This document shows positions 1 through 64,000 of a DNA stretch of 64,000 nt, piece by piece (position 1 is the first letter of the stretch; every line of letters starts with the position of its first letter). The stretch spans positions 1,873,623 through 1,937,622 of the forward strand of contig NC_019738.1 of NCBI RefSeq assembly GCF_000317515.1, in the 5' to 3' direction. Source of the DNA: Allocoleopsis franciscana PCC 7113 (GTDB lineage: Bacteria; Cyanobacteriota; Cyanobacteriia; Cyanobacteriales; Coleofasciculaceae). Under the pieces are notes generated by a model. The model was not told the DNA's origin and ran no database searches. It saw only the letters and a program-made list of their open reading frames with translations. A program made the translations under genes and the position numbers.

Positions 1-327
1 TCCATGAGCTTGCTGTTGTTAGGCTTACCCCTGAGTTTAGTGAATCAGTATGTTGCAAGCATATACTTTATGTTGCCGTCGCCCTCACCTGATGCTGACG
101 GCGTTGGATATGATCTCGCAATGTTCCTAATTCCGAGGGGACTCACTAATGTAGCAGCCAATTACGGGGATTGTCAGAACCGACAACAACGGTTTACCTG
201 ATGAAGGCGTTCTACAAAGCGGTGAACAAGACGGTTGAGGAACTGCCTAATTTCCTATTGCCGTTGAAATCAGAGGCCAATGAGGCACAGGTAAGATAGA
301 TGTGTCAGCCACCCACTTGTATCACTC

Positions 328-885
328 ATGGTTAATACAGGAACCCAACTTACTCTAGAAGAATTTCTAGCTCTCCCCGAAGGAGATGTAAACTATGAGT
401 TTGTCGATGGTCAGGCCGTTCCTAAAGTGTCTCCAAAATATTTCCACTCGACTTTACAGGCAGCTCTATTACTCCTCATACGTAGCTGGTGCAAGGGCAA
501 AGGTAGAGTTGGTTCAGAGTGGGCAATTCTCTTAAAGCGTCAAGGTAAAGATTGGGCACCTGTACCGGATTTGACGTATATATCCTATGAACGTCTACCC
601 AAAAGCTGGAAGCGGAATGAAGCCTGTCCTGCCTTTCCCGAACTGGTTATTGAGATTATCTCTCCCGACCAAACGATGAAAGAATTTGAAGAGAAGGCTA
701 AGGATTATTTGGAAGCAGGTGTATCACGAGTTTGGGTTGTAGACCCTGAAGGTATCAGCATTAGGGTCTTCTTTCCAGATGGGTCTAGTCAGGTTTATAG
801 GGATACTACGTCCATTGTGGATGCACTACTTCCTGGCTTGGAACTAACAACAAGGCAGGTTTTTGAAGAGGCGGATTTGTTATAG
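328..885 (+). CDS. Uma2-family (DUF820) putative restriction-endonuclease-like protein
   Basis: 185-aa ORF with the PD...ELVIEIISP...K..DY..GV..VWVVDP motif pattern typical of cyanobacterial Uma2 proteins. Confidence 0.75.
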   Translation: MVNTGTQLTLEEFLALPEGDVNYEFVDGQAVPKVSPKYFHSTLQAALLLLIRSWCKGKGRVGSEWAILLKRQGKDWAPVPDLTYISYERLPKSWKRNEACPAFPELVIEIISPDQTMKEFEEKAKDYLEAGVSRVWVVDPEGISIRVFFPDGSSQVYRDTTSIVDALLPGLELTTRQVFEEADLL

Positions 886-947
886 CGATCGCATGTTGGG
901 AGAGAACAGCGCATGATAGATGAAGGTATAGCTTTGGGGAACCGTGC

Positions 948-1214
948 ATGAGCAATAACTTTGTCGAGAAGCTACCTAAAGAGAAGATTGCTGAATTCTG
1001 CGATCGCTGGAAGATTACCGAATTGGCACTGTTTGGTTCGATTTTACGGGATGACTTTCGTCCAGATAGCGATGTGGATGTACTGGTGACGTTTGCACCC
1101 GATGCCAAGTGGGGCTTATTCAAGCTAGTTGAAATGCAGCAAAACTTAGAAACTATTGTAGGCCGAGACGTTGATTTAATAGAAAGAAAGGCGATCGAAC
1201 ATAGCCACAATTGA
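948..1214 (+). CDS. mntA: Nucleotidyltransferase-domain antitoxin (MntA-like)
   Basis: 88 aa; GS...D..SDVDVLV motif of minimal nucleotidyltransferases; immediately upstream of a HepT/DUF86 remnant. Confidence 0.7.
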
Positions 1215-1254
1215 CTGCGTCGGAAAGAGATTTTAGGGAGTGCAAAGACATTTT

Positions 1255-1428
1255 ATGTCAAGAGACAACCAGACGCTATTAGACCTGGCGAGGTCAGCAC
1301 GACTGATAATTGAATTTCAACAGGGAATTGATCAAGCGACATTAGCGACTGATATTAAAACTCAATCTGCAATGTTGTATCACTTCTTGATTTTGGGTGA
1401 AGCTGTCAAACGGCTATCTCATCACAAG
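1255..1428 (+). pseudogene. hepT: HepT/DUF86 (HEPN) toxin remnant, C-terminal half missing
   Basis: MSRDNQTLLDL...ILGEAVKRLS matches the N-terminal half of DUF86 proteins. The conserved EF..QHPEIPW...RNILIHEY half is absent. The frame instead runs into the antisense of the caspase gene tail. Confidence 0.55.
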
Positions 1429-3064
1429 CCTCAACCCGATAGAACAAACCCCCACCAAAAAATCCACCCGCCACAAACCCACTGACAAATACCCACCCTG
1501 GAAGATGCCCTTCCGGCGCATCCAGCGAAAACCTCAAATTTCGATAGCCAACCCAGTAGTCGTTCACCCGCCAACCAACCTTATCCCCAAAATATTTCCA
1601 AATATCTACCTTGTCGTCCTGAATCGAATTCTCAATCTCCATCCAAATACGCTTTTGAACACTAAAACCGAAGCGTCCTTTACTGTACTTAACCCATAAT
1701 TCATCAATAGTACGTAGGTCTTGACAAGGAAACATTTCCATGTCTGATTCTGTTAGCCACCCCTCTTGTTCTCGACCCGAAACTTTAAGCATCACCGCCT
1801 CAGTTTCCCGATCCGCTTTTTGCCATTCTCCTGCTGCCAAAAACTCTTGCAATCGGGTGTAATCTACTCCCTTTTTTTCTTCTTTTTTTTCTTCATAATC
1901 TAGCTCACTCGTGAGTTTTCCCAACTGAGCATCAAGCGCAACACGAGCAAGCTGAGTGGGAGATGAATCTGAATCTAAAAAAGCAAATACAGAATCTATT
2001 TGTGTAAGAATTCGCATTTCAATGGGTGCGATATCTTCATCTCTAAGACCCAAAACCTTTTGTAAATCCTGTAACTCACCACGAATGTAATCACTTAACG
2101 GATATTCATGTTCGATCGCCTCTCGTAGTGCCTGCTCGTATTCGTGTACTTTTTTCTTATACTCTCGATAAGGCTTGAGAACTTCCGCCTCAATTACTGT
2201 TGCCTCCTCTCTAGGCAGTCCCAAACTGTCTCGTTTTGCATTTAAGATTCTCCGCCCTACTGGTGAAATCTTACCCCGATAAACATAACGCTCGACTTCT
2301 TTGCGATATTTCAAATTCGGGTTACCAATGGGCACTTTAGCCAGGATAATCTTGTATCCTTCCTTAACTGTATAGATTTCGGGTTTCATGGCGGGAGAGG
2401 CTTTCTGAACTCTGATACTCGCATACTCATGCAACTCATCTGCCGAAATCACCTCATCCTCATCTAAATCTGCTGCACCTGTCTCGATTCCCTCAACCAA
2501 AAAACGAGTATAAATCGAAAGGTCTGAGCCTTCCTGAGCGAAGGAATATTGAGTAGAGGTGGAAGAGGTGAGAATCACTCGCCCCTCCCCACCGAGTTGG
2601 GTTCTGATATCCACAGAACTGTCATCTTTGGCTAACAACCCTTCAGCAAATGCCCCACTAAAGCAACAGTCGAGAATCACCGCCTGTCGCCGAGCACGGC
2701 TATAACTCATGATTTCCTGCACAAATCGGGCGGCGATCGCCGTTGATCGGATTAATCCTCCTCGCTCATTTTTGCGCGTCGCACGAGTGGCTAAATACAG
2801 AGTCCCACTCTCATCCTTGACACCGTGACCAGAAAAATATAAGAGTAAGAGGTCATCCCGGTTGCGATCGCCAAACAAATTCTCAATCGCAATTCCCATC
2901 TCCTGGGGTTCCGGATCGATTAGCGGAATCACCTCATCAAAATCACCCATATCTGGATGCTGCCAAACCCGCTGCATTGCCGCCACATCTTTTGCCGCAG
3001 CAGGAAGCTGATTGAAACCAGCTCCATATTGACTGACTCCAATCAGCAGTGCCATCTTAACCAT
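1406..3064 (-). CDS. Orthocaspase (peptidase C14) fused to a GUN4-like domain
   Basis: N-terminal caspase fold with His (YFSGHGV) and Cys (VILDCCFSGAF) dyad intact. C-terminal TIDELWVKYSKGRFGFSVQKRIW...LDAPEGHLP GUN4-type domain. Low-complexity tail suggests altered C-terminus. Confidence 0.7.
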   Translation of the reverse strand: MVKMALLIGVSQYGAGFNQLPAAAKDVAAMQRVWQHPDMGDFDEVIPLIDPEPQEMGIAIENLFGDRNRDDLLLLYFSGHGVKDESGTLYLATRATRKNERGGLIRSTAIAARFVQEIMSYSRARRQAVILDCCFSGAFAEGLLAKDDSSVDIRTQLGGEGRVILTSSTSTQYSFAQEGSDLSIYTRFLVEGIETGAADLDEDEVISADELHEYASIRVQKASPAMKPEIYTVKEGYKIILAKVPIGNPNLKYRKEVERYVYRGKISPVGRRILNAKRDSLGLPREEATVIEAEVLKPYREYKKKVHEYEQALREAIEHEYPLSDYIRGELQDLQKVLGLRDEDIAPIEMRILTQIDSVFAFLDSDSSPTQLARVALDAQLGKLTSELDYEEKKEEKKGVDYTRLQEFLAAGEWQKADRETEAVMLKVSGREQEGWLTESDMEMFPCQDLRTIDELWVKYSKGRFGFSVQKRIWMEIENSIQDDKVDIWKYFGDKVGWRVNDYWVGYRNLRFSLDAPEGHLPGWVFVSGFVAGGFFGGGLFYRVEACDEIAV

Positions 3065-3074
3065 TGATTATGTC

Positions 3075-3506
3075 CTAACTTCCTGCTGCTAAAAAGTCTT
3101 TAGCTGCCTCAATAGCGGCAGTTAATTCTTGCTGACTATAGGCTTTAATTTCCAGCTTTTTGCCGTCAGCCTCTACCTTTAGTTCAATTGGCTTGCCCGA
3201 CAATCGCTCCCAGATAAATCCCAAAAGTACCTTAATATTGGCTAGATTAACCTCAGCCTGCAACAGCCCAATCAGAAATGCTGCATTGAGTGGCTTGCTG
3301 CCTGCGGGTGGATTTGGCTCTGGTATGCGATGAACTTGCTTCACCTCATCAATGTCCTTCATTTGTTGAAAAAGACGTTGTGTCAAGGCTTCCAGTTCCT
3401 CTGGAGCTAAATCCGGCTCTGTATTTCTCAAATCGATGGTAACGTCTAAATCTGAACCTTTAGGGGCTATTGCGACCTGAATATTGGATGTATTCGCCAT
3501 TTCCAA
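3075..3506 (-). CDS. Hypothetical 143-aa protein co-operonic with caspase and WD40 kinase
   Basis: ORF between kinase and caspase on the same strand with short spacers (164 nt to kinase, 10 nt to caspase); no recognisable motif. Confidence 0.45.
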   Translation of the reverse strand: MEMANTSNIQVAIAPKGSDLDVTIDLRNTEPDLAPEELEALTQRLFQQMKDIDEVKQVHRIPEPNPPAGSKPLNAAFLIGLLQAEVNLANIKVLLGFIWERLSGKPIELKVEADGKKLEIKAYSQQELTAAIEAAKDFLAAGS

Positions 3507-3670
3507 CCTTAAGTATCGTAGCTACAATTTAATACAAGCCCCGTCAAGTCTTCATCGCCCACGAATGGACTTGGCTGTTTTGAATTGTAGCGTCTATTAC
3601 TATTTGAGAACAGGTTAACTAATATTAAACGGGACAGTTTTCAGCACTGCTCATCTGAGCCAAACTGACC

Positions 3671-5671
3671 TTAATTCGGCATTCGCCAAATTTTAATCGT
3701 ACCGTCAGCACTGGCACTCACTAATTTCTTTCCATCGGGCGTTATCAAAAGTGAATTCACTGAGCTAGAATGCCCTTCAATTGTTTGGATTTCTCTCCCG
3801 GTAGAAATATTCCAAATTTTGATTTCATGATCAGCACTGGCACTGACTAATGTATTCCCATCAGGAGTTATCGCTAAGGGCTTCACCGGGCTGGAATGTC
3901 CGGTGAGAGTGAAGAGTTCTTTCCCAGAAGATAAATCCCAAATTTTGATAGTATTGTCTGCACTAGCACTGGCTAACTTCCTACCATCCGGCGTTATAGC
4001 AAGGGAATTAACTGAACCGGAATGTCCGGTGAGAGTGAGGAGTTCTTTCCCAGAAGATAAATCCCAAATTTTGATAGTATTGTCCGCACTAGCACTGGCT
4101 AACTTTTTACCATCTGGTGTAATAGCGATGTAATTTACATAACTCGAATGCTCATTAAGGGTGAGGAGTTCTTTCCCTGTAGAAAAATCCCAAATTTTAA
4201 TGGTATGGTCTGCACTTGCACTCGCTAATTTTTTACCATCTGGGCTGATAACGACATAATTCACATAGCTAGAATGTCCCTTGAGGGTTTTGATTTTTTG
4301 ACCAGAATCAAAATCCCATATTGCGATTGTATTGCCAGTCCCTCCAGTAGCCAGTGTCTGCCAATCTGGACTAAGGGCGAAGTAATTAATCGGGATAGAA
4401 GCTTCAATAAGTGTGCGGATTTCTTTTCCTGTAGAAAAATCCCAGAGTTTAATCTTCTTATCGGCACTACTACTGAGTAAACTCTTTCCATCAGGCGTCA
4501 TGACTAGGTAATTAATATAGCTTCCATCCCCAACAATTGTGTTAACGAGTAAGCTAGCTGGAGGAAGATGGTTTTGGTAAAGTTGCCAAATACCATAACC
4601 TCCTATCATCAGAGTCAGAGCTGCTACTCCTCCCATTAGCCATCTTTTTTTAAAGGCTCTATCTTTGTGTCCAACCCAAGATAAATTATCATAAGATTGA
4701 ATTGAAGTATCCTTGTTCAAATGAGTTCCTAATGGGGGTTGAATGGCGTCTTGGGGAAGCTTATAAATACTGGCAATCTCATCTAAAATTTCCTGAGTAT
4801 TTTTATGGCGTTTAGCGGCGGTGGGAGCCATAAGCTTATCAATTAAATTGGCAAATGGTTCAGAAACATCCAGAGCCAGCTTCCGCCAATGGCAGGTATC
4901 CGTTAAGGGTTCATAGATGGCTGAATCCGTAGCCTGCTTACCTGTCAGTAAATAGACAAAAGTACGACCTAAAGCATAGAAATCCGATTGGGGTACGGCA
5001 TGACCCTTTTCTTGCTCAGGGGGTGTGTATCCAGCCGAACTAATCTTGGTTACACTCCCTGCTCCACCGACATCAGCCAGGTAAGTAAAGGTCAACTCTC
5101 TAGCCGTACCAAAGTCAATTAATACCAATTGACCATTAGGGCGAATCATTATATTTTCTGGTTTTATATCTCGATGGAAATAGTTTTTTTGATGAACCAG
5201 ATGCAAAATTTCGGCTAGCTGTTTTAACCAATTAAATGCTTGTTTTTCGGAAATGGGATGATTTCCTTGCTGCTTCATCCACTGTTTTAAGTTGAGTCCA
5301 TCAATTTTCTCCATGATGATGCAATGCACTGGCTCAGTGCTATTTTTCGGAAAAAACTGAAAGTACCCATCCGGATCAACTCTAGGGGTGCCAGGATGGT
5401 TCAGTTGGCTCAAGACAGCAGCTTCTTGTTGGAATAGCTCGATGATTCTGGGCTTATCGTTATGTTTTTGTTTAAGGACTTTTAGGAGTTTGGGGATTGC
5501 CCCATAGTAAGCTTCATAAACCTTGCCAAAACCGCTGCTGTCACTCAGCAGACGCATAACCTGATAGCGCTCTTGTAGTAACAACTCGGAGCCACAATTG
5601 CGACATACGCGATTGTTAAGATTGGCTGGATCATTGGGCTGAGGACACTTGGGATTAATACAGTAGCTCAT
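3671..5671 (-). CDS. Ser/Thr protein kinase with N-terminal Cys4 zinc-ribbon, TM segment and C-terminal WD40 beta-propeller
   Basis: CINPKCP...CRNCG; HRDIKPENIM; DFG; about 7 WD40 units (GH...WD). Confidence 0.85.
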   Translation of the reverse strand: MSYCINPKCPQPNDPANLNNRVCRNCGSELLLQERYQVMRLLSDSSGFGKVYEAYYGAIPKLLKVLKQKHNDKPRIIELFQQEAAVLSQLNHPGTPRVDPDGYFQFFPKNSTEPVHCIIMEKIDGLNLKQWMKQQGNHPISEKQAFNWLKQLAEILHLVHQKNYFHRDIKPENIMIRPNGQLVLIDFGTARELTFTYLADVGGAGSVTKISSAGYTPPEQEKGHAVPQSDFYALGRTFVYLLTGKQATDSAIYEPLTDTCHWRKLALDVSEPFANLIDKLMAPTAAKRHKNTQEILDEIASIYKLPQDAIQPPLGTHLNKDTSIQSYDNLSWVGHKDRAFKKRWLMGGVAALTLMIGGYGIWQLYQNHLPPASLLVNTIVGDGSYINYLVMTPDGKSLLSSSADKKIKLWDFSTGKEIRTLIEASIPINYFALSPDWQTLATGGTGNTIAIWDFDSGQKIKTLKGHSSYVNYVVISPDGKKLASASADHTIKIWDFSTGKELLTLNEHSSYVNYIAITPDGKKLASASADNTIKIWDLSSGKELLTLTGHSGSVNSLAITPDGRKLASASADNTIKIWDLSSGKELFTLTGHSSPVKPLAITPDGNTLVSASADHEIKIWNISTGREIQTIEGHSSSVNSLLITPDGKKLVSASADGTIKIWRMPN
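3893..4144. repeat. Near-identical tandem 126-nt units (two WD40 blades) inside kinase gene
   Basis: 3893-4018 and 4019-4144 differ by only a few nucleotides. This also creates a spurious + strand ORF at 3903-4133. Confidence 0.6.
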
Positions 5672-6022
5672 GGCTAGCTACCTCGTTGTTGCCTCCCTAA
5701 TCATAGGATGGTCATTGAGAAATCATCTAGTCAAGGCAATATTAATTTTCTTCCCTAGGACAGCAGAAGAACTCTCTGGAAGGGACTGAGAGAAGAAAGG
5801 ACTGGGACACTAATAGAGTTCTCTCTAACGGAGTATCTCCAAAGCGACACCTGTTTCCCCGTCATCCCCCTCTCGTTAAAGGCTCAATCCCCAACGTGGT
5901 CAGCCTTATATATTCCATCGATGAATTTAATACAAAATGTTGAAAAAACTGCATTAAACTTCGTGGTGGAACTGCTAAGGTGTAAAGAAGCATTTCAAAA
6001 GAGCTAAAAAAGATAAAGATAT

Positions 6023-6820
6023 ATGATCGGCGTTGCTACCTCCGACTTGCAACCACCCCAATGCTACCCACGTCACAACCCTGTTCCTCGATCGCATCAT
6101 CTGACCGTTTTTTGCGACTTTGATGGCCCGATCGTTGATGTCTCCCAGCGCTACTACAGCACTTATCAGTTGGCATTGGCGGATACTCAGGAATTCTACC
6201 AGCGTCAAGGTAGAACTCTGCCCATTCAGAGACTCCAGAAACAGCAGTTCTGGCAAATGAAGCAAGATCGGGTTCCCGATGTAGAAATTGCGATGCGCTC
6301 TGGTTTACAGGGGGAGCAAATCGATTTCTTTTTGGGGCGCGTGATTGAGATTGTGAATCAGCCTGCCCTGTTGAACCTTGATCGGCTGCAACCGGGAGTG
6401 AGTTGGGCGTTGGCGTTGCTACATTCTCAGCGTGTTCGCCTGGTGTTAGTCACGCTGCGCTGTCAGGAGCAAGCGACGCAGATTTTAAGAAACCATGGAT
6501 TGACTCGTCTGTTTAGTGGCATTTACGGAACCAATGACCGCGATGCCGCCTATCACAACTATGCTGAAGGGAAAACACAACTTTTAGCCAAGGCAATAGA
6601 GGAACAACCTCTGCTCACTGGGCATCAGATGTCAGCGTGGATGATCGGTGATACAGAAGCCGATCTCTTAGCCGGACAAGCCCTGTCCATCCCTACCATC
6701 GCCCTCACCTGCGGCATTCGTTCTCGGATGTACCTCAAGCAATTTCATCCGACTCGCATCCACACAGACCTACTTTCTGCGGCTCATTACATTTTAGAAA
6801 GTTTGAAGGTTGAAGGCTAA
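6023..6820 (+). CDS. HAD-superfamily hydrolase (phosphatase-like)
   Basis: FCDFDGPIVD motif I near N-terminus, MIGDTEADLLAG motif near C-terminus. Confidence 0.6.
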   Translation: MIGVATSDLQPPQCYPRHNPVPRSHHLTVFCDFDGPIVDVSQRYYSTYQLALADTQEFYQRQGRTLPIQRLQKQQFWQMKQDRVPDVEIAMRSGLQGEQIDFFLGRVIEIVNQPALLNLDRLQPGVSWALALLHSQRVRLVLVTLRCQEQATQILRNHGLTRLFSGIYGTNDRDAAYHNYAEGKTQLLAKAIEEQPLLTGHQMSAWMIGDTEADLLAGQALSIPTIALTCGIRSRMYLKQFHPTRIHTDLLSAAHYILESLKVEG

Positions 6821-6848
6821 AGGATGAAGACGAAAAGGGGTTGAAACT

Positions 6849-7394
6849 TCATGAAGGCTCCAGTACATTGATCCGCTCCCACCAGCGATTGAGCGGATAA
6901 TAAAGAACGGGTGCCCAAAGACTACTGAGAATTGCCGAAGACAGTGCGATACGCTGATGGTCAGCCCAAATTTCAGCCAGGTTGCGATCGCCCATAAAAC
7001 TATACTGAATCGCGGTCACCGTCTCTCCAACAACCGCCATACCAAATACAATTAACGCGACCGAAATAAAATCTTCTTGTATATAACGTTGCTTCTGAAT
7101 CCGAGCTGTCAAGATTCCGACTAAGGCAAGGCTAATAATATGAGTGGGCTGAGGGGAAGTCATGCCATCTTGAATCAACCCCAGCACTAGTCCTGCTAAG
7201 GCTCCCTGTAAAACTGTACGCTTGAGGCTCCAGGCAACGACCCAAATTAATAACCAGTTTGGAGCAATACCCAGTAATTCCATCCCCGGTAAACGTGCCG
7301 GTAACACGAGCAAACAGAGCATGACTGAACCAACAGTCACAACCCAATTAAGAATTTGGCGAGCCCAGGGGGAAAACTGAGAAACGTTGTTCAT
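6849..7394 (-). CDS. mreD: Rod shape-determining protein MreD
   Basis: Small polytopic membrane ORF immediately downstream of mreC in mreBCD order. Confidence 0.6.
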   Translation of the reverse strand: MNNVSQFSPWARQILNWVVTVGSVMLCLLVLPARLPGMELLGIAPNWLLIWVVAWSLKRTVLQGALAGLVLGLIQDGMTSPQPTHIISLALVGILTARIQKQRYIQEDFISVALIVFGMAVVGETVTAIQYSFMGDRNLAEIWADHQRIALSSAILSSLWAPVLYYPLNRWWERINVLEPS

Positions 7395-7447
7395 TGCTCA
7401 TTCATCATTCGTCATGAATAATTAGTCCAAAGACCGGAGTACGCGGA

Positions 7448-8200
7448 CTAATGAGTAAAAGTTGTTCCTTCCGGATAAACCATGACCCACTCCAGGTAAC
7501 TCACGGGTGCCGTCAACTCAATGACAGCTTCGGGAGCCGGACTTTTATCAAGATTGACAGACTCCACACGCCCCAAGGGTAGACCCGGTGGGAAGAGTTG
7601 ACTAACGGGCGAGGTTGACACCACATCACCGCGTTTGACATCTGGCACCTTATCAAAAAACTGTAGTACAGCACGGTTAGAGCCTTGGCCTCGGATAAAA
7701 CCCATGCTCCGACTACGGCTGAGTACAGCCCCCACCCGACTGGTGGCATCGCTGATCAGCAAGACACGACTGCTATTTGGTGTCACACTAGAGATACGAC
7801 CCACTAAGCCACCCGGTGCCATCACAATATAGCCGGCCTTAATGCCATCATTACTGCCTCGACCTAAGGTTACTTGTTGCCACCAATGGTCAGCACTACG
7901 CCCCACAATCGGAGTAACAATTCCTTTTTGTTTCTGAGTTTTAGAATAATCTAACAGCTCTTTGAGCTTTTGGTTCTGGCTTTCAAGTTCGACTAAGCGT
8001 TCTTGTAGTTCCACGACTCGCGCATCAGTAAGGCGCTCTTCTTTTGTTGGACCGACTTGAAAGGGACGAGTTATCAACTGGTAAGTTTCATAGATTGCTG
8101 CCCCTTGGGTCTGGCGAACCACCCAGGCAGCACTCAATGTTAGTCCTCCCAGCACAATGGCTACCCCATGCCGGTCCCACCAACGACGCATTATAAACAT
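7448..8200 (-). CDS. mreC: Rod shape-determining protein MreC
   Basis: N-terminal anchor, coiled-coil (LQERLVELESQNQKLKELL), beta-rich C-terminal domain; downstream of mreB. Confidence 0.75.
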   Translation of the reverse strand: MFIMRRWWDRHGVAIVLGGLTLSAAWVVRQTQGAAIYETYQLITRPFQVGPTKEERLTDARVVELQERLVELESQNQKLKELLDYSKTQKQKGIVTPIVGRSADHWWQQVTLGRGSNDGIKAGYIVMAPGGLVGRISSVTPNSSRVLLISDATSRVGAVLSRSRSMGFIRGQGSNRAVLQFFDKVPDVKRGDVVSTSPVSQLFPPGLPLGRVESVNLDKSPAPEAVIELTAPVSYLEWVMVYPEGTTFTH

Positions 8201-8316
8201 AGCTATCTAGCAACGCTCGGCGTTCAGCCGACGTGTGTATCTTCTAGGGTTGCAGGTATAGGGATTGTGTAGTTAAGAATATAACTCCTCAAAGCGAGAG
8301 ATTCGCTTGCTGAGCC

Positions 8317-9360
8317 TTACATATGGCGAGAACGCCCACTAAACACCCGTTCTAACTGTTTGAAGTTCTCTAGAACTCGACCCGTTCCTAAAACTACGCA
8401 GCTCAAGGGATCGGCTGCTACATGGGTGACAATGCCAGTCTCATGACTGATCAGTGTATCCAGCCCTCTTAATAAAGCGCCGCCCCCCGCCAGCATAATG
8501 CCCCGGTCAATAATATCAGCCGCTAGTTCCGGAGGAGTCCGCTCTAGCGTCCGCTTCACCGCATCCACAATCACGGAAAGCGGTTCTGACATACTTTCAC
8601 GGATTTCTGGCCCTTTGATGGTGACAGTGCGTGGTAAGCCAGAGAGCAAGTGTAAGCCCCGTACTTCCATATTGGCATCATCATCGTGATGAGTCGGGTA
8701 AGCTGAACCGATCTGAATTTTGATTTCTTCAGCGGTGCGCTCCCCAATGACCAAGTTATGAACCTTCTTCATATACTGGGTAATCGAGTCACTCAGTTCA
8801 TCTCCAGCAACCCGCACGGATTCACTCAGAACTGTCCCTTGTAAACTCAGCACAGCGACTTCAGTTGTGCCACCACCAATATCGATGATCATGTTGCCTG
8901 TTGGCTCGGCTACAGGTAGCCCAGCACCAATTGCTGCTGCCACAGGCTCATCTATTAAGTAAACATCTCTTGCGCCCGCCTGAGACGCGGCTTCCATTAC
9001 CGCCCGTCGTTCGACGCCTGTTACACCGCTCGGAATGCCAATCACAATCCGAGGTGAAACCAAGGTTCTGCCTTCATGAACCCGCCGGATAAAATGCTTC
9101 AGCATTAATTCTGCGGTATCAAAATCGGCAATCACGCCATCGCGGAGAGGACGAAGGGCAACCACATTACCTGGGGTTCTGCCCAACATTTTTTTGGCAT
9201 CCTCGCCTACGGCTAGCGGAACTTTTAAGTCCTGGTCCATGGCGACGACGGAAGGCTCTTGAAGAACAATGCCTTTTCCAGATACGTATACTAAAGTATT
9301 AGCAGTACCCAGATCTATACCCATGTCCCGTGATAGGGAAAAGCGACTGAAAAAACCCAC
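8317..9360 (-). CDS. mreB: Rod shape-determining actin homologue MreB
   Basis: [24 protein letters not shown], actin-fold phosphate motifs. Confidence 0.9.
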
Positions 9361-9673
9361 TCGTTTCTACGCCCCCAAAGTCAAATGCTGCTGTATACGA
9401 CCGAAATGTAAATGAACCGTAACCGATGTGGATTCTATTACGTTTCTTGAGCTGAGTCTAGTGAGGTAAAGCAATTCATTATCAGAAATCATCAACAATC
9501 AAGCTGAAACTATCATTCAGGTGAGGTCATACCCTATCCGGGTGAAAGTTAAATTCAGTATATTCCTTCCTTATTTAAAGATTTGGTAAAGTTTCCCCGC
9601 CTCAGTCATTGTTATTGTCTCGCTAAATTCGTTAAAGTAGATCCGCAAGATAAGTACAAGAGTACTAAAAACG

Positions 9674-10039
9674 ATGAGTCTCAATGTTGTCAATCTAGTT
9701 GGTCGGGTGGGTGGAGATCCAGACGTGAAGTATTTCGAGTCTGGCAAGGTTAAGTGTAAGCTAACGCTGGCAGTGGATCGGCGGACACGTAATAATGATC
9801 AGCCTGACTGGTTCAATCTAGAGCTATGGGGTAAGACAGCGGAAGTGGCTGCTAATTATGTTCGCAAGGGAAAATTAATCGGAGTACAAGGCTCTCTGAA
9901 GATCGAACACTGGAGCGATCGCACCACAGGAGTAGATCGTTCAACCCCCATCATCCAAGTGGATCGGCTGGAATTATTAGGTTCCAAACGAGACAATGAA
10001 CCGGGCAGCGTTAATCAATTTAACGATACAGAATTTTGA
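9674..10039 (+). CDS. ssb: Single-stranded DNA-binding protein
   Basis: NLVGRVGGDPDVKYF...G..V.KF.LAV OB-fold start and acidic C-terminal tail (DTEF). Confidence 0.85.
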   Translation: MSLNVVNLVGRVGGDPDVKYFESGKVKCKLTLAVDRRTRNNDQPDWFNLELWGKTAEVAANYVRKGKLIGVQGSLKIEHWSDRTTGVDRSTPIIQVDRLELLGSKRDNEPGSVNQFNDTEF

Positions 10040-10147
10040 GAGATTTGAGTTGTAGAGGTATCGGCTTAACTATAGCCCATACTCGGTGTTAAACAACAAT
10101 CTCCAGAGGCATAACTTCCTTACCCTGCGAGTCTGTGAATCTCAGAA

Positions 10148-10924
10148 CTAGTAGCTGATTTGTAGGGTTACAGAAGCTTGCACCTCTTGCTCGCCCCCAA
10201 CGATCGCCAGAATCGCATCGCCCGATAGCTTAGTCGTGGTAGAAAATTGTTCCCGAAATCGAGGTTCTGGGGGTGGGGTAGCACCATTAATTTGAATACT
10301 GACAATGTCTTTAGGAGTGAGATTGAGAGTGTTCAAGACGGCATCCGCCTGCTGTTGAGCCTCCTGAGTGGCTTCACGCAGAGCTTGTTTTTGCGCTGAC
10401 GCGATCGCCTCATCGGATGCCGTAAAACTAATACCATCAATTCGCGTGGCACCGACTTGAACGGCATCATCCAAGAGCTTACCCGCTTGCTCAGTAGAGG
10501 CGCGAAAACTAACGGTATTCGTACCTGAATAACCGGTGATCTGGGGTGCCTTGTTGTCTTCGGAACGATAAACAGGGTTGAGTCGGATGCCCGTCGTTTC
10601 TAACTTTTCCACATTCCGCGATCGCAGTAACTCCACAACCGCTGATGAGCGACGTGCCACTTCTTGCTGAACCTCTGTCGCCGTCTTTCCCTGAACTTCA
10701 ACACCCAACTGCACCTGAGTCTTCGTGGTGGCAATTGATTCCACGCCTCGCCCTGTTACGGTAAGGGTTCGTAGTAGTTTCTCCTGTGCCAGCGTCGGCT
10801 GAGTCAGTGTTAGAGTCAGGAGTCCCACCATTAAAGAAACCGTCGGCAACCGCTGACTCAAGATATTGCAAGAACGAGAGAGAAAAGTTTGATTCATGTC
10901 CAGGATTCTCCTAATCTGAAACAA
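10148..10924 (-). CDS. SIMPL-domain (DUF541) periplasmic protein
   Basis: Signal peptide, then LTVTGRGVESIATTKTQVQLGVEV...RLNPVY pattern. Confidence 0.6.
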   Translation of the reverse strand: MFQIRRILDMNQTFLSRSCNILSQRLPTVSLMVGLLTLTLTQPTLAQEKLLRTLTVTGRGVESIATTKTQVQLGVEVQGKTATEVQQEVARRSSAVVELLRSRNVEKLETTGIRLNPVYRSEDNKAPQITGYSGTNTVSFRASTEQAGKLLDDAVQVGATRIDGISFTASDEAIASAQKQALREATQEAQQQADAVLNTLNLTPKDIVSIQINGATPPPEPRFREQFSTTTKLSGDAILAIVGGEQEVQASVTLQISY

Positions 10925-11134
10925 GGCTAAATCTTCCTAACCCATACAATTTTTAGGCTTTTGTTAGGGTCGTAGCGTAAGAAATATGACTGGAAAAACA
11001 GGATGACTTGATATCATGAACCTGTCGTTAGCTTCTACTGTGCCACCATAGAGCGTCAAACTTTTCAGTCGTTACCGTTTTAGCAACTCGGCTAAATTTG
11101 CCTTCTTTTAATTTGTAGTTTTTCTCTTCAACCG

Positions 11135-11542
11135 ATGGCCTACTGGCTACTCAAAAGCGAACCCCAAGAATACTCCTACACCAATTTAGAGCAAGCTGGA
11201 TGTGGCATCTGGGATGGTGTCAAAAATCCTCTGGCTCTCAAATATCTCCGTACCATGCAATTAGGGGACAAAGTATTGATTTATCACACAGGTAAAGAGC
11301 GGCAGGTCGTGGGGATTGCTGAAATTATGTCATTGCCTTATCCTGACCCTAAACTCAATGACCCTCGTCGGATGGTGGTGGACATTCGCGCCGTGCGATC
11401 GCTCTCCCGGCCTGTTACCCTAACACAGATTAAGCAAGATTATCACTTCACAAGCTTCGACCTCGTCCGTCTGCCACGGCTTTCCGTCGTCCCCGTTTCT
11501 GCTGAATATTGGCAGCGAATTCTTCAACTGGCAGGAGAGTAA
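11135..11542 (+). CDS. EVE (PUA-like) domain protein
   Basis: MAYWLLKSEPQEYSY...GCGIWDGVKNPLALKYL...GDKVLIYHTG. Confidence 0.7.
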   Translation: MAYWLLKSEPQEYSYTNLEQAGCGIWDGVKNPLALKYLRTMQLGDKVLIYHTGKERQVVGIAEIMSLPYPDPKLNDPRRMVVDIRAVRSLSRPVTLTQIKQDYHFTSFDLVRLPRLSVVPVSAEYWQRILQLAGE

Positions 11543-11625
11543 ACTTTTTGTATCGTACTTAACTGCCCAGCAGAATCAACCAAAGGAAGGCTTGATTTCG
11601 TTAAGAAACTTGTAGAGTAGAAAGA

Positions 11626-13170
11626 ATGATTTTTTCGCAACTACCACGAATGGCTGACATCACTGCCTGGGTGAGTTTCTTCGACCCTACCAACCTGTTT
11701 TCGTCTTTCGGGACTCACTCTCTGCTGATGGCAGAGGCAACTCCCAAGGAATCAGCAAGCGAATCACTGATCTTTGCCGGAGTACTCCTGAGTTTGGTCG
11801 TGATCTACTTTGCCAGCAAACTGGGCGGTGAGATTTGCGCTCGACTTAACTTACCACCCGTATTAGGGGAACTTGTCGGCGGTGTAGCCGTAGGAGTCTC
11901 TGCTCTCCATCTGTTAGTGTTCCCAGAAGGTAGTGCAGATGTCAGCAACTCTTTACTGGTAAGCTTTCTGCAAACAACGGCGGGTTTGAGTCCAGAAGCA
12001 GCCGTTTCCGTCTTTCAAGCTCAGAGCGAGGTAATCTCGATCTTGGCAGAATTAGGGGTCGTGATTCTATTGTTTGAAATTGGACTAGAGTCTGACCTAA
12101 AAGAACTCATCCGCGTTGGTCCGCAAGCGGCTGTTGTCGCCATTATTGGGGTCGTAGTGCCCTTTGCTGCTGGTACGGCTGGATTAATTTATTTATTTCA
12201 TATTCCCCCTGTCCCGGCGATTTTTGCGGGTGCGGCTTTGACCGCCACCAGTATTGGAATTACGGCAAAAGTGCTAGCAGAAATCGGTCGTCTTAGTTCT
12301 CCAGAAGGTCAAATTATCATTGGTGCAGCCGTTCTGGATGACGTACTCGGAATTATCGTCTTGGCGGTTGTTGCGAGTCTGGCGAAGACGGGTGAAATCG
12401 AGATTGGCAACGTCATCTATCTGATTGTTAGTGCGGCTGTTTTCTTGGTTGGGGCTATTTTGTTAGGTCGTTTCTTAAGCCCCTATTTCGTTGCCTTAGT
12501 CAATGAAATGAAAACTCGCGGTCAGCTATTACTGACGGCACTCATTTTTGCCTTTATCCTGTCCTACATTGGCGCTGTTATTCACTTAGAAGCGATTTTG
12601 GGAGCCTTTGCGGCGGGACTTGTTCTAGCAGAAACCGATAAGCGTCGGGAGTTAGAAGAACAGGTGATTCCCGTTGCCGATATGCTTGTCCCGATTTTCT
12701 TTGTTGTCGTCGGGGCAAAAACGGATCTGGGTGTTCTCAATCCCACCGTTCCTGCTAATCGGGAAGGCTTGATTTTGGCGGCTTTCCTGATTGTAGTCGC
12801 GATTCTGGGTAAGGTAGTTACGGGTCTGTTTGTATTCGGTCAACCTGGAATCAACCGCCTAGCCATTGGTGTTGGGATGATTCCTAGAGGCGAAGTGGGA
12901 CTGGTTTTTTTGGGTGTAGGCTCGGCTAGTGGTGTCCTATCACCCGCGATGGAGGCTGCGATTATCATGATGGTCATTTTGACAACTTTTGTCGCCCCTC
13001 CCTTCCTGCGATTTGTGTTTCAGGAATCCGACTTGGAGACTACAGCTTCAGAAATACCAGTCTTAGACGGGGCAAGCACAGAATCGGTGGCTGTAAAACC
13101 AGCCGTCAACCAACAGCAAGAGTCATTCGAGGATGTTGAAACGATTGAGGAGCAAAAGAAAGGTTCGTGA
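11626..13170 (+). CDS. Cation:proton (Na+/H+) antiporter, CPA family
   Basis: About 12 TM segments with characteristic LDDVLGIIVLAV and GMIPRGEVGLVF motifs. Confidence 0.8.
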   Translation: MIFSQLPRMADITAWVSFFDPTNLFSSFGTHSLLMAEATPKESASESLIFAGVLLSLVVIYFASKLGGEICARLNLPPVLGELVGGVAVGVSALHLLVFPEGSADVSNSLLVSFLQTTAGLSPEAAVSVFQAQSEVISILAELGVVILLFEIGLESDLKELIRVGPQAAVVAIIGVVVPFAAGTAGLIYLFHIPPVPAIFAGAALTATSIGITAKVLAEIGRLSSPEGQIIIGAAVLDDVLGIIVLAVVASLAKTGEIEIGNVIYLIVSAAVFLVGAILLGRFLSPYFVALVNEMKTRGQLLLTALIFAFILSYIGAVIHLEAILGAFAAGLVLAETDKRRELEEQVIPVADMLVPIFFVVVGAKTDLGVLNPTVPANREGLILAAFLIVVAILGKVVTGLFVFGQPGINRLAIGVGMIPRGEVGLVFLGVGSASGVLSPAMEAAIIMMVILTTFVAPPFLRFVFQESDLETTASEIPVLDGASTESVAVKPAVNQQQESFEDVETIEEQKKGS

Positions 13171-13528
13171 AAACTGACTGTCATGGATTAATCTTTTCAA
13201 CATTGATCGTCTTTGTACACAACCCAATCTATATTTTTGATTGGGACAATTCTGTGTATACTGTTTTTCCTGAAACTTAAGTTTGCTAGCCTACGTCCCT
13301 TGAAGTTGACTGTCTTGAGCAGACAGATGCCCATTGATATGCATTGAAGAGTGCGGCCAAACGCTGGAGTCAGAGTTGGCACAAACGTGTAGTCAAAACT
13401 CATGAAGATGTCTTGACAAACGGAAAAAAACGTGAATTAAGCTTTCACATCCGCAACTCCCTTGATTTTGGTGAATCACCCAACCCCTGTTTCGATGCAA
13501 CACCGCGCTTTAACGAGGAGCAATAATT

Positions 13529-15007
13529 GTGAAATTTCGCTGGCTACTAGTACTTCCCAGCTTTTTAATAGTTTTTCTTCTTTCATCTGCCGCCCAAGCG
13601 CGTCAACTTCTACAGTGGCGTTTTGATAACAATCAGAACCGATTGGTGTTTATCACCGACAGTGGGGTTCAACCCAAAGCGTTACTGATGACCAATCCAA
13701 CACGGGTAGTCATTGACTTGCCTGGGATTGATTTGGGACGCCCAACCGCAAATCAACGGGTGAGTGGGGCGATTCGAGAAGTTCGCGTGGGACAACTGGA
13801 CAACAATACAACTCGGATCGTAATTGAATTAGCGCCCGGTTACACCTTAGATCCGAAGGCCGTGAAATTCCGAGGGCTTTCGCCACGAGAGTGGACGGTT
13901 CAATTACCGACACCTGAACGGATCGGGCCATCCCCTAATCAACCCCGCGAAAATACGCCTCCCAGGAATCAATCCTCCCAGGTGCCACCCTTGCTGGGAA
14001 CACCCAATCGACCGATTTCTACCTCTGATGCGGGTAAAGTCGCGACAATTGAGTCCGTTGAACTGGCTAACAACCAGACTCAACTTTTAATTCGGGCTGA
14101 CCAACCGGTGAGGGCGATTAGTACTTGGGATGCGATCGCCAAAGCTTATCGTATTACAATTCCCTCGGCTCGATTGGCTCAACGAGTCAGGGGGCCACAA
14201 CTTGATGCCAGGAGTCCTCTGTCGCGGGTACTACTCAGGCAGCAAGATGCCCGCACGGTTGTGCTTTTGGTGCAACCGGCTGGGGATGCCCAGATTGGGG
14301 AACTCAATCAACTCAATAACGAGCTTTTGGCGCTGCAAATCAAGCCCTCCCAACCCGAAACGTCGCCCATCAGCAGTATTCCTGTGCCACTGCCGGAGAG
14401 GAATACGCCAGCGCCACCCCCTGCCATCAATAATCCACCGGTGTCATCTCCCCGCGTACCCAAGGGGCGCGTTGTGGTCATGGTCGATCCGGGACACGGC
14501 GGCAAAGACCCAGGTGCGATCGGCATTGGTGGATTGCGAGAAAAAGATGTTATCCTGCCGATCGCCCAACAAGTGGCCTCGCTTTTGGAGCAACAAGGTA
14601 TCCAAGCCGTGATGACGCGAACGTCGGATTACTTTGTGGATCTGGCACCACGAGTCACCATGGCTGAACGAGCAAATGCCGACTTATTTGTCAGTATCCA
14701 TGCTAATGCCATCAGTCTGAACCGCTCCGATGTGAGTGGCTTAGAGACGTATTATTACTCAAGCGGTCAGCGTCTAGCTCAGACCATCCACAACAGCATT
14801 TTGCAGAGTCTTGATGTTAAAGACCGAGGTGTCCGGCGGGCGAGATTTTACGTACTCAGAAAGAGTTCTATGCCCTCGGTTTTAGTAGAAGTGGGTTTTG
14901 TCACGGGAAGAGAAGATGCTGCCAAACTGTCTAACTCAGCTTACCGCAGCCAGATGGCACAAGCGATCGCTCGTGGTATTCTCCAGTACATTCAGCAAAA
15001 TAGTTAA
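13529..15007 (+). CDS. amiC: N-acetylmuramoyl-L-alanine amidase with two AMIN domains (AmiC-type)
   Basis: GTG start, signal peptide, AMIN repeats, Pro-rich linker, VVMVDPGHGGKDPGA...SIHANA amidase_3 motifs; followed by murI as in Nostocales amiC-murI. Confidence 0.8.
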   Translation: MKFRWLLVLPSFLIVFLLSSAAQARQLLQWRFDNNQNRLVFITDSGVQPKALLMTNPTRVVIDLPGIDLGRPTANQRVSGAIREVRVGQLDNNTTRIVIELAPGYTLDPKAVKFRGLSPREWTVQLPTPERIGPSPNQPRENTPPRNQSSQVPPLLGTPNRPISTSDAGKVATIESVELANNQTQLLIRADQPVRAISTWDAIAKAYRITIPSARLAQRVRGPQLDARSPLSRVLLRQQDARTVVLLVQPAGDAQIGELNQLNNELLALQIKPSQPETSPISSIPVPLPERNTPAPPPAINNPPVSSPRVPKGRVVVMVDPGHGGKDPGAIGIGGLREKDVILPIAQQVASLLEQQGIQAVMTRTSDYFVDLAPRVTMAERANADLFVSIHANAISLNRSDVSGLETYYYSSGQRLAQTIHNSILQSLDVKDRGVRRARFYVLRKSSMPSVLVEVGFVTGREDAAKLSNSAYRSQMAQAIARGILQYIQQNS

Positions 15008-15031
15008 ACATCTTTCTCCTAACAAACATCG

Positions 15032-15979
15032 GTGATCAACTTTTCCACCTCTTCCCTCAATCACTCTCACGGGCAAAATCCCTCTGACTCGGACACACCT
15101 GACTTTCCGCCAAAGGAAACCGATAGTCCTGCTTATCCAGCCCAGGAAGAACCGCAGCAGCGTCGTATCGGTGTTTTCGACAGCGGGGTCGGTGGTCTCA
15201 CCGTTTTGAGAGAACTCTACCGACAACTCCCAAACGAATCGATCCTGTACTTTGCTGACACAGCGCGACTACCCTATGGCACAAGGTCGCGCCATGAAAT
15301 TGTTCAGTTCGGTTTTGAGATCTTGAGCTGGATGGTGCAACAGGACGTCAAAATGGTTGTCCTGGCCTGTAATACAAGTGATGCTCTAGCGTTGGAAACC
15401 TTACGACGCGAGTTTAATTTACCGATTTTGGGGTTAATTTTACCGGGTGCTCGTGCGGCGGTTCAACAAGGTCGGCGCATTGGGGTGATTGCCACCCCAG
15501 CAACGGCTTCTAGCAATGCTTATCGGCGTGCCATATCCGAGATTGAAGCGACAGCACAAGTCTGGCAAGTTGGGTGTCCGGAGTTTGTGCCGTTAGTCGA
15601 GCAAAACCGCCTCCACGACCCCTATACGGCTGAGGTGGCGCGGCAGTACCTAGACCCTTTACTACAGCAGCGAATCGATACCCTGATTTATGGCTGTACT
15701 CATTATCCGCTTCTGGCTCCCGTCTTACGGACAATCCTACCTCCCACCGTCCAACTCATTGACCCTGCTGTACACGTCGTGGCGGCAGCGGCACAAGAAC
15801 TGGACATCCTGGGACTGAGGAATAATCGAGCACCACTGCCGACTAGCTTTTGTGTGAGTGGCTGTCCTCAACAGTTCGCCAAACTCTCCGTACAATGGCT
15901 AGGCTGCACTCCAGTGGCTGAAAAAGTATCTTTGCCAACCGTATCTCCCCCGGTGGCTCCGCTAGAATCAGTCGAGTGA
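15032..15979 (+). CDS. murI: Glutamate racemase
   Basis: IGVFDSGVGGLTVLREL and LACNTSDALALE, GCTHYPLL motifs; ~45-aa N-terminal extension. Confidence 0.85.
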   Translation: MINFSTSSLNHSHGQNPSDSDTPDFPPKETDSPAYPAQEEPQQRRIGVFDSGVGGLTVLRELYRQLPNESILYFADTARLPYGTRSRHEIVQFGFEILSWMVQQDVKMVVLACNTSDALALETLRREFNLPILGLILPGARAAVQQGRRIGVIATPATASSNAYRRAISEIEATAQVWQVGCPEFVPLVEQNRLHDPYTAEVARQYLDPLLQQRIDTLIYGCTHYPLLAPVLRTILPPTVQLIDPAVHVVAAAAQELDILGLRNNRAPLPTSFCVSGCPQQFAKLSVQWLGCTPVAEKVSLPTVSPPVAPLESVE

Positions 15980-16045
15980 TCGCAGATCTAACTCATCGGA
16001 AATCTTCTTCCATGGGTAGGGGTGGTGAGCAAAGAAGCACAAAAA

Positions 16046-16078
16046 AACGCCCACAAGGGGCGGTGTGTTACTTTTTAG
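16046..16078 (+). terminator. Putative intrinsic terminator after murI
   Basis: CGCCC-ACAAG-GGGCG hairpin followed by GTGTGTTACTTTTT. Confidence 0.35.
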
Positions 16079-17030
16079 AGAATAAAAAATTAATCTTGAA
16101 TTATAGGAGAGAGAGACTAAGAACCCGAAAAAAATCTGATTTTAGTTTCTCTCCCAATGCGGAGCCAGTTAAGATAGAGTGCCGGCCTTTTGTACGTTTG
16201 ATGATGGCGCGACAGGAGGTGCTAACTCCTCGGAGGCTAATGAAGCTACACGGCTCATCTGAAATGACCATCCTTCAACCTCATCAGTCTCAGGGGTCTG
16301 ATCTGTTGAGACAAAAGGAGCGTAAGCGTCTGTCAAAGAGTTGTCCACGTAATGCGAATTCTTGATTGTCCGCTGCGCTAGAGTCAATAGCAAATAAATT
16401 GTTAATAGGTAACCAGTCGCCAGAAGAGGAATAATCACAGGCATATCCATATAAATCATAGTGTGGACAAGAGGGAGGGAAAGGAAAATTCAATACAAGT
16501 TCTTCCAACAGCATTCCCAATCCTTATGGACTCAAGACACGGTTGGCATACAAATACTTAGGGAGACAGAGCATTGTTCCCTCCAACTTCACCGTTGGTT
16601 CTCGTAACTCAAGTTCTGAACAAAATGCTCAAACTCGGCTCGGAATCTCGGCCCAGGAGAAGTTTATTATTATTATTTATGTCTGACAGACAACGATCCC
16701 CAGTGATGCCACGGGGGAGTCATCCAGAAACATCAGGTACTCTGTCTACTGAATGCGTATTACACCATCGGTATAGGGGAATACACTCCTCTATCACCTT
16801 GGAATCAATAAATGTATTAATTTTTTGAAACCCTTACTATTTAGATTAACACAACAATCCTGGCGAGTTACACTAATTTTTTCAGGGACTTAATATGTCG
16901 ATACAAACCCTGGTATTACGCTTGGGCACAGCTATTAATCCAACAAAACTTCCCTGTAGGGGACGCTTCGCCTAAAATTAAAAAAAGAAATTGTAAACTT
17001 TCGTAACCTAATCTCTGAGTCGGCTGATCC

Positions 17031-18002
17031 ATGACCTCAGTAACTTCCCTTTTCGCCCCTGTAGAAGCAGACCTGTGTCTGCTGACCGAGAACTTAAAGA
17101 ACCTGGTAGGTGCCCGTCACCCCATACTCTATGCCGCAGCCGAACACTTATTCGGGGCACAGGGAAAGCGAGTTAGACCGGCAATCGTGTTTTTAATTTC
17201 GCGAGCCACCATGCTCGACTCCGACATTACCCCGCGTCATCGTCGTCTAGCAGAAATCACAGAAATGATTCACACGGCGAGTCTGGTTCATGACGATGTC
17301 GTCGATGAGGCAGAGGTACGTCGCAACGTTCCCACCGTCCATAGCTTGTTCAACAACCGTGTGGCTGTACTCGCTGGGGATTTCTTGTTCGGTCAAGCCG
17401 CTTGGTACCTGGCTAATCTTGGCAATTTAGAAGTCGTCAAACTGCTGTCAGAAGTGATTAAAGACATGGCAGAAGGCGAAATTCAACAAGGGCTGACTCG
17501 ATTTGATACCACCCTGACGATGGAAGCCTACCTGGAGAAAACTTATCGTAAAACAGCTTCACTTCTGGCTAATAGTGCCAAAGCCGCTGGGCTACTGAGT
17601 GGTGTCTCGGCGGAGGTGGCAGACAACTTGTATCTCTATGGATATCATTTTGGGTTAGCCTTCCAAATTATCGATGATATATTGGACTTCACTGGTTCGA
17701 CGGAAGCATTAGGCAAACCGGCGGGATCGGATTTAATTAGTGGCAATCTTACCGCACCTGTTTTATATGCCTTGGAAGAAAAACCCTATCTAGAGGTACT
17801 CATTGAGCGAGAATTTGCCCAACCGGATGATATTCCTCAAGCCCTCGCTTTGGTTAAAGAGAGTGAAGGTATCGAACGTTCCCGCGCTTTAGCTGCACAC
17901 CACGCTCAAATCGCTGTAGAAAGCTTGGCGGTTCTTAATCCCTCAACATCGGCTCAAACGCTGATTGATTTAGCGGATTATGTCCTGAGTCGTTTGTACT
18001 AA
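17031..18002 (+). CDS. sds: All-trans-nonaprenyl (solanesyl) diphosphate synthase
   Basis: Polyprenyl synthetase motifs LVHDDVVDEAEVRRN and FQIIDDILDFTG; length 323 aa typical of cyanobacterial Sds. Confidence 0.8.
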   Translation: MTSVTSLFAPVEADLCLLTENLKNLVGARHPILYAAAEHLFGAQGKRVRPAIVFLISRATMLDSDITPRHRRLAEITEMIHTASLVHDDVVDEAEVRRNVPTVHSLFNNRVAVLAGDFLFGQAAWYLANLGNLEVVKLLSEVIKDMAEGEIQQGLTRFDTTLTMEAYLEKTYRKTASLLANSAKAAGLLSGVSAEVADNLYLYGYHFGLAFQIIDDILDFTGSTEALGKPAGSDLISGNLTAPVLYALEEKPYLEVLIEREFAQPDDIPQALALVKESEGIERSRALAAHHAQIAVESLAVLNPSTSAQTLIDLADYVLSRLY

Positions 18003-18517
18003 GTAAAGCGAATCATTCGCAACCGCGATTCATTCAGTTCCGACTTGTTTGATCTCCTTATCCGTCCTAACCATGAACAGTTCATTATCGTTTCTTTACA
18101 TAATATTGACAATGCCAAAGAATAATAAGTACCTTTACAGGGATTGCTTAATTTTTCAGGAGTCAATCCCGGTTTTGTGACAAAACTTAAGGATTACATA
18201 GCCAGTTGTGTGAGTATCGAGTCAGAATAACAGTAGGTAAGTACACACGCCATTTCCAAGAGTGCCAGGAGATGATCGCCCGTGGAAGCGTACAGTCAAT
18301 CTCACTCGTAGCGCCTCGCGGCTCATTATCGATGGCTAACTTCTAGAATGGATCAAAGTCACAAAACCAGGGTTCAATCTGCCGCTACGAAGCTCTTAGG
18401 ATGGAGAGGGAGTAATCCTTGCTAGACGCCCTCCGCGTTGGGATAAGGACTAGAACCATCTACCCATCAAGAGAAAGGTTGAATCTACCATCTTTATTAA
18501 CCGTTGGCAAGAGGTAG

Positions 18518-19018
18518 TCAAGCTATATCTGGAGGAAGGTTGCTAGGATATGACCTAGGTACGGACTGGCTGTGTTGCAGTTGCGTTTGAATTAAAGTTT
18601 GTAGCTCATCTCGACGTACCTCTGTCCCAGCAGCTAGATTACCGGGTGTATCGAAGAAAACTATACTTGTAACGGCGTCTAGCGCCAACATCTGGAACAG
18701 AATGTGAGTGACAGGTACAGCCGCAGCGAGGATTTCAGGGTCAGAAACCGACTGAAAATCAGCAGCATCTTTGAGAGTCCCAAAAGCATAAATAACATTT
18801 TTTTGGATCTCAGGTTGAGCGCGATTACTCAGTGTAGTGAGAAGCCAACTTTCGTCGAGAGTTTGGAGAATGTGATACTCCGAATGTTGTAGCTGGGTGG
18901 CAACGAGTTTGAGTACGGGTGCGATCGCTTCCATAATCTTGGGCGTCGTCCCGTCTTGTGGTGCATTATCAATCAGAACTTGAATTTGTAGGTCTAAATT
19001 CATGAGAACTGTCATCAA
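18518..19018 (-). CDS. Conserved hypothetical protein, divergent from hetZ-like gene
   Basis: 166-aa ORF, no motif recognised. Confidence 0.45.
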   Translation of the reverse strand: MMTVLMNLDLQIQVLIDNAPQDGTTPKIMEAIAPVLKLVATQLQHSEYHILQTLDESWLLTTLSNRAQPEIQKNVIYAFGTLKDAADFQSVSDPEILAAAVPVTHILFQMLALDAVTSIVFFDTPGNLAAGTEVRRDELQTLIQTQLQHSQSVPRSYPSNLPPDIA

Positions 19019-19094
19019 TGGTGCTGCTATCTTGAGTCTAAACCCAGATCAAAACAGTCGAGCGTGCGGAAAGTGTTAGGGTCTTTGTTAACAA

Positions 19095-20267
19095 ATGAAA
19101 ATCATGAGGGAAGTCTGCCAGGGCGTGGAGGCAATTTTTCAACTGCTGTATAACGAATTCCGGCAGTCTGTTCGTGCTTCCGATCAGAATTGCCGCGACG
19201 TGGCAGCACGTTTAGCCGATGAAGTCAGTCGAATCTGTAACGAAAGCAGTCGAATACAGACTTCAGGAGATGTTGAGAGTTGGGCGCATACCCTGGCAAC
19301 CCATCGCCTCAAGCAAGTATTAAGTTACTACAAACTGGGGTCACAACGGGGACGAATTGAGCTTCAGAGTACTCTGAGTGCGATCGTCTACCGCTACATT
19401 ACACCCCCTCATGCACCAGCCAGCTACCAGGCGCGGCTGACCTTAATCGAAGATTTCTTACAAGGATTTTACGTAGAAGCCTTGAATGCCTTTCGGCGGG
19501 AGAACTTGATTGATGCCAGTTATCGTCCGCGAAGTCTTTTGGAGTTGGCGGAATACATGGCCTTTACCGAGCGTTATGGGAAGCGGCGTATTCCCTTACC
19601 CGGTCGTCGGTCTCAGCAATTAATCATTTTGCGAGCGCAAACGTTTTCCCAACAGCAACCGCCGGAAACGTCGGTTGATATGGATACCGCCGCTGAAGGC
19701 GCAACGCCAGAGTCCGACACGAACTGGAACGATGCAGCGATCCAGCAAGTAAGGGAGATGATGGTCGCCTCCGAACCCGAACCCCTAGAAGCGAACCTGC
19801 GGGATACGGTGATTGAGGAATTACTCGCCTATTTAGAAGAACGTCAGCAACATGATTGTGCCGAATACTTTGTATTACGCCTGCAAGACCTCCCCACGAG
19901 CGAAATAGAGGAGTTTTTAGGCTTAACCCCTCGACAGAGGGATTATTTGCAGCAACGCTTTAAGTACCATCTCATTCGGTTTGCTCTATCTCACCGATGG
20001 GAACTGGTACATCAGTGGCTAGAAGCCGATCTAGAGCGGAATCTGGGACTGACGCCCTGGGAGTGGCAACGGTTTCAGACTAAGATGAACGCGACTCAGA
20101 AAGAATTACTCGATCTCAAGCAGCAAAGTTGCTCAACAAATGAAATTGCCCAAGCCTTAGGTTGTACGGTTACCCAGGTCGAAAAGCGTTGGTTTAAATT
20201 ACTCGAACTTGCCTGGGATATTCGCAATAGTTCAGTATCCGGATCTGGTGCATCTCAAGATGAATAG
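19095..20267 (+). CDS. hetZ: HetZ-like protein
   Basis: About 390 aa. LSAIVYRYI and LIEDFLQGFY blocks resemble HetZ-family proteins. It is followed by a translationally coupled patU-like gene. Assignment is from memory. Confidence 0.5.
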   Translation: MKIMREVCQGVEAIFQLLYNEFRQSVRASDQNCRDVAARLADEVSRICNESSRIQTSGDVESWAHTLATHRLKQVLSYYKLGSQRGRIELQSTLSAIVYRYITPPHAPASYQARLTLIEDFLQGFYVEALNAFRRENLIDASYRPRSLLELAEYMAFTERYGKRRIPLPGRRSQQLIILRAQTFSQQQPPETSVDMDTAAEGATPESDTNWNDAAIQQVREMMVASEPEPLEANLRDTVIEELLAYLEERQQHDCAEYFVLRLQDLPTSEIEEFLGLTPRQRDYLQQRFKYHLIRFALSHRWELVHQWLEADLERNLGLTPWEWQRFQTKMNATQKELLDLKQQSCSTNEIAQALGCTVTQVEKRWFKLLELAWDIRNSSVSGSGASQDE

Positions 20268-21405
20268 TGACATGTATAACAACTCGGACACCTTATATAG
20301 CCGTTTAATTACCTGGCTACTAGAAGAGTCCGTTCCCGCTGCTTCACCCCCGGCAGAGGGTCAGGCAGACCATGCTGTCTCTCCTACGGAACCCAAAGCA
20401 GCGGATTTTGAATTGGAGCCAATAGACCCAGTTGATTTAGAAGAGTTGAACATTGCATCTTTTAACACCAACGAAGCGGATCAATACCGCGCATGGGCAA
20501 GTTCGGACCCGATCCTTGCTCGTGAGGACGATGTACCGGGCGGTTCAAGCCGCCCTTACGACTTGGGAGAAATGCCGACCGTGCAAAACCGTTTCCAGGC
20601 AATATTAAAACGCCGACTACAAGCTGAAATCGAACGTCATCCCCCCTTATTTCCGTGGGAGACGGAACTTTCTGACTATGAATCCAATACTTCTGACGCT
20701 GTAGAAGATACTTGGGTTCCTCCCGTTCGCTTGTGGATGCCTCAGTTATTTAACCTGACTCTACCAGTTACCCTACCAGAAAATGTTTTAGCACAACTCT
20801 TAGATGCCTGTTCTGAGGCTGTGTATTCCCGACGGCAGCTTGGTGCCAAACTGGTTCATGCGGTGGAAAGTTTATTCCCCGACCAATTCCAGGCACTCAA
20901 CCATTTCGCTGGAATGGTGCTGCTGTCTCCAGCCTTTGGGGGTACCAGTGTTAGAGGCTCTCGCAGCGAAAGTTCCTTTAATACAAGCGCCAACGAACAA
21001 CTGCTATCCTTGCCGAGCAGTTACGAGGCGGCGTCGAATGAACAAAAGATGACGCTGGCACTATTGGCGGCTAAAGAGATTATCAGCGCTCTAACGGTGC
21101 CGATTTCTCAGAATCTAACCCCTGTAGAGCGGCAGTGGCAGACCTCTGTGGGTGTTGTAACGGTTCAGGCCGAATATGAGATGCAAGAGGGAGTGCCGAA
21201 GCTCCGCGTCACTGCTCGCTTGCCTCGCGGTGGCACCTTGACCCTGCGGACTCCTCAGGCATCAGCCAGTGCACAGCGTATCTATCCAGGCTACGTGAGT
21301 GTGGAATCCTTTGATTTGCAAGCGAACCAGACCTATCCGTTAGAAATTCGTTTTCATGATTCGGAACAAACACCCTTAATTTTTGCCATCTGCCCGACAA
21401 TGTAA
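20260..21405 (+). CDS. patU: PatU-like (patU5/patU3-type) protein
   Basis: ATGAATAG overlap with the hetZ-like stop; acidic, Pro-rich; position matches the hetZ-patU arrangement. Confidence 0.35.
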   Translation: MNSDMYNNSDTLYSRLITWLLEESVPAASPPAEGQADHAVSPTEPKAADFELEPIDPVDLEELNIASFNTNEADQYRAWASSDPILAREDDVPGGSSRPYDLGEMPTVQNRFQAILKRRLQAEIERHPPLFPWETELSDYESNTSDAVEDTWVPPVRLWMPQLFNLTLPVTLPENVLAQLLDACSEAVYSRRQLGAKLVHAVESLFPDQFQALNHFAGMVLLSPAFGGTSVRGSRSESSFNTSANEQLLSLPSSYEAASNEQKMTLALLAAKEIISALTVPISQNLTPVERQWQTSVGVVTVQAEYEMQEGVPKLRVTARLPRGGTLTLRTPQASASAQRIYPGYVSVESFDLQANQTYPLEIRFHDSEQTPLIFAICPTM

Positions 21406-21601
21406 GTTAAAAACCCTTTAGGCTAGCATATTGGAAACCTGGTATGTGTCAGTTGTCAGTTCTCACGACTGGCGACTGACGGCTGATACCATTTGGGATT
21501 TTGGAGGCAAGGATTTTGACAAGCTGGCGATTCGGCAGCTTCAGAAATTCAAGCCAGTCTCAACCTCAATGGTATGACCACTGACCACTGACTAATTTGC
21601 T

Positions 21602-23926
21602 ATGTCTAATTTCTCTGGAATGCGGCAAGTCCGTCGTCTACCCCTTTTCGGTCAGTTGTGGCGGCGTATTGAAGCTATGCCGACTCCTGAGACAGAAAAC
21701 TCCATTAGACTGCGGGTGCTGGTGCAGGCGCTGGTGATCGTTGGGATTATTGCTACAGATCTGGCGGCAGAAACGCAGATTAGCCTGTGGGCCGTACCGC
21801 TGAGTCTGCTTGGGGCAACCTGGAGTTGGTACCGCCGTCGAGAGCGCAACATCACCGTCAAGTTCGTGCTGGCGATTGGGATGTTGCTGGCAATGGGGGT
21901 GTTTTTTGCGCGGCTGTTTGGTCAGCTCAATGATACTCGCTTGGTACTGGCAGAGTTATTAATTCAGCTACAAGTCCTGCACAGCTTTGACCTGCCTCGC
22001 CGCAAAGATTTAGGGTATTCGATGGTGATTGGGCTGATTCTGTTAGGTGTAGCGGGTACCCTGAGTCAAACTTTAGCCTTTGCCCCACTGTTGTGCCTAT
22101 TTTTAGCGATCGCACTTCCCACCCTCATCCTTGATTATCAGTCGCGCTTGGGGCTATTGCGAACCCCAAAACGCCGAACCGCCTCACCTGTGATCCCAAA
22201 TGCCTCACCCCTCTCACTTCGACAGCTGGGTGTATTTCTCCTGGCAATCCTGGGCTTGGGACTGATGATTTTTGCCCTAATGCCGCGCTTTCCAGGCTAT
22301 CAACTCCAAACATTTCCTGTGAGTGCACCGGGAAATTTTGCTGACCAGAATTTTGACGAGAATCGACAAGGTGGCATTATCAATCCCGGTTATGTGCGCG
22401 AAGGCAGCCAAGGCAATGGCGAGAGTGGGCAAGGGGGAAGCGGCGACTCTGGGGAGATGGATGATACCTTTTACTATGGCTTTAACAGCAAAATGAACCA
22501 AAACCTCCGGGGTACACTCAAGCCTAAGGTCGTATTACGGGTACGTTCTCAGGCACCGGGGTTTTGGCGGGTACTCGCCTTTGACCGTTATACAGGTCAG
22601 GGATGGGAAATCTCTCGTGACGACAAAGTGGTTAGGGTTGATCGACCGGAGTGGTCGTATCGATTTTTCCTGCCGATCCCCTTTGCCGCCGAGCGAACCG
22701 AACAGGTGGTGCAAAGTTACACTGTAGTCTCAGACTTGCCGAATCTGCTTCCCGCTCTGGCTTATCCGCAGCAACTTTACTTCCCGTCACGGGAAATTGA
22801 GGTAGACCCGGAAGGGAGTTTGAGAGCGCCTGGTAGTTTAACAGAGGGACTCACCTACACGGTGATTTCGCAAGTGCCGTATCGCGATCGCTCTCGGTTG
22901 CAACAGGCAACGAGTAACTATCCCACGTCGGTTAAAAAATACTATTTGGATGTTCCCCCCGAAATTGCTGATAAAGTCCGACAACAAACTGAAGCTCTGT
23001 TAGCCACCTCACCCAAGCCCATCACTTCCCCTTATGAGAAAGCACTGTATTTAGCTCAGGCACTTAAACAGCGCTACTCACTCCCCACAGACCCCTTTAA
23101 TTTACCCACATTCGAGGAAAAGGAAGACTTGGTGGAAGCCTTCCTGTTCAAGTACAAAGGAGGGTACCCAGACCACTTTTCTACCGTGCTGACTATGATG
23201 TTGCGCTCCATTGGCATTCCAGCGCGACTTGTCGTTGGGTTTGGTACGGGTGAGTTCAATCCTTTCACGGGTTTTTATATTGTTAAAAACACTGATGCCT
23301 ATGCGATGACCGAAGTGTATTTTCCACAACATGGCTGGTTTGCTTTTGACCCGATTCCCGGTCACGAACTGATTCCCCAAAGTGTTGAGGAGACTGAAAC
23401 ATTTGGAGTTTTACGCCAGTTTTGGCAATGGATAGCGGGTTGGTTGCCCACCCCAGTGAAGAGTTATTTGGGCGAGATTTGGAGTTGGCTAATTGGTGGG
23501 ATAGGCCGAATTATTGGTTGGGTGTGGGGGATTATCTCTAAAGGTTGGGTTGGCTTTTTCATCGGTTTAATTTTAGCGATCGCCCTTGCTTTTTTGGGTT
23601 GGTTGAGTTGGAGTCAATGGCGAACTTGGCGCTATCGTCGATGGCTAGCGGGTTTGCCTCCGATGGAAAATCTCTATCAGCAAATGCTGAAGCTTTTAAG
23701 TACTAACGGCTACACCAAGCACCCAGCACAGACACCATTAGAATATGCTAGAGGATCGCGTCAACACCATGCCCCTTCCTCTGCTGATGTGATTGATGAA
23801 ATCTCCCAAGCTTATGTGAGCTGGCGTTATGGCAACCAAACACCAAATCTTAAACACCTGCGACAGCGATTGCGTGATTTAATCAAGAGTACTCAGCAAC
23901 TGAAGATTACTAATAGGGGGAAATAA
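21602..23926 (+). CDS. Transglutaminase-like membrane protein (TgpA architecture: DUF3488 TM region, TGase-core, DUF4129), catalytically degenerate
   Basis: IGIPARLVVGF and GWFAFDP core motifs present. Expected Cys is Pro (GGYPDHFS) and expected His is Tyr (AYAMTEVY). Confidence 0.65.
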   Translation: MSNFSGMRQVRRLPLFGQLWRRIEAMPTPETENSIRLRVLVQALVIVGIIATDLAAETQISLWAVPLSLLGATWSWYRRRERNITVKFVLAIGMLLAMGVFFARLFGQLNDTRLVLAELLIQLQVLHSFDLPRRKDLGYSMVIGLILLGVAGTLSQTLAFAPLLCLFLAIALPTLILDYQSRLGLLRTPKRRTASPVIPNASPLSLRQLGVFLLAILGLGLMIFALMPRFPGYQLQTFPVSAPGNFADQNFDENRQGGIINPGYVREGSQGNGESGQGGSGDSGEMDDTFYYGFNSKMNQNLRGTLKPKVVLRVRSQAPGFWRVLAFDRYTGQGWEISRDDKVVRVDRPEWSYRFFLPIPFAAERTEQVVQSYTVVSDLPNLLPALAYPQQLYFPSREIEVDPEGSLRAPGSLTEGLTYTVISQVPYRDRSRLQQATSNYPTSVKKYYLDVPPEIADKVRQQTEALLATSPKPITSPYEKALYLAQALKQRYSLPTDPFNLPTFEEKEDLVEAFLFKYKGGYPDHFSTVLTMMLRSIGIPARLVVGFGTGEFNPFTGFYIVKNTDAYAMTEVYFPQHGWFAFDPIPGHELIPQSVEETETFGVLRQFWQWIAGWLPTPVKSYLGEIWSWLIGGIGRIIGWVWGIISKGWVGFFIGLILAIALAFLGWLSWSQWRTWRYRRWLAGLPPMENLYQQMLKLLSTNGYTKHPAQTPLEYARGSRQHHAPSSADVIDEISQAYVSWRYGNQTPNLKHLRQRLRDLIKSTQQLKITNRGK

Positions 23927-24032
23927 ACCCAAGTCAATGGGGGATGGGTGATGCAACAGCCGTAAGAACCATTATTTTTTGACCAAGATGTATTGAATAG
24001 GGAGTGGATTGCAGTATTCAATCCAGTTGAGT

Positions 24033-24404
24033 TTATGACTTAATGAGCTGATTTAATGTTACCGTTTCAGTCACACTCAACTGAAGGCAAGGAACAACAA
24101 CGCTTAGGGTCTGATTGGACTGAATTTCTAGTTGAGCTTCTGGCACGGCTTCAAACATCAGACGCTCACCCGGAAAAATGACTCGCTCCAAATGCAAACC
24201 AGGAATATTTTTAAGCCGAATAATCTCAATGTGACGGGTGATATTGGTATAAGAGCAGAGAAAGCGAGCGGAAGAATTAATATTGATAGATTTTCCTGAG
24301 GAAGTAATTGTTTGCATCAGTATTATCAATGGGAGTGAAGAAAAGCCTGAGAGCCTGACCCGAAAAGTAGCTAGCCGTTCCGGTGTAAAGAGGTCAAGCA
24401 CCAT
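24033..24404 (-). CDS. DUF1830-like cyanobacterial hypothetical protein
   Basis: 123-aa ORF; weak recollection of the DUF1830 family. Confidence 0.4.
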   Translation of the reverse strand: MVLDLFTPERLATFRVRLSGFSSLPLIILMQTITSSGKSININSSARFLCSYTNITRHIEIIRLKNIPGLHLERVIFPGERLMFEAVPEAQLEIQSNQTLSVVVPCLQLSVTETVTLNQLIKS

Positions 24405-25346
24405 TTCTTTTGGCTATCGCCACCTTTGCAGAACTCCCAGGTAATTGCTCTTGCGAATTGCAGCTAATCTGAAGCATATCGATTATGAGCGCCGCGTGAC
24501 TTCTGCCTAAGGAACAAGGTTCTTGTTAAGTTTTTATGTATCGGAGTACACACAAACCCGAATACAGTTTGAGATATTAACCATGACTTTTGATCTAACC
24601 ATACTTATTTTTAAAAAACGATATTTCCTGATTAAAAGCTATAGCCTGAGAAGGTTGATATAACTATAAATTTGTAGGTGATAAAAAGAAAGCGAAATCG
24701 ATGATTCCTGAAACTCCAGGCATTTTCTTAATCAATCGTTGTAATGGTAATTTAGCTGATAACCTCTGTAAAATCCTAAAATTTGGCTTATTTTTCCTTA
24801 ATCAAAGTGGCATTATAGGCAGCAGAGCGTGTACACTAAGACATGTCTTACGCTGTGCAGCTACCAACACATTACCTGTAAAGTTCAAAAGTGAATTTGA
24901 ACTTGCTCTGTAAGGTTCATGCGTAAGCCCTCTAGGTACTCAAAAAAAGAGCAAGCATCTGCGCTTTTAGGAACAGGGTGTCAGCCGATGAGGCTGCGGC
25001 AGTAAGATTCGCCTCTGACCCGGCATGGGAGAGATCATCGTCTCTAAGGGGGTGTAATCGAGGGTGTTCGGGGGAAATTTTAGCCGTTAGTGCCAATCCT
25101 CTAGGTCATCCCATGGAACTTAACAACAAAACACAAGCGCGTCCTGTGTTTTGAGGGTTGTTTTATATCAACACCCTGATTAGGTGCAAATCATCCCATG
25201 AGCCAACTTCCCTAGCCGTTAATTGAAGCTTTTGTGAAGCGTGAAACTTTTGGCAACAGGCTTGGAAGTAAATCCGGCATGATCTGAATCTGTCTAAAAA
25301 AAAATTACCTCGGTTCTAAACACAGTGGTGAGGTACGGGACTAAGA

Positions 25347-28300
25347 GTGTTTATGTTGAACTGCGTTGAAACTCTGTTATCTGACGGAGTACTGATGATC
25401 CAACAGCCTTGGGTTTTCTGGACACCAAAGCTGAGTTGGCTCCAGATTTCTTCTCATTCATTAATTGTCTTATTTTACTACTCGATTTCCATCCTAGTAT
25501 TCTACTTTTTGTTCCAGCGCAAGGCTCTGTTTTATGCCGGAAGTTGGATGCTGTTTGGGACTTTTACCCTGACGAGCGGCACCGTTGAATTAATGAATGG
25601 ATGGACAGTAGGGTACCTTCATCCTTGGCTAGCATCGCTAAGCGAAGCCATCGCCGTAGCCATGCTATTGTCCACCGTACTCCTCGTGGCGCTGTTACTC
25701 TCCAAAGTCCTAGCAAAGCCTGACTCTGCTCACCCCCAAGCCTCGCTACAAAATCAACTTGACGTGAATACTACTCACGCCGCCGCTTCAGAGACTCCAG
25801 CCGTAGCCGTAACAGAAGAGTCAGCACTTGTGGCAGAAAATAGTATGTTGCAACAAAATCAAACTCAACCCCTGAACATTGATTGGGAACAACAAATCAA
25901 CGAGCAGATCGCACAGTTGCAGCGAAACCATCCCCAATTAAACGGTGACATTCCTGGGCGAGTCCGTTGGTTAGAAGAACTCGGTCTGTTACAGTCACTC
26001 AGTACCCTGATCAGCGACGCTCCCGATTTTCATTCAGCACTGTGTATGGCGCTGCGCTTAGTGTGTGAAGTCACAAACTGGGACTATGGCGAAGCGTGGC
26101 TCCCTCGCCCCGACGACCGTGTTTTAGAATGTACTCCGGCTTGGTATAGCAAAACCCCAACACTAGAACCGTTCAGATTCTCCAGCCAAAAGCTGACGTT
26201 GCCCCCCAATATGGGTTTGCCAGGACGAGTATGGACTTCACGGCGACCTCTTTGGATTGAAGATATTTCGGCCTTAACCGATACGTCGATGGTTCGCCCC
26301 CAGGCTCAAGTGGCGGGACTGAAGGCGGGGTTTGGAGTCCCCATCCTGATGGGCGATCGCGTCTTGGCGGTTCTCACCTTTTTCATCACCCAATCTCGTG
26401 CGGAAGATGACCAATTGGTGGAACTGGTGTCGGCTGTAGCAACCCAATTAGGGTTAGTGATGCAGCGCAAGCAGTTAGAAGAAGAACTGCGCCAAGAACG
26501 AGACTTTAGCAAAACCCTGATTGAAACCAGTTCTGCCTTTTTTGTAGCGGTGGATGCTCAAGGCAGAATACTCATGATGAATCAAGCCTTCCTCAATGCC
26601 GTGGGTTATACCTTGGTTGAGGTTTTGGGGGCTGATTATTTATTGACGTTTGCACGCCAGTGCGATCGCAAGTTGCTCTACAAAAACTTTAAGCAACTGG
26701 TGAAATCGAGGCAACCCATCCTGAAAGAAAACTACGTCCTCACCAAGGATGGACGAGAGCTTTTAGTGGAGTGGCGGGGGAAATCCATCTTCAGGCATTC
26801 CCCGGCAGAGGCAGGGAACGAGGAGGAACTGGATTTATTGTTTGGTGTCGGCATTGATATCACCGAACGCAAGCAATTAGAGCAGGAACTCCGCCACAGT
26901 GAGGAGCGATATCGTGCGGTTGTGGAAGACCAAACCGATCTCATCTGTCGATTTATCGCGGATGGCACCATTACCTTCGTCAACGACGCCTATTGCCGTT
27001 ATTTTGGCAAAACCCGCGAGGAACTCCTCGGCAGCAATTTGTTGCAAATGATTCCCGGTTCGTATCGGCAAAAGACCCAAAAGCACATCGCCAGCCTGAG
27101 TTTGAAAAACCCAGTCGCCACCAGAGAATACCAAATTCTCATGCCTGACGGCGAAACTCACTGCCTACAGTGGACAGATCGGGTGATTGTTGACCCAGAA
27201 GCCAAAAAACGCGGAGAATTGCACTTATCCGGTTCATCCCAGTGTTCCTCAACACCGGGATATGACCCCATCGTTGAGTTTCAATCCGTGGGACGGGATG
27301 TGACAGAACGCCGCCGCTCAGAACACGAAACCGCACGGCTGGCATCAATCGCACTCCTCAGCCCTAACCCCATTGTGGAAACGGATTTAGCCGGTAACGT
27401 TCGTTATCTGAATCCAGAAGCCATGCGATTGTTACCCGATTTACAAGAAATGGGTGCAGAACATCCGTTTCTCACCGGAGTCCCCTCAATGACTACGGTA
27501 CTGCAACGCAAAGGTTCCATGCGGCGGGAACTCAAAATCGGTGAGATTTATTATGAACAAGTCCTGCATTATTTAGAAGAAATTGAGTGCTTTCGCATCT
27601 ATGCCTTTGATATTAGCGATCGCAAACAGGCCGAACAACAATTAATTCATAATGCCTTTTACGACCAACTCACAGGGCTACCAAACCGGGCTTTATTTAT
27701 GGATCGCTTGAAGCAAGCGATGCGACGTGCCAGACAGAGTCGTAGGAGTGACTCACGCGGCGTGCCTTATTTGTTTGCTGTCCTGTTTCTCAACCTGAAT
27801 CGCTTTAAGTTAGTCAACGACAGCTTAGGAAACGAGGTGGGGGATCAGGTGCTCCAGGAATTTGCCCAGCGTCTCCAGATGTGCCTGCGGGCTACAGATA
27901 CTGTAGCCCGCCTCGGAGCAGATGAGTTTACGATTCTTTTGGAAGGGATTCAGGATGTCAATGACGCTACACGGGTGGCAGAGTTGATTCATGAAACGCT
28001 GAGTACACCCTTTGAGCTTAATGATTGCTCTAACCAAAACTCCTCCGAGGACACCGCCAGTGGCAATCGCGAAGTGTTCATGACACTCAGCATGGGAATT
28101 GCTCTTAATACGAATCATGACGAGCAACCGGAAGACCTGCTCCGCAATGCTAACCTGGCGATGTATCGGGCGCGATCGCCTGTAGCACTGCGCGGAACGC
28201 AATCGCAAGGCAAAGCTCACTATGAAGTCTTTGACGCTGCCATGCACGAGATTGCTGTCGAGCGATTGCAGATTGAAACTGACTTGCGGCGAGCGATTGA

Positions 28301-29066
28301 ACGGGAAGAATTTCGAGTTTACTATCAACCCATTGTGTCTCTCTCCACCGGCAGCATTATTGGATTTGAAGCTTTGTTACGCTGGCAGCATCCACAACGC
28401 GGCTTAATTTCTCCCAATGGATTCATCTCCACCGCCGAAGAAACGGGACTGATTAGCCCTATTGGTTGGTGGACGTTGCGGGAAGCTTGTCATCAACTCA
28501 AACAGTGGCAGGAGCAATTTCCGTCTGCCAAGCCATTAACAATGAACGTCAATCTTTCTTGCAAGCAGTTTACTCAATCGGATTTACTCGAACAAATTGA
28601 CACCATACTTCAGGAGGCTCAACCCGCCGTCGGTAGTTTAAAGCTGGAGATTACAGAAAGTGTGGTTATGGAAAATCCGGATTGGGTGAAAGATGTCTTA
28701 CTCGAACTCAAAAAAAGGATGATTCCGCTGTGCATTGATGACTTTGGTACAGGCTATTCTTCCTTAAGTCGGTTACATCATTTTCCAATTAGTACCCTAA
28801 AAATTGACCGTTCATTTATTAGCCGGATTGGGGCATTAGGAGAAAATTCAGAAATTGTCCAAGCGATCGTAACGTTGGCTCAAACTCTGAGTATGGATGT
28901 TGTAGCAGAGGGAATTGAGGTTTCAGAACAGGTGTCACCTCTGCTGGCATTGCAATGTGAATATGGGCAGGGATATTTCTTCTCTAAACCGGTGGATAGT
29001 GAGGCGGCGAGAGCACTTTTGATGGCGGAATGGGAGCAACGGAAGGAAGAAGTGGGTAATGGGTAA
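25347..29066 (+). CDS. Membrane sensor with GAF, PAS/PAC, GGDEF (degenerate GADEF) and EAL domains
   Basis: N-terminal TM helices, GAF, two or more PAS domains, RATD I-site + RLGADEF, then EALLRW...DDFGTGYSSL EAL motifs. Confidence 0.85.
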   Translation: MFMLNCVETLLSDGVLMIQQPWVFWTPKLSWLQISSHSLIVLFYYSISILVFYFLFQRKALFYAGSWMLFGTFTLTSGTVELMNGWTVGYLHPWLASLSEAIAVAMLLSTVLLVALLLSKVLAKPDSAHPQASLQNQLDVNTTHAAASETPAVAVTEESALVAENSMLQQNQTQPLNIDWEQQINEQIAQLQRNHPQLNGDIPGRVRWLEELGLLQSLSTLISDAPDFHSALCMALRLVCEVTNWDYGEAWLPRPDDRVLECTPAWYSKTPTLEPFRFSSQKLTLPPNMGLPGRVWTSRRPLWIEDISALTDTSMVRPQAQVAGLKAGFGVPILMGDRVLAVLTFFITQSRAEDDQLVELVSAVATQLGLVMQRKQLEEELRQERDFSKTLIETSSAFFVAVDAQGRILMMNQAFLNAVGYTLVEVLGADYLLTFARQCDRKLLYKNFKQLVKSRQPILKENYVLTKDGRELLVEWRGKSIFRHSPAEAGNEEELDLLFGVGIDITERKQLEQELRHSEERYRAVVEDQTDLICRFIADGTITFVNDAYCRYFGKTREELLGSNLLQMIPGSYRQKTQKHIASLSLKNPVATREYQILMPDGETHCLQWTDRVIVDPEAKKRGELHLSGSSQCSSTPGYDPIVEFQSVGRDVTERRRSEHETARLASIALLSPNPIVETDLAGNVRYLNPEAMRLLPDLQEMGAEHPFLTGVPSMTTVLQRKGSMRRELKIGEIYYEQVLHYLEEIECFRIYAFDISDRKQAEQQLIHNAFYDQLTGLPNRALFMDRLKQAMRRARQSRRSDSRGVPYLFAVLFLNLNRFKLVNDSLGNEVGDQVLQEFAQRLQMCLRATDTVARLGADEFTILLEGIQDVNDATRVAELIHETLSTPFELNDCSNQNSSEDTASGNREVFMTLSMGIALNTNHDEQPEDLLRNANLAMYRARSPVALRGTQSQGKAHYEVFDAAMHEIAVERLQIETDLRRAIEREEFRVYYQPIVSLSTGSIIGFEALLRWQHPQRGLISPNGFISTAEETGLISPIGWWTLREACHQLKQWQEQFPSAKPLTMNVNLSCKQFTQSDLLEQIDTILQEAQPAVGSLKLEITESVVMENPDWVKDVLLELKKRMIPLCIDDFGTGYSSLSRLHHFPISTLKIDRSFISRIGALGENSEIVQAIVTLAQTLSMDVVAEGIEVSEQVSPLLALQCEYGQGYFFSKPVDSEAARALLMAEWEQRKEEVGNG

Positions 29067-29093
29067 TGGGTCATGGTATCGCAGTATTACCTA

Positions 29094-29750
29094 TTATTTT
29101 TTCTTCATTGCTAAAGGTAATACAGAAAGAAGAGCCAAAAAACTTAGCGCGATGAAAAAAGGGAGGCGATCGCCTCCCCGCAAAGCCTCTTTCCCAGCTA
29201 CTCCCAGCCATGCATAAGCCAAGGTTCCAGGGATAATGCCCAAGAACGTACCAACGGCATAATAAACCCAAGGGATAGAGGTCAGACCAAATAGGAAATT
29301 GACGACATTAAATGGAGAAATGGGAGCAAAGCGCACTGATAAGACAAAAGCCAAAGGTTTGTCAATTACCGCTTGATTGAACCGTACCAATGCCTTGTGA
29401 TGTCCAAAGCGGCGAACCGCCCAATTCCGCAGCAAGTAACGCGCCACCCCAAAGGCTCCAATCGCTCCCAGCGTGGCACCTACTACCGACAAAAAAGTCC
29501 CCCAGACTAAACCAAAAACGACGCTACCAGCAATGGTGAGAACCGTCCCCGGAACTCCTAAAACTGTGGCTAGAGTGTAAATGAGTACGAATAAATAGAC
29601 AGCCCAGTTACCGCATCGGTGCAACTGCTGCACGAGGAATTGCTGATTAAACAAGCCTTTTAAAGGCGTGAAGCAACACAACAGGCACAGTACCAAAAAG
29701 GCGATCGCTAGCCACAATCGAGGAGTTTTCAGCCGTCTGCTCAGAGTCAT
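29094..29750 (-). CDS. TVP38/TMEM64 (DedA-related) membrane protein
   Basis: 218 aa, polytopic; G..G..L.Y motif-like region; last gene of the ars-linked operon. Confidence 0.65.
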   Translation of the reverse strand: MTLSRRLKTPRLWLAIAFLVLCLLCCFTPLKGLFNQQFLVQQLHRCGNWAVYLFVLIYTLATVLGVPGTVLTIAGSVVFGLVWGTFLSVVGATLGAIGAFGVARYLLRNWAVRRFGHHKALVRFNQAVIDKPLAFVLSVRFAPISPFNVVNFLFGLTSIPWVYYAVGTFLGIIPGTLAYAWLGVAGKEALRGGDRLPFFIALSFLALLSVLPLAMKKK

Positions 29751-29787
29751 CGGTATTTAAATCTTATATCCACTTTCCAGTTTGGAT

Positions 29788-30783
29788 CTAAACCAAAGCA
29801 CCCCCACAACTCGAACCACAACCCGCTGTGCAACCATAGCAATAGGAAGCCGTGCGAATCTGATCAATTAAGTCTAAACTACCCGCTTCTAAGAGCTTCC
29901 CCACCGTCAATGTTTCCCCAGTGCGAGACTTCGCTCCTAGATTTTCCATTTGGTTAAAGTCGCAATCGTAGACATTGCCCAGATAATCAATCGAGAGTTC
30001 ATCACGACACATCAAATGTTCTATTGTACTTGCATTGTAATTGTCCTCTAGAAACCTGAGATAAGGAGAATATAACTTGGTTCGTTGCAAATGAAACTTA
30101 CTTCTACCCACAGGTAGATTTGTAATTGTAAATAGCTGGTTAAATTGAATATCAAAATGTTCTTTCAAGAACTTTTTGTAATCCTGTTCTAACTTAACCT
30201 GATTGGGAGTTAAAGAAAATTTATCACTCAATGGGAGTGGCGGATTATACACCAAATCAATAATTAAATTGGGGTCTTTCCCATAGCCTAACTGATTGAG
30301 CCATTGAATAGCACGAATAGAATCATTATAGACACCATTCCCTCGCATTTTATCCACATTGTCTTCTAAATAGCAAGGCAATGATGCCACTACTTTTAAT
30401 TGATTTTCGGCAAAATATTCAGGAAGATAGTCGAATCCGGGTTCAAAATAAATCGTCAAATTGGAGCGGACAATGACTTCCTTGCCCGTTTCCCGTGCTG
30501 CCTCAACAATTGGTTTAAATCCATAGTTCATCTCCGGTGCGCCACCCGTCAGGTCAACTATCTTAATTTGAGGAAAGCGATGAATCAGGTCAATGATTTG
30601 ATGGCAAATTTCCGGTGAAAGTTCTTCGGTGCGTTTGGGGCCAGCGTCTACGTGGCAGTGAGTACAAGCCAAATTACAACGCTTGCCTAAATTAATCTGT
30701 AAAACAGTAATTCTGTTTTTAGTTAAGGGTGAATTCAGTTTGGTTCTAAATGGCGTTACTGCTGGCGCTTCTATCTGAGTCAT
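29788..30783 (-). CDS. arsS: Radical SAM / Cys-rich domain protein, ArsS-like (arsenosugar-type)
   Basis: CNLACTHCHVDAGP radical-SAM cluster motif; C-terminal CYGCTAGCGSSCGG Cys-rich tail characteristic of the ArsS family. Confidence 0.6.
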   Translation of the reverse strand: MTQIEAPAVTPFRTKLNSPLTKNRITVLQINLGKRCNLACTHCHVDAGPKRTEELSPEICHQIIDLIHRFPQIKIVDLTGGAPEMNYGFKPIVEAARETGKEVIVRSNLTIYFEPGFDYLPEYFAENQLKVVASLPCYLEDNVDKMRGNGVYNDSIRAIQWLNQLGYGKDPNLIIDLVYNPPLPLSDKFSLTPNQVKLEQDYKKFLKEHFDIQFNQLFTITNLPVGRSKFHLQRTKLYSPYLRFLEDNYNASTIEHLMCRDELSIDYLGNVYDCDFNQMENLGAKSRTGETLTVGKLLEAGSLDLIDQIRTASYCYGCTAGCGSSCGGALV

Positions 30784-30831
30784 TTCTTAATACCTAACCA
30801 GTAAATTTTTGACTTTTGACTTTTGACTTTG

Positions 30832-33447
30832 TTAAGCTTTCCTCACCCGGCAAGCAAAGCATTTGTAGGCTTGCTGACCGGAAAGATTGTCGTAATATTG
30901 GTCATCTACCAGGGTATTGGCGGCTTCATAGTAGGGAGTTCCGAGTTCTTCAGCCATTTTTTGCATCGGGCCAAACGTATGAGGAACGAAGATGGTATCC
31001 TCACGAATACCCTCCCAAATTTGCGCGGTTCCGGTAATCGAACCTCTAGGACTTTCTACGGCGATCGCATCCCCATTCTTAATCCCCACCCTCTGCGCCA
31101 CTTTAGGATGAATTTGAACTAGCCGAATGCCGTTCATTTGCTTACCCGTGTACGTCCACTGAGTTACGGTGTGAAAATGCACCACACTCGGCCTACCAAT
31201 CATCCCCATCAGTGGATACTCTTGGTGTACTTCCCCAGAGGAAATTCCGCCTAACTTTACCTTTTGGGTTAGTGCTTGCGGATTTATTGGGTTTTGGACA
31301 AATTCTTTGCTGTACTCGATCGTTGGATTTTTGCCCGTTACTTCGGGATGGGTGTAAAAGATGGGTAAGGCTGCGTGTCCGGCAACGGCCAACTTTTTCT
31401 CTAATTCTGAGGTATAGATTTCTACTTTGCCACTGGGGGTCAAAAAGCGCTTGCCCTGGTTTCCAGAAGTCGCTGTAACCCCTCTGTTCGCGTCACTATC
31501 CTGACTCGCTGTATCAGCGTTCCTGATACCAAGCCCTTTCACCACCTGATACCAGGAGGGATGATCTAAGTAGAGGGTGCTGACGCCAGGATGATCCAGA
31601 GAAGGACAAGGCCAGCGCAGGGGTTCCGCCCGCTTTTCCATGCGTTCCTGGGTCATACCTCCCATACCAGGGGTATTCTTGACAAAGGTTGCCCAGAGAT
31701 TGCGGTAGTCTTTCCATTCCAGGGGGAAATTCTCTGTCCAGTAGGCGGGTGGATTTTTCTTGTCCAACTTAGCCATAGCGTGTGCCAAGTCGATCCAAAT
31801 TTCCCAATCGGGTTTGGACTCTCCCACGCGAGGAACCGCCTGCTTTTGCCAGCGAATTGCCCTGTCGTCCCGCCGCATATAGACGGTTTCCATCTCAAAG
31901 CCGCTGCACACGGGTAGGATGATATCGGCGTAATAGGCAGATTCTTCCATAAACAAGCCAGTGTAGACATAGAACTCTAGCTGGCGGTAAGCCTCTTTTA
32001 CCTGACGCGTGTTGGCACTGGAGACAAGGGGATTGCCCGCCGTTGCGATCGCCTTCAAGCGATAAGGCTTCCCAGTTAGGATAGATTCGGCAAAATAGTC
32101 TGGGCCAACGGGTAACGCCACATCTTTCTTGGGAGGATTGCCCTCGATTGCCGGAAGATTTAACCCACCAGGCCAAGTATTGTGCATGAAATTGCAGCCG
32201 CCACCATTTACGCCAATGTTGCCCGTAACAGCAGCTAAAAATGCCAGGGTTCGGTAAGTATCGAAGGCGTTTAGTTGATGGGAGATGCCAGCATTGCAGA
32301 AAATTGCGGCCGGTTTTGTCCTAGCGTACTCCTCAGCAATTTGTCTGATTTTACCTGCTGGAACCCCTGTAATAGTTTCTGCCCATTCCGGCGTGTAGCC
32401 TTGCTTAACCAGGTGAGTTTTCAACTCCTCGAAACCAAGCACCCATTTTTGCACAAAGGCGGCATCGTGCAGGTTCTTGTCCAGAATATGATGCAACATT
32501 GCGAGAACCAAAGCTTGGTCGGTATGCGGCTTCGGTGCAATCCACTCATCTGCCTGTGCACCAGTTGGCGTTAGTCGAGGGTCAATTACTATCAGCTTTG
32601 CCTTAGTTTGGGCGCGACTTCTCAGCAGGTAAGCAAAGGTTACGGGGTGAGTTTCCGCTTGATTGGTACCCAAAAATAAGAAGTATTTCGCTGCACCTAA
32701 ATCTTCTTTCCCTGTTGCGCCATCCTTACCGTAGCCGTTGGTGAAATTCCCCAAGCCAAACGTCCATGCTAAAGCGTTTCCTCCAGCATCGTTACAGACT
32801 GGGCCAACATCTGTGTCGTTAGGACTTCCCAAGAGGGTGAAGAAGCGTCCAATTACCGAACCTGTGCCTCGTGGCATTCTACCAGAGGTTTTGTTTGCGA
32901 TAGCGAAGCGCTGCTGCGAAGCGCAGATCGCGCGTACCTCTCCCGCATCCCGAAGCGCTAAGAATTTCGTAGCGATAGTTCCCAACGCTTCATCCCAAGA
33001 AATCGGCTCAAACTTGGAATCCGGAGAACCCTTCTCGCCGGAAACCCGCTTCATCGGACTTTTCAGGCGGAAGCGATTGTAAACCAGTTGTGTCATCATC
33101 GGTCCTTTGACACAAAAGCCCCCCGATTGAACTGGATCGTCCGGTTCACCCAGAACATCAATAATGCGCCCATCTTTGACATGAACTTTTAGGCGGCACA
33201 GGGAGTTACAGAATTGACAAGCACTATCGATGATTGCATCTGGTTGTAGCGCCCCAGATTTCTGAGTAAAGTCAAATTCTGCACTGGGGGAAGTGGTAGC
33301 GGGATAGTACCCATCTTCCTTTGCCTCAGCCTGTCCTTTGAGCAAATCAGCCCCAGTTACGGCAGCAGCACCAATCGCAGCACCTTTCAAAAAGCCCCGA
33401 CGCGAAACACCCTGACGCGATACTTTCTTTTTATCTTTTGATTTCAT
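30832..33447 (-). CDS. TAT-exported molybdopterin oxidoreductase, DMSO-reductase family catalytic subunit, substrate unknown
   Basis: SRRGFLKGAAIGAAAV twin-arginine signal; CQFCNSLC-X27-CVKG = CX2CX3CX27C [4Fe-4S] motif; 871 aa; no adjacent Fe-S or cytochrome subunit gene. Confidence 0.8.
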   Translation of the reverse strand: MKSKDKKKVSRQGVSRRGFLKGAAIGAAAVTGADLLKGQAEAKEDGYYPATTSPSAEFDFTQKSGALQPDAIIDSACQFCNSLCRLKVHVKDGRIIDVLGEPDDPVQSGGFCVKGPMMTQLVYNRFRLKSPMKRVSGEKGSPDSKFEPISWDEALGTIATKFLALRDAGEVRAICASQQRFAIANKTSGRMPRGTGSVIGRFFTLLGSPNDTDVGPVCNDAGGNALAWTFGLGNFTNGYGKDGATGKEDLGAAKYFLFLGTNQAETHPVTFAYLLRSRAQTKAKLIVIDPRLTPTGAQADEWIAPKPHTDQALVLAMLHHILDKNLHDAAFVQKWVLGFEELKTHLVKQGYTPEWAETITGVPAGKIRQIAEEYARTKPAAIFCNAGISHQLNAFDTYRTLAFLAAVTGNIGVNGGGCNFMHNTWPGGLNLPAIEGNPPKKDVALPVGPDYFAESILTGKPYRLKAIATAGNPLVSSANTRQVKEAYRQLEFYVYTGLFMEESAYYADIILPVCSGFEMETVYMRRDDRAIRWQKQAVPRVGESKPDWEIWIDLAHAMAKLDKKNPPAYWTENFPLEWKDYRNLWATFVKNTPGMGGMTQERMEKRAEPLRWPCPSLDHPGVSTLYLDHPSWYQVVKGLGIRNADTASQDSDANRGVTATSGNQGKRFLTPSGKVEIYTSELEKKLAVAGHAALPIFYTHPEVTGKNPTIEYSKEFVQNPINPQALTQKVKLGGISSGEVHQEYPLMGMIGRPSVVHFHTVTQWTYTGKQMNGIRLVQIHPKVAQRVGIKNGDAIAVESPRGSITGTAQIWEGIREDTIFVPHTFGPMQKMAEELGTPYYEAANTLVDDQYYDNLSGQQAYKCFACRVRKA

Positions 33448-33486
33448 GAAATCTCTCGGTAGATTTTCCCTGTTTCAAGTGGAGAA

Positions 33487-34377
33487 TTAACCTCTTATCC
33501 CGTTCACATAAGCTGCTGTTAAAGCTTCCTGCGGTGCTTCAAACATCTGCTGAACACATCCATATTCAATCAATCGCCCAACCCCATCTTGAACCCAAAA
33601 GAGGGCAGCATAGTCCGCAATTCTACGCGCTTGGGCTAAGTTATGGGTAACAATGAGTTGGGTGTAACGTCCCCGCAAACGGGCAATCAAATCCTCCACT
33701 ACACCGCTGGAAATCGGATCGAGAGCACTACAAGGTTCATCTAATAACAAGACTTCAGGTTTCAAGACCAAAGCCCTGGCAATACACAATCGCTGTTGCT
33801 GTCCGCCGGAGAGGGCGAGGGCAGGGGCATTCAGTCGGTCTTTTACCTCGTCCCACAAGCCCACATCTTCTAGAGTTGATTCTATAATTTGATCGACTTG
33901 TTCGCGGTTTTTAATGCCGTGCTCTCGTAGCGGTAATGCCAGATTCTTCCAAATTGATAGGGGGAAGGGGTTGGGCTTTTGGAAGATCATACCGACACGG
34001 CGACGGAGTGCGATCGCATCTATCTTGGCATCGAGTACATTCAGTAAACCCATCCGAATGTGTCCCGATACACGGCATCGGGGAATCAAGTCAGTCAGGC
34101 GATTGAGGCAGCTTAAAAAACTAGTTTTACCACAGCCAGAAGGCCCAACCAACGCCGTAATGCAACCCTCATGAATCGGTAACGTTACATCTGCGAAGAT
34201 CGGTTTCTCCCCATAGTGCAAACTTAATTGCTCAGTCTGAATCAAGGGGTGAGGCAAGTCGGAAAATTGGGGAGATTCATGTATGCCATTGGCGTTGCCG
34301 TTGGGTATTGTCTCTATGGGTTCAGGTGTATTCAAAGTAGTGTAATCCTCCGATGTAACCAATGCTGAGCCATCCAT
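33487..34377 (-). CDS. PstB-like ABC ATPase with ~45-aa N-terminal extension
   Basis: GPSGCGKTS Walker A; VGMIFQKPNPFP PstB signature; LSGGQQQRLCIARAL; LLLDEP. Confidence 0.8.
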   Translation of the reverse strand: MDGSALVTSEDYTTLNTPEPIETIPNGNANGIHESPQFSDLPHPLIQTEQLSLHYGEKPIFADVTLPIHEGCITALVGPSGCGKTSFLSCLNRLTDLIPRCRVSGHIRMGLLNVLDAKIDAIALRRRVGMIFQKPNPFPLSIWKNLALPLREHGIKNREQVDQIIESTLEDVGLWDEVKDRLNAPALALSGGQQQRLCIARALVLKPEVLLLDEPCSALDPISSGVVEDLIARLRGRYTQLIVTHNLAQARRIADYAALFWVQDGVGRLIEYGCVQQMFEAPQEALTAAYVNGIRG

Positions 34378-35258
34378 GCTGCTGTGCCATTAATCAGCAG
34401 CAACACAACCAGCAGCACTAAAGCTGATGCATAGGCATTTTTATCCCCTCCAGCAACATTCATCGAAAGATCGAAAATGTGAATGGAAAGGGCACGTCCA
34501 GAATCGAGTAGAGACTCCGGCATCCGATCTACGTAGCCACTGGTGAAGATGAGGGCGGCTGTTTCTGCGATCGCACGGCCCATTCCTAGCACCAATCCCA
34601 CCATAAGTCCCGGAACCGCCGCAGGTAAAAGCAAGTGCCACAACGTCGTCGTGCGCGAAAAGCCTAAAGCCGCTGCTGAGAGCCGATAATGGTTAGGAAC
34701 AGCACGAAACCCCTCTTCTGTCGCACGAATTAGAATCGGCAGCACCATACACGCCAGCGTTAATCCACCGGACAAAATCGAGAACCCTAGTCCTAGCACG
34801 TTGCAGAAGAAGGCATTCCCAAACAACCCAAAGACAATCGACGGCACACCTGCCAGAACATCCAAACTGCGACGTACCAGACGCCCGAAAAAACTTTCCT
34901 CCGAGGTGAATTCCGCTAGCAGTACAGCCGTACCTATCCCAATGGGAACGGAAACCGCCATGCAAACACCCAGAATTAGAAGAGTGGAGACAAGAATGGG
35001 ACCAATACCTCCCCGGCGTCCCGCATTCTCCGGTGCAGCTGTGAGAAACTCCCAGGAAAGTTGTCCCGCACCATGCCAAATAATGTCACTCAGTATCCAG
35101 AGGAAGACGGCGGTTACTAAAATAGCGATCGCCCAAACCACAACTGTAGGCAGTAAAGAGTAGACAGTGGCAAGACGACTCTTTTGTCTCCCGATTCCTG
35201 ACTCTAGGGCGGGCACGGAGGCACCGCCCCTACGACTCCTGACTCCCGTTTCAGTCAT
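34332..35258 (-). CDS. PstA-like ABC permease
   Basis: 6-TM permease; start chosen at internal Met giving an 8-nt overlap with the upstream permease. Confidence 0.7.
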   Translation of the reverse strand: MTETGVRSRRGGASVPALESGIGRQKSRLATVYSLLPTVVVWAIAILVTAVFLWILSDIIWHGAGQLSWEFLTAAPENAGRRGGIGPILVSTLLILGVCMAVSVPIGIGTAVLLAEFTSEESFFGRLVRRSLDVLAGVPSIVFGLFGNAFFCNVLGLGFSILSGGLTLACMVLPILIRATEEGFRAVPNHYRLSAAALGFSRTTTLWHLLLPAAVPGLMVGLVLGMGRAIAETAALIFTSGYVDRMPESLLDSGRALSIHIFDLSMNVAGGDKNAYASALVLLVVLLLINGTAAWMAQHWLHRRITLL

Positions 35259-36159
35259 AAATTCTCCCCTTGCTGATTCCCTCAGCCGCAACAACCAGTG
35301 CCACAATCAGCGCCATCAGCACCAATCCACTGACAAAGAGTGCTGAACGATGATTACCTGTTGCATAAGCCATTTCTAGGGCAATATTGGCGGTGAGTGT
35401 CCGCATCGGTTCAAATAGACTCTTAGGAGTTTGCACGACATTGCCGCAAACCATCAAAATTGCCATTGTTTCACCAATAGCGCGACCTGTTTCTAGAATC
35501 ACCCCCGTGAACAGTCCCGATTTGGCAGCAGGAAAAACAACCCCCCAAATCATTCCCCACCGGGAGAATCCCAGCGCCGACGCACCCCGCAGGTATTCTG
35601 GAGGAACCTTGGCGAGGCTGGCATCTGCCATGAGTGCGACTGTAGGCAAAATCATAATCGTGAGGATAGCAATCCCAGCTAAGAGACTGGTTCCCGGCGG
35701 TTGGATGCGTCCAATAATCGGCACCAATACGACCAAACCCCAGAATCCGTAAACGACGGAGGGAATTCCCGCCAGTAACTCGATCAGCCGTCGATAGAGT
35801 CCGGCAATCGTGGGAGGAGCATAGTAGTGGCAGAAGACAGCAGATAAAATCCCCAATGGTGTCGCTACCAGCACTGAACCCGCCATTGCCAAGAGGGTGC
35901 CCCAAAGCATGGGGGTGAGGTTGTAGAGTCCTTCTGCGGGATTCCAGGATGCATCAGTGAAGAAGCGCAATAGTCCGACGTTTTGCAAAACTGGCAGCGC
36001 TTCCAACCCTAGAAACACCACAATCAAAATGACGATCGCACCCGCAACAACCGCACATCCCCGCAGCGTCCAGATGAGGATTTGGTCACTTTGATAGGGA
36101 GACAAAATTCTGCTCTTTGACAATGTTCTGTACCTTTGGCGATCGTGCGAAATCAACAA
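35251..36159 (-). CDS. PstC-like ABC permease
   Basis: 6-TM permease with EAA-like loop (RGASALGFSRWGMIW); the annotated start overlaps the pstS-like 3' end, so the real start is probably downstream. Confidence 0.7.
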   Translation of the reverse strand: MLISHDRQRYRTLSKSRILSPYQSDQILIWTLRGCAVVAGAIVILIVVFLGLEALPVLQNVGLLRFFTDASWNPAEGLYNLTPMLWGTLLAMAGSVLVATPLGILSAVFCHYYAPPTIAGLYRRLIELLAGIPSVVYGFWGLVVLVPIIGRIQPPGTSLLAGIAILTIMILPTVALMADASLAKVPPEYLRGASALGFSRWGMIWGVVFPAAKSGLFTGVILETGRAIGETMAILMVCGNVVQTPKSLFEPMRTLTANIALEMAYATGNHRSALFVSGLVLMALIVALVVAAEGISKGRIYD

Positions 36160-36940
36160 ATTCCTTCTCCAACCCTTGAGGTTGAGTTTTCATCACCAAG
36201 TTGAGGGGACGGGAAATAGGAAACGTCTCGTTTTGCACATTTGCTGTAGTAGCGGCTACTCCATTAACAGGCAGTAGCTTGATAGGAACACCGTTGCTAG
36301 AGCCATATTCCGCTGTCCCAATCGACACGTATCCGATCGCGTTGGGATTACCCGCAACTGTCTTAATTCCCTGCTCATTGTCACCAATCACCACTTGAGC
36401 TTTGATGTCACTATTCTTGAGCTTGAAGTAGTTCGTAAACAGTTCTAGCGTGGAGCGTCCCTCAGCTTTATTGACTACAGTGATAGGAGCATCCTTGCCT
36501 CCTACCTGCTTCCAGTTGCCAATCTTGCCTGTGTAAATATCAACAACTTGGCGATCGCTCAGGGACTGTACTGGATTATCTTTGTGAAGGATGATTGTCA
36601 CACCATCACGAGCGATCGTAAACGCTTGAAGGTCTTTTTCGTCCTCCTTGAGAGCGCGAGAAACCATACCAATGTTAGCTAGTCCTTTGCGAGCATCCGT
36701 AATGCCGCGAGAGGAACCACCACTCTGCACATCCACCCGTACAGCGGAATGTTCAGCCTCAAAGCGCTTGCCAATTTCGGAGGCTAGAGGTGCAACTGTG
36801 CTGGAGCCGGTTAATACTAGCTTGCCCTGTAATTTATCACTGGACTGTGTTGATGCTTCTGGGGGCTTAGTACAGGATTGTAACCCCATACAAACCGCCA
36901 AACTCATGGAAAGCGATGCCAGTATTCGGAAGTTTTTCAT
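36086..36940 (-). CDS. PstS-family periplasmic phosphate/oxyanion-binding lipoprotein
   Basis: Lipobox LQSC; LTGSSTVAPLA and SGGSSRGI...GMVSRAL motifs of the short PstS family. Confidence 0.75.
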   Translation of the reverse strand: MKNFRILASLSMSLAVCMGLQSCTKPPEASTQSSDKLQGKLVLTGSSTVAPLASEIGKRFEAEHSAVRVDVQSGGSSRGITDARKGLANIGMVSRALKEDEKDLQAFTIARDGVTIILHKDNPVQSLSDRQVVDIYTGKIGNWKQVGGKDAPITVVNKAEGRSTLELFTNYFKLKNSDIKAQVVIGDNEQGIKTVAGNPNAIGYVSIGTAEYGSSNGVPIKLLPVNGVAATTANVQNETFPISRPLNLVMKTQPQGLEKEFVDFARSPKVQNIVKEQNFVSLSK

Positions 36941-37104
36941 AAGTGATGCACTGAAATTATCCTGTCGGAATTAATCAAAGGAGAGGAGGCAGCAACCAAG
37001 GTCAATTGTCCTACCAGGGAATGAGGGCGCAATACTCCCATCTCCTCGTAGCCGGAGCTTTAGGGGGGAAGGGGTTGGGGGAGAGGTATCCCTTGCAGTA
37101 TTTG

Positions 37105-37240
37105 AGACGAGTGGTGTCTGGCAGAACCTTCAGCTTGCGGACACAAAACGACTGGGGTAACTCGTTTTTCTGGTTTATGGCTCACTGCCTGCCTGGATTG
37201 AACCGTGATTGATATGAAATTATATTCATATTTTAATTAA
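37105..37240 (-). promoter_or_regulatory. Duplicated arsR promoter/operator plus dead 5' fragment of arsR, upstream of the pstS-like operon
   Basis: ~85% identical to 57012-57140 (arsR start region). Contains the imperfect palindrome TTGATATGAAATTATATTCATAT. The start codon is mutated to ATA in this copy. Confidence 0.55.
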
Positions 37241-37384
37241 AAAAACGCAACCTAACGTTGAGGAACTCTCCCCGTTTAGGACGCAAAAAATAGCTAATTG
37301 ACAAGTCTATTGAGAATGGACTTTTGAGCCACCCTTCTCAGGAATTCATTCCCTGGCAACTGAGTCACTTATCAAAAATCTGTA

Positions 37385-37639
37385 TTGGTAGGGATGCCTG
37401 CCAACGCAGATGTCGTAAAAGTGACAGACGTGCAGCTCAAACCAACCGCCGATGGTCTAGAGGTGATTTTAGAGACGGCTTCACGAGCATCACCCCAACC
37501 TAAAACCTCCAGCGAGAACCAGACCTTGTTGATTGACTTGAGCAATGCTCAGTTGAACTTACGAGGCGGTGGGGAGTTTCACTCCGAAAACCCAGTTGAG
37601 GGCATCACTTTCTGTAACAGTAACTTCCCTGTCTGCTAA
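37385..37639 (+). pseudogene. AMIN-domain fragment, possible remnant of a TBDR/secretin N-terminus
   Basis: VKVTDVQLKPTADGLEVILET...LLIDLSNAQL pattern, 84 aa, no signal peptide. Confidence 0.3.
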
Positions 37640-37655
37640 CAGCATCCGCATTTTC

Positions 37656-38075
37656 TTAACCCCTACCAAAGAACCGTTTAAAGGGATTTGAGGCAACTTG
37701 CCCAAACCTTCCAGGCAGATTTCGTTGAGCCGCTTGAACCGGGTCTGGATCTGTGAAAATTTGGGCGGCGCGATCGCGAAGCATCCCGTTAGGGTTATCG
37801 CGAAGTTGAGAGCTGTGATCCTGAGAAGTGGAAACAAGCCTTGCGCCTTGTTCACCTTCATCCATTTGGGCATCAGCTAGAGCGGTCTGATAGGCTTGAT
37901 TTAAGGAAGGGAGGCTAGCTGCGATCGTAGGCAGTTCCACAATTCGAGCTTCCAGATTCTGACCAATAGCATGAAGCTGTTGTTGCAGTCCCGATGGCAA
38001 AGATTCATCCTGACGACCAAGGGCGGTCATAAAAGCCACAAGAATTTTTTCGTTTTGAGAGTTTAAAGAAGTCAT
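37656..38075 (-). CDS. Hypothetical protein
   Basis: 139-aa ORF, Gln/Ala-rich, no motif. Confidence 0.3.
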   Translation of the reverse strand: MTSLNSQNEKILVAFMTALGRQDESLPSGLQQQLHAIGQNLEARIVELPTIAASLPSLNQAYQTALADAQMDEGEQGARLVSTSQDHSSQLRDNPNGMLRDRAAQIFTDPDPVQAAQRNLPGRFGQVASNPFKRFFGRG

Positions 38076-38549
38076 GATTTAAAAAATTTTGCCAATACAA
38101 AAATACTGAAAGTCTATTTACTTAATAGTAGGAAAATTTGTGAGCTTTGAACTCAGAGAGTGACAGAAATCTAACTTTGGGCAGAGCCGTTATTTCCCGC
38201 TTCTAGTGGTAAGCCAATACTGTTTTGCGTATTTCCTCACTCAATCAGTAGTGCTATTGGTTCAGAATGACAAACTGATTTTTAATGGTGTAGCCTGCTG
38301 CTTCATTAACAGTAAGCACATCATGACCTGCGGTTTGAAGCAAATTGACGAGATATTTTGCCTGAGAATCTACCCTTCGGGAAGCCACCTACGGTGTCTA
38401 CGTCAAGGAGCAGTCGTAGTCCCGACATGAAGGTACTCCAACCTATGCTGGTGTTTGAATTCTAGTATGAGCGATCAGCTTCGCTGGTGTTCTTATGTGA
38501 TCGCATCACGTACCATAGGCTAGTCATTTGGCTTATAACCCATTAAGTC

Positions 38550-39014
38550 ATGCCTCAGCGAGACGCGATTCATAACATCATCAAGCAAGCTCTCATCAAG
38601 GAGGGTTGGGAAATCACGGACGATCCCTATGTCATATCGTATGGTGAGCGATTTCTCTTTATCGACTTGGCAGCAAGGTTAGATGCGCTCAATGGTATTG
38701 CAGGACGCTTTATCGGTGCTAGACGCGGTAGCAGTCGAATTGCCGTTGAAATTAAGGAGTTTCGAGGCAACTCGGCAATTGCTGATTTGGAGCAAGCGAT
38801 TGGTCAATATGTTCTTTATCGATTACTCCTCGAACAGGTTGATCGAGAGCGTGAGTTGTATCTCGCTGTTGCAGACACAACCTTTGACGGGATTTTCAGC
38901 GAACCGATTGGTGATTTGGTGATGCGTGAGTTACCAATGAAATTGCTTATTGTAGATGTAGAGGCGGTAGAGGTGAAGCGATGGATACCAGCACGAGAGA
39001 GCGGGACATTGTAA
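38550..39014 (+). CDS. xisH: XisH family protein (PD-(D/E)xK-like)
   Basis: MPQRDAIHNIIKQALIKEGWEITDDPY...ERFLFIDLAA...IAVEIK. Confidence 0.8.
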   Translation: MPQRDAIHNIIKQALIKEGWEITDDPYVISYGERFLFIDLAARLDALNGIAGRFIGARRGSSRIAVEIKEFRGNSAIADLEQAIGQYVLYRLLLEQVDRERELYLAVADTTFDGIFSEPIGDLVMRELPMKLLIVDVEAVEVKRWIPARESGTL

Positions 39015-39304
39015 AGCAGGTGATTCAACGATACGCCCAGTTCAAACCTTCTCATGGCCATATTCGACTCGACACGGTATTTGACGACACGCAAAACCGC
39101 TATGCACTAATGCAAGTGGGTTGGGATAGAGGACGACGGGTTAGGGGAAATTTGATTTATGTGACTTTGAGTGAGGGTAAGGTTTGGGTGGAATATGACG
39201 GGATGGAACAGGGAATTACTAAAGATCTAATTGCCGCAGGTATCCCTCCAGAGCGAATTGTTCTTGCATTTCTCCCTGAAGAGCAAACTGCTGCAACTGC
39301 CTAA
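38981..39304 (+). CDS. xisI: XisI family protein
   Basis: Overlaps xisH 3' end; ...RYALMQVGWD...GKVWVEYDG. Confidence 0.8.
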   Translation: MDTSTRERDIVKQVIQRYAQFKPSHGHIRLDTVFDDTQNRYALMQVGWDRGRRVRGNLIYVTLSEGKVWVEYDGMEQGITKDLIAAGIPPERIVLAFLPEEQTAATA

Positions 39305-39324
39305 ACTCAAATTATGATGAGCTA

Positions 39325-39377
39325 GCGATCGCACCTGTACATATATACAGTCAAAACCCACCTACACGAACGAGCGC
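39325..39377 (+). repeat. Left copy of ~50-bp imperfect direct repeat flanking the nuclease scrap island
   Basis: GATCGCACCTGTACATATATACAGTCAAAACCCACCTACACGAACGAGCGC vs the copy at 41536-41584, about 80% identical. Confidence 0.45.
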
Positions 39378-39459
39378 TCTGTTCGTTCATTCTTACATTC
39401 AAGTAGCAGATAAAAGCTATCATACCATCTAATATAAACAAAAAGGTAATGGCACCTTA

Positions 39460-40599
39460 TCAAACACGAATAGGGCTTCCAGCAATGCACCAATTCATAA
39501 CAACTTGTCCAATCTTTTCCCAATCAGAATGCATGGATTTATCAACTATTTTTGCAATCTCATGAGGATTTTTATGTTTAAGATATTCAACGGTATTGCT
39601 GAGCGTATTTTCTCCAAATCCCAGTGATATTTTACATTTACATTCTCCACTATTATTACTGCATTGCCAGTTAGCTTGACACCAATCATCTATAGAACTT
39701 GATATATTGGGAATTAAAGAAGTTTTTACTTCCCAAAAAGATTTAATTTTAGGATTACTTGCATTAATAATTTCCTTCATCCGAGTTCCTTTTTTTATAT
39801 CTAAAAAACGCCTAATCTCGAATGCCGTACTACTAATATTTTCAAAGATTTTTAAAACTTTGAGTCTTTCCTGGTTTCTTGAACACAGTTCAGATAAAAT
39901 TGAGTTAGGTATTAAGTTTTCAATTTCACGGCAATCAAGAATAAAAGTTTGCGTATTTATACAATTTGAATCGCTCTGAGTTTGGATGAGAGATGCTGTG
40001 GAGCCAAAGTTTCCATCAGGAGCAATTTTATCGCTATCTACAATACAAAGACAAAAACGTTTTTTTAATTCTTGAATATTAATATATTCAAGAGAAATTG
40101 TATTGCCGCCACCTCCTCTACCTTCGCATACTATTTTGATATTAATGTTGTTCCATACAAGATAAATTTTTGCTATGGTTTCGTATAGAATAGTATCATG
40201 AATATTTTCACACAGAAGTATGGTTTTCTGTACTAACTCTGAATCATTAAAAAAACGTGGAGCAACTTTAATAATTTGCTTACCTGAATTAGACACCACT
40301 TCTGGTTCATAACAAGAATTAACAAGTTCAATATATCTGGTTACCGCAGAAAGGTAAGATTCTAATTGTGTAGATTCTAATTGTGTAGATTGGTTAAATA
40401 ACTTGTTGTAAGTATTCCTGGCAAATTGAGATAAACGACGGCATTGAGCAATCTTTTTGAAAATTTCTCTCTTAGCCATTACTAAAGGCTTACCTTCCCG
40501 ACGAGCAGATGCAAGATTTTCTAAAGCCAAAACAGTTTCATCGTCCCAACTATTTTCATCTCCATTATCTACTACAGAGCTATTGATAAAAATCAGCAT
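39460..40599 (-). CDS. DUF4435/Toprim-like (AriB/OLD-type) putative nuclease, AT-rich
   Basis: KIVCEGRGGG (E), CIVDSDK (DxD), DCREIENLIP (RExEN) in Toprim order; Cys-rich C-terminus; GC content far below surroundings. Confidence 0.45.
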   Translation of the reverse strand: MLIFINSSVVDNGDENSWDDETVLALENLASARREGKPLVMAKREIFKKIAQCRRLSQFARNTYNKLFNQSTQLESTQLESYLSAVTRYIELVNSCYEPEVVSNSGKQIIKVAPRFFNDSELVQKTILLCENIHDTILYETIAKIYLVWNNINIKIVCEGRGGGGNTISLEYINIQELKKRFCLCIVDSDKIAPDGNFGSTASLIQTQSDSNCINTQTFILDCREIENLIPNSILSELCSRNQERLKVLKIFENISSTAFEIRRFLDIKKGTRMKEIINASNPKIKSFWEVKTSLIPNISSSIDDWCQANWQCSNNSGECKCKISLGFGENTLSNTVEYLKHKNPHEIAKIVDKSMHSDWEKIGQVVMNWCIAGSPIRV

Positions 40600-41235
40600 T
40601 TATACAAGTTCCATCTCGAAAAAACCTAGCGGCCAGTTTAAAAGATACCCATCTGAATTGAATTGAGAGTTTCTTATTGTTACTCCTCCTAGTTTATCGG
40701 ATGGTTCAAATAAAACAATGTTGATTTCATCAGGAGATATTTTACCTTCAGAAACTAATTGTCCTAGGCGATTTACCAATATTTCACTATGGGTTTCAAT
40801 CATTACCTGAATCCGTTGACTTCCCTGCTCTGCAATGGCATAGGCGAGAATTTGGGTATTTTGCACATCTACCACCCAATACTCAGCCACACCCAACTCT
40901 TCATACAGTGCCCGTTTAGTTCCTATATCATCCAGCAACGACGTTTTAGCAACCTCAATAACTAAATTTGGTGCTGGATTCTGATCAAGATTAACAATCC
41001 CCGTACTTGATGGGATAGCCTGAACGCGATCTGCGCTTCGCAGCAGCGCTTCGTTATCGCCAACGTAATAAGACACATCCGGCTGACATTCCCTAACACC
41101 TGGTTTACGAAGAGTAGTGGTGTCTAAACCTCTTAACGGAATACCTTTAATTGCTGCAAACAAATTAACTGCCAGAATAATTACAACATGATCTTGTCCA
41201 TGATCAAAACTAACTGGCAACATCTCAATCCTCAT
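40600..41235 (-). pseudogene. Chimeric ORF: nearly complete Uma2 (DUF820) fused in frame to the C-terminal ~65 aa of an ABC/AAA_15-type ATPase
   Basis: PDVSYY...NLVIEVAKTS...EYWVVDV Uma2 core, then VMIETHSEILVNRL (H-loop THS motif). GC content drops sharply at ~40830. Confidence 0.5.
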
Positions 41236-41535
41236 GTGACCCTTGTAGTAGTAGCCCTTTGCCTTCTCATAAATTGGGTCTTCAATCGTGCGGACATACT
41301 CCTCTCATGAGGCTGTTAACCATATATCTGTGCGGGGTCTGGTTTGTAACTCACTCATGGTCTATATCGGTTGGTAGTTTGGCTTGTAGTTGGCTCATAA
41401 CCACCCTTTTAGCTACCGCTCACCCACATCTTAACGTAGGGGCGATCGCCCTTGGCGCTACGCTGCGCGTAATCGCACACTCTGAATGTGGAGGATGAAC
41501 AGTGAGACTGATAGCGAAGCGCTGCCGCCAAAGGC

Positions 41536-41584
41536 AGATCGCACCCATACCTACATACAGCCAAAACCAACTTACGCGATCGCT
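41536..41584 (+). repeat. Right copy of ~50-bp imperfect direct repeat
   Basis: AGATCGCACCCATACCTACATACAGCCAAAACCAACTTACGCGATCGC. Confidence 0.45.
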
Positions 41585-42333
41585 CCCTCAAAATAAATTC
41601 TAAAGGGTTCAGCGAGAATCCCTAATATTTGATTCAGCTGAGTAATGAAATATTCAGTCAAATCGATTTTGACAACCCGATCTTCTAACCTTATAAATTT
41701 CCAGTTAGTCCCTGTTGAAACTGCACCATACACCACTTGCTGTTCCAGCCCCTTACGAGCATTAAATATTTGAGCAGCAACCATTTGAGCTACACATTGT
41801 CCTAACCCAATGCGGATATCATTATCTTTCGCTTCAACCAAAGTTAAGACAGGCGCAGTCACTAGCGATTGATTGCTTGATGCACTTAAGATAAAATCAC
41901 AGGCTCCCGTTAAACCTTTTGATTCATCAACATTAAACGTATTACCCGAAAAATAACCGATTTTATTCTGAAATATACGTCTTACTTCCAATAAAATCGG
42001 AGTAATAATTAATTCAGATCGAGCTTTTTCTGTACTAATGCTTGCCGCTAAATCTAACGTTTCATCCAGCATTTCCTTAAGCCGTTGAGAAGGTTCAATG
42101 GGTGTCACCTGGCTAAAGAAATGAGGAATATCCTCGACTGTTAAATCGAGGGTAGAAACGGCTTGGTCAATCGTTTTGAAATCACTGTATGACATATTCT
42201 CAGAGTCAGCAGCACTTACAACGCTACCATAACCATTCTGCCAAACCGACATCTTGCACCATGCCCTCAGAATGGAAAATGAAGCTCTGCTCACAAGAAT
42301 TAAACCAGTAATTTTATAAATTGAAGACGCCAA
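41572..42333 (-). CDS. Hypothetical PD-(D/E)xK-like protein
   Basis: CDFIL ... LTLVEAKDND (D...EAK) motif; start codon uncertain. Confidence 0.35.
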   Translation of the reverse strand: MASSIYKITGLILVSRASFSILRAWCKMSVWQNGYGSVVSAADSENMSYSDFKTIDQAVSTLDLTVEDIPHFFSQVTPIEPSQRLKEMLDETLDLAASISTEKARSELIITPILLEVRRIFQNKIGYFSGNTFNVDESKGLTGACDFILSASSNQSLVTAPVLTLVEAKDNDIRIGLGQCVAQMVAAQIFNARKGLEQQVVYGAVSTGTNWKFIRLEDRVVKIDLTEYFITQLNQILGILAEPFRIYFEGAIA

Positions 42334-42410
42334 ATTGAGAGTCGATTACGATCGCCTCCGATACCAGCTTGAGCGATTGCCTCTGCCACTAGCGAAGCCG
42401 ATCGCTCTTA

Positions 42411-42815
42411 CTATCTTTGAGCAGCGATCGCCAGTTTAGCGCCCTTAACTCGACGCAAACGATCCATCACACTCACCACCCGACCATGATCGACTTTTTC
42501 ATCTGCATTGACAATCACCAGTGATTCAGAATTCGTCTCTACCAAAGAGCGTACCGAGTCTTCAAGAGCCTCCAACTGAATCGGTTTACGGTTGAGAGCC
42601 AACACTCCATCTGGCTGAATCGTCACCGTAATTTTGGTACTCGGCTGAGATTTTGCAGTTGAGGCACTGGGTAAATTCACGGGTAACCCTTCCGAACGGG
42701 TTAAATACAGTGTTGAAATAATGAAAAATGCCAGTATCGAGAAAATCACATCAATCATCGGCACAATGTTGATTTCTCCTGGCCTGTCTACCTCATCGGG
42801 AAGCCGCATAGACAT
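42411..42815 (-). CDS. exbD: Biopolymer transport protein ExbD/TolR
   Basis: 134 aa, N-terminal TM, INIVPMIDVIF motif. Confidence 0.8.
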   Translation of the reverse strand: MSMRLPDEVDRPGEINIVPMIDVIFSILAFFIISTLYLTRSEGLPVNLPSASTAKSQPSTKITVTIQPDGVLALNRKPIQLEALEDSVRSLVETNSESLVIVNADEKVDHGRVVSVMDRLRRVKGAKLAIAAQR

Positions 42816-43443
42816 CTCTCCCTTGTTCGTATTGACGACGATAAAGCAGTTCTAACTGACCACCGTACTCCTGAATTAACGCTAGCTGTCGCTGATAAAA
42901 AGAACGGAACATATTGGCGAAAAACAGGGTGAAGATTGCCACAACCAACCCCATCACCGTTGAGACGAGAGCCTCACTAATTCCTCCAGTAACTCCCGTC
43001 GTGCGGCTACCCCCAACATCACCAATCTTCAAGGAAGAAAAAGCCGTCATCAAGCCCAAAATCGTGCCTAAAAGACCCAATAATGGCGAAATTCCAACAA
43101 TCGTATCAAAAACGCTGTTAAAACGCTTTAATGTTGGCAGTTCAGCTTGTGCCGCACTTTCTAAGGCAATGCGAAATTCCTCAGGATTGGGGCGGTCTAG
43201 TTCTAAGGCTTCCAAGAAAATCTTGGCAATGGGCAAGTCAGCATTCTGCTGTAGGTAGTTAATCGCATTTCTTGGGTTCTGTTGGTACATCTTCAGCGCA
43301 TCTCTGACAACTCGACGCTGCCGACGATTCACCCGAAACCAAAACAGCAATCGCTCAGCAATCAGGGCAACAGACGCCAGGGAAAAGACCAAAAGCGGCC
43401 AAGCGACGATTCCACCCGCCTTAAAAAAATTAACAATTGACAT
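42793..43443 (-). CDS. exbB: MotA/TolQ/ExbB proton channel
   Basis: 3 TM helices, GLLGTILGL... motif. Confidence 0.8.
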   Translation of the reverse strand: MSIVNFFKAGGIVAWPLLVFSLASVALIAERLLFWFRVNRRQRRVVRDALKMYQQNPRNAINYLQQNADLPIAKIFLEALELDRPNPEEFRIALESAAQAELPTLKRFNSVFDTIVGISPLLGLLGTILGLMTAFSSLKIGDVGGSRTTGVTGGISEALVSTVMGLVVAIFTLFFANMFRSFYQRQLALIQEYGGQLELLYRRQYEQGRDVYAASR

Positions 43444-43961
43444 AAATTCTCAGAAATGGTATGTCATAAAACCGAGTCAGCGTTGGCGCATCTCTCAACA
43501 AGAAAAAGCTGATAAATACTTTCAATAGAAATATTGCTAATAGTTCTCATTGTCAAGTATTTCGCTGAAAAAAGCCTCGTATCTGGCGAGTGGGAAGACG
43601 TTTTGTTCTCAAAAAAGACGCCTGAAACCACTGTTATATAAAGATTTCGCCCAATTTTTCTTGTAGAACCCAACCGACCTGGATTCAAATTTCTTACTTG
43701 ACATAGGTAGCTAAGTCGTTTTACTTTGTGATGCTTAAATAAAAATAGTTGCAATAAACCATATTTTCTTGAGAAGTCCCTGAAAGTTTCAGCCTAGTAG
43801 AGCGTCAAGGTAGATTTGAGGGGTAATTTAATAAAACTTCTGTCCCCCTTGTCCTCTACCAACCCTTCAATTCAAGGTTGACAGACTACTAGTACAGCGC
43901 GGCGGAAATAACCCACCAGTTCCAAAAGATTAAAAAGCTTGCTGTACAAGCAATATCCCTT

Positions 43962-43989
43962 CTGCCTCCTGCCTCCTGCCTCCTGCCTT
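43962..43989. repeat. CTGCCTC heptamer x3-4
   Basis: ctgcctcctgcctcctgcctcctgcctt upstream of the TonB-dependent receptor gene. Confidence 0.5.
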
Positions 43990-44155
43990 CTTGCACTAGG
44001 GCGCTAGGAATGAACTTTGACAGCGTGTCTTTTGACGTAGATGACAGCCTCAATCAAACTATCTGTAACTTTTTCGAGCCAGCGCTAACTGTATTCCCTG
44101 AGCGTTTGCCTCAAAAGCCAAATTGGGTGGTATGCGTCATTTTCGTTAAAAAAGC

Positions 44156-46354
44156 ATGAAATTGCATCTTCTTGCGCCTAGCCTTTTCCTACTTAGCTGG
44201 ACTATTGCTCCAATCGCTAGGGCACAGACAAATTCCCTGACAACAACCGATATTATCCAGACAGATACAATTGCCAACGCTCAGCCTGAGCCGTTTATGC
44301 TCAAGTCCGCCCCCAAAGCTTTACCGTCAGAAGCGCCCAACTTAGACATTCCTCGACTCAGCGAGTTCGAGCGTATCCCCACTAGCGCTAAGTTGCTCGT
44401 TCAACAGCCCACCGAATCTAAACCCAGTCTCATCCAAACCCCTCAAGACACTCAGCCAAATTCCCCCATTAACGAAACTACACCCGATGCTTCCGAGGCG
44501 GAAGAAGAAATTGAGATTGTTATAACGGGAGAGCAAGATCTTATCCCGCAAACGTCTGCTCCAGAGTACAGAATCACTGAACAAGAAATCCAAAAGCAAG
44601 GCGCTGATAGTGCAGCAGAAGTATTGAGGGGTTTACCCGGATTTGCCATTAATGATGTGGGTTTTGGAGCCGATATTCATACAGGGACTTACTACCGAGG
44701 AGCTTCTATCAATCAGTCCGTTTTCTTAATCAACGGCAGACCTATCGGCACTAATATCAACACATATCATGGTGCGACTGACCTCAATAGCCTTCCAGTT
44801 GGGGCAATTGAACAGGTGGAATTATCCAGTGGTACGAGTTCCACTTTGTACGGTTCAGAAGCCTTTGGGGGAGTGGTCAATATTGTTACAAAACAAGGTC
44901 AAGAAGTTCCCCAACTCAATCTTGGAGTGCAATATGGCTCTTACGAACAGTTGAATTATCGAGCGAGTTATGGCGGTTCCACGGGTTCGTTAAGGTTCAA
45001 CTTCGGCTACGAGCAAAACCAGGCAGATAACCGCTATCGTGTCCCAGTAGGTGCCGCTAATCGTGATTCAGAGGGGCGTTTGTTTAACGGAGACACGGCT
45101 GTTAGCAATTACTTTGGTAATCTCGCGCTCGATTTAAATCCAAGAAATACTGTTAGTTTGGATGCTTACAAAATTACCAGTCGTCGGGGTTTACTTTATT
45201 TCGGTTTCCCCTTGCAAAGAGACCGATTAGACCACGATGCATTCAACATCGGTCTATCTTGGAAAACCTTACTCGGTGGCGGTGATGATTCTATCCTCAG
45301 AACAACACTCGCGTACAACCAAGATTACTTCAACACCTATGGCCCGACTCAAAACATTTATTACCGTACAGGTACGCTGAATTCACAATCTCTTACCGGG
45401 AGAGTAGAACATCAGTGGCAAATCACCCCGAACTACAAGCTGACTTGGGGAGTTGATTTACAAAATCAAATGTTAAAGGGTGAGACGTTGAGTACAGTTC
45501 CCAACCGAATTGCCTTAAATGAAACTGAAAATAGAGATAGGTTTCATACCGCCCTATTTGCTTTAAATACCTGGAAACTTACCGATGCATTCCAGATAGA
45601 TTTGGGACTGAGACAGAACTTTAATAGTGAGTTTGGTAGTTATTTAAATCCTAGTGTAGGAACGCGATGGGCTGTTACTCCATCTGTTGCCGTGCGTGGG
45701 AGTTGGGTTTCCGTTCAACGCAATCCTGGTTTAGACCAGTTGTATGTCTATGACACGGTTCATAATTGGTTGCCCAACCCTGACTTAGAGTCTGAAACGG
45801 GTTCTTCTTGGACAACTGGAATCGATGTTGCGTTTTCTCCCAGTTTGACAGGGCAGTTTACTTACTTTGGTAACCGATTAAATGACCGCATTGCCATCCA
45901 AGCGGGTCGATGGGCAAACATTGGTCTGGTTAATACGAACGGATTTGAGGCGGCACTTCGCTGGCAAATGACTTCTGAGTTTTCCACCTTTTTTAATTAC
46001 ACGTATACGGATGCGAAGATTGAAACTGGCTCGGAGAAGGGATTACAGTTAGCGATGATTCCTTACTCTGTTGCACAACTCGGCATTGGTTATGCCTCGG
46101 CTGGATGGCAGCTCAATTTGTTTGCAAGTTACAACAGTGGTGCCCGTAGAGCCTTTTTTAATAGACCCGATGAGAGTACTACAGATTTTATTTCCTCGTG
46201 GGTGAATTTAGATTTGAGTGCCCGTATTCCTGTCACTCGGAATATAGGCGTCGTCGTCTATTTAGAAAATTTGGCAGATGTAACTTACGAAAAAGCCAAT
46301 CGGATTTATCAGCCGGGTTTGACATTCCGCATCGGTTTACAGAGCAGTTTTTGA
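44156..46354 (+). CDS. TonB-dependent outer-membrane receptor
   Basis: Signal peptide, plug domain (RGLPGFAINDVGFGAD), 22-strand barrel, C-terminal ...TFRIGLQSSF. Confidence 0.85.
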   Translation: MKLHLLAPSLFLLSWTIAPIARAQTNSLTTTDIIQTDTIANAQPEPFMLKSAPKALPSEAPNLDIPRLSEFERIPTSAKLLVQQPTESKPSLIQTPQDTQPNSPINETTPDASEAEEEIEIVITGEQDLIPQTSAPEYRITEQEIQKQGADSAAEVLRGLPGFAINDVGFGADIHTGTYYRGASINQSVFLINGRPIGTNINTYHGATDLNSLPVGAIEQVELSSGTSSTLYGSEAFGGVVNIVTKQGQEVPQLNLGVQYGSYEQLNYRASYGGSTGSLRFNFGYEQNQADNRYRVPVGAANRDSEGRLFNGDTAVSNYFGNLALDLNPRNTVSLDAYKITSRRGLLYFGFPLQRDRLDHDAFNIGLSWKTLLGGGDDSILRTTLAYNQDYFNTYGPTQNIYYRTGTLNSQSLTGRVEHQWQITPNYKLTWGVDLQNQMLKGETLSTVPNRIALNETENRDRFHTALFALNTWKLTDAFQIDLGLRQNFNSEFGSYLNPSVGTRWAVTPSVAVRGSWVSVQRNPGLDQLYVYDTVHNWLPNPDLESETGSSWTTGIDVAFSPSLTGQFTYFGNRLNDRIAIQAGRWANIGLVNTNGFEAALRWQMTSEFSTFFNYTYTDAKIETGSEKGLQLAMIPYSVAQLGIGYASAGWQLNLFASYNSGARRAFFNRPDESTTDFISSWVNLDLSARIPVTRNIGVVVYLENLADVTYEKANRIYQPGLTFRIGLQSSF

Positions 46355-46794
46355 GAGGGAATGGGTAATGGGTGATATAACAAAAGGCGGAAGGCAGAAG
46401 GCGGAAGGGAAAGGATTGGCGGGTCTTGGTTTCAGTATTTGGCGAGAGTCAAGAGTCGCCTTGGCGGCTGCGATAGCAGCTAGATGTTTCGTGACGTTGT
46501 AAACCTCTATTCATCTTCCGCTCTTAGCATAAAATTGCAATTAATCTCAATTACTTAATCTAAGAATTATCAACAATTCCTAGAAGATGGGGATGATTTT
46601 GTCAAGAGGTAAAAGAGTGAAAGCTTTATGGTTCATGGGTTATCGTTGAACGATAGCTCTGCGATCGCCTAATTTTTTCTTGACAACAGCATCTCAGTCA
46701 TTTTATCGTTTAACTCGTTAATGCAACTTATATGCAATAATTTTTAGCGGTTCAGACGGTATGCGTTCTAGTAAGCAGGGAAAGAGTAGAGGGG

Positions 46795-48441
46795 ATGAGC
46801 ATTTCAAACTTCTGCATTGAGCAACGGGAGAGAGAACAACAGGCTCTCAAAAAGTTTCTCGTCTATAGCCTCGCTGGTTCAGCCGTGTTTCACGTAGCAG
46901 CGGCTTTCGGCGTAAGCTGGCTGTGGCAGAGCCAGCCGGAACTTGCCGATGACCCCATTGAAGTCATATTGGTCGAGAACCCAGACACCGAAGAAAAACC
47001 GCTAACCGATACTCCTAAGCCAGAGCCAAAGCTAGTTAAGCCCCCAACGCCACAGCAACCGCTTAAGGCAGAGGCTCCCAAGCCACCGATCCCAGAACCG
47101 ACAATCCCCACGGTTTCTCTAAAACCACAGGCTCAACCCGCGCCCATCGTTCCTGCGGCACCTGAAAAGTCAGTGGTTGAACCCATCCCTCCAATTCCGC
47201 CAGTGCCTCAAAGAGCACAGACTCAACCCGCGCCTCCTGCCCCTGTTGCACCACCCCAAGCACCGAGAGAACCTGAACCCATTGCTTCACCTCCTCCTTC
47301 ACCGATCGCCACTCAGGAACCGGTAACTCCACCAGCCAATAGCCCAACCCAACCACTTCAGGATGACTCGGCAACAAAGCAACCTCAAGAACGTTTGAGC
47401 GAGCCTATTAACCCGGAATCAGATCTCAACCCTATACCACCGGGTTCCGTGGCAGACAATCGCTTGGCACCCCCACCTCTGAGGAATGCCCCCGAACCGC
47501 TGTCAACAGATTCAAATCCCGACAGGCAAATTAGAACACGTTTGGGTGAGAGTTCTTCTGCACCGACAGCACCACCAAAGGAAGACGATTCTAACCCTGG
47601 TTCCGTATCACCCGGCGCTGTAGCAGCCAATCCTTCAGCCCCCCCACGACCGACAGGCAGTTCTCAGGCGCTTCAAAGTTCTTCCCCCGATTCCCGAAAA
47701 TTTAGACAGAGTTTCGGGAGTGAGAGTTCTCCCAGTACCACCTCGCCCGGAGGAGGCGACTCCATCGGCAACCCCATATCACCAGGGGCAGTAGCCGCGA
47801 ATTCCTCAGCACCCCCACGACCCAGTTCAGGCAACAACCGACAAGGAACAGAGAATCCAGGAGGGAACTCAGAGGGTTCTCCAACTGGCTCTGGAAGAGA
47901 CGGATTGCAGTGCATTAGGAAGTGCACACCTGAATCTCCATCCTCACTCAATGGGGAAGAGGGTAGGGTCGGTGTTCAAATTACAGTAGATGGAAGCGGC
48001 AATGTCGTTAATGCCACAATCGCAGAAAACGGCAAGAGCACACAAATGGATCAAGCTGCCATAGCTGCCGCCAATCAAATGAAATTTAAGGCACCCGGAC
48101 GCCGTGTTATCGCTCAACTCAACATTAACTTTGCAAGAGAGGAAGGCACTGAGTTCGAGCGCCAAGCCCGCGAACGTCAAGCCCAGAACGAACGCGAACG
48201 CCAGCAGAGAGAGCAGGAACGTCAAGCACAGCAGCAACAAGAACGCCAAGAACGGGAACGCCAAGCGCAGCTAGAGCGCGAACAGAAAGGGCAACAGGAA
48301 CGGGAAAACCAACAACAGCTAGAGCGCGAACGTCAGGAACAACAGGAGCGCGATCGCCAAGAACGGGAGCGTCAAGAGCAACAAGAACGCGATCGCCAAC
48401 AACAGCAGGAAAACGTACCACTGACTCCACCTAGTCAGTAA
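46795..48441 (+). CDS. tonB: TonB-family energy transducer with long Pro-rich spacer and C-terminal RQ/ER repeat tail
   Basis: N-terminal TM, about 250 aa Pro-rich, TonB_C-like block (EGRVGVQITVDGSGNV...AAIAAANQMKFKAP), then QERERQ repeats. Confidence 0.65.
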   Translation: MSISNFCIEQREREQQALKKFLVYSLAGSAVFHVAAAFGVSWLWQSQPELADDPIEVILVENPDTEEKPLTDTPKPEPKLVKPPTPQQPLKAEAPKPPIPEPTIPTVSLKPQAQPAPIVPAAPEKSVVEPIPPIPPVPQRAQTQPAPPAPVAPPQAPREPEPIASPPPSPIATQEPVTPPANSPTQPLQDDSATKQPQERLSEPINPESDLNPIPPGSVADNRLAPPPLRNAPEPLSTDSNPDRQIRTRLGESSSAPTAPPKEDDSNPGSVSPGAVAANPSAPPRPTGSSQALQSSSPDSRKFRQSFGSESSPSTTSPGGGDSIGNPISPGAVAANSSAPPRPSSGNNRQGTENPGGNSEGSPTGSGRDGLQCIRKCTPESPSSLNGEEGRVGVQITVDGSGNVVNATIAENGKSTQMDQAAIAAANQMKFKAPGRRVIAQLNINFAREEGTEFERQARERQAQNERERQQREQERQAQQQQERQERERQAQLEREQKGQQERENQQQLERERQEQQERDRQERERQEQQERDRQQQQENVPLTPPSQ

Positions 48442-48478
48442 ACCACATCAAAAAGGAGTTGAGAGGTTTCTTCAGCCT

Positions 48479-49132
48479 ATGTTTTGTACAATCAGGCGAT
48501 TGGGAATAACACTATTGATTGCTTCTAGCTTGAATATTGTCAGCTCAAGTCGTCATCCACTGCTGGCAAGAGCGATTGCGCGAAGTTCAACGCAAAAGGC
48601 GATTGCATTTGCTCATCCACAGAAGCACCTCTCAACTGTAACTGCCCAAGTGCCAACAGACTCTGCTCCGACTCGTCCCCAGAACTCACCCAATTCAAAT
48701 CCAACGGCTGGATTGAGGTGTATTAGCGGGTGTGCCCCCCAATATCCAGCGGCACTAGCTGGTGAAGAAGGGAGTGCACGAGTCAGAGTCGTGGTTGATC
48801 GCAACGGCAATGTAGTTGAGGCACAAGTCCTTGGCGGAAGCGCAGTTACCGAGTTTTTGGTAGCTCCAAATGGCAATGTAGTTCCAAAAGATGGGGAAAC
48901 GACCATCTATAGCAAACTGGCTGAAGCAGCTCTTGCCAGTGCAAAACAGATGAAGTTTACACCATTGGCAAACAAAGAGCAGGCGGCAGTAATTGTGAAT
49001 ATTAAATATACGATCGCAGGCACCGATTTTGATCGCCAATTCCGCCAACGTCAGGAACGAGAGCGCCAACAACAACAAGAACGAGAGCGACAAAAACAGC
49101 AAAAAACAGAACCAATCCCTGCAACCGAATAG
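48479..49132 (+). CDS. TonB C-terminal-domain protein (short paralogue)
   Basis: APQYPAALAGEEGSARVRVVVDRNGNV...ASAKQMKFTP; ERERQ tail; N-terminus resembles that of the following MORN protein. Confidence 0.55.
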   Translation: MFCTIRRLGITLLIASSLNIVSSSRHPLLARAIARSSTQKAIAFAHPQKHLSTVTAQVPTDSAPTRPQNSPNSNPTAGLRCISGCAPQYPAALAGEEGSARVRVVVDRNGNVVEAQVLGGSAVTEFLVAPNGNVVPKDGETTIYSKLAEAALASAKQMKFTPLANKEQAAVIVNIKYTIAGTDFDRQFRQRQERERQQQQERERQKQQKTEPIPATE

Positions 49133-49210
49133 TTAAGTTAATACCTTTTCAAGGTTCTTTCTCTATGCTTCTTACAATTCATTGATTTAGAATCTGGCTG
49201 ATTAATACTG

Positions 49211-50296
49211 TTGTTCACAAGGAGGTTTTTTAGATTCATGCTTCGGACAATTGGGCGATTCGGAATAACGCTTTTAATGGCTGCAAGTTTCAATATTGCT
49301 AGCTCACTCAGCAATCCCCAAGAAGCGATCGCAGCTGTCGTTACATTACCCGATGGGGGTCGTTGCGAAGGGGAAATGAGCAATGGTGTCCTCAATGGTA
49401 AAGTCACTTGCAAATATGCCAATGGAGACAGCTACGAAGGCAATTTCACCAACGGCAAGAAGCAAGGTCAAGGTATCTACACTTTTGCCAAGGGAGGTCG
49501 GTACGAAGGAGAGTTCAGCGAGGATAAGCCCAATGGTAAAGGAGTTCGAGCCTATCCAGATGGCGATCGCTATGAAGGAGAATTCAAGGACGGTCAACCT
49601 AACGGAACGGGAATCTACATTCGAGCCGATGGGGGTCGCTACGAGGGACAGTTTACCGATGGCAATCCCAGTGGCAAAGGAACGTTTACCTATGCCAAGG
49701 GCGATCGCTGTTCTGGAGACATTACCGATGGTCAACTCAACGGTAAAGGAGTCTGTGAATACGCTAACAAAAACCGTTATGAGGGAGAACTCAAGAACGG
49801 TCAGCCCAACGGTCAAGGAATCTACACATTTGCTGAGGGGGGTCGCTACCAAGGAACGTTTAGCAACGGTCAATTCGATGGCAAGGGAGTTCGGGAATAC
49901 GCCAATAAGAACCGCTACGAAGGGGAATTTAAAAACGGCAAACCCAGCGGTCAAGGAACCTATACCTTTGCGGATGGGGGTAGTTACAAAGGGGCGTTCA
50001 GCGATGGCAAATTCAGCGGCGCTGGAGTTTACACCTTTGCCAACGGTAACCGTTATGAAGGTCAGTTCACTGACGGTCAGTTTAATGGTACCGGAGTCTA
50101 CACCTTTGCCAATGGCGATCGCTGTGAGGGACAGTTCAGTGCAGGTCAGTTAAACGGTAAAGGTGCCTGCAAATATGCCAATGGGGACAGCTTTGATGGA
50201 GAATTCCGCAATGGTGAGAAGGACAAGGGTGCTTATATCTTCGCAGACGGAACCCGTGTGGAAGGAACTTGGAAAGATGGCAAATTCCAAAATTAG
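49211..50296 (+). CDS. MORN-repeat protein
   Basis: About 13 tandem YEG.F.(D/N)G...G.G repeats. Confidence 0.8.
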   Translation: MFTRRFFRFMLRTIGRFGITLLMAASFNIASSLSNPQEAIAAVVTLPDGGRCEGEMSNGVLNGKVTCKYANGDSYEGNFTNGKKQGQGIYTFAKGGRYEGEFSEDKPNGKGVRAYPDGDRYEGEFKDGQPNGTGIYIRADGGRYEGQFTDGNPSGKGTFTYAKGDRCSGDITDGQLNGKGVCEYANKNRYEGELKNGQPNGQGIYTFAEGGRYQGTFSNGQFDGKGVREYANKNRYEGEFKNGKPSGQGTYTFADGGSYKGAFSDGKFSGAGVYTFANGNRYEGQFTDGQFNGTGVYTFANGDRCEGQFSAGQLNGKGACKYANGDSFDGEFRNGEKDKGAYIFADGTRVEGTWKDGKFQN

Positions 50297-50348
50297 TTTC
50301 CCTCGTTACCCTTCAACCTGGTAAATCCTGAATTGAGGAAAAAAGCGA

Positions 50349-51383
50349 TTGGTCATTGAAACCGCTACGACAAATCGAATATCGAGGAAGCGATCGCATG
50401 TCTTACTGATTTCAGGTTTGTTAGTCAGCCTGTTCGTTTTGCTCATGAGCTTAGTGGCAAGCCTAATTTACGGTGCAGCCGACATTCCCCTGAGTAAGAT
50501 TTCTGCGGCGTTAATCGCGTTTGATGGTTCTACCGACCACCTGATTATTCGTACTGTACGGTTACCGCGATCGCTGATTGCCACACTTGTCGGTGCCGCG
50601 ATCGCAGTAGCGGGTACACTCATGCAAGGAATAACCCGCAACCCCTTAGCTGACCCTGGAATTCTGGGAATTAATGCTGGTGCCGTGATGGCGGTCGTAA
50701 TGACTAGTTTTATCTTCGGCACGTCCTCCCCAAGTGTCTATGCTTGGTCTGCTTTTCTGGGGGCAGGTGTTGCCGCAGGAACAGTCTACTTGCTTGGCTC
50801 TTTGGGTCGTGGAGGACTGACCCCCCTCAATATTACGATCGCAGGTGCGGCTTTAACGGCTTTCCTGTCATCAATCACCACTGGCATTCTCATCCTCAGT
50901 CAAAAAACACTCGATGAAATCCGGTTCTGGCTGGCGGGTTCAGTTGCGGGTAGCGATTTTACGTTGTTTGTGCAAGTACTACCTTACATGGCGATCGGAC
51001 TAATCGTTGCCTTCGTCATCGGTAAACCCATCACGACTTTATCCTTAGGTGACGATGTTGCCAGAGGTTTGGGTCAACGAACCGCCTGGGTAAAAGTGAC
51101 TGCCGCTATTAGTGTAGTTCTACTGGCAGGCAGTGCAGTTGCCGCCGCCGGCCCGATTGGGTTTATTGGTCTAGTCGTTCCCCACATCGTTCGTTTTTTC
51201 GTGGGGTTTGATTATCGTTGGATTCTGCCGTATTCTGCTGTTTTCGGGGCAATTTTACTACTCGTTGCGGATATAGCGGCTCGTTTACTGCTTAAACCCC
51301 AGGAACTCCCGGTTGGAGTCATGACAGCTTTATTAGGCACCCCTTTCTTTATCTACCTTGCTCGGTGGAAGGTGAAGCGATGA
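50349..51383 (+). CDS. Iron-chelate ABC transporter permease (FecCD family)
   Basis: FecCD motifs LGINAGA, G..GFIGLV.PH. Confidence 0.8.
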   Translation: MVIETATTNRISRKRSHVLLISGLLVSLFVLLMSLVASLIYGAADIPLSKISAALIAFDGSTDHLIIRTVRLPRSLIATLVGAAIAVAGTLMQGITRNPLADPGILGINAGAVMAVVMTSFIFGTSSPSVYAWSAFLGAGVAAGTVYLLGSLGRGGLTPLNITIAGAALTAFLSSITTGILILSQKTLDEIRFWLAGSVAGSDFTLFVQVLPYMAIGLIVAFVIGKPITTLSLGDDVARGLGQRTAWVKVTAAISVVLLAGSAVAAAGPIGFIGLVVPHIVRFFVGFDYRWILPYSAVFGAILLLVADIAARLLLKPQELPVGVMTALLGTPFFIYLARWKVKR

Positions 51384-52426
51384 GAAAAAGTTGGCTGGTT
51401 ATTCGTCCCCAACAGTTGCCAGTATCTTTTCACTTGGATCAGCGCGTACCCACCGTACTTCTGGTGTTAGGATTGGTTACCCTGACGCTAATTGTCCTTA
51501 ACGTCGGACAGGGCGAGTATCCCATTCCTCCCCTAGAAGTTTTGAAAACAATCTTGGGAATGCCGAGCACTAATCCAGATTATCCCTTCATTATTAATAC
51601 CTTACGCCTACCTCGAACATTAGTCGCCTTCGCGGCTGGGGTGGGATTAGCGCTTTCCGGTACAATCCTTCAAGGTTTGACACGCAATCCCTTAGCCGAC
51701 CCTGGCATTATTGGTATCAATGCAGGTGCGGGTTTGGCGGCTGTCAGTCTAATTGTTCTGTTTCCAACTGTTCCTTTATTTCTCTTACCTTTGTCTGCCT
51801 TCGCGGGTGCTTTGACGGTTGCGATTCTGATTTACCTGATGGCTTGGGATAAAGGCAGTTCCCCACTCCGTTTAATTTTAATGGGTGTCGGTTTTGCGGC
51901 TGTCCTCAATGCCTTGACGACGTTAATCATCGCCTTTGGGGAGATCAATAATGTAAGTCAGGCTTTTGTTTGGCTAGCAGGAAGTGTTTATGGACGCAGT
52001 TGGGAACATTTGGGGACAATTTTGCCCTGGTTGGGTGTTTTCGTCCCCCTGTCGTTAATACTTGCAATGTCGCTGAATGCACTCTCTTTGGGCGACGATA
52101 TGGCTAAGGGTTTGGGGGCTAGGGTTGAGTGGCAGCGTGGGTTGCTCTTACTCAGCAGTGCAGCAATGGCAGGTGCATCCGTAGCCGTCGCGGGTACGAT
52201 TGGCTTTGTCGGATTAATAGCACCGCACTTGGGGCGTCAGCTAGTGGGGCCAACTCATGAAGGTTTGTTACCCACGGCGGCACTCACTGGTGGAGTGATT
52301 GTCGTTCTGGCTGACTGGCTGGGGCGAGTTTTATTTGCGCCCATTGAGCTTCCCTGTGGAGTCGTGACAGCCGCGATCGGTACTCCTTATTTTCTCTACT
52401 TGCTAATCCGCAACCGCAAGCGATGA
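51365..52426 (+). CDS. Iron-chelate ABC transporter permease (FecCD family), second subunit
   Basis: Paralogue of the previous gene; overlapping stop/start. Confidence 0.8.
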
Positions 52427-53244
52427 CATCACTAATGCACAAAAAAGAAATTCTGTCAACTCGTAGACTCTGCCTAGCTTATGATGGTGTACCCATCATC
52501 ACAGACCTCGACCTGGCTATTCCTGCGGGGAAAATTACAACATTAGTTGGACCCAACGGCTGTGGTAAGTCAACCTTACTGCGGGGGCTTGCGAGATTGC
52601 TGAAGCCTCGTGCTGGCAACGTTTACCTCAATAGTGCTGACATTTTCAAGTTATCGACAAAAGCAGTAGCTAAGCGACTGGGAATTTTGCCTCAAGGCCC
52701 TGTTGCTCCGGAAGGCTTGACAGTGCGAGACTTGGTGGCGATGGGTCGTTATCCTTATCAAAACTGGTTGCAGCAGTGGTCTAAAGACGATGAACACCTG
52801 GTAGAGCAAGCGTTGGTGACTACGGGGATGAGTCACTTAGCAGACCGAGGACTGGATACCCTCTCCGGTGGGCAACGGCAGCGGGCTTGGATTGCCATGG
52901 CATTAGCGCAGGATACTGAAATTTTACTATTGGATGAACCGACGACATTCTTGGACTTGGCGCATCAAGTTGAGGTGTTGGATTTGCTTTATGAGTTGAA
53001 CCAGAGCAAGGGGCGGACAATTGTGATGGTACTGCATGACCTGAATCAGGCGTGTCGCTATGCTGATCATTTAGTAGCTGTGCGGCAGGGTCAAGTTTAT
53101 GCCCAAGGTGTACCCTTGCAAGTGATGACAGAAGCGATGGTGCGCGAGGTTTTTGGCTTGGAGTCTCATATTATGCAAGACCCTGTGGCGGGAACGCCGA
53201 TGTGCGTTCCGGTCGGTCGCAAGATGAAGGTGAGGCAAGATTGA
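52423..53244 (+). CDS. Iron-chelate ABC transporter ATP-binding protein (FecE/FhuC-like)
   Basis: [29 protein letters not shown]. Confidence 0.85.
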
Positions 53245-53330
53245 ATGTTGGAGTGACACCCTGGGCGACGCTGGCTGATTTGTCGTTATGTTGGAGTGAC
53301 ACCCTAGGCAACGCTGGCTGATTGGTCGTT
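53245..53330. repeat. Tandem 43-nt direct repeat x2 between convergent genes
   Basis: ATGTTGGAGTGACACCCT(G/A)GGC(G/A)ACGCTGGCTGATT(T/G)GTCGTT duplicated head-to-tail. Confidence 0.6.
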
Positions 53331-53355
53331 CCCTGGGCTTGTTTTGGCTTCCTCA

Positions 53356-55239
53356 CTATTCCCATTTCGGACTTGTCAGAGTAGCACGCAGACGCCATTG
53401 ACCTCCAGGAGACAAGACTTCCAACAAACCACTGTCCAAATCTTCCTTGAGGTAGGGGCTTGCCAACACAGGCCAGTTTTTCAGAACTCGCTCTTTGCCA
53501 TTGATGCTGGCGCGACCGATGCCACCGTCCGGTTCGTAAGTCATCTCCAATCGCTCGTTCTGTAGGCTGGTATAAGCAAGCTGACCCAATTTTTCCCACG
53601 AGTGATCGCTCACCTGCGTTTTGTCCAGGGCACTCTTCAAACTCTGAAAATCTGGGTAATCCGCCACTCTAGCTGCATCAGTAATCCAAGCTGTCTGAGT
53701 CCCCATTGCTGCCAAAGCTTGGTAGTCCTTGTCCTTCTCTGATACAGTCGCCTGCCAGCTAATTGTTTCGCCCCAAGGACGGGCACATAACCAGGTTTGT
53801 TCGATCCGCCAGATATACCAGTTCCCATGCCGTTGGGGTCTACCATAACGCGCTGGCAAAACCAAGTGAGAACGCGCTGGCACTCCAGCCGCTTTGTCTT
53901 GGTCGTTGAGTCTCAACTGGTAAATGACCGCACTGCCTTGCTGTACATACTGGTCGCCGGGAGAACGCCCAGTTGCCATCGGAGTGTGAAACGTTCCCCC
54001 CAAACTGACTACGGCGTTACTCACGCCCTTGGGGTCGCGCACCACCAGCTTGTAGATAGCATATTGAGCGTTGATCGTTCCCTTTACTTGGTAGGAGCGT
54101 TGCGGTTCTAGGAGGGTGCCCAAGCTGTAGTCCGGGGTGACATAGAACGTTTCCCAAAATCGGTTTCCCTCGTCATAGCTGAAATAGCCGGGATGGCTGG
54201 CTTGCAACTGGAACGGTAAGGGCACTTCTTTCCTCGCGATCGCTCTGAATGGAACTGGAGGACGGTAGTCACTCAAGGCAGCGAGTAGGGCGACGGGTGC
54301 GTATCGATTGCCAATGCGTTGTGCAGTTTCCGGCCTATCGCCCCACCACATCCAGGCTACAGCACTCAGTTCGCTTCCATCCCAAGTGCCGCGATCGAAA
54401 CCGCGACTCCCTGCACCGCCTGCCGTTCCCCAACTCAGGCGTATAGCCATATTCGCCGCATACCAATCTAAGGCCGCTTTGGCTAGCTGCTTCAGTTGGG
54501 GGGTATGGGCGAAGTTGTAGAGATTGAGCAAGCCAGCGATCGCATATCCGTAATAAGTTGAAGAATGGAACTCACCTTGCCCAATCGTGAGAAATTTATT
54601 GAGTTCTGCCCTGAGCCAAGCCTCATTGGTGGCAGCTACGCCGGGGAGAGCGTTAGGCCAACCACTACCATCCATGAGTGCCAGACCAGACAGGCGTTGC
54701 ATGAACATGTGGTTCTCGGTACCCTGTTCCATCCACTCCAAGACACGCGGGGCATCCAGCATACTCCGGTAAGAAGCTTCTACTTCTTTAGGTAAAATGT
54801 CTCGGAACCGGAAGAAGATGGGGATGTCAAAAACGCTTCGGAAATGGTAAAGGTTGGGTTGGTCTTTGTCCAGCTTCAGCAGCATGTTCCAACTTTGCTG
54901 GGAGTCGTAGCGATTTCCCAAGCTGAGGCGGGCTAAGAGAACTGGGAGTAGGTACTTGTGGGGGTCGTCGAGTTTCTCGCGCCGCCACCAGGCATCCAGT
55001 TCATCTAGGTTTTGCGCGGCTATCTTCTCTCGGATGGCAAGACTGCGAGCTTGAAAAGCCGCTTCTTCTTGAGTATCGTTCGGGATGCTAGCACTGAGAA
55101 TTCCTGCTGAGCGATCGTACTCCTGAGACAGGAGTGTGGCGTGTGTCTGACTTCTCACTGGCAAAACAAATGCCCAATTCGCTATACCAATCAAGGTGAA
55201 GAGAGCTGCGATCGCTAGGAGCAAGAATCTGAGTTTCAT
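53356..55239 (-). CDS. Hypothetical secreted protein (627 aa)
   Basis: Signal peptide/anchor; Trp-rich; no family recognised. Confidence 0.45.
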   Translation of the reverse strand: MKLRFLLLAIAALFTLIGIANWAFVLPVRSQTHATLLSQEYDRSAGILSASIPNDTQEEAAFQARSLAIREKIAAQNLDELDAWWRREKLDDPHKYLLPVLLARLSLGNRYDSQQSWNMLLKLDKDQPNLYHFRSVFDIPIFFRFRDILPKEVEASYRSMLDAPRVLEWMEQGTENHMFMQRLSGLALMDGSGWPNALPGVAATNEAWLRAELNKFLTIGQGEFHSSTYYGYAIAGLLNLYNFAHTPQLKQLAKAALDWYAANMAIRLSWGTAGGAGSRGFDRGTWDGSELSAVAWMWWGDRPETAQRIGNRYAPVALLAALSDYRPPVPFRAIARKEVPLPFQLQASHPGYFSYDEGNRFWETFYVTPDYSLGTLLEPQRSYQVKGTINAQYAIYKLVVRDPKGVSNAVVSLGGTFHTPMATGRSPGDQYVQQGSAVIYQLRLNDQDKAAGVPARSHLVLPARYGRPQRHGNWYIWRIEQTWLCARPWGETISWQATVSEKDKDYQALAAMGTQTAWITDAARVADYPDFQSLKSALDKTQVSDHSWEKLGQLAYTSLQNERLEMTYEPDGGIGRASINGKERVLKNWPVLASPYLKEDLDSGLLEVLSPGGQWRLRATLTSPKWE

Positions 55240-55457
55240 CGTTAATGTCTGAAGAGATTCCCAGTCTATACTCTCTAGGGGATTTAGTCATACAAGACAA
55301 TAGGCGATCGCTCCTGCTTGGGTCAGTTACCTGAAATGAATTGTGAGTAAGCTTGGATAGGAATTCTCTTAACCCCGTGAGCCACTAGCCGCAGAACGTG
55401 GAATGCACGATTTGACATAATTTAGAGCAAGCTTTTACAAACCTTAAATTTATAACT

Positions 55458-56296
55458 GTATGGCTACAATTCTCTTCTGGAATATCAACAAAAAACGATT
55501 GTTTGAAGGGATTATATCTCTTTGTGATGAACATGAAGTTGATATTTTGATTTTAGCGTAAGCAAAACCAGATATATCAGATACAGAGGTACTGATAGCT
55601 TTGAATTCAGACCGTAAAAATGTATATATTTCCCCATTTAATCCGTCTCCACGTTTATCATTCTTCTTTCGATATCCGTCTGAATCAATTGGACTCGTAG
55701 CTGACGAAGGAGGTATTGCGATTAGAAAGATATCTCCACCGATTGGAATGGATATACTTTTAGTGGCGCTTCATCTGCCTAGCAAGCTTTACATGACGGA
55801 GGACGATCAAAAGTTCCAGGCAGTCAGAGTTTCTCAACTTATTCAAGAGGCTGAGAGCAAGGTAGGACACACGAGAACTTTAGTTATTGGCGACTTCAAT
55901 ATGAATCCCTTTGAAGCCGGTATTGTTGGAGCAGATGGTCTTCATGCTGTGATGACTCAGAGTATTGCCCGAAAGCACAGTCGAAAAGTTCAAGGAAAAG
56001 AAAGACCATTCTTTTAGAATCCCATGTGGGGGCGAATGGGCGACTCTTCTGTGGGAGCGCCAGGAACTTATTACTATGCGGGTTCATCCTATGTCAGTTA
56101 CTTCTGGAATACATTTGATCAAGTGCTGTTAAGACCCGCTCTTCTGGATTTTTTCTCGCAAGATGATTTAAAAGTTATTTCCAAAATTGGAGCTAATAAT
56201 TTAATGACGGAAAACGGGATTTTTTCGTCTTATTCAGACCATCTTCCAGTAATAGTTACACTTCAAATCGAAAGGATGAACCAAAATGAGCAGTAA
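55458..56296 (+). pseudogene. Endonuclease/exonuclease/phosphatase (EEP) family gene disrupted by in-frame stop and frameshift, AT-rich
   Basis: MATILFWNIN...EVDILILA then TAA. LVIGDFNMNP in the second piece. SDHLPV in the third piece (56024-56296). Confidence 0.5.
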
Positions 56297-56759
56297 GAAA
56301 AATCTATGGGGTGAGTTACCAAATCCTGAAACTATACGCACTCCTTATGCCATTCTAAAAGAGCAGGCATCTCTACTCAGCGAGATAACAAATGGTTTAC
56401 TTATTGGCGAGGTTATTAACAGCCAAAATGGTAAATTTTTTGTTAAAATTCTTAGAATAAAAGCACCCTCGCTTAATAACTACACTTACTCGGTGGTAGA
56501 GGTACAGCACTTAATCCAACTCTATCCTGTATTTGTTAAAAATTTAACTTCCGATCCCCTTACTAATGCAACAGATTTCATACAATCTTTAATGGGTGAT
56601 TTGAAAGGTTATGGCTTGCTTGAAAAGCAGGGTTACAACAAGTGTTCCTCTGAGGAAGAATTTGAAAATGCTCTTGGTGAAATCTTATCTTCTCAAGAAG
56701 TTAAACAAGTTATCTCAGCTTTACTAGCTCAAATTCATGCAGATATACCAAAGCAGTGA
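56286..56759 (+). CDS. Hypothetical protein, translationally coupled to the EEP pseudogene
   Basis: 157 aa, AT-rich, ATG overlaps the EEP stop. Confidence 0.4.
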   Translation: MSSKKNLWGELPNPETIRTPYAILKEQASLLSEITNGLLIGEVINSQNGKFFVKILRIKAPSLNNYTYSVVEVQHLIQLYPVFVKNLTSDPLTNATDFIQSLMGDLKGYGLLEKQGYNKCSSEEEFENALGEILSSQEVKQVISALLAQIHADIPKQ

Positions 56760-56778
56760 AGCTGTTTTATTGTTAGTT

Positions 56779-57084
56779 TCAGTTAAAGGAAAGCAGGCAA
56801 CAGCCAAGATCAATTGCCCTACCAACCTTTTCCTGCCAGACGGCGGGAGTCAAACTGTAAAGCACCGCCTTGCCATCTCGTGTCGCCTCAACAAACCCCT
56901 CTTCCCGCAGAATTTTGAGGTGGTGCGATAGCAAACTTTGCTCCACATCTAGAACAGCGTTCAACTCCCCAACATGCTTTGGCCCTTCCATCAGGATTTC
57001 CAAAACGGCTAGACGAGTGGTGTCTGCTAAAACTTTCAGCTTGCGGACGCAAAACGACTGAGGTAATTCGCTTTTTGGGTTCAT
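56779..57084 (-). CDS. arsR: ArsR/SmtB-family metalloregulator
   Basis: wHTH LADTTRLAVLEIL...HVGEL...LSHHLKILREEGFV; Cys near N-terminus and C-terminal CC pair. Confidence 0.8.
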   Translation of the reverse strand: MNPKSELPQSFCVRKLKVLADTTRLAVLEILMEGPKHVGELNAVLDVEQSLLSHHLKILREEGFVEATRDGKAVLYSLTPAVWQEKVGRAIDLGCCLLSFN

Positions 57085-57110
57085 AGCTGCCTGCCTGGAT
57101 TGAACCGCGA

Positions 57111-57136
57111 TTGATATAAATATAATTTCATATCAA
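57111..57136. promoter_or_regulatory. Putative ArsR operator (imperfect 26-bp palindrome)
   Basis: TTGATATAAATATAATTTCATATCAA 27 nt upstream of the arsR start; copied upstream of the pst-like operon. Confidence 0.45.
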
Positions 57137-57173
57137 TCGCCAAAAAAACACCCTTATCCTCTCTTTTTCCGAA

Positions 57174-58142
57174 TTAACAGCAACCGCCACCCACGTAGTG
57201 CCACGTTGAATCTGTAATGATCACATCCTCAGGTCGTGACTTCCCTAGCTTTGCGGCTGTCTTATCGCAGACAACGGCGGGTACACCCCGTTGGAGAACA
57301 TGTCCTGCTGAGTCATCAAAAAATTCTTCGCTACCCTTGTAAATCGCTGTTTTTCCCGTGAAAATGCAGGCACCATCTTCAGGAATCGGGACTTTGAAGG
57401 CAACACAATCCAGACTTTCTAACAGCAAATCTTCTTCCAAATAGTAAGTGTGACGATCTAAGAGTCGGTAAGGACGACGGGCGCGAATTTCCACCTGACC
57501 AAATCCAGCATCAATAATCCGTTGAGTATACTGCTCATAAGTCAGAGCACCAGATAGACACATCGCCCTCAATCGTTCATCTTGTTGCAAATGTACTGGG
57601 ATAGGACGAGTGGCAATGGGGTCGCTCATTTGCAGGCGTCCGCCTGGTTTTAATACCCGGTAGGCTTCTTTCAAAGCTTTGGTGAGGTCATCCGGCTCAA
57701 AGATATTAAATAAACAATTTTGTGCCACGACATCCACAGAGGCATCTGGCACAGGCAGGGCGAAGGCGTCTCCATCCCGAATTTCGACAAAACTGGGGTT
57801 AAACCAGGGATTTTCTTGAGCAGCCAGTTCTAGGTTACGGGTAGCTGCTTCCCGCATGGCGCTGACCGGTTCAACAGCAATAACGCTACCAGAACGGCGG
57901 GAAAAATAGGCGAATTGCAACGCTTCCAAGCCGCCACCGACACCGACATACAGTACAGTTGGCTCATTGGTGAGTTCAGCCGGATGAACCGTTGTGCCGC
58001 AACCATAGTTCATTTGCTGCATGGGTTCAGGAATGCTCAGTCCTGGCAGTCTCAGGGGGCTACTTTGGACGCAACATAAACCCACTTGGGGCGTTTGGGC
58101 AACTTCACTGTAAAATTCGGCAGTTGTTTTAAGATAAGTCAT
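57174..58142 (-). CDS. arsM: Arsenite S-adenosylmethionine methyltransferase
   Basis: YSEVAQ...GLCC...YGCG block as in AS3MT/ArsM, SAM-MTase motifs VLYVGVGGG / LKPGGRL, C-terminal Cys pair. Confidence 0.85.
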   Translation of the reverse strand: MTYLKTTAEFYSEVAQTPQVGLCCVQSSPLRLPGLSIPEPMQQMNYGCGTTVHPAELTNEPTVLYVGVGGGLEALQFAYFSRRSGSVIAVEPVSAMREAATRNLELAAQENPWFNPSFVEIRDGDAFALPVPDASVDVVAQNCLFNIFEPDDLTKALKEAYRVLKPGGRLQMSDPIATRPIPVHLQQDERLRAMCLSGALTYEQYTQRIIDAGFGQVEIRARRPYRLLDRHTYYLEEDLLLESLDCVAFKVPIPEDGACIFTGKTAIYKGSEEFFDDSAGHVLQRGVPAVVCDKTAAKLGKSRPEDVIITDSTWHYVGGGCC

Positions 58143-58373
58143 CTGAATCCTCTGTTTGGCAACGATTATGAGGCTACGGTGATCAGGAAAAAACTTAATA
58201 CCTGTATCAGTAAATTCTTTCTGTCAGCTTTGATACTACTGAACAATTACTGGAATTAACTGCGAGTACAAGTTTTTTTCAAGATTTTTCGAGGAGCGAT
58301 AAGCCTAACGTCATGCTGACGCTCGAACAGAGCTGCGCTATCGCATTTTATACCCGCGTTTCTCCGTTCACAG

Positions 58374-58910
58374 CTAAGTATTCCTCAAATCTTTGAGTTT
58401 AGCTCTAATGGTTTCGATTCGTTTACGGTTCGCTCCCAAGTCCGATGTTCCCAGGCGCGAGGCAGATCGAACGTGAATTACCTTGGCGCTTTCATCTAGT
58501 AAAAATTCCACATCATCGACAAAACCCCAAAAGGCGCTCGTGAATTCTATGTAGAGGTAATTCTCAGTTTCTGTGATGATTTTCGCCCTCTCCAGGTTCT
58601 GAATCACTGTTTTGAGGTTAGCCATTACCTGTGTCGGTGTCGAGTTGTAAGTTAAAGGCTTAATTCGATGTATAGAATCAAGGCTTTGACTATTAACACA
58701 GTTGGGTGTGCTAGGGCAAGGCGCTAGTCGTCCTGAGCAAACACCGATATTCGTAGGTCGTTTTCCGGCAAACCTTGTTCCTCGTGTTGCGCTGAGCCAG
58801 CACAGAGCAACTAATAATGTTGAAAATGTTGTGGGCTTTGTCTTGGATAAGGTTGTACAGAAGATTAGGATTAATCTTAGAATTGCTCGTTGTTGAATCT
58901 CTGCTGTCAT
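58374..58910 (-). CDS. DUF1499-like protein
   Basis: C-terminal half resembles DUF1499; start codon probably internal. Confidence 0.4.
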   Translation of the reverse strand: MTAEIQQRAILRLILIFCTTLSKTKPTTFSTLLVALCWLSATRGTRFAGKRPTNIGVCSGRLAPCPSTPNCVNSQSLDSIHRIKPLTYNSTPTQVMANLKTVIQNLERAKIITETENYLYIEFTSAFWGFVDDVEFLLDESAKVIHVRSASRLGTSDLGANRKRIETIRAKLKDLRNT

Positions 58911-58966
58911 TCGGCTTTGGAGTTTCCCTGTTATCGATATGACCTTAGTATGGCTTGCTCAGCCAT

Positions 58967-60337
58967 TTATCTAAGTCTCAACCAATCTTTGATTTCCTGA
59001 ATCAGCCAGAGGCGCTCTACTGTAGCTAAAGGGTTAGTTGTATATTTTCGGCTACCCGTCTCGATCGTTACGCCCTTGGGCGCGGCTGTTCTCTTGATTT
59101 CTTCTTCACCAATAGCGATAATCCTTGACGTTTTAGCACGTCGCCACCAATAAGGAAAACCAAATAATTTTCGTCTAATTTCAAAATGGTTGCGATCAAA
59201 ATATAAATAAGTTTGTGTAAAGGCAGGTAATATTACTGCACTCATCACCACTATCCCTAGGACACCTATCACAGCCGTACCCACCCACGGAGTGATGGTG
59301 TAAGAACTCCAGCTCCAAAACAGGTTGAGGTAGTTTGGCAGCTGAATTAAGAAAGGAACAATGAACCCAAGTAGGTAAAACGATCTAAACGCTTTTTTCC
59401 CACGTCGGGGAATTCTAATCTCTAGCTGACTGGCAGACTTCTTCAGTTGAATTTGGCTACCTGTAGGCTTATAATTGGTAATTGCAGGACTGAGTTTATG
59501 TTTATTTTGAAGTGCTTCTAAAGCTTGTTGAGCTGTGCTAAGCCGTTCTGACAAACTAGGTTCTGTAAGTTTACCAATCCAATTCACAAAACCGCGATCG
59601 ATGCTGACTTTATCAGCAAATTGAATACGTGCATCGTGTTGCGGTAAGTCAGCAGGAGCAACACCTGTTAAAAGATGAATTAAAGTTGCGCCTAAAGCAT
59701 ACAAATCAGATGCAGGAACCGCTCGACCCCCGAATTGTTCCATGGGTACATAACCATAAGTTCCCACTACCGTAAAGGTGGCACCTTCTAGCACCGCTTG
59801 GTCTTGTACGGCTCCAAAATCAACCAAGTAAACTCGTCCATCTTCGCCCCAAATTAGGTTACTGGGTTTGATATCTCGATGGATGATGAGTGGATTTTGT
59901 TCGTGCAGGTAGACCAAAATATTCAATACTTCAACGGCAATTTTTTCGACTTCTGCCTCAGAGAAGTGCTTACCTTCATTGAGTAATTGTTGAACAGAAG
60001 TACCTGGAATATAACTGTGTACCAAGCCAAACCAGGAAAATCTTGAACCGGGTTGGTGGTCGAGTACGAAGTAATTTCGATACTTAGGAATTCGGGGATG
60101 GTCTAGTTGTTGCAAAATTTGAGCCTCACGCTCAAACAACTGGCATTCATTCAGGTGCATCTGCGGATTGAGAGCTAACAGTTTCACAACAACCTGTTCT
60201 TGGGTGTGTGAAGCCAAATCGATTGCCAGCCAAGTTTGACGACTGGCATCCTGTCCTAATATTTCCTTAAGTTGGTAACGCTGAATGAGATTGTGTTCTG
60301 CTAAGCTAGCCTGTAGTACCTGTCCCGCTTGTGGCAT
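58967..60337 (-). CDS. Ser/Thr protein kinase with C-terminal membrane-anchored domain
   Basis: HRDIKPSNLI, DFG, APE-like; two C-terminal TM helices. Confidence 0.8.
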   Translation of the reverse strand: MPQAGQVLQASLAEHNLIQRYQLKEILGQDASRQTWLAIDLASHTQEQVVVKLLALNPQMHLNECQLFEREAQILQQLDHPRIPKYRNYFVLDHQPGSRFSWFGLVHSYIPGTSVQQLLNEGKHFSEAEVEKIAVEVLNILVYLHEQNPLIIHRDIKPSNLIWGEDGRVYLVDFGAVQDQAVLEGATFTVVGTYGYVPMEQFGGRAVPASDLYALGATLIHLLTGVAPADLPQHDARIQFADKVSIDRGFVNWIGKLTEPSLSERLSTAQQALEALQNKHKLSPAITNYKPTGSQIQLKKSASQLEIRIPRRGKKAFRSFYLLGFIVPFLIQLPNYLNLFWSWSSYTITPWVGTAVIGVLGIVVMSAVILPAFTQTYLYFDRNHFEIRRKLFGFPYWWRRAKTSRIIAIGEEEIKRTAAPKGVTIETGSRKYTTNPLATVERLWLIQEIKDWLRLR

Positions 60338-60398
60338 TGTCCAAGCCTCCCTAATTGCTGATATTCAGTGGCATGTGAATCTCACGAATCTTGCTGTT

Positions 60399-61901
60399 TT
60401 ATCGAAGTCCCAACCAGTTTTTGATTTCTTCCATTAACCAGTAGCATTCTGTATGAGTAAGAGGGGGATCGAATCCACCGAATATATATTCTTGAACGCC
60501 AACGGCGAGGGTTACTTCGGGTGATTTTCGGTTGAATAAACCGTGAGTTTCGCTCTTAAAGACTTGGTCAATTGCTAAGGTAGAACCTCGCTGTTGCCGC
60601 AAGCAAAAACCCAATAATCTCCACTCAATCTGAAAAAATTGATGATTGAAATAAATAGTTGTTTCTCCAAAAGCAGGTAGCATCAACCATCCTGCATATA
60701 AAATTCCAAATATTAGCCAAGCTACAAGATAAAGCCCTAACCAATCAAGATTCACATTGATTGTTCGTAAGGCAAAACCACCGCCAAACCAGAGCCAAAA
60801 CCCCAGTCCAACCCCCACAGCGAGTTGTTTAGGGTGAGTTAATGCTCTGCGCCAGCGCACAGGAATTCTAATCTGGAGCTGAGTGGGGGATTTTTTGAGT
60901 TGAATCCGGCTATTAGAGGGCTTTGGATGAGTGATTGCAACACTAGTCATCTGATTTTCCAGCAATGCCTCAAGCGCCTCGTTTGCACTCCTAAATCGTT
61001 GCGAGAGATTCGGTTCAGTTAGCTTCTCAATCCAACGCACAAAACCTGGATTGAGGCGGACTCTATCAGCAAACTGGATGCGACCCTTTTGCTGGGGCAA
61101 ATCAGCGGGAGCCACGCCCGTGAGAAGATGAATTAAAGTGGCTCCAAGGGCATAAAGGTCAGAGGCTGGAGTGGCTCGACCTCCAAGCTGTTCTAACGGT
61201 GCATAGCCATAGGTTCCCACTACTGTAAACGTAGCTCCTTCTGCGGCGGCGCGGTCTTGTACCGCCCCAAAGTCAACGAGATAAACCTCTCCTGTCCCTT
61301 CGTGTTCAGGGAAACCCCCCCCTGCCCCCCCTTGGTAAGGGGGGAATGGGAATTGGTACTCAGTTGGATTTATCGTCTCCGCGTCCCCGCGTCCCCGCGT
61401 CCCCGCGTCTATCTCGACGACGATATTTGAACGCAACTTCGTCTCAGGGGGGGTACCCCAGATTAAGTTGCTGGGTTTGATATCGCGATGGAGTACAGGT
61501 GGGCTTAGACTGTGCAGGTAAACTAGAATATTCAGGACTTGTTGCGCGATCGCACGAACTTCCTGTTCGCTGAAAGTCTTGCCCAGAGCCAATAATTCCT
61601 TCAGAGATGAACCGGGAATGTATTGCTGAACTAACCCAAACCAGAGCATTTGGTCATCGATACAAAAATAGTCGCGATACTGGGGAATTTTAGGATGATT
61701 AAGCTGTTTGAGGACTTGAGCCTCTCGCTCAAACAACCTCACATTGTCCCATTGCACTTGGTCGCAAAAAGTCAGCAGTTTGACGACGACTCTCTCTTGG
61801 ATGCGAATATCTTGTGCTAGCCAGGTTTGACAACTGGCATTGTGTCCTAACGTTTGTCTAAGCTGATAGCGCTTCTGGAGAATCTGTTCGGTTTGCACCA
61901 T
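60399..61901 (-). CDS. Ser/Thr protein kinase paralogue with ~50-aa low-complexity insert between catalytic loop and DFG
   Basis: Same architecture as the previous gene; insert TPPETKLRSNIVVEIDAGTRGRGDAETINPTEYQFPFPPYQGGAGGGFPEHEGTGE. Confidence 0.8.
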   Translation of the reverse strand: MVQTEQILQKRYQLRQTLGHNASCQTWLAQDIRIQERVVVKLLTFCDQVQWDNVRLFEREAQVLKQLNHPKIPQYRDYFCIDDQMLWFGLVQQYIPGSSLKELLALGKTFSEQEVRAIAQQVLNILVYLHSLSPPVLHRDIKPSNLIWGTPPETKLRSNIVVEIDAGTRGRGDAETINPTEYQFPFPPYQGGAGGGFPEHEGTGEVYLVDFGAVQDRAAAEGATFTVVGTYGYAPLEQLGGRATPASDLYALGATLIHLLTGVAPADLPQQKGRIQFADRVRLNPGFVRWIEKLTEPNLSQRFRSANEALEALLENQMTSVAITHPKPSNSRIQLKKSPTQLQIRIPVRWRRALTHPKQLAVGVGLGFWLWFGGGFALRTINVNLDWLGLYLVAWLIFGILYAGWLMLPAFGETTIYFNHQFFQIEWRLLGFCLRQQRGSTLAIDQVFKSETHGLFNRKSPEVTLAVGVQEYIFGGFDPPLTHTECYWLMEEIKNWLGLR

Positions 61902-62082
61902 ATCGTCGCTACTCTTTAGAGTCTGGATGGGCTTTAACTTAGGTTATTAAGCACTTTCCCTCAATTGACCAGACTGTTTCAGGACATTTCAGACAAAATC
62001 TACACAATGAAGGGATTTACGGTGAATCAAAAATCTTAAAAAGCCTGGAGGACAACGTATTTTCTATTTTATAAGTTACCCT

Positions 62083-63450
62083 TCATACTTTTAGGTGAGG
62101 AATCTTGACTGTAAATGTTGTCCCCACCCCAACTTGACTTTCCATGGTAATTTCTCCTTGGTGGAGTTCCACACACTTTTTTACTACAGCTAGTCCCAAA
62201 CCACTCCCCACAAGGTTTTCAACATTTTTACCGCGATAGAAGGGTTCATAAATCTCTGAATAATTTTCCGCTGGAATGCCTATTCCTTCATCTTTGATTT
62301 GAAAAACTGTAGCTTCAGCTTCGCAGTTTAAAATTAGGTATACGTTACCTCCATTGGGTGAATACTTAATGGCATTTAAGAGTAAGTTACTCAAGATAGA
62401 ATATAATAATTTTTCATCCAAATAAACCCGGACACAGCGACCATTGCTGATAAATCTAAGTGAGTGTGATTTTATCCCACAAAAACCCACATCTTCGAGT
62501 AAGTTAAGACAAAATGCCTCCAAATCCAATAATTCGGGCTTATAGTTTAGCTCCCCAGCCTCTGCTCTAGTTAAGGTTAAAATATCAGTTAAAAGCTGAT
62601 TCATTAATTTAGCAGACGATTGAATTCTGTAAAGATTTCTCAACTGATTTTGTTCGACTAAATCTTGAAGAATCTCTCCAAGTAACTGAGAAGATGCCAA
62701 AATTACACTTAAAGGAGTACGAAACTCATGGGAAACCATTGAAAAAAGACGGATTTTGAGTTCTCCTAGTTCTTTCTCTTGAGCTAGGGTGTGTTGGAGT
62801 GATTCAACTTTTTGGCGTTGCACCCACTGGGTATAAAGAAGTAAATATATACCAATAATGACGGTAAAACTTAAAACAGTGCCAATTAATTCTATCAAAA
62901 TTATGTAATGAATAGTAGAACGAGAATTATTAAGTAAAACTCGTAACACTCGTTCTTCTTCGTTTTTAATATCCGCTAAAACTCTCTGAATTTCATCTCG
63001 AATATTAACGCTCTTTTCTGTAATCAAAGCTTGGCTTTGGATGGCTGATGGATCTTGTTGATAAAGTGCGATCGATTTCCTGAACAACCCTAATCTTTGA
63101 GTGACTAGAGAGTTCAACCTGCTCATCCGTTGTTGCCAAGCAAGATTGTTAGTCATCTGCTTGTGAAGCAGGTCTATCTTAGATTGCATGTCATTGACTG
63201 CAATTTGATGACGCTTTAATTCTTGCTGACTACCTGAAATAATGTATCCCCGTCGCCCCGATTCTGCAACAGTCATAGAGGCATAAAAATCAGTCAACGT
63301 ATTCAGGACTTCATAAGTATGTTGCACCCGCTCAGCACTTTCAATTAGCTCTGTTGTGTTGTTGTAAGAAGTAAGGCTGACCAGTCCCATTAGCAGCAGG
63401 GTTAAGCCAAATCCTCCAGCAATCCATTTTCCTTCCAGTGACAACTTCAT
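62083..63450 (-). CDS. Sensor histidine kinase with CHASE3-like extracytoplasmic domain
   Basis: TM-CHASE3-TM, H-box SHEFRTPL, N/G1/G2 boxes. Confidence 0.75.
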   Translation of the reverse strand: MKLSLEGKWIAGGFGLTLLLMGLVSLTSYNNTTELIESAERVQHTYEVLNTLTDFYASMTVAESGRRGYIISGSQQELKRHQIAVNDMQSKIDLLHKQMTNNLAWQQRMSRLNSLVTQRLGLFRKSIALYQQDPSAIQSQALITEKSVNIRDEIQRVLADIKNEEERVLRVLLNNSRSTIHYIILIELIGTVLSFTVIIGIYLLLYTQWVQRQKVESLQHTLAQEKELGELKIRLFSMVSHEFRTPLSVILASSQLLGEILQDLVEQNQLRNLYRIQSSAKLMNQLLTDILTLTRAEAGELNYKPELLDLEAFCLNLLEDVGFCGIKSHSLRFISNGRCVRVYLDEKLLYSILSNLLLNAIKYSPNGGNVYLILNCEAEATVFQIKDEGIGIPAENYSEIYEPFYRGKNVENLVGSGLGLAVVKKCVELHQGEITMESQVGVGTTFTVKIPHLKV

Positions 63451-63554
63451 TGATTAAGGCAAAAGTCAAGGATAATAAAGTTAACTTGCCTCTACTCTAC
63501 CTTCCTCTACCTGAACCGAAATATCCCGACGTTGCGTATTTTTGTAGTTGAATT

Positions 63555-64000
63555 ATGCGTATTTTGGTGGTTGAAGACGATATCCAGTTGTCAGAGGTAC
63601 TGACAGAAGCTCTAACCCGACGCCAGTATGTGGTAGACAGTGCCAAAGATGGAGAGGTTGCCTGGAGTTGGGTGGAGTCAATGAAGTATGACTTAGTGGT
63701 ACTGGATGTGACGCTGCCGAAGCTGGACGGCATTCGATTCTGTCAGAAGTTGCGGGGTTGCGAAGTCACCCATCCCGCTCATCGCAACTCTACCTCACCC
63801 GTACTGATGCTAACCGCCCGTGATACGGTTGCCGACAAGATTACGGGACTGGATGCTGGAGCGGATGATTACGTGGCAAAGCCATTTGACTTGGAAGAGT
63901 TGATGGCTCGAATTCGTGCTCTGTTGCGGCGGGGCAGTTCTTCAAGTACAGCGAGTCTATGCTGGGGGAGTCTGCGCCTAAATCCGAGTACCTTCGAGGC
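63555..64000 (+). CDS. OmpR-family response regulator (3' end beyond window)
   Basis: MRILVVEDD...D51-like LVVLDVTLP...KPFD receiver motifs; divergent from the histidine kinase. Confidence 0.8.
   Translation, partial: MRILVVEDDIQLSEVLTEALTRRQYVVDSAKDGEVAWSWVESMKYDLVVLDVTLPKLDGIRFCQKLRGCEVTHPAHRNSTSPVLMLTARDTVADKITGLDAGADDYVAKPFDLEELMARIRALLRRGSSSSTASLCWGSLRLNPSTFE

What the first reader, a model, noticed from the sequence alone, without database searches (positions are those of the whole stretch)
38550..42333. AT-rich nuclease scrap island: XisH/XisI, orphan AriB/OLD-like Toprim gene and a Uma2::ATPase-C-terminus chimera, bracketed by ~50-bp direct repeats
The region 39460-40830 has much lower GC than its flanks. 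The ORF 40600-41235 reads through a nearly complete Uma2 gene straight into the H-loop/C-terminal end of an ABC (AAA_15/DUF3696-type) ATPase (IETHSEILVNRL). The next gene carries Toprim-order motifs (CEG, DSD, REIEN) like the DUF4435 AriB partner of PARIS and OLD nucleases. This looks like a PARIS/OLD-like two-gene defence cassette whose ATPase sensor was truncated by recombination with a Uma2 gene, leaving an apparently intact effector nuclease. Imperfect direct repeats at 39325-39377 and 41536-41584 may mark the boundaries of the event.
Basis: partly seen in the sequence, partly recalled or inferred. Interest (0 to 1): 0.6.

Follow-up and report, generated by a model that had tools for sequence, protein, structure and literature searches.

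The report
Decayed ATPase–Toprim nuclease defence cassette
This stretch of the Allocoleopsis franciscana PCC 7113 chromosome holds the wreck of a mobile two-gene candidate anti-phage cassette: a 3-kb deletion removed almost all of its ATPase gene and welded the last ~68 codons onto a dead Uma2 gene, leaving the Toprim nuclease partner intact but orphaned. It is ordinary genome decay, not a new system.

Summary
The window is from Allocoleopsis franciscana PCC 7113.

- **Partner gene:** the 379-aa gene (39460-40599, minus strand) belongs to a large family with no Pfam model (2,275 clusters at 50% identity). In 16 other loci a 509-541-aa AAA_15/AAA_21 ABC ATPase directly abuts it. PADLOC lists this pair as candidate system PDC-M55.
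- **Deletion:** against a syntenic metagenome contig (L002, 95% identical), the window lacks 3,050 bp. The junction is at 40804/40805 with 2-nt microhomology. It fuses a Uma2 gene in frame to ATPase codons ~466-535.
- **Uma2 part:** it is itself dead, with a TGA at codon 18, a 27-nt net repeat insertion and a lost C-terminus.
- **Uniqueness:** the chimera is found only in this strain.
- **Direct repeats:** the ~50-bp repeats are real, but they are copies of a dispersed HIP1-bounded element and do not mark the deletion boundaries.

Interest is low to moderate.

The parts
38550..39014 (+). xisH, full-length (154 aa; AFZ17515.1)
   Evidence: Pfam XisH, E 3.7e-46, profile positions 1-133 of 134. 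Identified by exact look-up.
38981..39304 (+). xisI, full-length (107 aa), convergent with the cassette
   Evidence: Pfam XisI, E 3.3e-32, profile positions 1-105 of 110. A 47-aa XisI remnant sits at the same place next to the cassette in L001.
39327..39379 (.). DR-B: a copy of a dispersed ~46-nt HIP1-bounded element in the 3' flank of the cassette
   Evidence: It is conserved at the same position in L002/L003 and partly in L004. Family copies occur in L010 and L007.
39460..40599 (-). Orphan partner gene (379 aa; AFZ17517.1 / WP_015181673.1). It has an N-terminal Rossmann-like domain (residues 1-~120), an OLD-type Toprim core (~125-235; E131, GG164-165, D188-S-D190, E227-N228) and a helical C-terminal region.
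40357..40386 (-). Perfect 15-nt tandem duplication inside the partner gene. It adds 5 aa (STQLE-STQLE) in a variable linker.
   Evidence: family D14. Orthologues are 374 aa and lack it.
40600..40805 (-). Remnant of the ABC ATPase gene: codons ~466-535 of a ~535-codon gene, covering the H-loop and the DUF3696-like tail. The stop still abuts the partner's start (TAAATG).
   Evidence: tblastn of the L001 ATPase hits only residues 466-535 in the window, at 84% identity. Model hits from PADLOC and Pfam. The abutment is as in intact loci.
40804..40805 (-). Deletion junction with a TA microhomology. 3,050 bp are missing relative to L002 (1412-4461).
   Evidence: blastn. Three-way sequence comparison of the junction.
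40806..41358 (-). Uma2 pseudogene, orthologue of L002 Uma2 no. 2. It starts at ATG 41358, has an in-frame TGA at 41307-41305 (W18 to stop) and has lost its C-terminal ~35 codons.
   Evidence: tblastn alignment, 84% identity with '*' at W18. Pfam Uma2, E 1.5e-20.
41026..41058 (-). 33-nt dispersed element inserted in frame in the Uma2 pseudogene (net +27 nt, 9 aa)
   Evidence: The 9-aa gap appears in the alignment to L002 Uma2 no. 2.
41365..41446 (-). Conserved ~80-bp element holding the start and first 13 codons of a second Uma2 gene (L002 Uma2 no. 1). The rest of that gene is deleted (670 bp relative to L002).
41510..41542 (+). Second local copy of the 33-nt dispersed element
41537..41589 (.). 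DR-A: second copy of the dispersed HIP1-bounded element. It overlaps the last codons of the PD-DExK gene and is absent at this site in L002.
41572..42333 (-). PD-(D/E)xK-type nuclease-like gene. The ORF is 253 aa from a TTG start, and the real start is probably further downstream.
   Evidence: PADLOC PD_DExK (Cas-associated) model, E 1e-49, residues 101-244. There is no Pfam hit. Its 3' end is syntenic with L002.

Best explanation
The locus is a decaying copy of a horizontally mobile, AT-rich two-gene cassette.

**The intact cassette (seen in relatives).** It encodes a ~535-aa OLD-type ABC ATPase (AAA_15/AAA_21 with a DUF3696-like tail). The next gene follows with no gap and encodes a ~374-aa effector with an N-terminal Rossmann-like domain and an OLD-type Toprim nuclease core. 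PADLOC lists the pair as candidate system PDC-M55.

By analogy with PARIS and with the predicted Menshen NsnB-NsnC complex, the ATPase oligomer probably holds the nuclease through its C-terminal tail. It would sense an infection cue and then release or activate the nuclease. This mechanism is inferred, not shown.

**What happened in PCC 7113 (shown).**
- An illegitimate recombination with 2-nt microhomology deleted 3,050 bp. It removed the end of a Uma2 gene, a third Uma2 gene, a DUF433/PIN-like pair and ATPase codons 1-~465, which include Walker A and Walker B.
- The join happens to be in frame, which produces the 211-aa chimeric ORF.
- That ORF is a by-product and not a gene. Its Uma2 part already carries a premature TGA and a repeat insertion, and another upstream Uma2 gene was deleted as well.
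- The nuclease gene is still intact, apart from a 5-aa in-frame duplication and an H38P change at a conserved site.

**Likely functional state (inferred).** Without its ATPase the nuclease is most likely inert for defence and only weakly toxic or non-toxic, as reported for AriB without AriA. It would then be a recent orphan on its way to pseudogenisation.
For: **Two-gene architecture.** The ATPase abuts the partner in L001, L004/5, L019, L020, L021/22 and L023 and in all nine IMG/VR loci.

**Family assignment.**
- Intact ATPases hit NsnB (5e-46), PDC-M55A (2e-42 to 3e-45) and AriA (1.7e-28), plus Pfam AAA_15 and AAA_21.
- 41 of 45 partners hit PDC-M55B.

**Deletion.**
- Window 41364-40804 equals L002 878-1411, and window 40805-39326 equals L002 4462-5926 at 94.9% identity.
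- The junction sequences share only TA.
- Only ATPase residues 466-535 remain, and there is no other copy in the window.

**Uma2 decay.** W18 is replaced by a stop, there is a 9-aa insertion that equals the dispersed 33-nt element, and the C-terminus is replaced. The first 13 codons of a second Uma2 gene remain.

**Uniqueness of the chimera.** Of 970 hits, only a 100%-identical sequence spans the junction. The junction 20-mer has no true match in metagenomes.

**Cassette composition.** The cassette is low in GC in every host, 0.27-0.34.

**Partner still constrained.** dN/dS is 0.31-0.33. Window-specific changes are 9 non-synonymous to 8 synonymous.

**Menshen analogy.** NsnB's DUF3696 tails are predicted to clamp the N-terminal domain of NsnC (PMC12065111).
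Against: - No experiment shows that PDC-M55 is a defence system. No paper in the library mentions it.
- The mechanism of the intact system rests on analogy only.
- The partner shows no clear relaxation of constraint (dN/dS ~0.33). An ATPase-independent role therefore cannot be excluded, although the counts are small (17 lineage-specific codon changes).
- The closest relative (L002/L003) also has a dead ATPase (one in-frame stop) next to an intact partner. This could mean that the partner is retained for a reason.
- The direction of some events (loss in the window versus gain in L002) is inferred by parsimony from one close relative.
Confidence: 0.85

Rival explanations
1. The orphan Toprim protein is still functional on its own, as a stand-alone nuclease or toxin or in a domesticated role. 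In that case the ATPase is dispensable in this lineage.
For: - The ORF is intact and keeps all 11 invariant family residues.
- dN/dS is 0.31-0.33, and the window-lineage changes are 9 non-synonymous to 8 synonymous, not the roughly 3:1 expected under neutrality.
- The sister locus L002/L003 also keeps an intact partner beside an ATPase with a nonsense codon.
Against: - In 16 other loci the partner is never found without a full-length ATPase.
- In PARIS the Toprim subunit alone gives no defence, and its toxicity needs prior association with the ATPase (PMC11464382).
- The window copy carries H38P at a site that is His in 37 of 43 relatives, plus a 5-aa duplication.
- The substitution counts are too small to separate recent orphaning from continued selection.
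Confidence: 0.15
2. The 211-aa Uma2::ATPase-tail ORF is a working fusion protein. For example, it could be a minimal tether or antitoxin that still binds the nuclease through the DUF3696-like tail.
For: - The fusion is in frame and the TAAATG stop/start abutment with the partner is kept.
- The retained ~68 residues are the part that, in Menshen models, docks the effector's N-terminal domain (PMC12065111).
Against: - The fusion is unique to this strain.
- The Uma2 reading frame is broken upstream by a TGA, so the ORF starts at an internal Met.
- The ORF also carries a repeat insertion.
- The junction has the look of random illegitimate recombination, with 2-nt microhomology, and an in-frame outcome has a 1-in-3 chance.
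- The ABC dimer that positions two tails is gone.
Confidence: 0.05
3. The two ~50-bp direct repeats are the attachment or target-site duplications of an inserted island, so they bound the recombination event.
For: They bracket the low-GC genes and the Uma2 remnant. They are the only two copies in 64 kb, and none is expected by chance.
Against: - The deletion junction is internal, at 40804/40805.
- L002 has the island at the same left junction without DR-A.
- DR-B travels with the cassette's 3' flank in other genomic contexts.
- Copies at 90-91% identity sit in unrelated intergenic sites: once in an Allocoleopsis MAG and three times within 8 kb of another HIP1-rich contig.
Confidence: 0.07

Closest known systems
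PADLOC candidate system PDC-M55 (PDC-M55A ATPase + PDC-M55B)
   Same: These are the best-scoring models for both genes. Intact ATPases score 2e-42 to 3e-45 against PDC-M55A. 41 of 45 partners hit PDC-M55B, including the window copy at 2e-9. The gene order is the same.
   Different: The window has only the last ~68 codons of the A gene, so the system is incomplete here. PDC-M55 is only a computational candidate, and no paper in the searched library mentions it.
PARIS (AriA ABC ATPase + AriB Toprim nuclease; 'class 4 OLD')
   Different: - The partner is not DUF4435 by sequence.
- Its Toprim Glu is at residue 131, behind an extra ~120-aa N-terminal domain. In AriB the catalytic Glu is E26.
- The ATPase scores better against NsnB and PDC-M55A than against AriA.
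- The trigger and the target are unknown.
Menshen (NsnA-NsnB-NsnC)
   Same: The ATPase is NsnB-like (PADLOC NsnB 5e-46; AAA_15 plus a DUF3696-like tail). The effector has the NsnC-style layout of an N-terminal Rossmann-like domain followed by a C-terminal nuclease, and Toprim-fold nucleases occur among NsnC effectors (PMC12065111).
   Different: - No DUF262/NsnA gene was called at any of the eight loci with gene calls.
- The Toprim core is closest to OLD nucleases. It was not compared directly with the DUF4276/RloB type reported for NsnC effectors.
OLD-family nucleases, classes 1-3 (P2 Old, GajA, retron Ec67/Eco8 effectors)
   Different: In classes 1-3 the ATPase and Toprim are one polypeptide. 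Here they are separate genes. No UvrD-like helicase or retron reverse-transcriptase gene was called next to the cassette.

Membership tests
Toprim superfamily / OLD-type nuclease domain | Conserved acidic Glu on the loop after strand β1 | tested here: met
   E131 is invariant in 45 sequences and directly follows strand 126-129 in the model.
Toprim superfamily / OLD-type nuclease domain | DxD motif after strand β3 | tested here: met
   D188-S189-D190 are invariant and directly follow strand 183-187.
Toprim superfamily / OLD-type nuclease domain | Three-layer α/β fold superposable on solved OLD Toprim domains | tested here: met
Toprim superfamily / OLD-type nuclease domain | Metal-dependent nuclease activity | not testable with these tools
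   This needs biochemistry with E131A and D188A/D190A controls.
OLD nucleases, classes 1-3 | ABC ATPase and Toprim fused in one polypeptide | tested here: not met
   The two are separate abutting genes in all 16 intact loci.
PARIS (AriA/AriB) | AriB is a DUF4435 (PF14491) protein | tested here: not met
   None of 45 family members hits PF14491 at E<=1. PADLOC AriB is hit by 2 of 45, best E 1.7e-4. A family-profile search of PDB at E<=10 does not find AriB.
PARIS (AriA/AriB) | A full-length AriA-type ABC ATPase encoded next to the nuclease | tested here: not met
   In the window only residues ~466-535 remain. Intact relatives do have an ATPase that hits AriA at 1.7e-28, but it scores higher against NsnB and PDC-M55A.
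PARIS (AriA/AriB) | Activation by anti-restriction proteins (Ocr) and cleavage of tRNA-Lys | not testable with these tools
   This is an experimental property (PMC11464382).
Menshen (NsnABC) | NsnA (ParB-DUF262) gene upstream of the ATPase | tested here: not met
   No DUF262 gene was called in any of the eight neighbourhoods inspected.
Menshen (NsnABC) | NsnB-type ATPase with a C-terminal DUF3696 helix | tested here: inconclusive
   PADLOC NsnB scores 5e-46 on the intact relatives and 1.6e-11 on the window remnant, model positions 256-333 of 345. Pfam DUF3696 is below its cut-off (16.2 bits against 22).
Menshen (NsnABC) | Effector with an N-terminal inactive-PIN (inPIN) domain | tested here: inconclusive
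PADLOC PDC-M55 | Adjacent genes matching both the PDC-M55A and PDC-M55B models | tested here: not met
   In the window the B gene matches (2e-9) but A is a ~68-residue fragment inside a chimera. The feature is met in the intact relatives.
Uma2 (PF05685) | Match to the Pfam model above the gathering score | tested here: met
   73.8 bits against a cut-off of 27, profile positions 23-151 of 172.
Uma2 (PF05685) | Uninterrupted full-length reading frame | tested here: not met
   There is a TGA at codon 18, a 9-codon repeat insertion, and the C-terminal ~35 codons are replaced.
XisH / XisI | Full-length matches to PF08814 and PF08869 as an adjacent pair | tested here: met
   E 3.7e-46 (positions 1-133 of 134) and E 3.3e-32 (positions 1-105 of 110).

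The most novel reading that the evidence does not exclude
The wreck may not be inert. The deletion kept exactly the ATPase's H-loop-to-DUF3696 tail, which is the piece predicted in Menshen to clamp the effector's N-terminal domain, and it kept the stop/start abutment with the nuclease gene. The Uma2::tail product, or the orphan nuclease itself, could therefore still work as a minimal tether-plus-nuclease pair or as an ATPase-independent nuclease. The sister lineage (L002/L003) has also lost ATPase function while keeping the nuclease intact. That would then point to repeated selection for the nuclease alone.
Probability: 0.06. Interest if true: 0.6.

Novelty: new member of a known kind. Interest (0 to 1): 0.3.

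Why it matters
The main value is as a cleanly reconstructed example of how defence cassettes decay. The events are a microhomology deletion, an accidental in-frame chimera, small dispersed repeats inserting into coding sequence, and an effector nuclease that outlives its regulator.

It also warns annotators that the 211-aa 'Uma2 family' ORF is a fusion artefact.

A side result may be more useful. The partner belongs to a large family (2,275 clusters at 50% identity) of split OLD-ABC ATPase plus Toprim cassettes. This family is untested and has no Pfam model. It sits between PARIS and Menshen, and it occurs in cyanobacteria, Bacteroidota and on viral contigs. Intact copies, for example in Kamptonema animale CS-326 and Planktothrix agardhii, are reasonable candidates for experimental defence tests.

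Tried and rejected
- **Sequence route to DUF4435/AriB.** I tried Pfam on 45 members, NCBIfam, PHROGs and a family-profile search of PDB. All were negative, so the kinship rests on fold and on weak PADLOC AriB hits only.
- **Direct repeats as event or island boundaries.** Rejected.
- **Exact DR-core scan of representative genomes.** Most hits were chance singletons in unrelated phyla, and the source genome itself was not hit. Only L010 and L007 were informative.
- **Junction 20-mer scan of metagenomes.** The single hit was a chance match.
- **Exact look-up of the window's partner gene in the contig index.** It is not on record, so I could not see how the public record calls the chimera.
- **Library profile search.** It lists only the best 150 of 2,275 hits, so I could not reach the weak tail to look for a transitive link to DUF4435.
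- **Structured RNA or tRNA as an integration site.** There are no Rfam hits in the whole window and no tRNA in 30-50 kb.
- **Promoter/terminator scan.** Counts are at or below shuffled expectation, so it is not informative.


Full report
**Source and layout.** An exact protein look-up places the window in the 7.47-Mb chromosome of Allocoleopsis franciscana (formerly Microcoleus sp.) PCC 7113. The 379-aa protein is AFZ17517.1 / WP_015181673.1, annotated 'hypothetical protein', and XisH is AFZ17515.1. The region lies between a PstS-like gene (36086-36940) and exbB/exbD (42411-43443). From low to high coordinates it contains:
- xisH (38550-39014, +) and xisI (38981-39304, +), both full-length by Pfam
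- a 379-aa ORF (39460-40599, -)
- a 211-aa ORF (40600-41235, -)
- a 253-aa ORF (41572-42333, -) that matches PADLOC's Cas-associated PD_DExK model at E 1e-49

**Checking the observation.**
- GC drops to 0.29-0.36 across about 39350-40850, against 0.45-0.50 outside. By feature, the partner gene is 0.325, the ATPase tail 0.335, the Uma2 part 0.445 and the whole window 0.469.
- The 211-aa ORF is a two-part chimera. Uma2 (Pfam E 1.5e-20) covers residues 3-144. ATPase C-terminal models cover residues ~138-207: PADLOC NsnB 1.6e-11, PDC-M55A 1.3e-9 and HEC-03B 2.6e-7, plus Pfam DUF3696 at 0.013, which is below threshold.
- The direct repeat is at 39327-39379 / 41537-41589, 53 nt at 77% identity. Its core occurs only there in the window, and none of 100 shuffles reached two matches.

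**What the 379-aa gene is.**
- It has 126 homologues at E<=1e-3 in the word-indexed database, mostly from filamentous cyanobacteria and a few from Bacteroidota and Desulfobacteraceae. Nearly all are 365-390 aa and none has a precomputed Pfam domain.
- A profile search of the 1.84-billion-protein representative library finds 2,275 clusters at E<=1e-3 and 1,259 at E<=1e-30.
- In a 45-sequence alignment the invariant residues are E131, G164, G165, D188, S189, D190, T201, E227, N228, I230 and P231. The window copy has all of them.
- The AlphaFold2 model built on that alignment is confident (pLDDT 93.0, pTM 0.92).
- E131 follows strand 126-129 and D188-x-D190 follows strand 183-187. That is the Toprim arrangement of a Glu after β1 and a DxD after β3, as summarised in PMC12065111.
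- The Toprim claim is therefore supported by fold and motifs.
- It is not supported at the level of the DUF4435/AriB sequence family. None of 45 members hits PF14491, only 2 of 45 touch PADLOC's AriB model (best E 1.7e-4), and 41 of 45 hit PDC-M55B. A profile search of PDB sequences finds nothing relevant, and Foldseek alone is not significant.

**The normal partner gene.**
- In every other locus I inspected, a 509-541-aa AAA_15/AAA_21 ATPase lies immediately upstream, with its stop abutting or overlapping the partner's start. These loci are:
  - L001 (a 7.25-Mb JGI genome)
  - L004/L005 (Kamptonema animale CS-326)
  - L019 (Anabaena sphaerica)
  - L020 (Chryseobacterium)
  - L021/L022 (Planktothrix agardhii)
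  - L023 (Microcoleus sp. MOSTC5)

- Nine IMG/VR viral contigs carrying distant partners (25-29% identity) all have a full-length ATPase upstream as well.
- The intact ATPases score best against PADLOC NsnB (5e-46) and PDC-M55A (2e-42 to 3e-45), then HEC-03B, AriA (1.7e-28) and, weakly, GajA.
- No DUF262/NsnA gene, UvrD-like helicase or reverse transcriptase was called next to the pair.
- The cassette is low in GC (0.27-0.34) in hosts whose flanks range from 0.35 to 0.46. The AT-richness is therefore a property of the mobile cassette, not of this locus.

**Reconstructing the damage.** A metagenome contig (L002, with L003 as an independent copy) carries a partner 94% identical to the window's and is syntenic on the left side. 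Its order is: end of the PD-DExK gene, three Uma2 genes, a DUF433 gene, a 44-aa PIN-like fragment, the ATPase, the partner. The blastn matches are:

| Window | L002 | Identity | Content |
|---|---|---|---|
| 41676-41573 | 4-107 | 94% | end of the PD-DExK gene |
| 41446-41365 | 125-207 | 89% | ~80-bp element |
| 41364-40804 | 878-1411 | 85.6% | Uma2 no. 2 |
| 40805-39326 | 4462-5926 | 94.9% | ATPase tail and partner |

- The window therefore lacks L002 1412-4461, which is 3,050 bp.
- At the junction the window reads ...CGGATTCAGGTA|ATGATTGAAACCC.... L002 reads ...CGCATTCAGGTA|TCTCAGG in Uma2 no. 2 and ...CTACGTTTA|ATGATTGAAACCC in the ATPase. The two parents share only TA. This is the signature of illegitimate recombination, and the in-frame outcome is a 1-in-3 accident.
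- Only ATPase residues 466-535 survive (84% identical to L001), and there is no second copy in the window.
- In the intact L001 sequence printed, the Walker A (GQNSSGKST) and Walker B (IEQPELHLHP) motifs lie in the deleted part. These two motif assignments are my own reading of that sequence. The remnant starts just before the H-loop His (MIETHSE).

**The Uma2 half is also dead.** Compared with L002's Uma2 no. 2 (84% identity), the window copy has three defects:
- W18 is a TGA (41307-41305), so the 211-aa ORF starts at an internal Met.
- Nine extra codons coincide with a 33-nt element. That element also occurs at 32899 and 41510.
- The last ~35 codons are replaced by the ATPase tail.

The first 13 codons of L002's Uma2 no. 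1 also survive at 41404-41366, directly joined to the region 6 nt upstream of Uma2 no. 2. This indicates a second deletion of 670 bp.

**Is the chimera a family?** No. Of 970 database hits, only P0124 spans the junction. It is 207 aa and 100% identical, so it is the same sequence with a different start. All the others cover about 68% of the query, which is the Uma2 part. The junction 20-mer has one metagenome match, which shares nothing else with the window.

**State of the orphan nuclease gene.**
- It differs from its orthologues by a perfect 15-nt tandem duplication (40357-40386; five extra residues in a variable linker).
- Pairwise dN/dS is 0.33 against L002 and 0.31 against L001, close to the 0.36 between L001 and L002.
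- With L001 and L004 as outgroups, the window lineage has 9 non-synonymous and 8 synonymous codon changes. One is H38P, at a site that is His in 37 of 43 relatives.
- This fits a recent loss of the ATPase. It cannot exclude continued selection.
- The L002/L003 ATPase also has a single in-frame stop near codon 139. In L023 it is the partner that is truncated (270 aa) beside an intact ATPase. Either gene of the pair can therefore decay.

**The direct repeats.** They are real but do not bound the event.
- The deletion junction is internal to the bracketed segment.
- DR-B is part of the cassette's 3' flank in L002/L003 and half of it is present in L004. DR-A is missing at the orthologous site in L002.
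- Copies at 90-91% identity occur once in an Allocoleopsis MAG (L010) and three times within 8 kb of another HIP1-rich contig (L007).
- The consensus is a ~46-nt element bounded by HIP1 (GCGATCGC) sites, so this is a dispersed short repeat.

**Mechanism.**
- Shown: the architecture, the fold, the motifs and the deletion history.
- Inferred for the intact cassette: the ATPase oligomer holds the nuclease through its C-terminal tail and releases or activates it on sensing infection. This follows PARIS, where AriA holds AriB and releases it on trigger binding (PMC11464382). It also follows the AlphaFold 3 models of Menshen, in which paired NsnB DUF3696 tails clamp the N-terminal domain of NsnC (PMC12065111).
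- Inferred for this window: the ATPase cannot bind nucleotide, so the system cannot work. [quoted passage not shown]

**Comparison and novelty.**
- The nearest catalogued entity is PADLOC's candidate PDC-M55. No paper in the searched library mentions it.
- Functionally it sits between PARIS (split OLD, 'class 4'; PMC10568477) and Menshen without NsnA.
- The window holds a broken member of that kind, so I rate it 'new member of a known kind' with low-to-moderate interest.
- The intact family is a better experimental target than this locus.

Noticed in passing
window 39327-39379 and 41537-41589; L002 5870-5926; L010 1733-1777; L007 6172-6218, 7113-7155, 4306-4336: A ~46-nt dispersed element bounded by HIP1 sites (GCGATCGC-AYCRRTRCYTACATACAGCCAAAACCAACCTAC-GCGATCGC). 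It recurs in intergenic DNA of several cyanobacterial genomes or MAGs, with up to three copies in 8 kb. Its function is unknown.
   Followed up: partly
window 32899-32931 (+), 41026-41058 (-), 41510-41542 (+): A 33-nt GC-rich element (GATAGCGAAGCGCTGCTGCGAAGCGCAGATCGC) is present three times in the window. One copy sits in frame inside the Uma2 pseudogene and adds 9 codons. The element is absent from all fetched loci.
   Followed up: partly
window 41365-41446; L001 6269-6349; L004 4227-4301; L002 125-207: A conserved ~80-bp element contains a Uma2 start codon and its first ~8-13 codons. It sits just upstream of the ATPase even in the 'intact' loci L001 and L004. This suggests that Uma2 genes once preceded the cassette there too and were deleted independently.
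   Followed up: partly
L002 3048-4667 and L003 (ATPase); L023 5001-5813 (partner): Decay of the pair recurs. The L002/L003 ATPase has one in-frame stop near codon 139 beside an intact partner. Microcoleus sp. MOSTC5 (L023) has an intact ATPase beside a truncated 270-aa partner.
   Followed up: partly
window 39460-40599 (-), residues ~303-320: A Cys cluster (WC-x4-W-x-C ... C-x-C) in the C-terminal helical region of the partner is conserved in cyanobacterial members and absent in the Bacteroidota-type members. It may be a metal-binding site.
   Followed up: no
window 37105-37231 and 57011-57133: A ~130-nt repeat, 84-87% identical. One copy overlaps the 5' end and upstream region of an ArsR-type regulator gene (56779-57084, -), next to a 322-aa ORF (57174-58142, -) that I read by eye, untested, as an ArsM-like methyltransferase. 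The other copy lies upstream of the PstS-like gene (36086-36940, -). There is no Rfam match and no unusual fold stability (z -1.4).
   Followed up: partly
window 3686-4441; 47100-50200; 53245-53330: Other tandem repeats lie elsewhere in the window. There are five overlapping 252-nt copies spaced 126 nt apart, several repeat sets including copies spaced at multiples of 69 nt, and a 43-nt tandem duplication. They are unrelated to this finding.
   Followed up: no
L024-L032 (IMG/VR contigs): Distant versions of the whole two-gene cassette (partner 25-29% identical, ATPase 30-36% identical) occur on nine viral or prophage contigs. This is consistent with phage-borne spread.
   Followed up: partly
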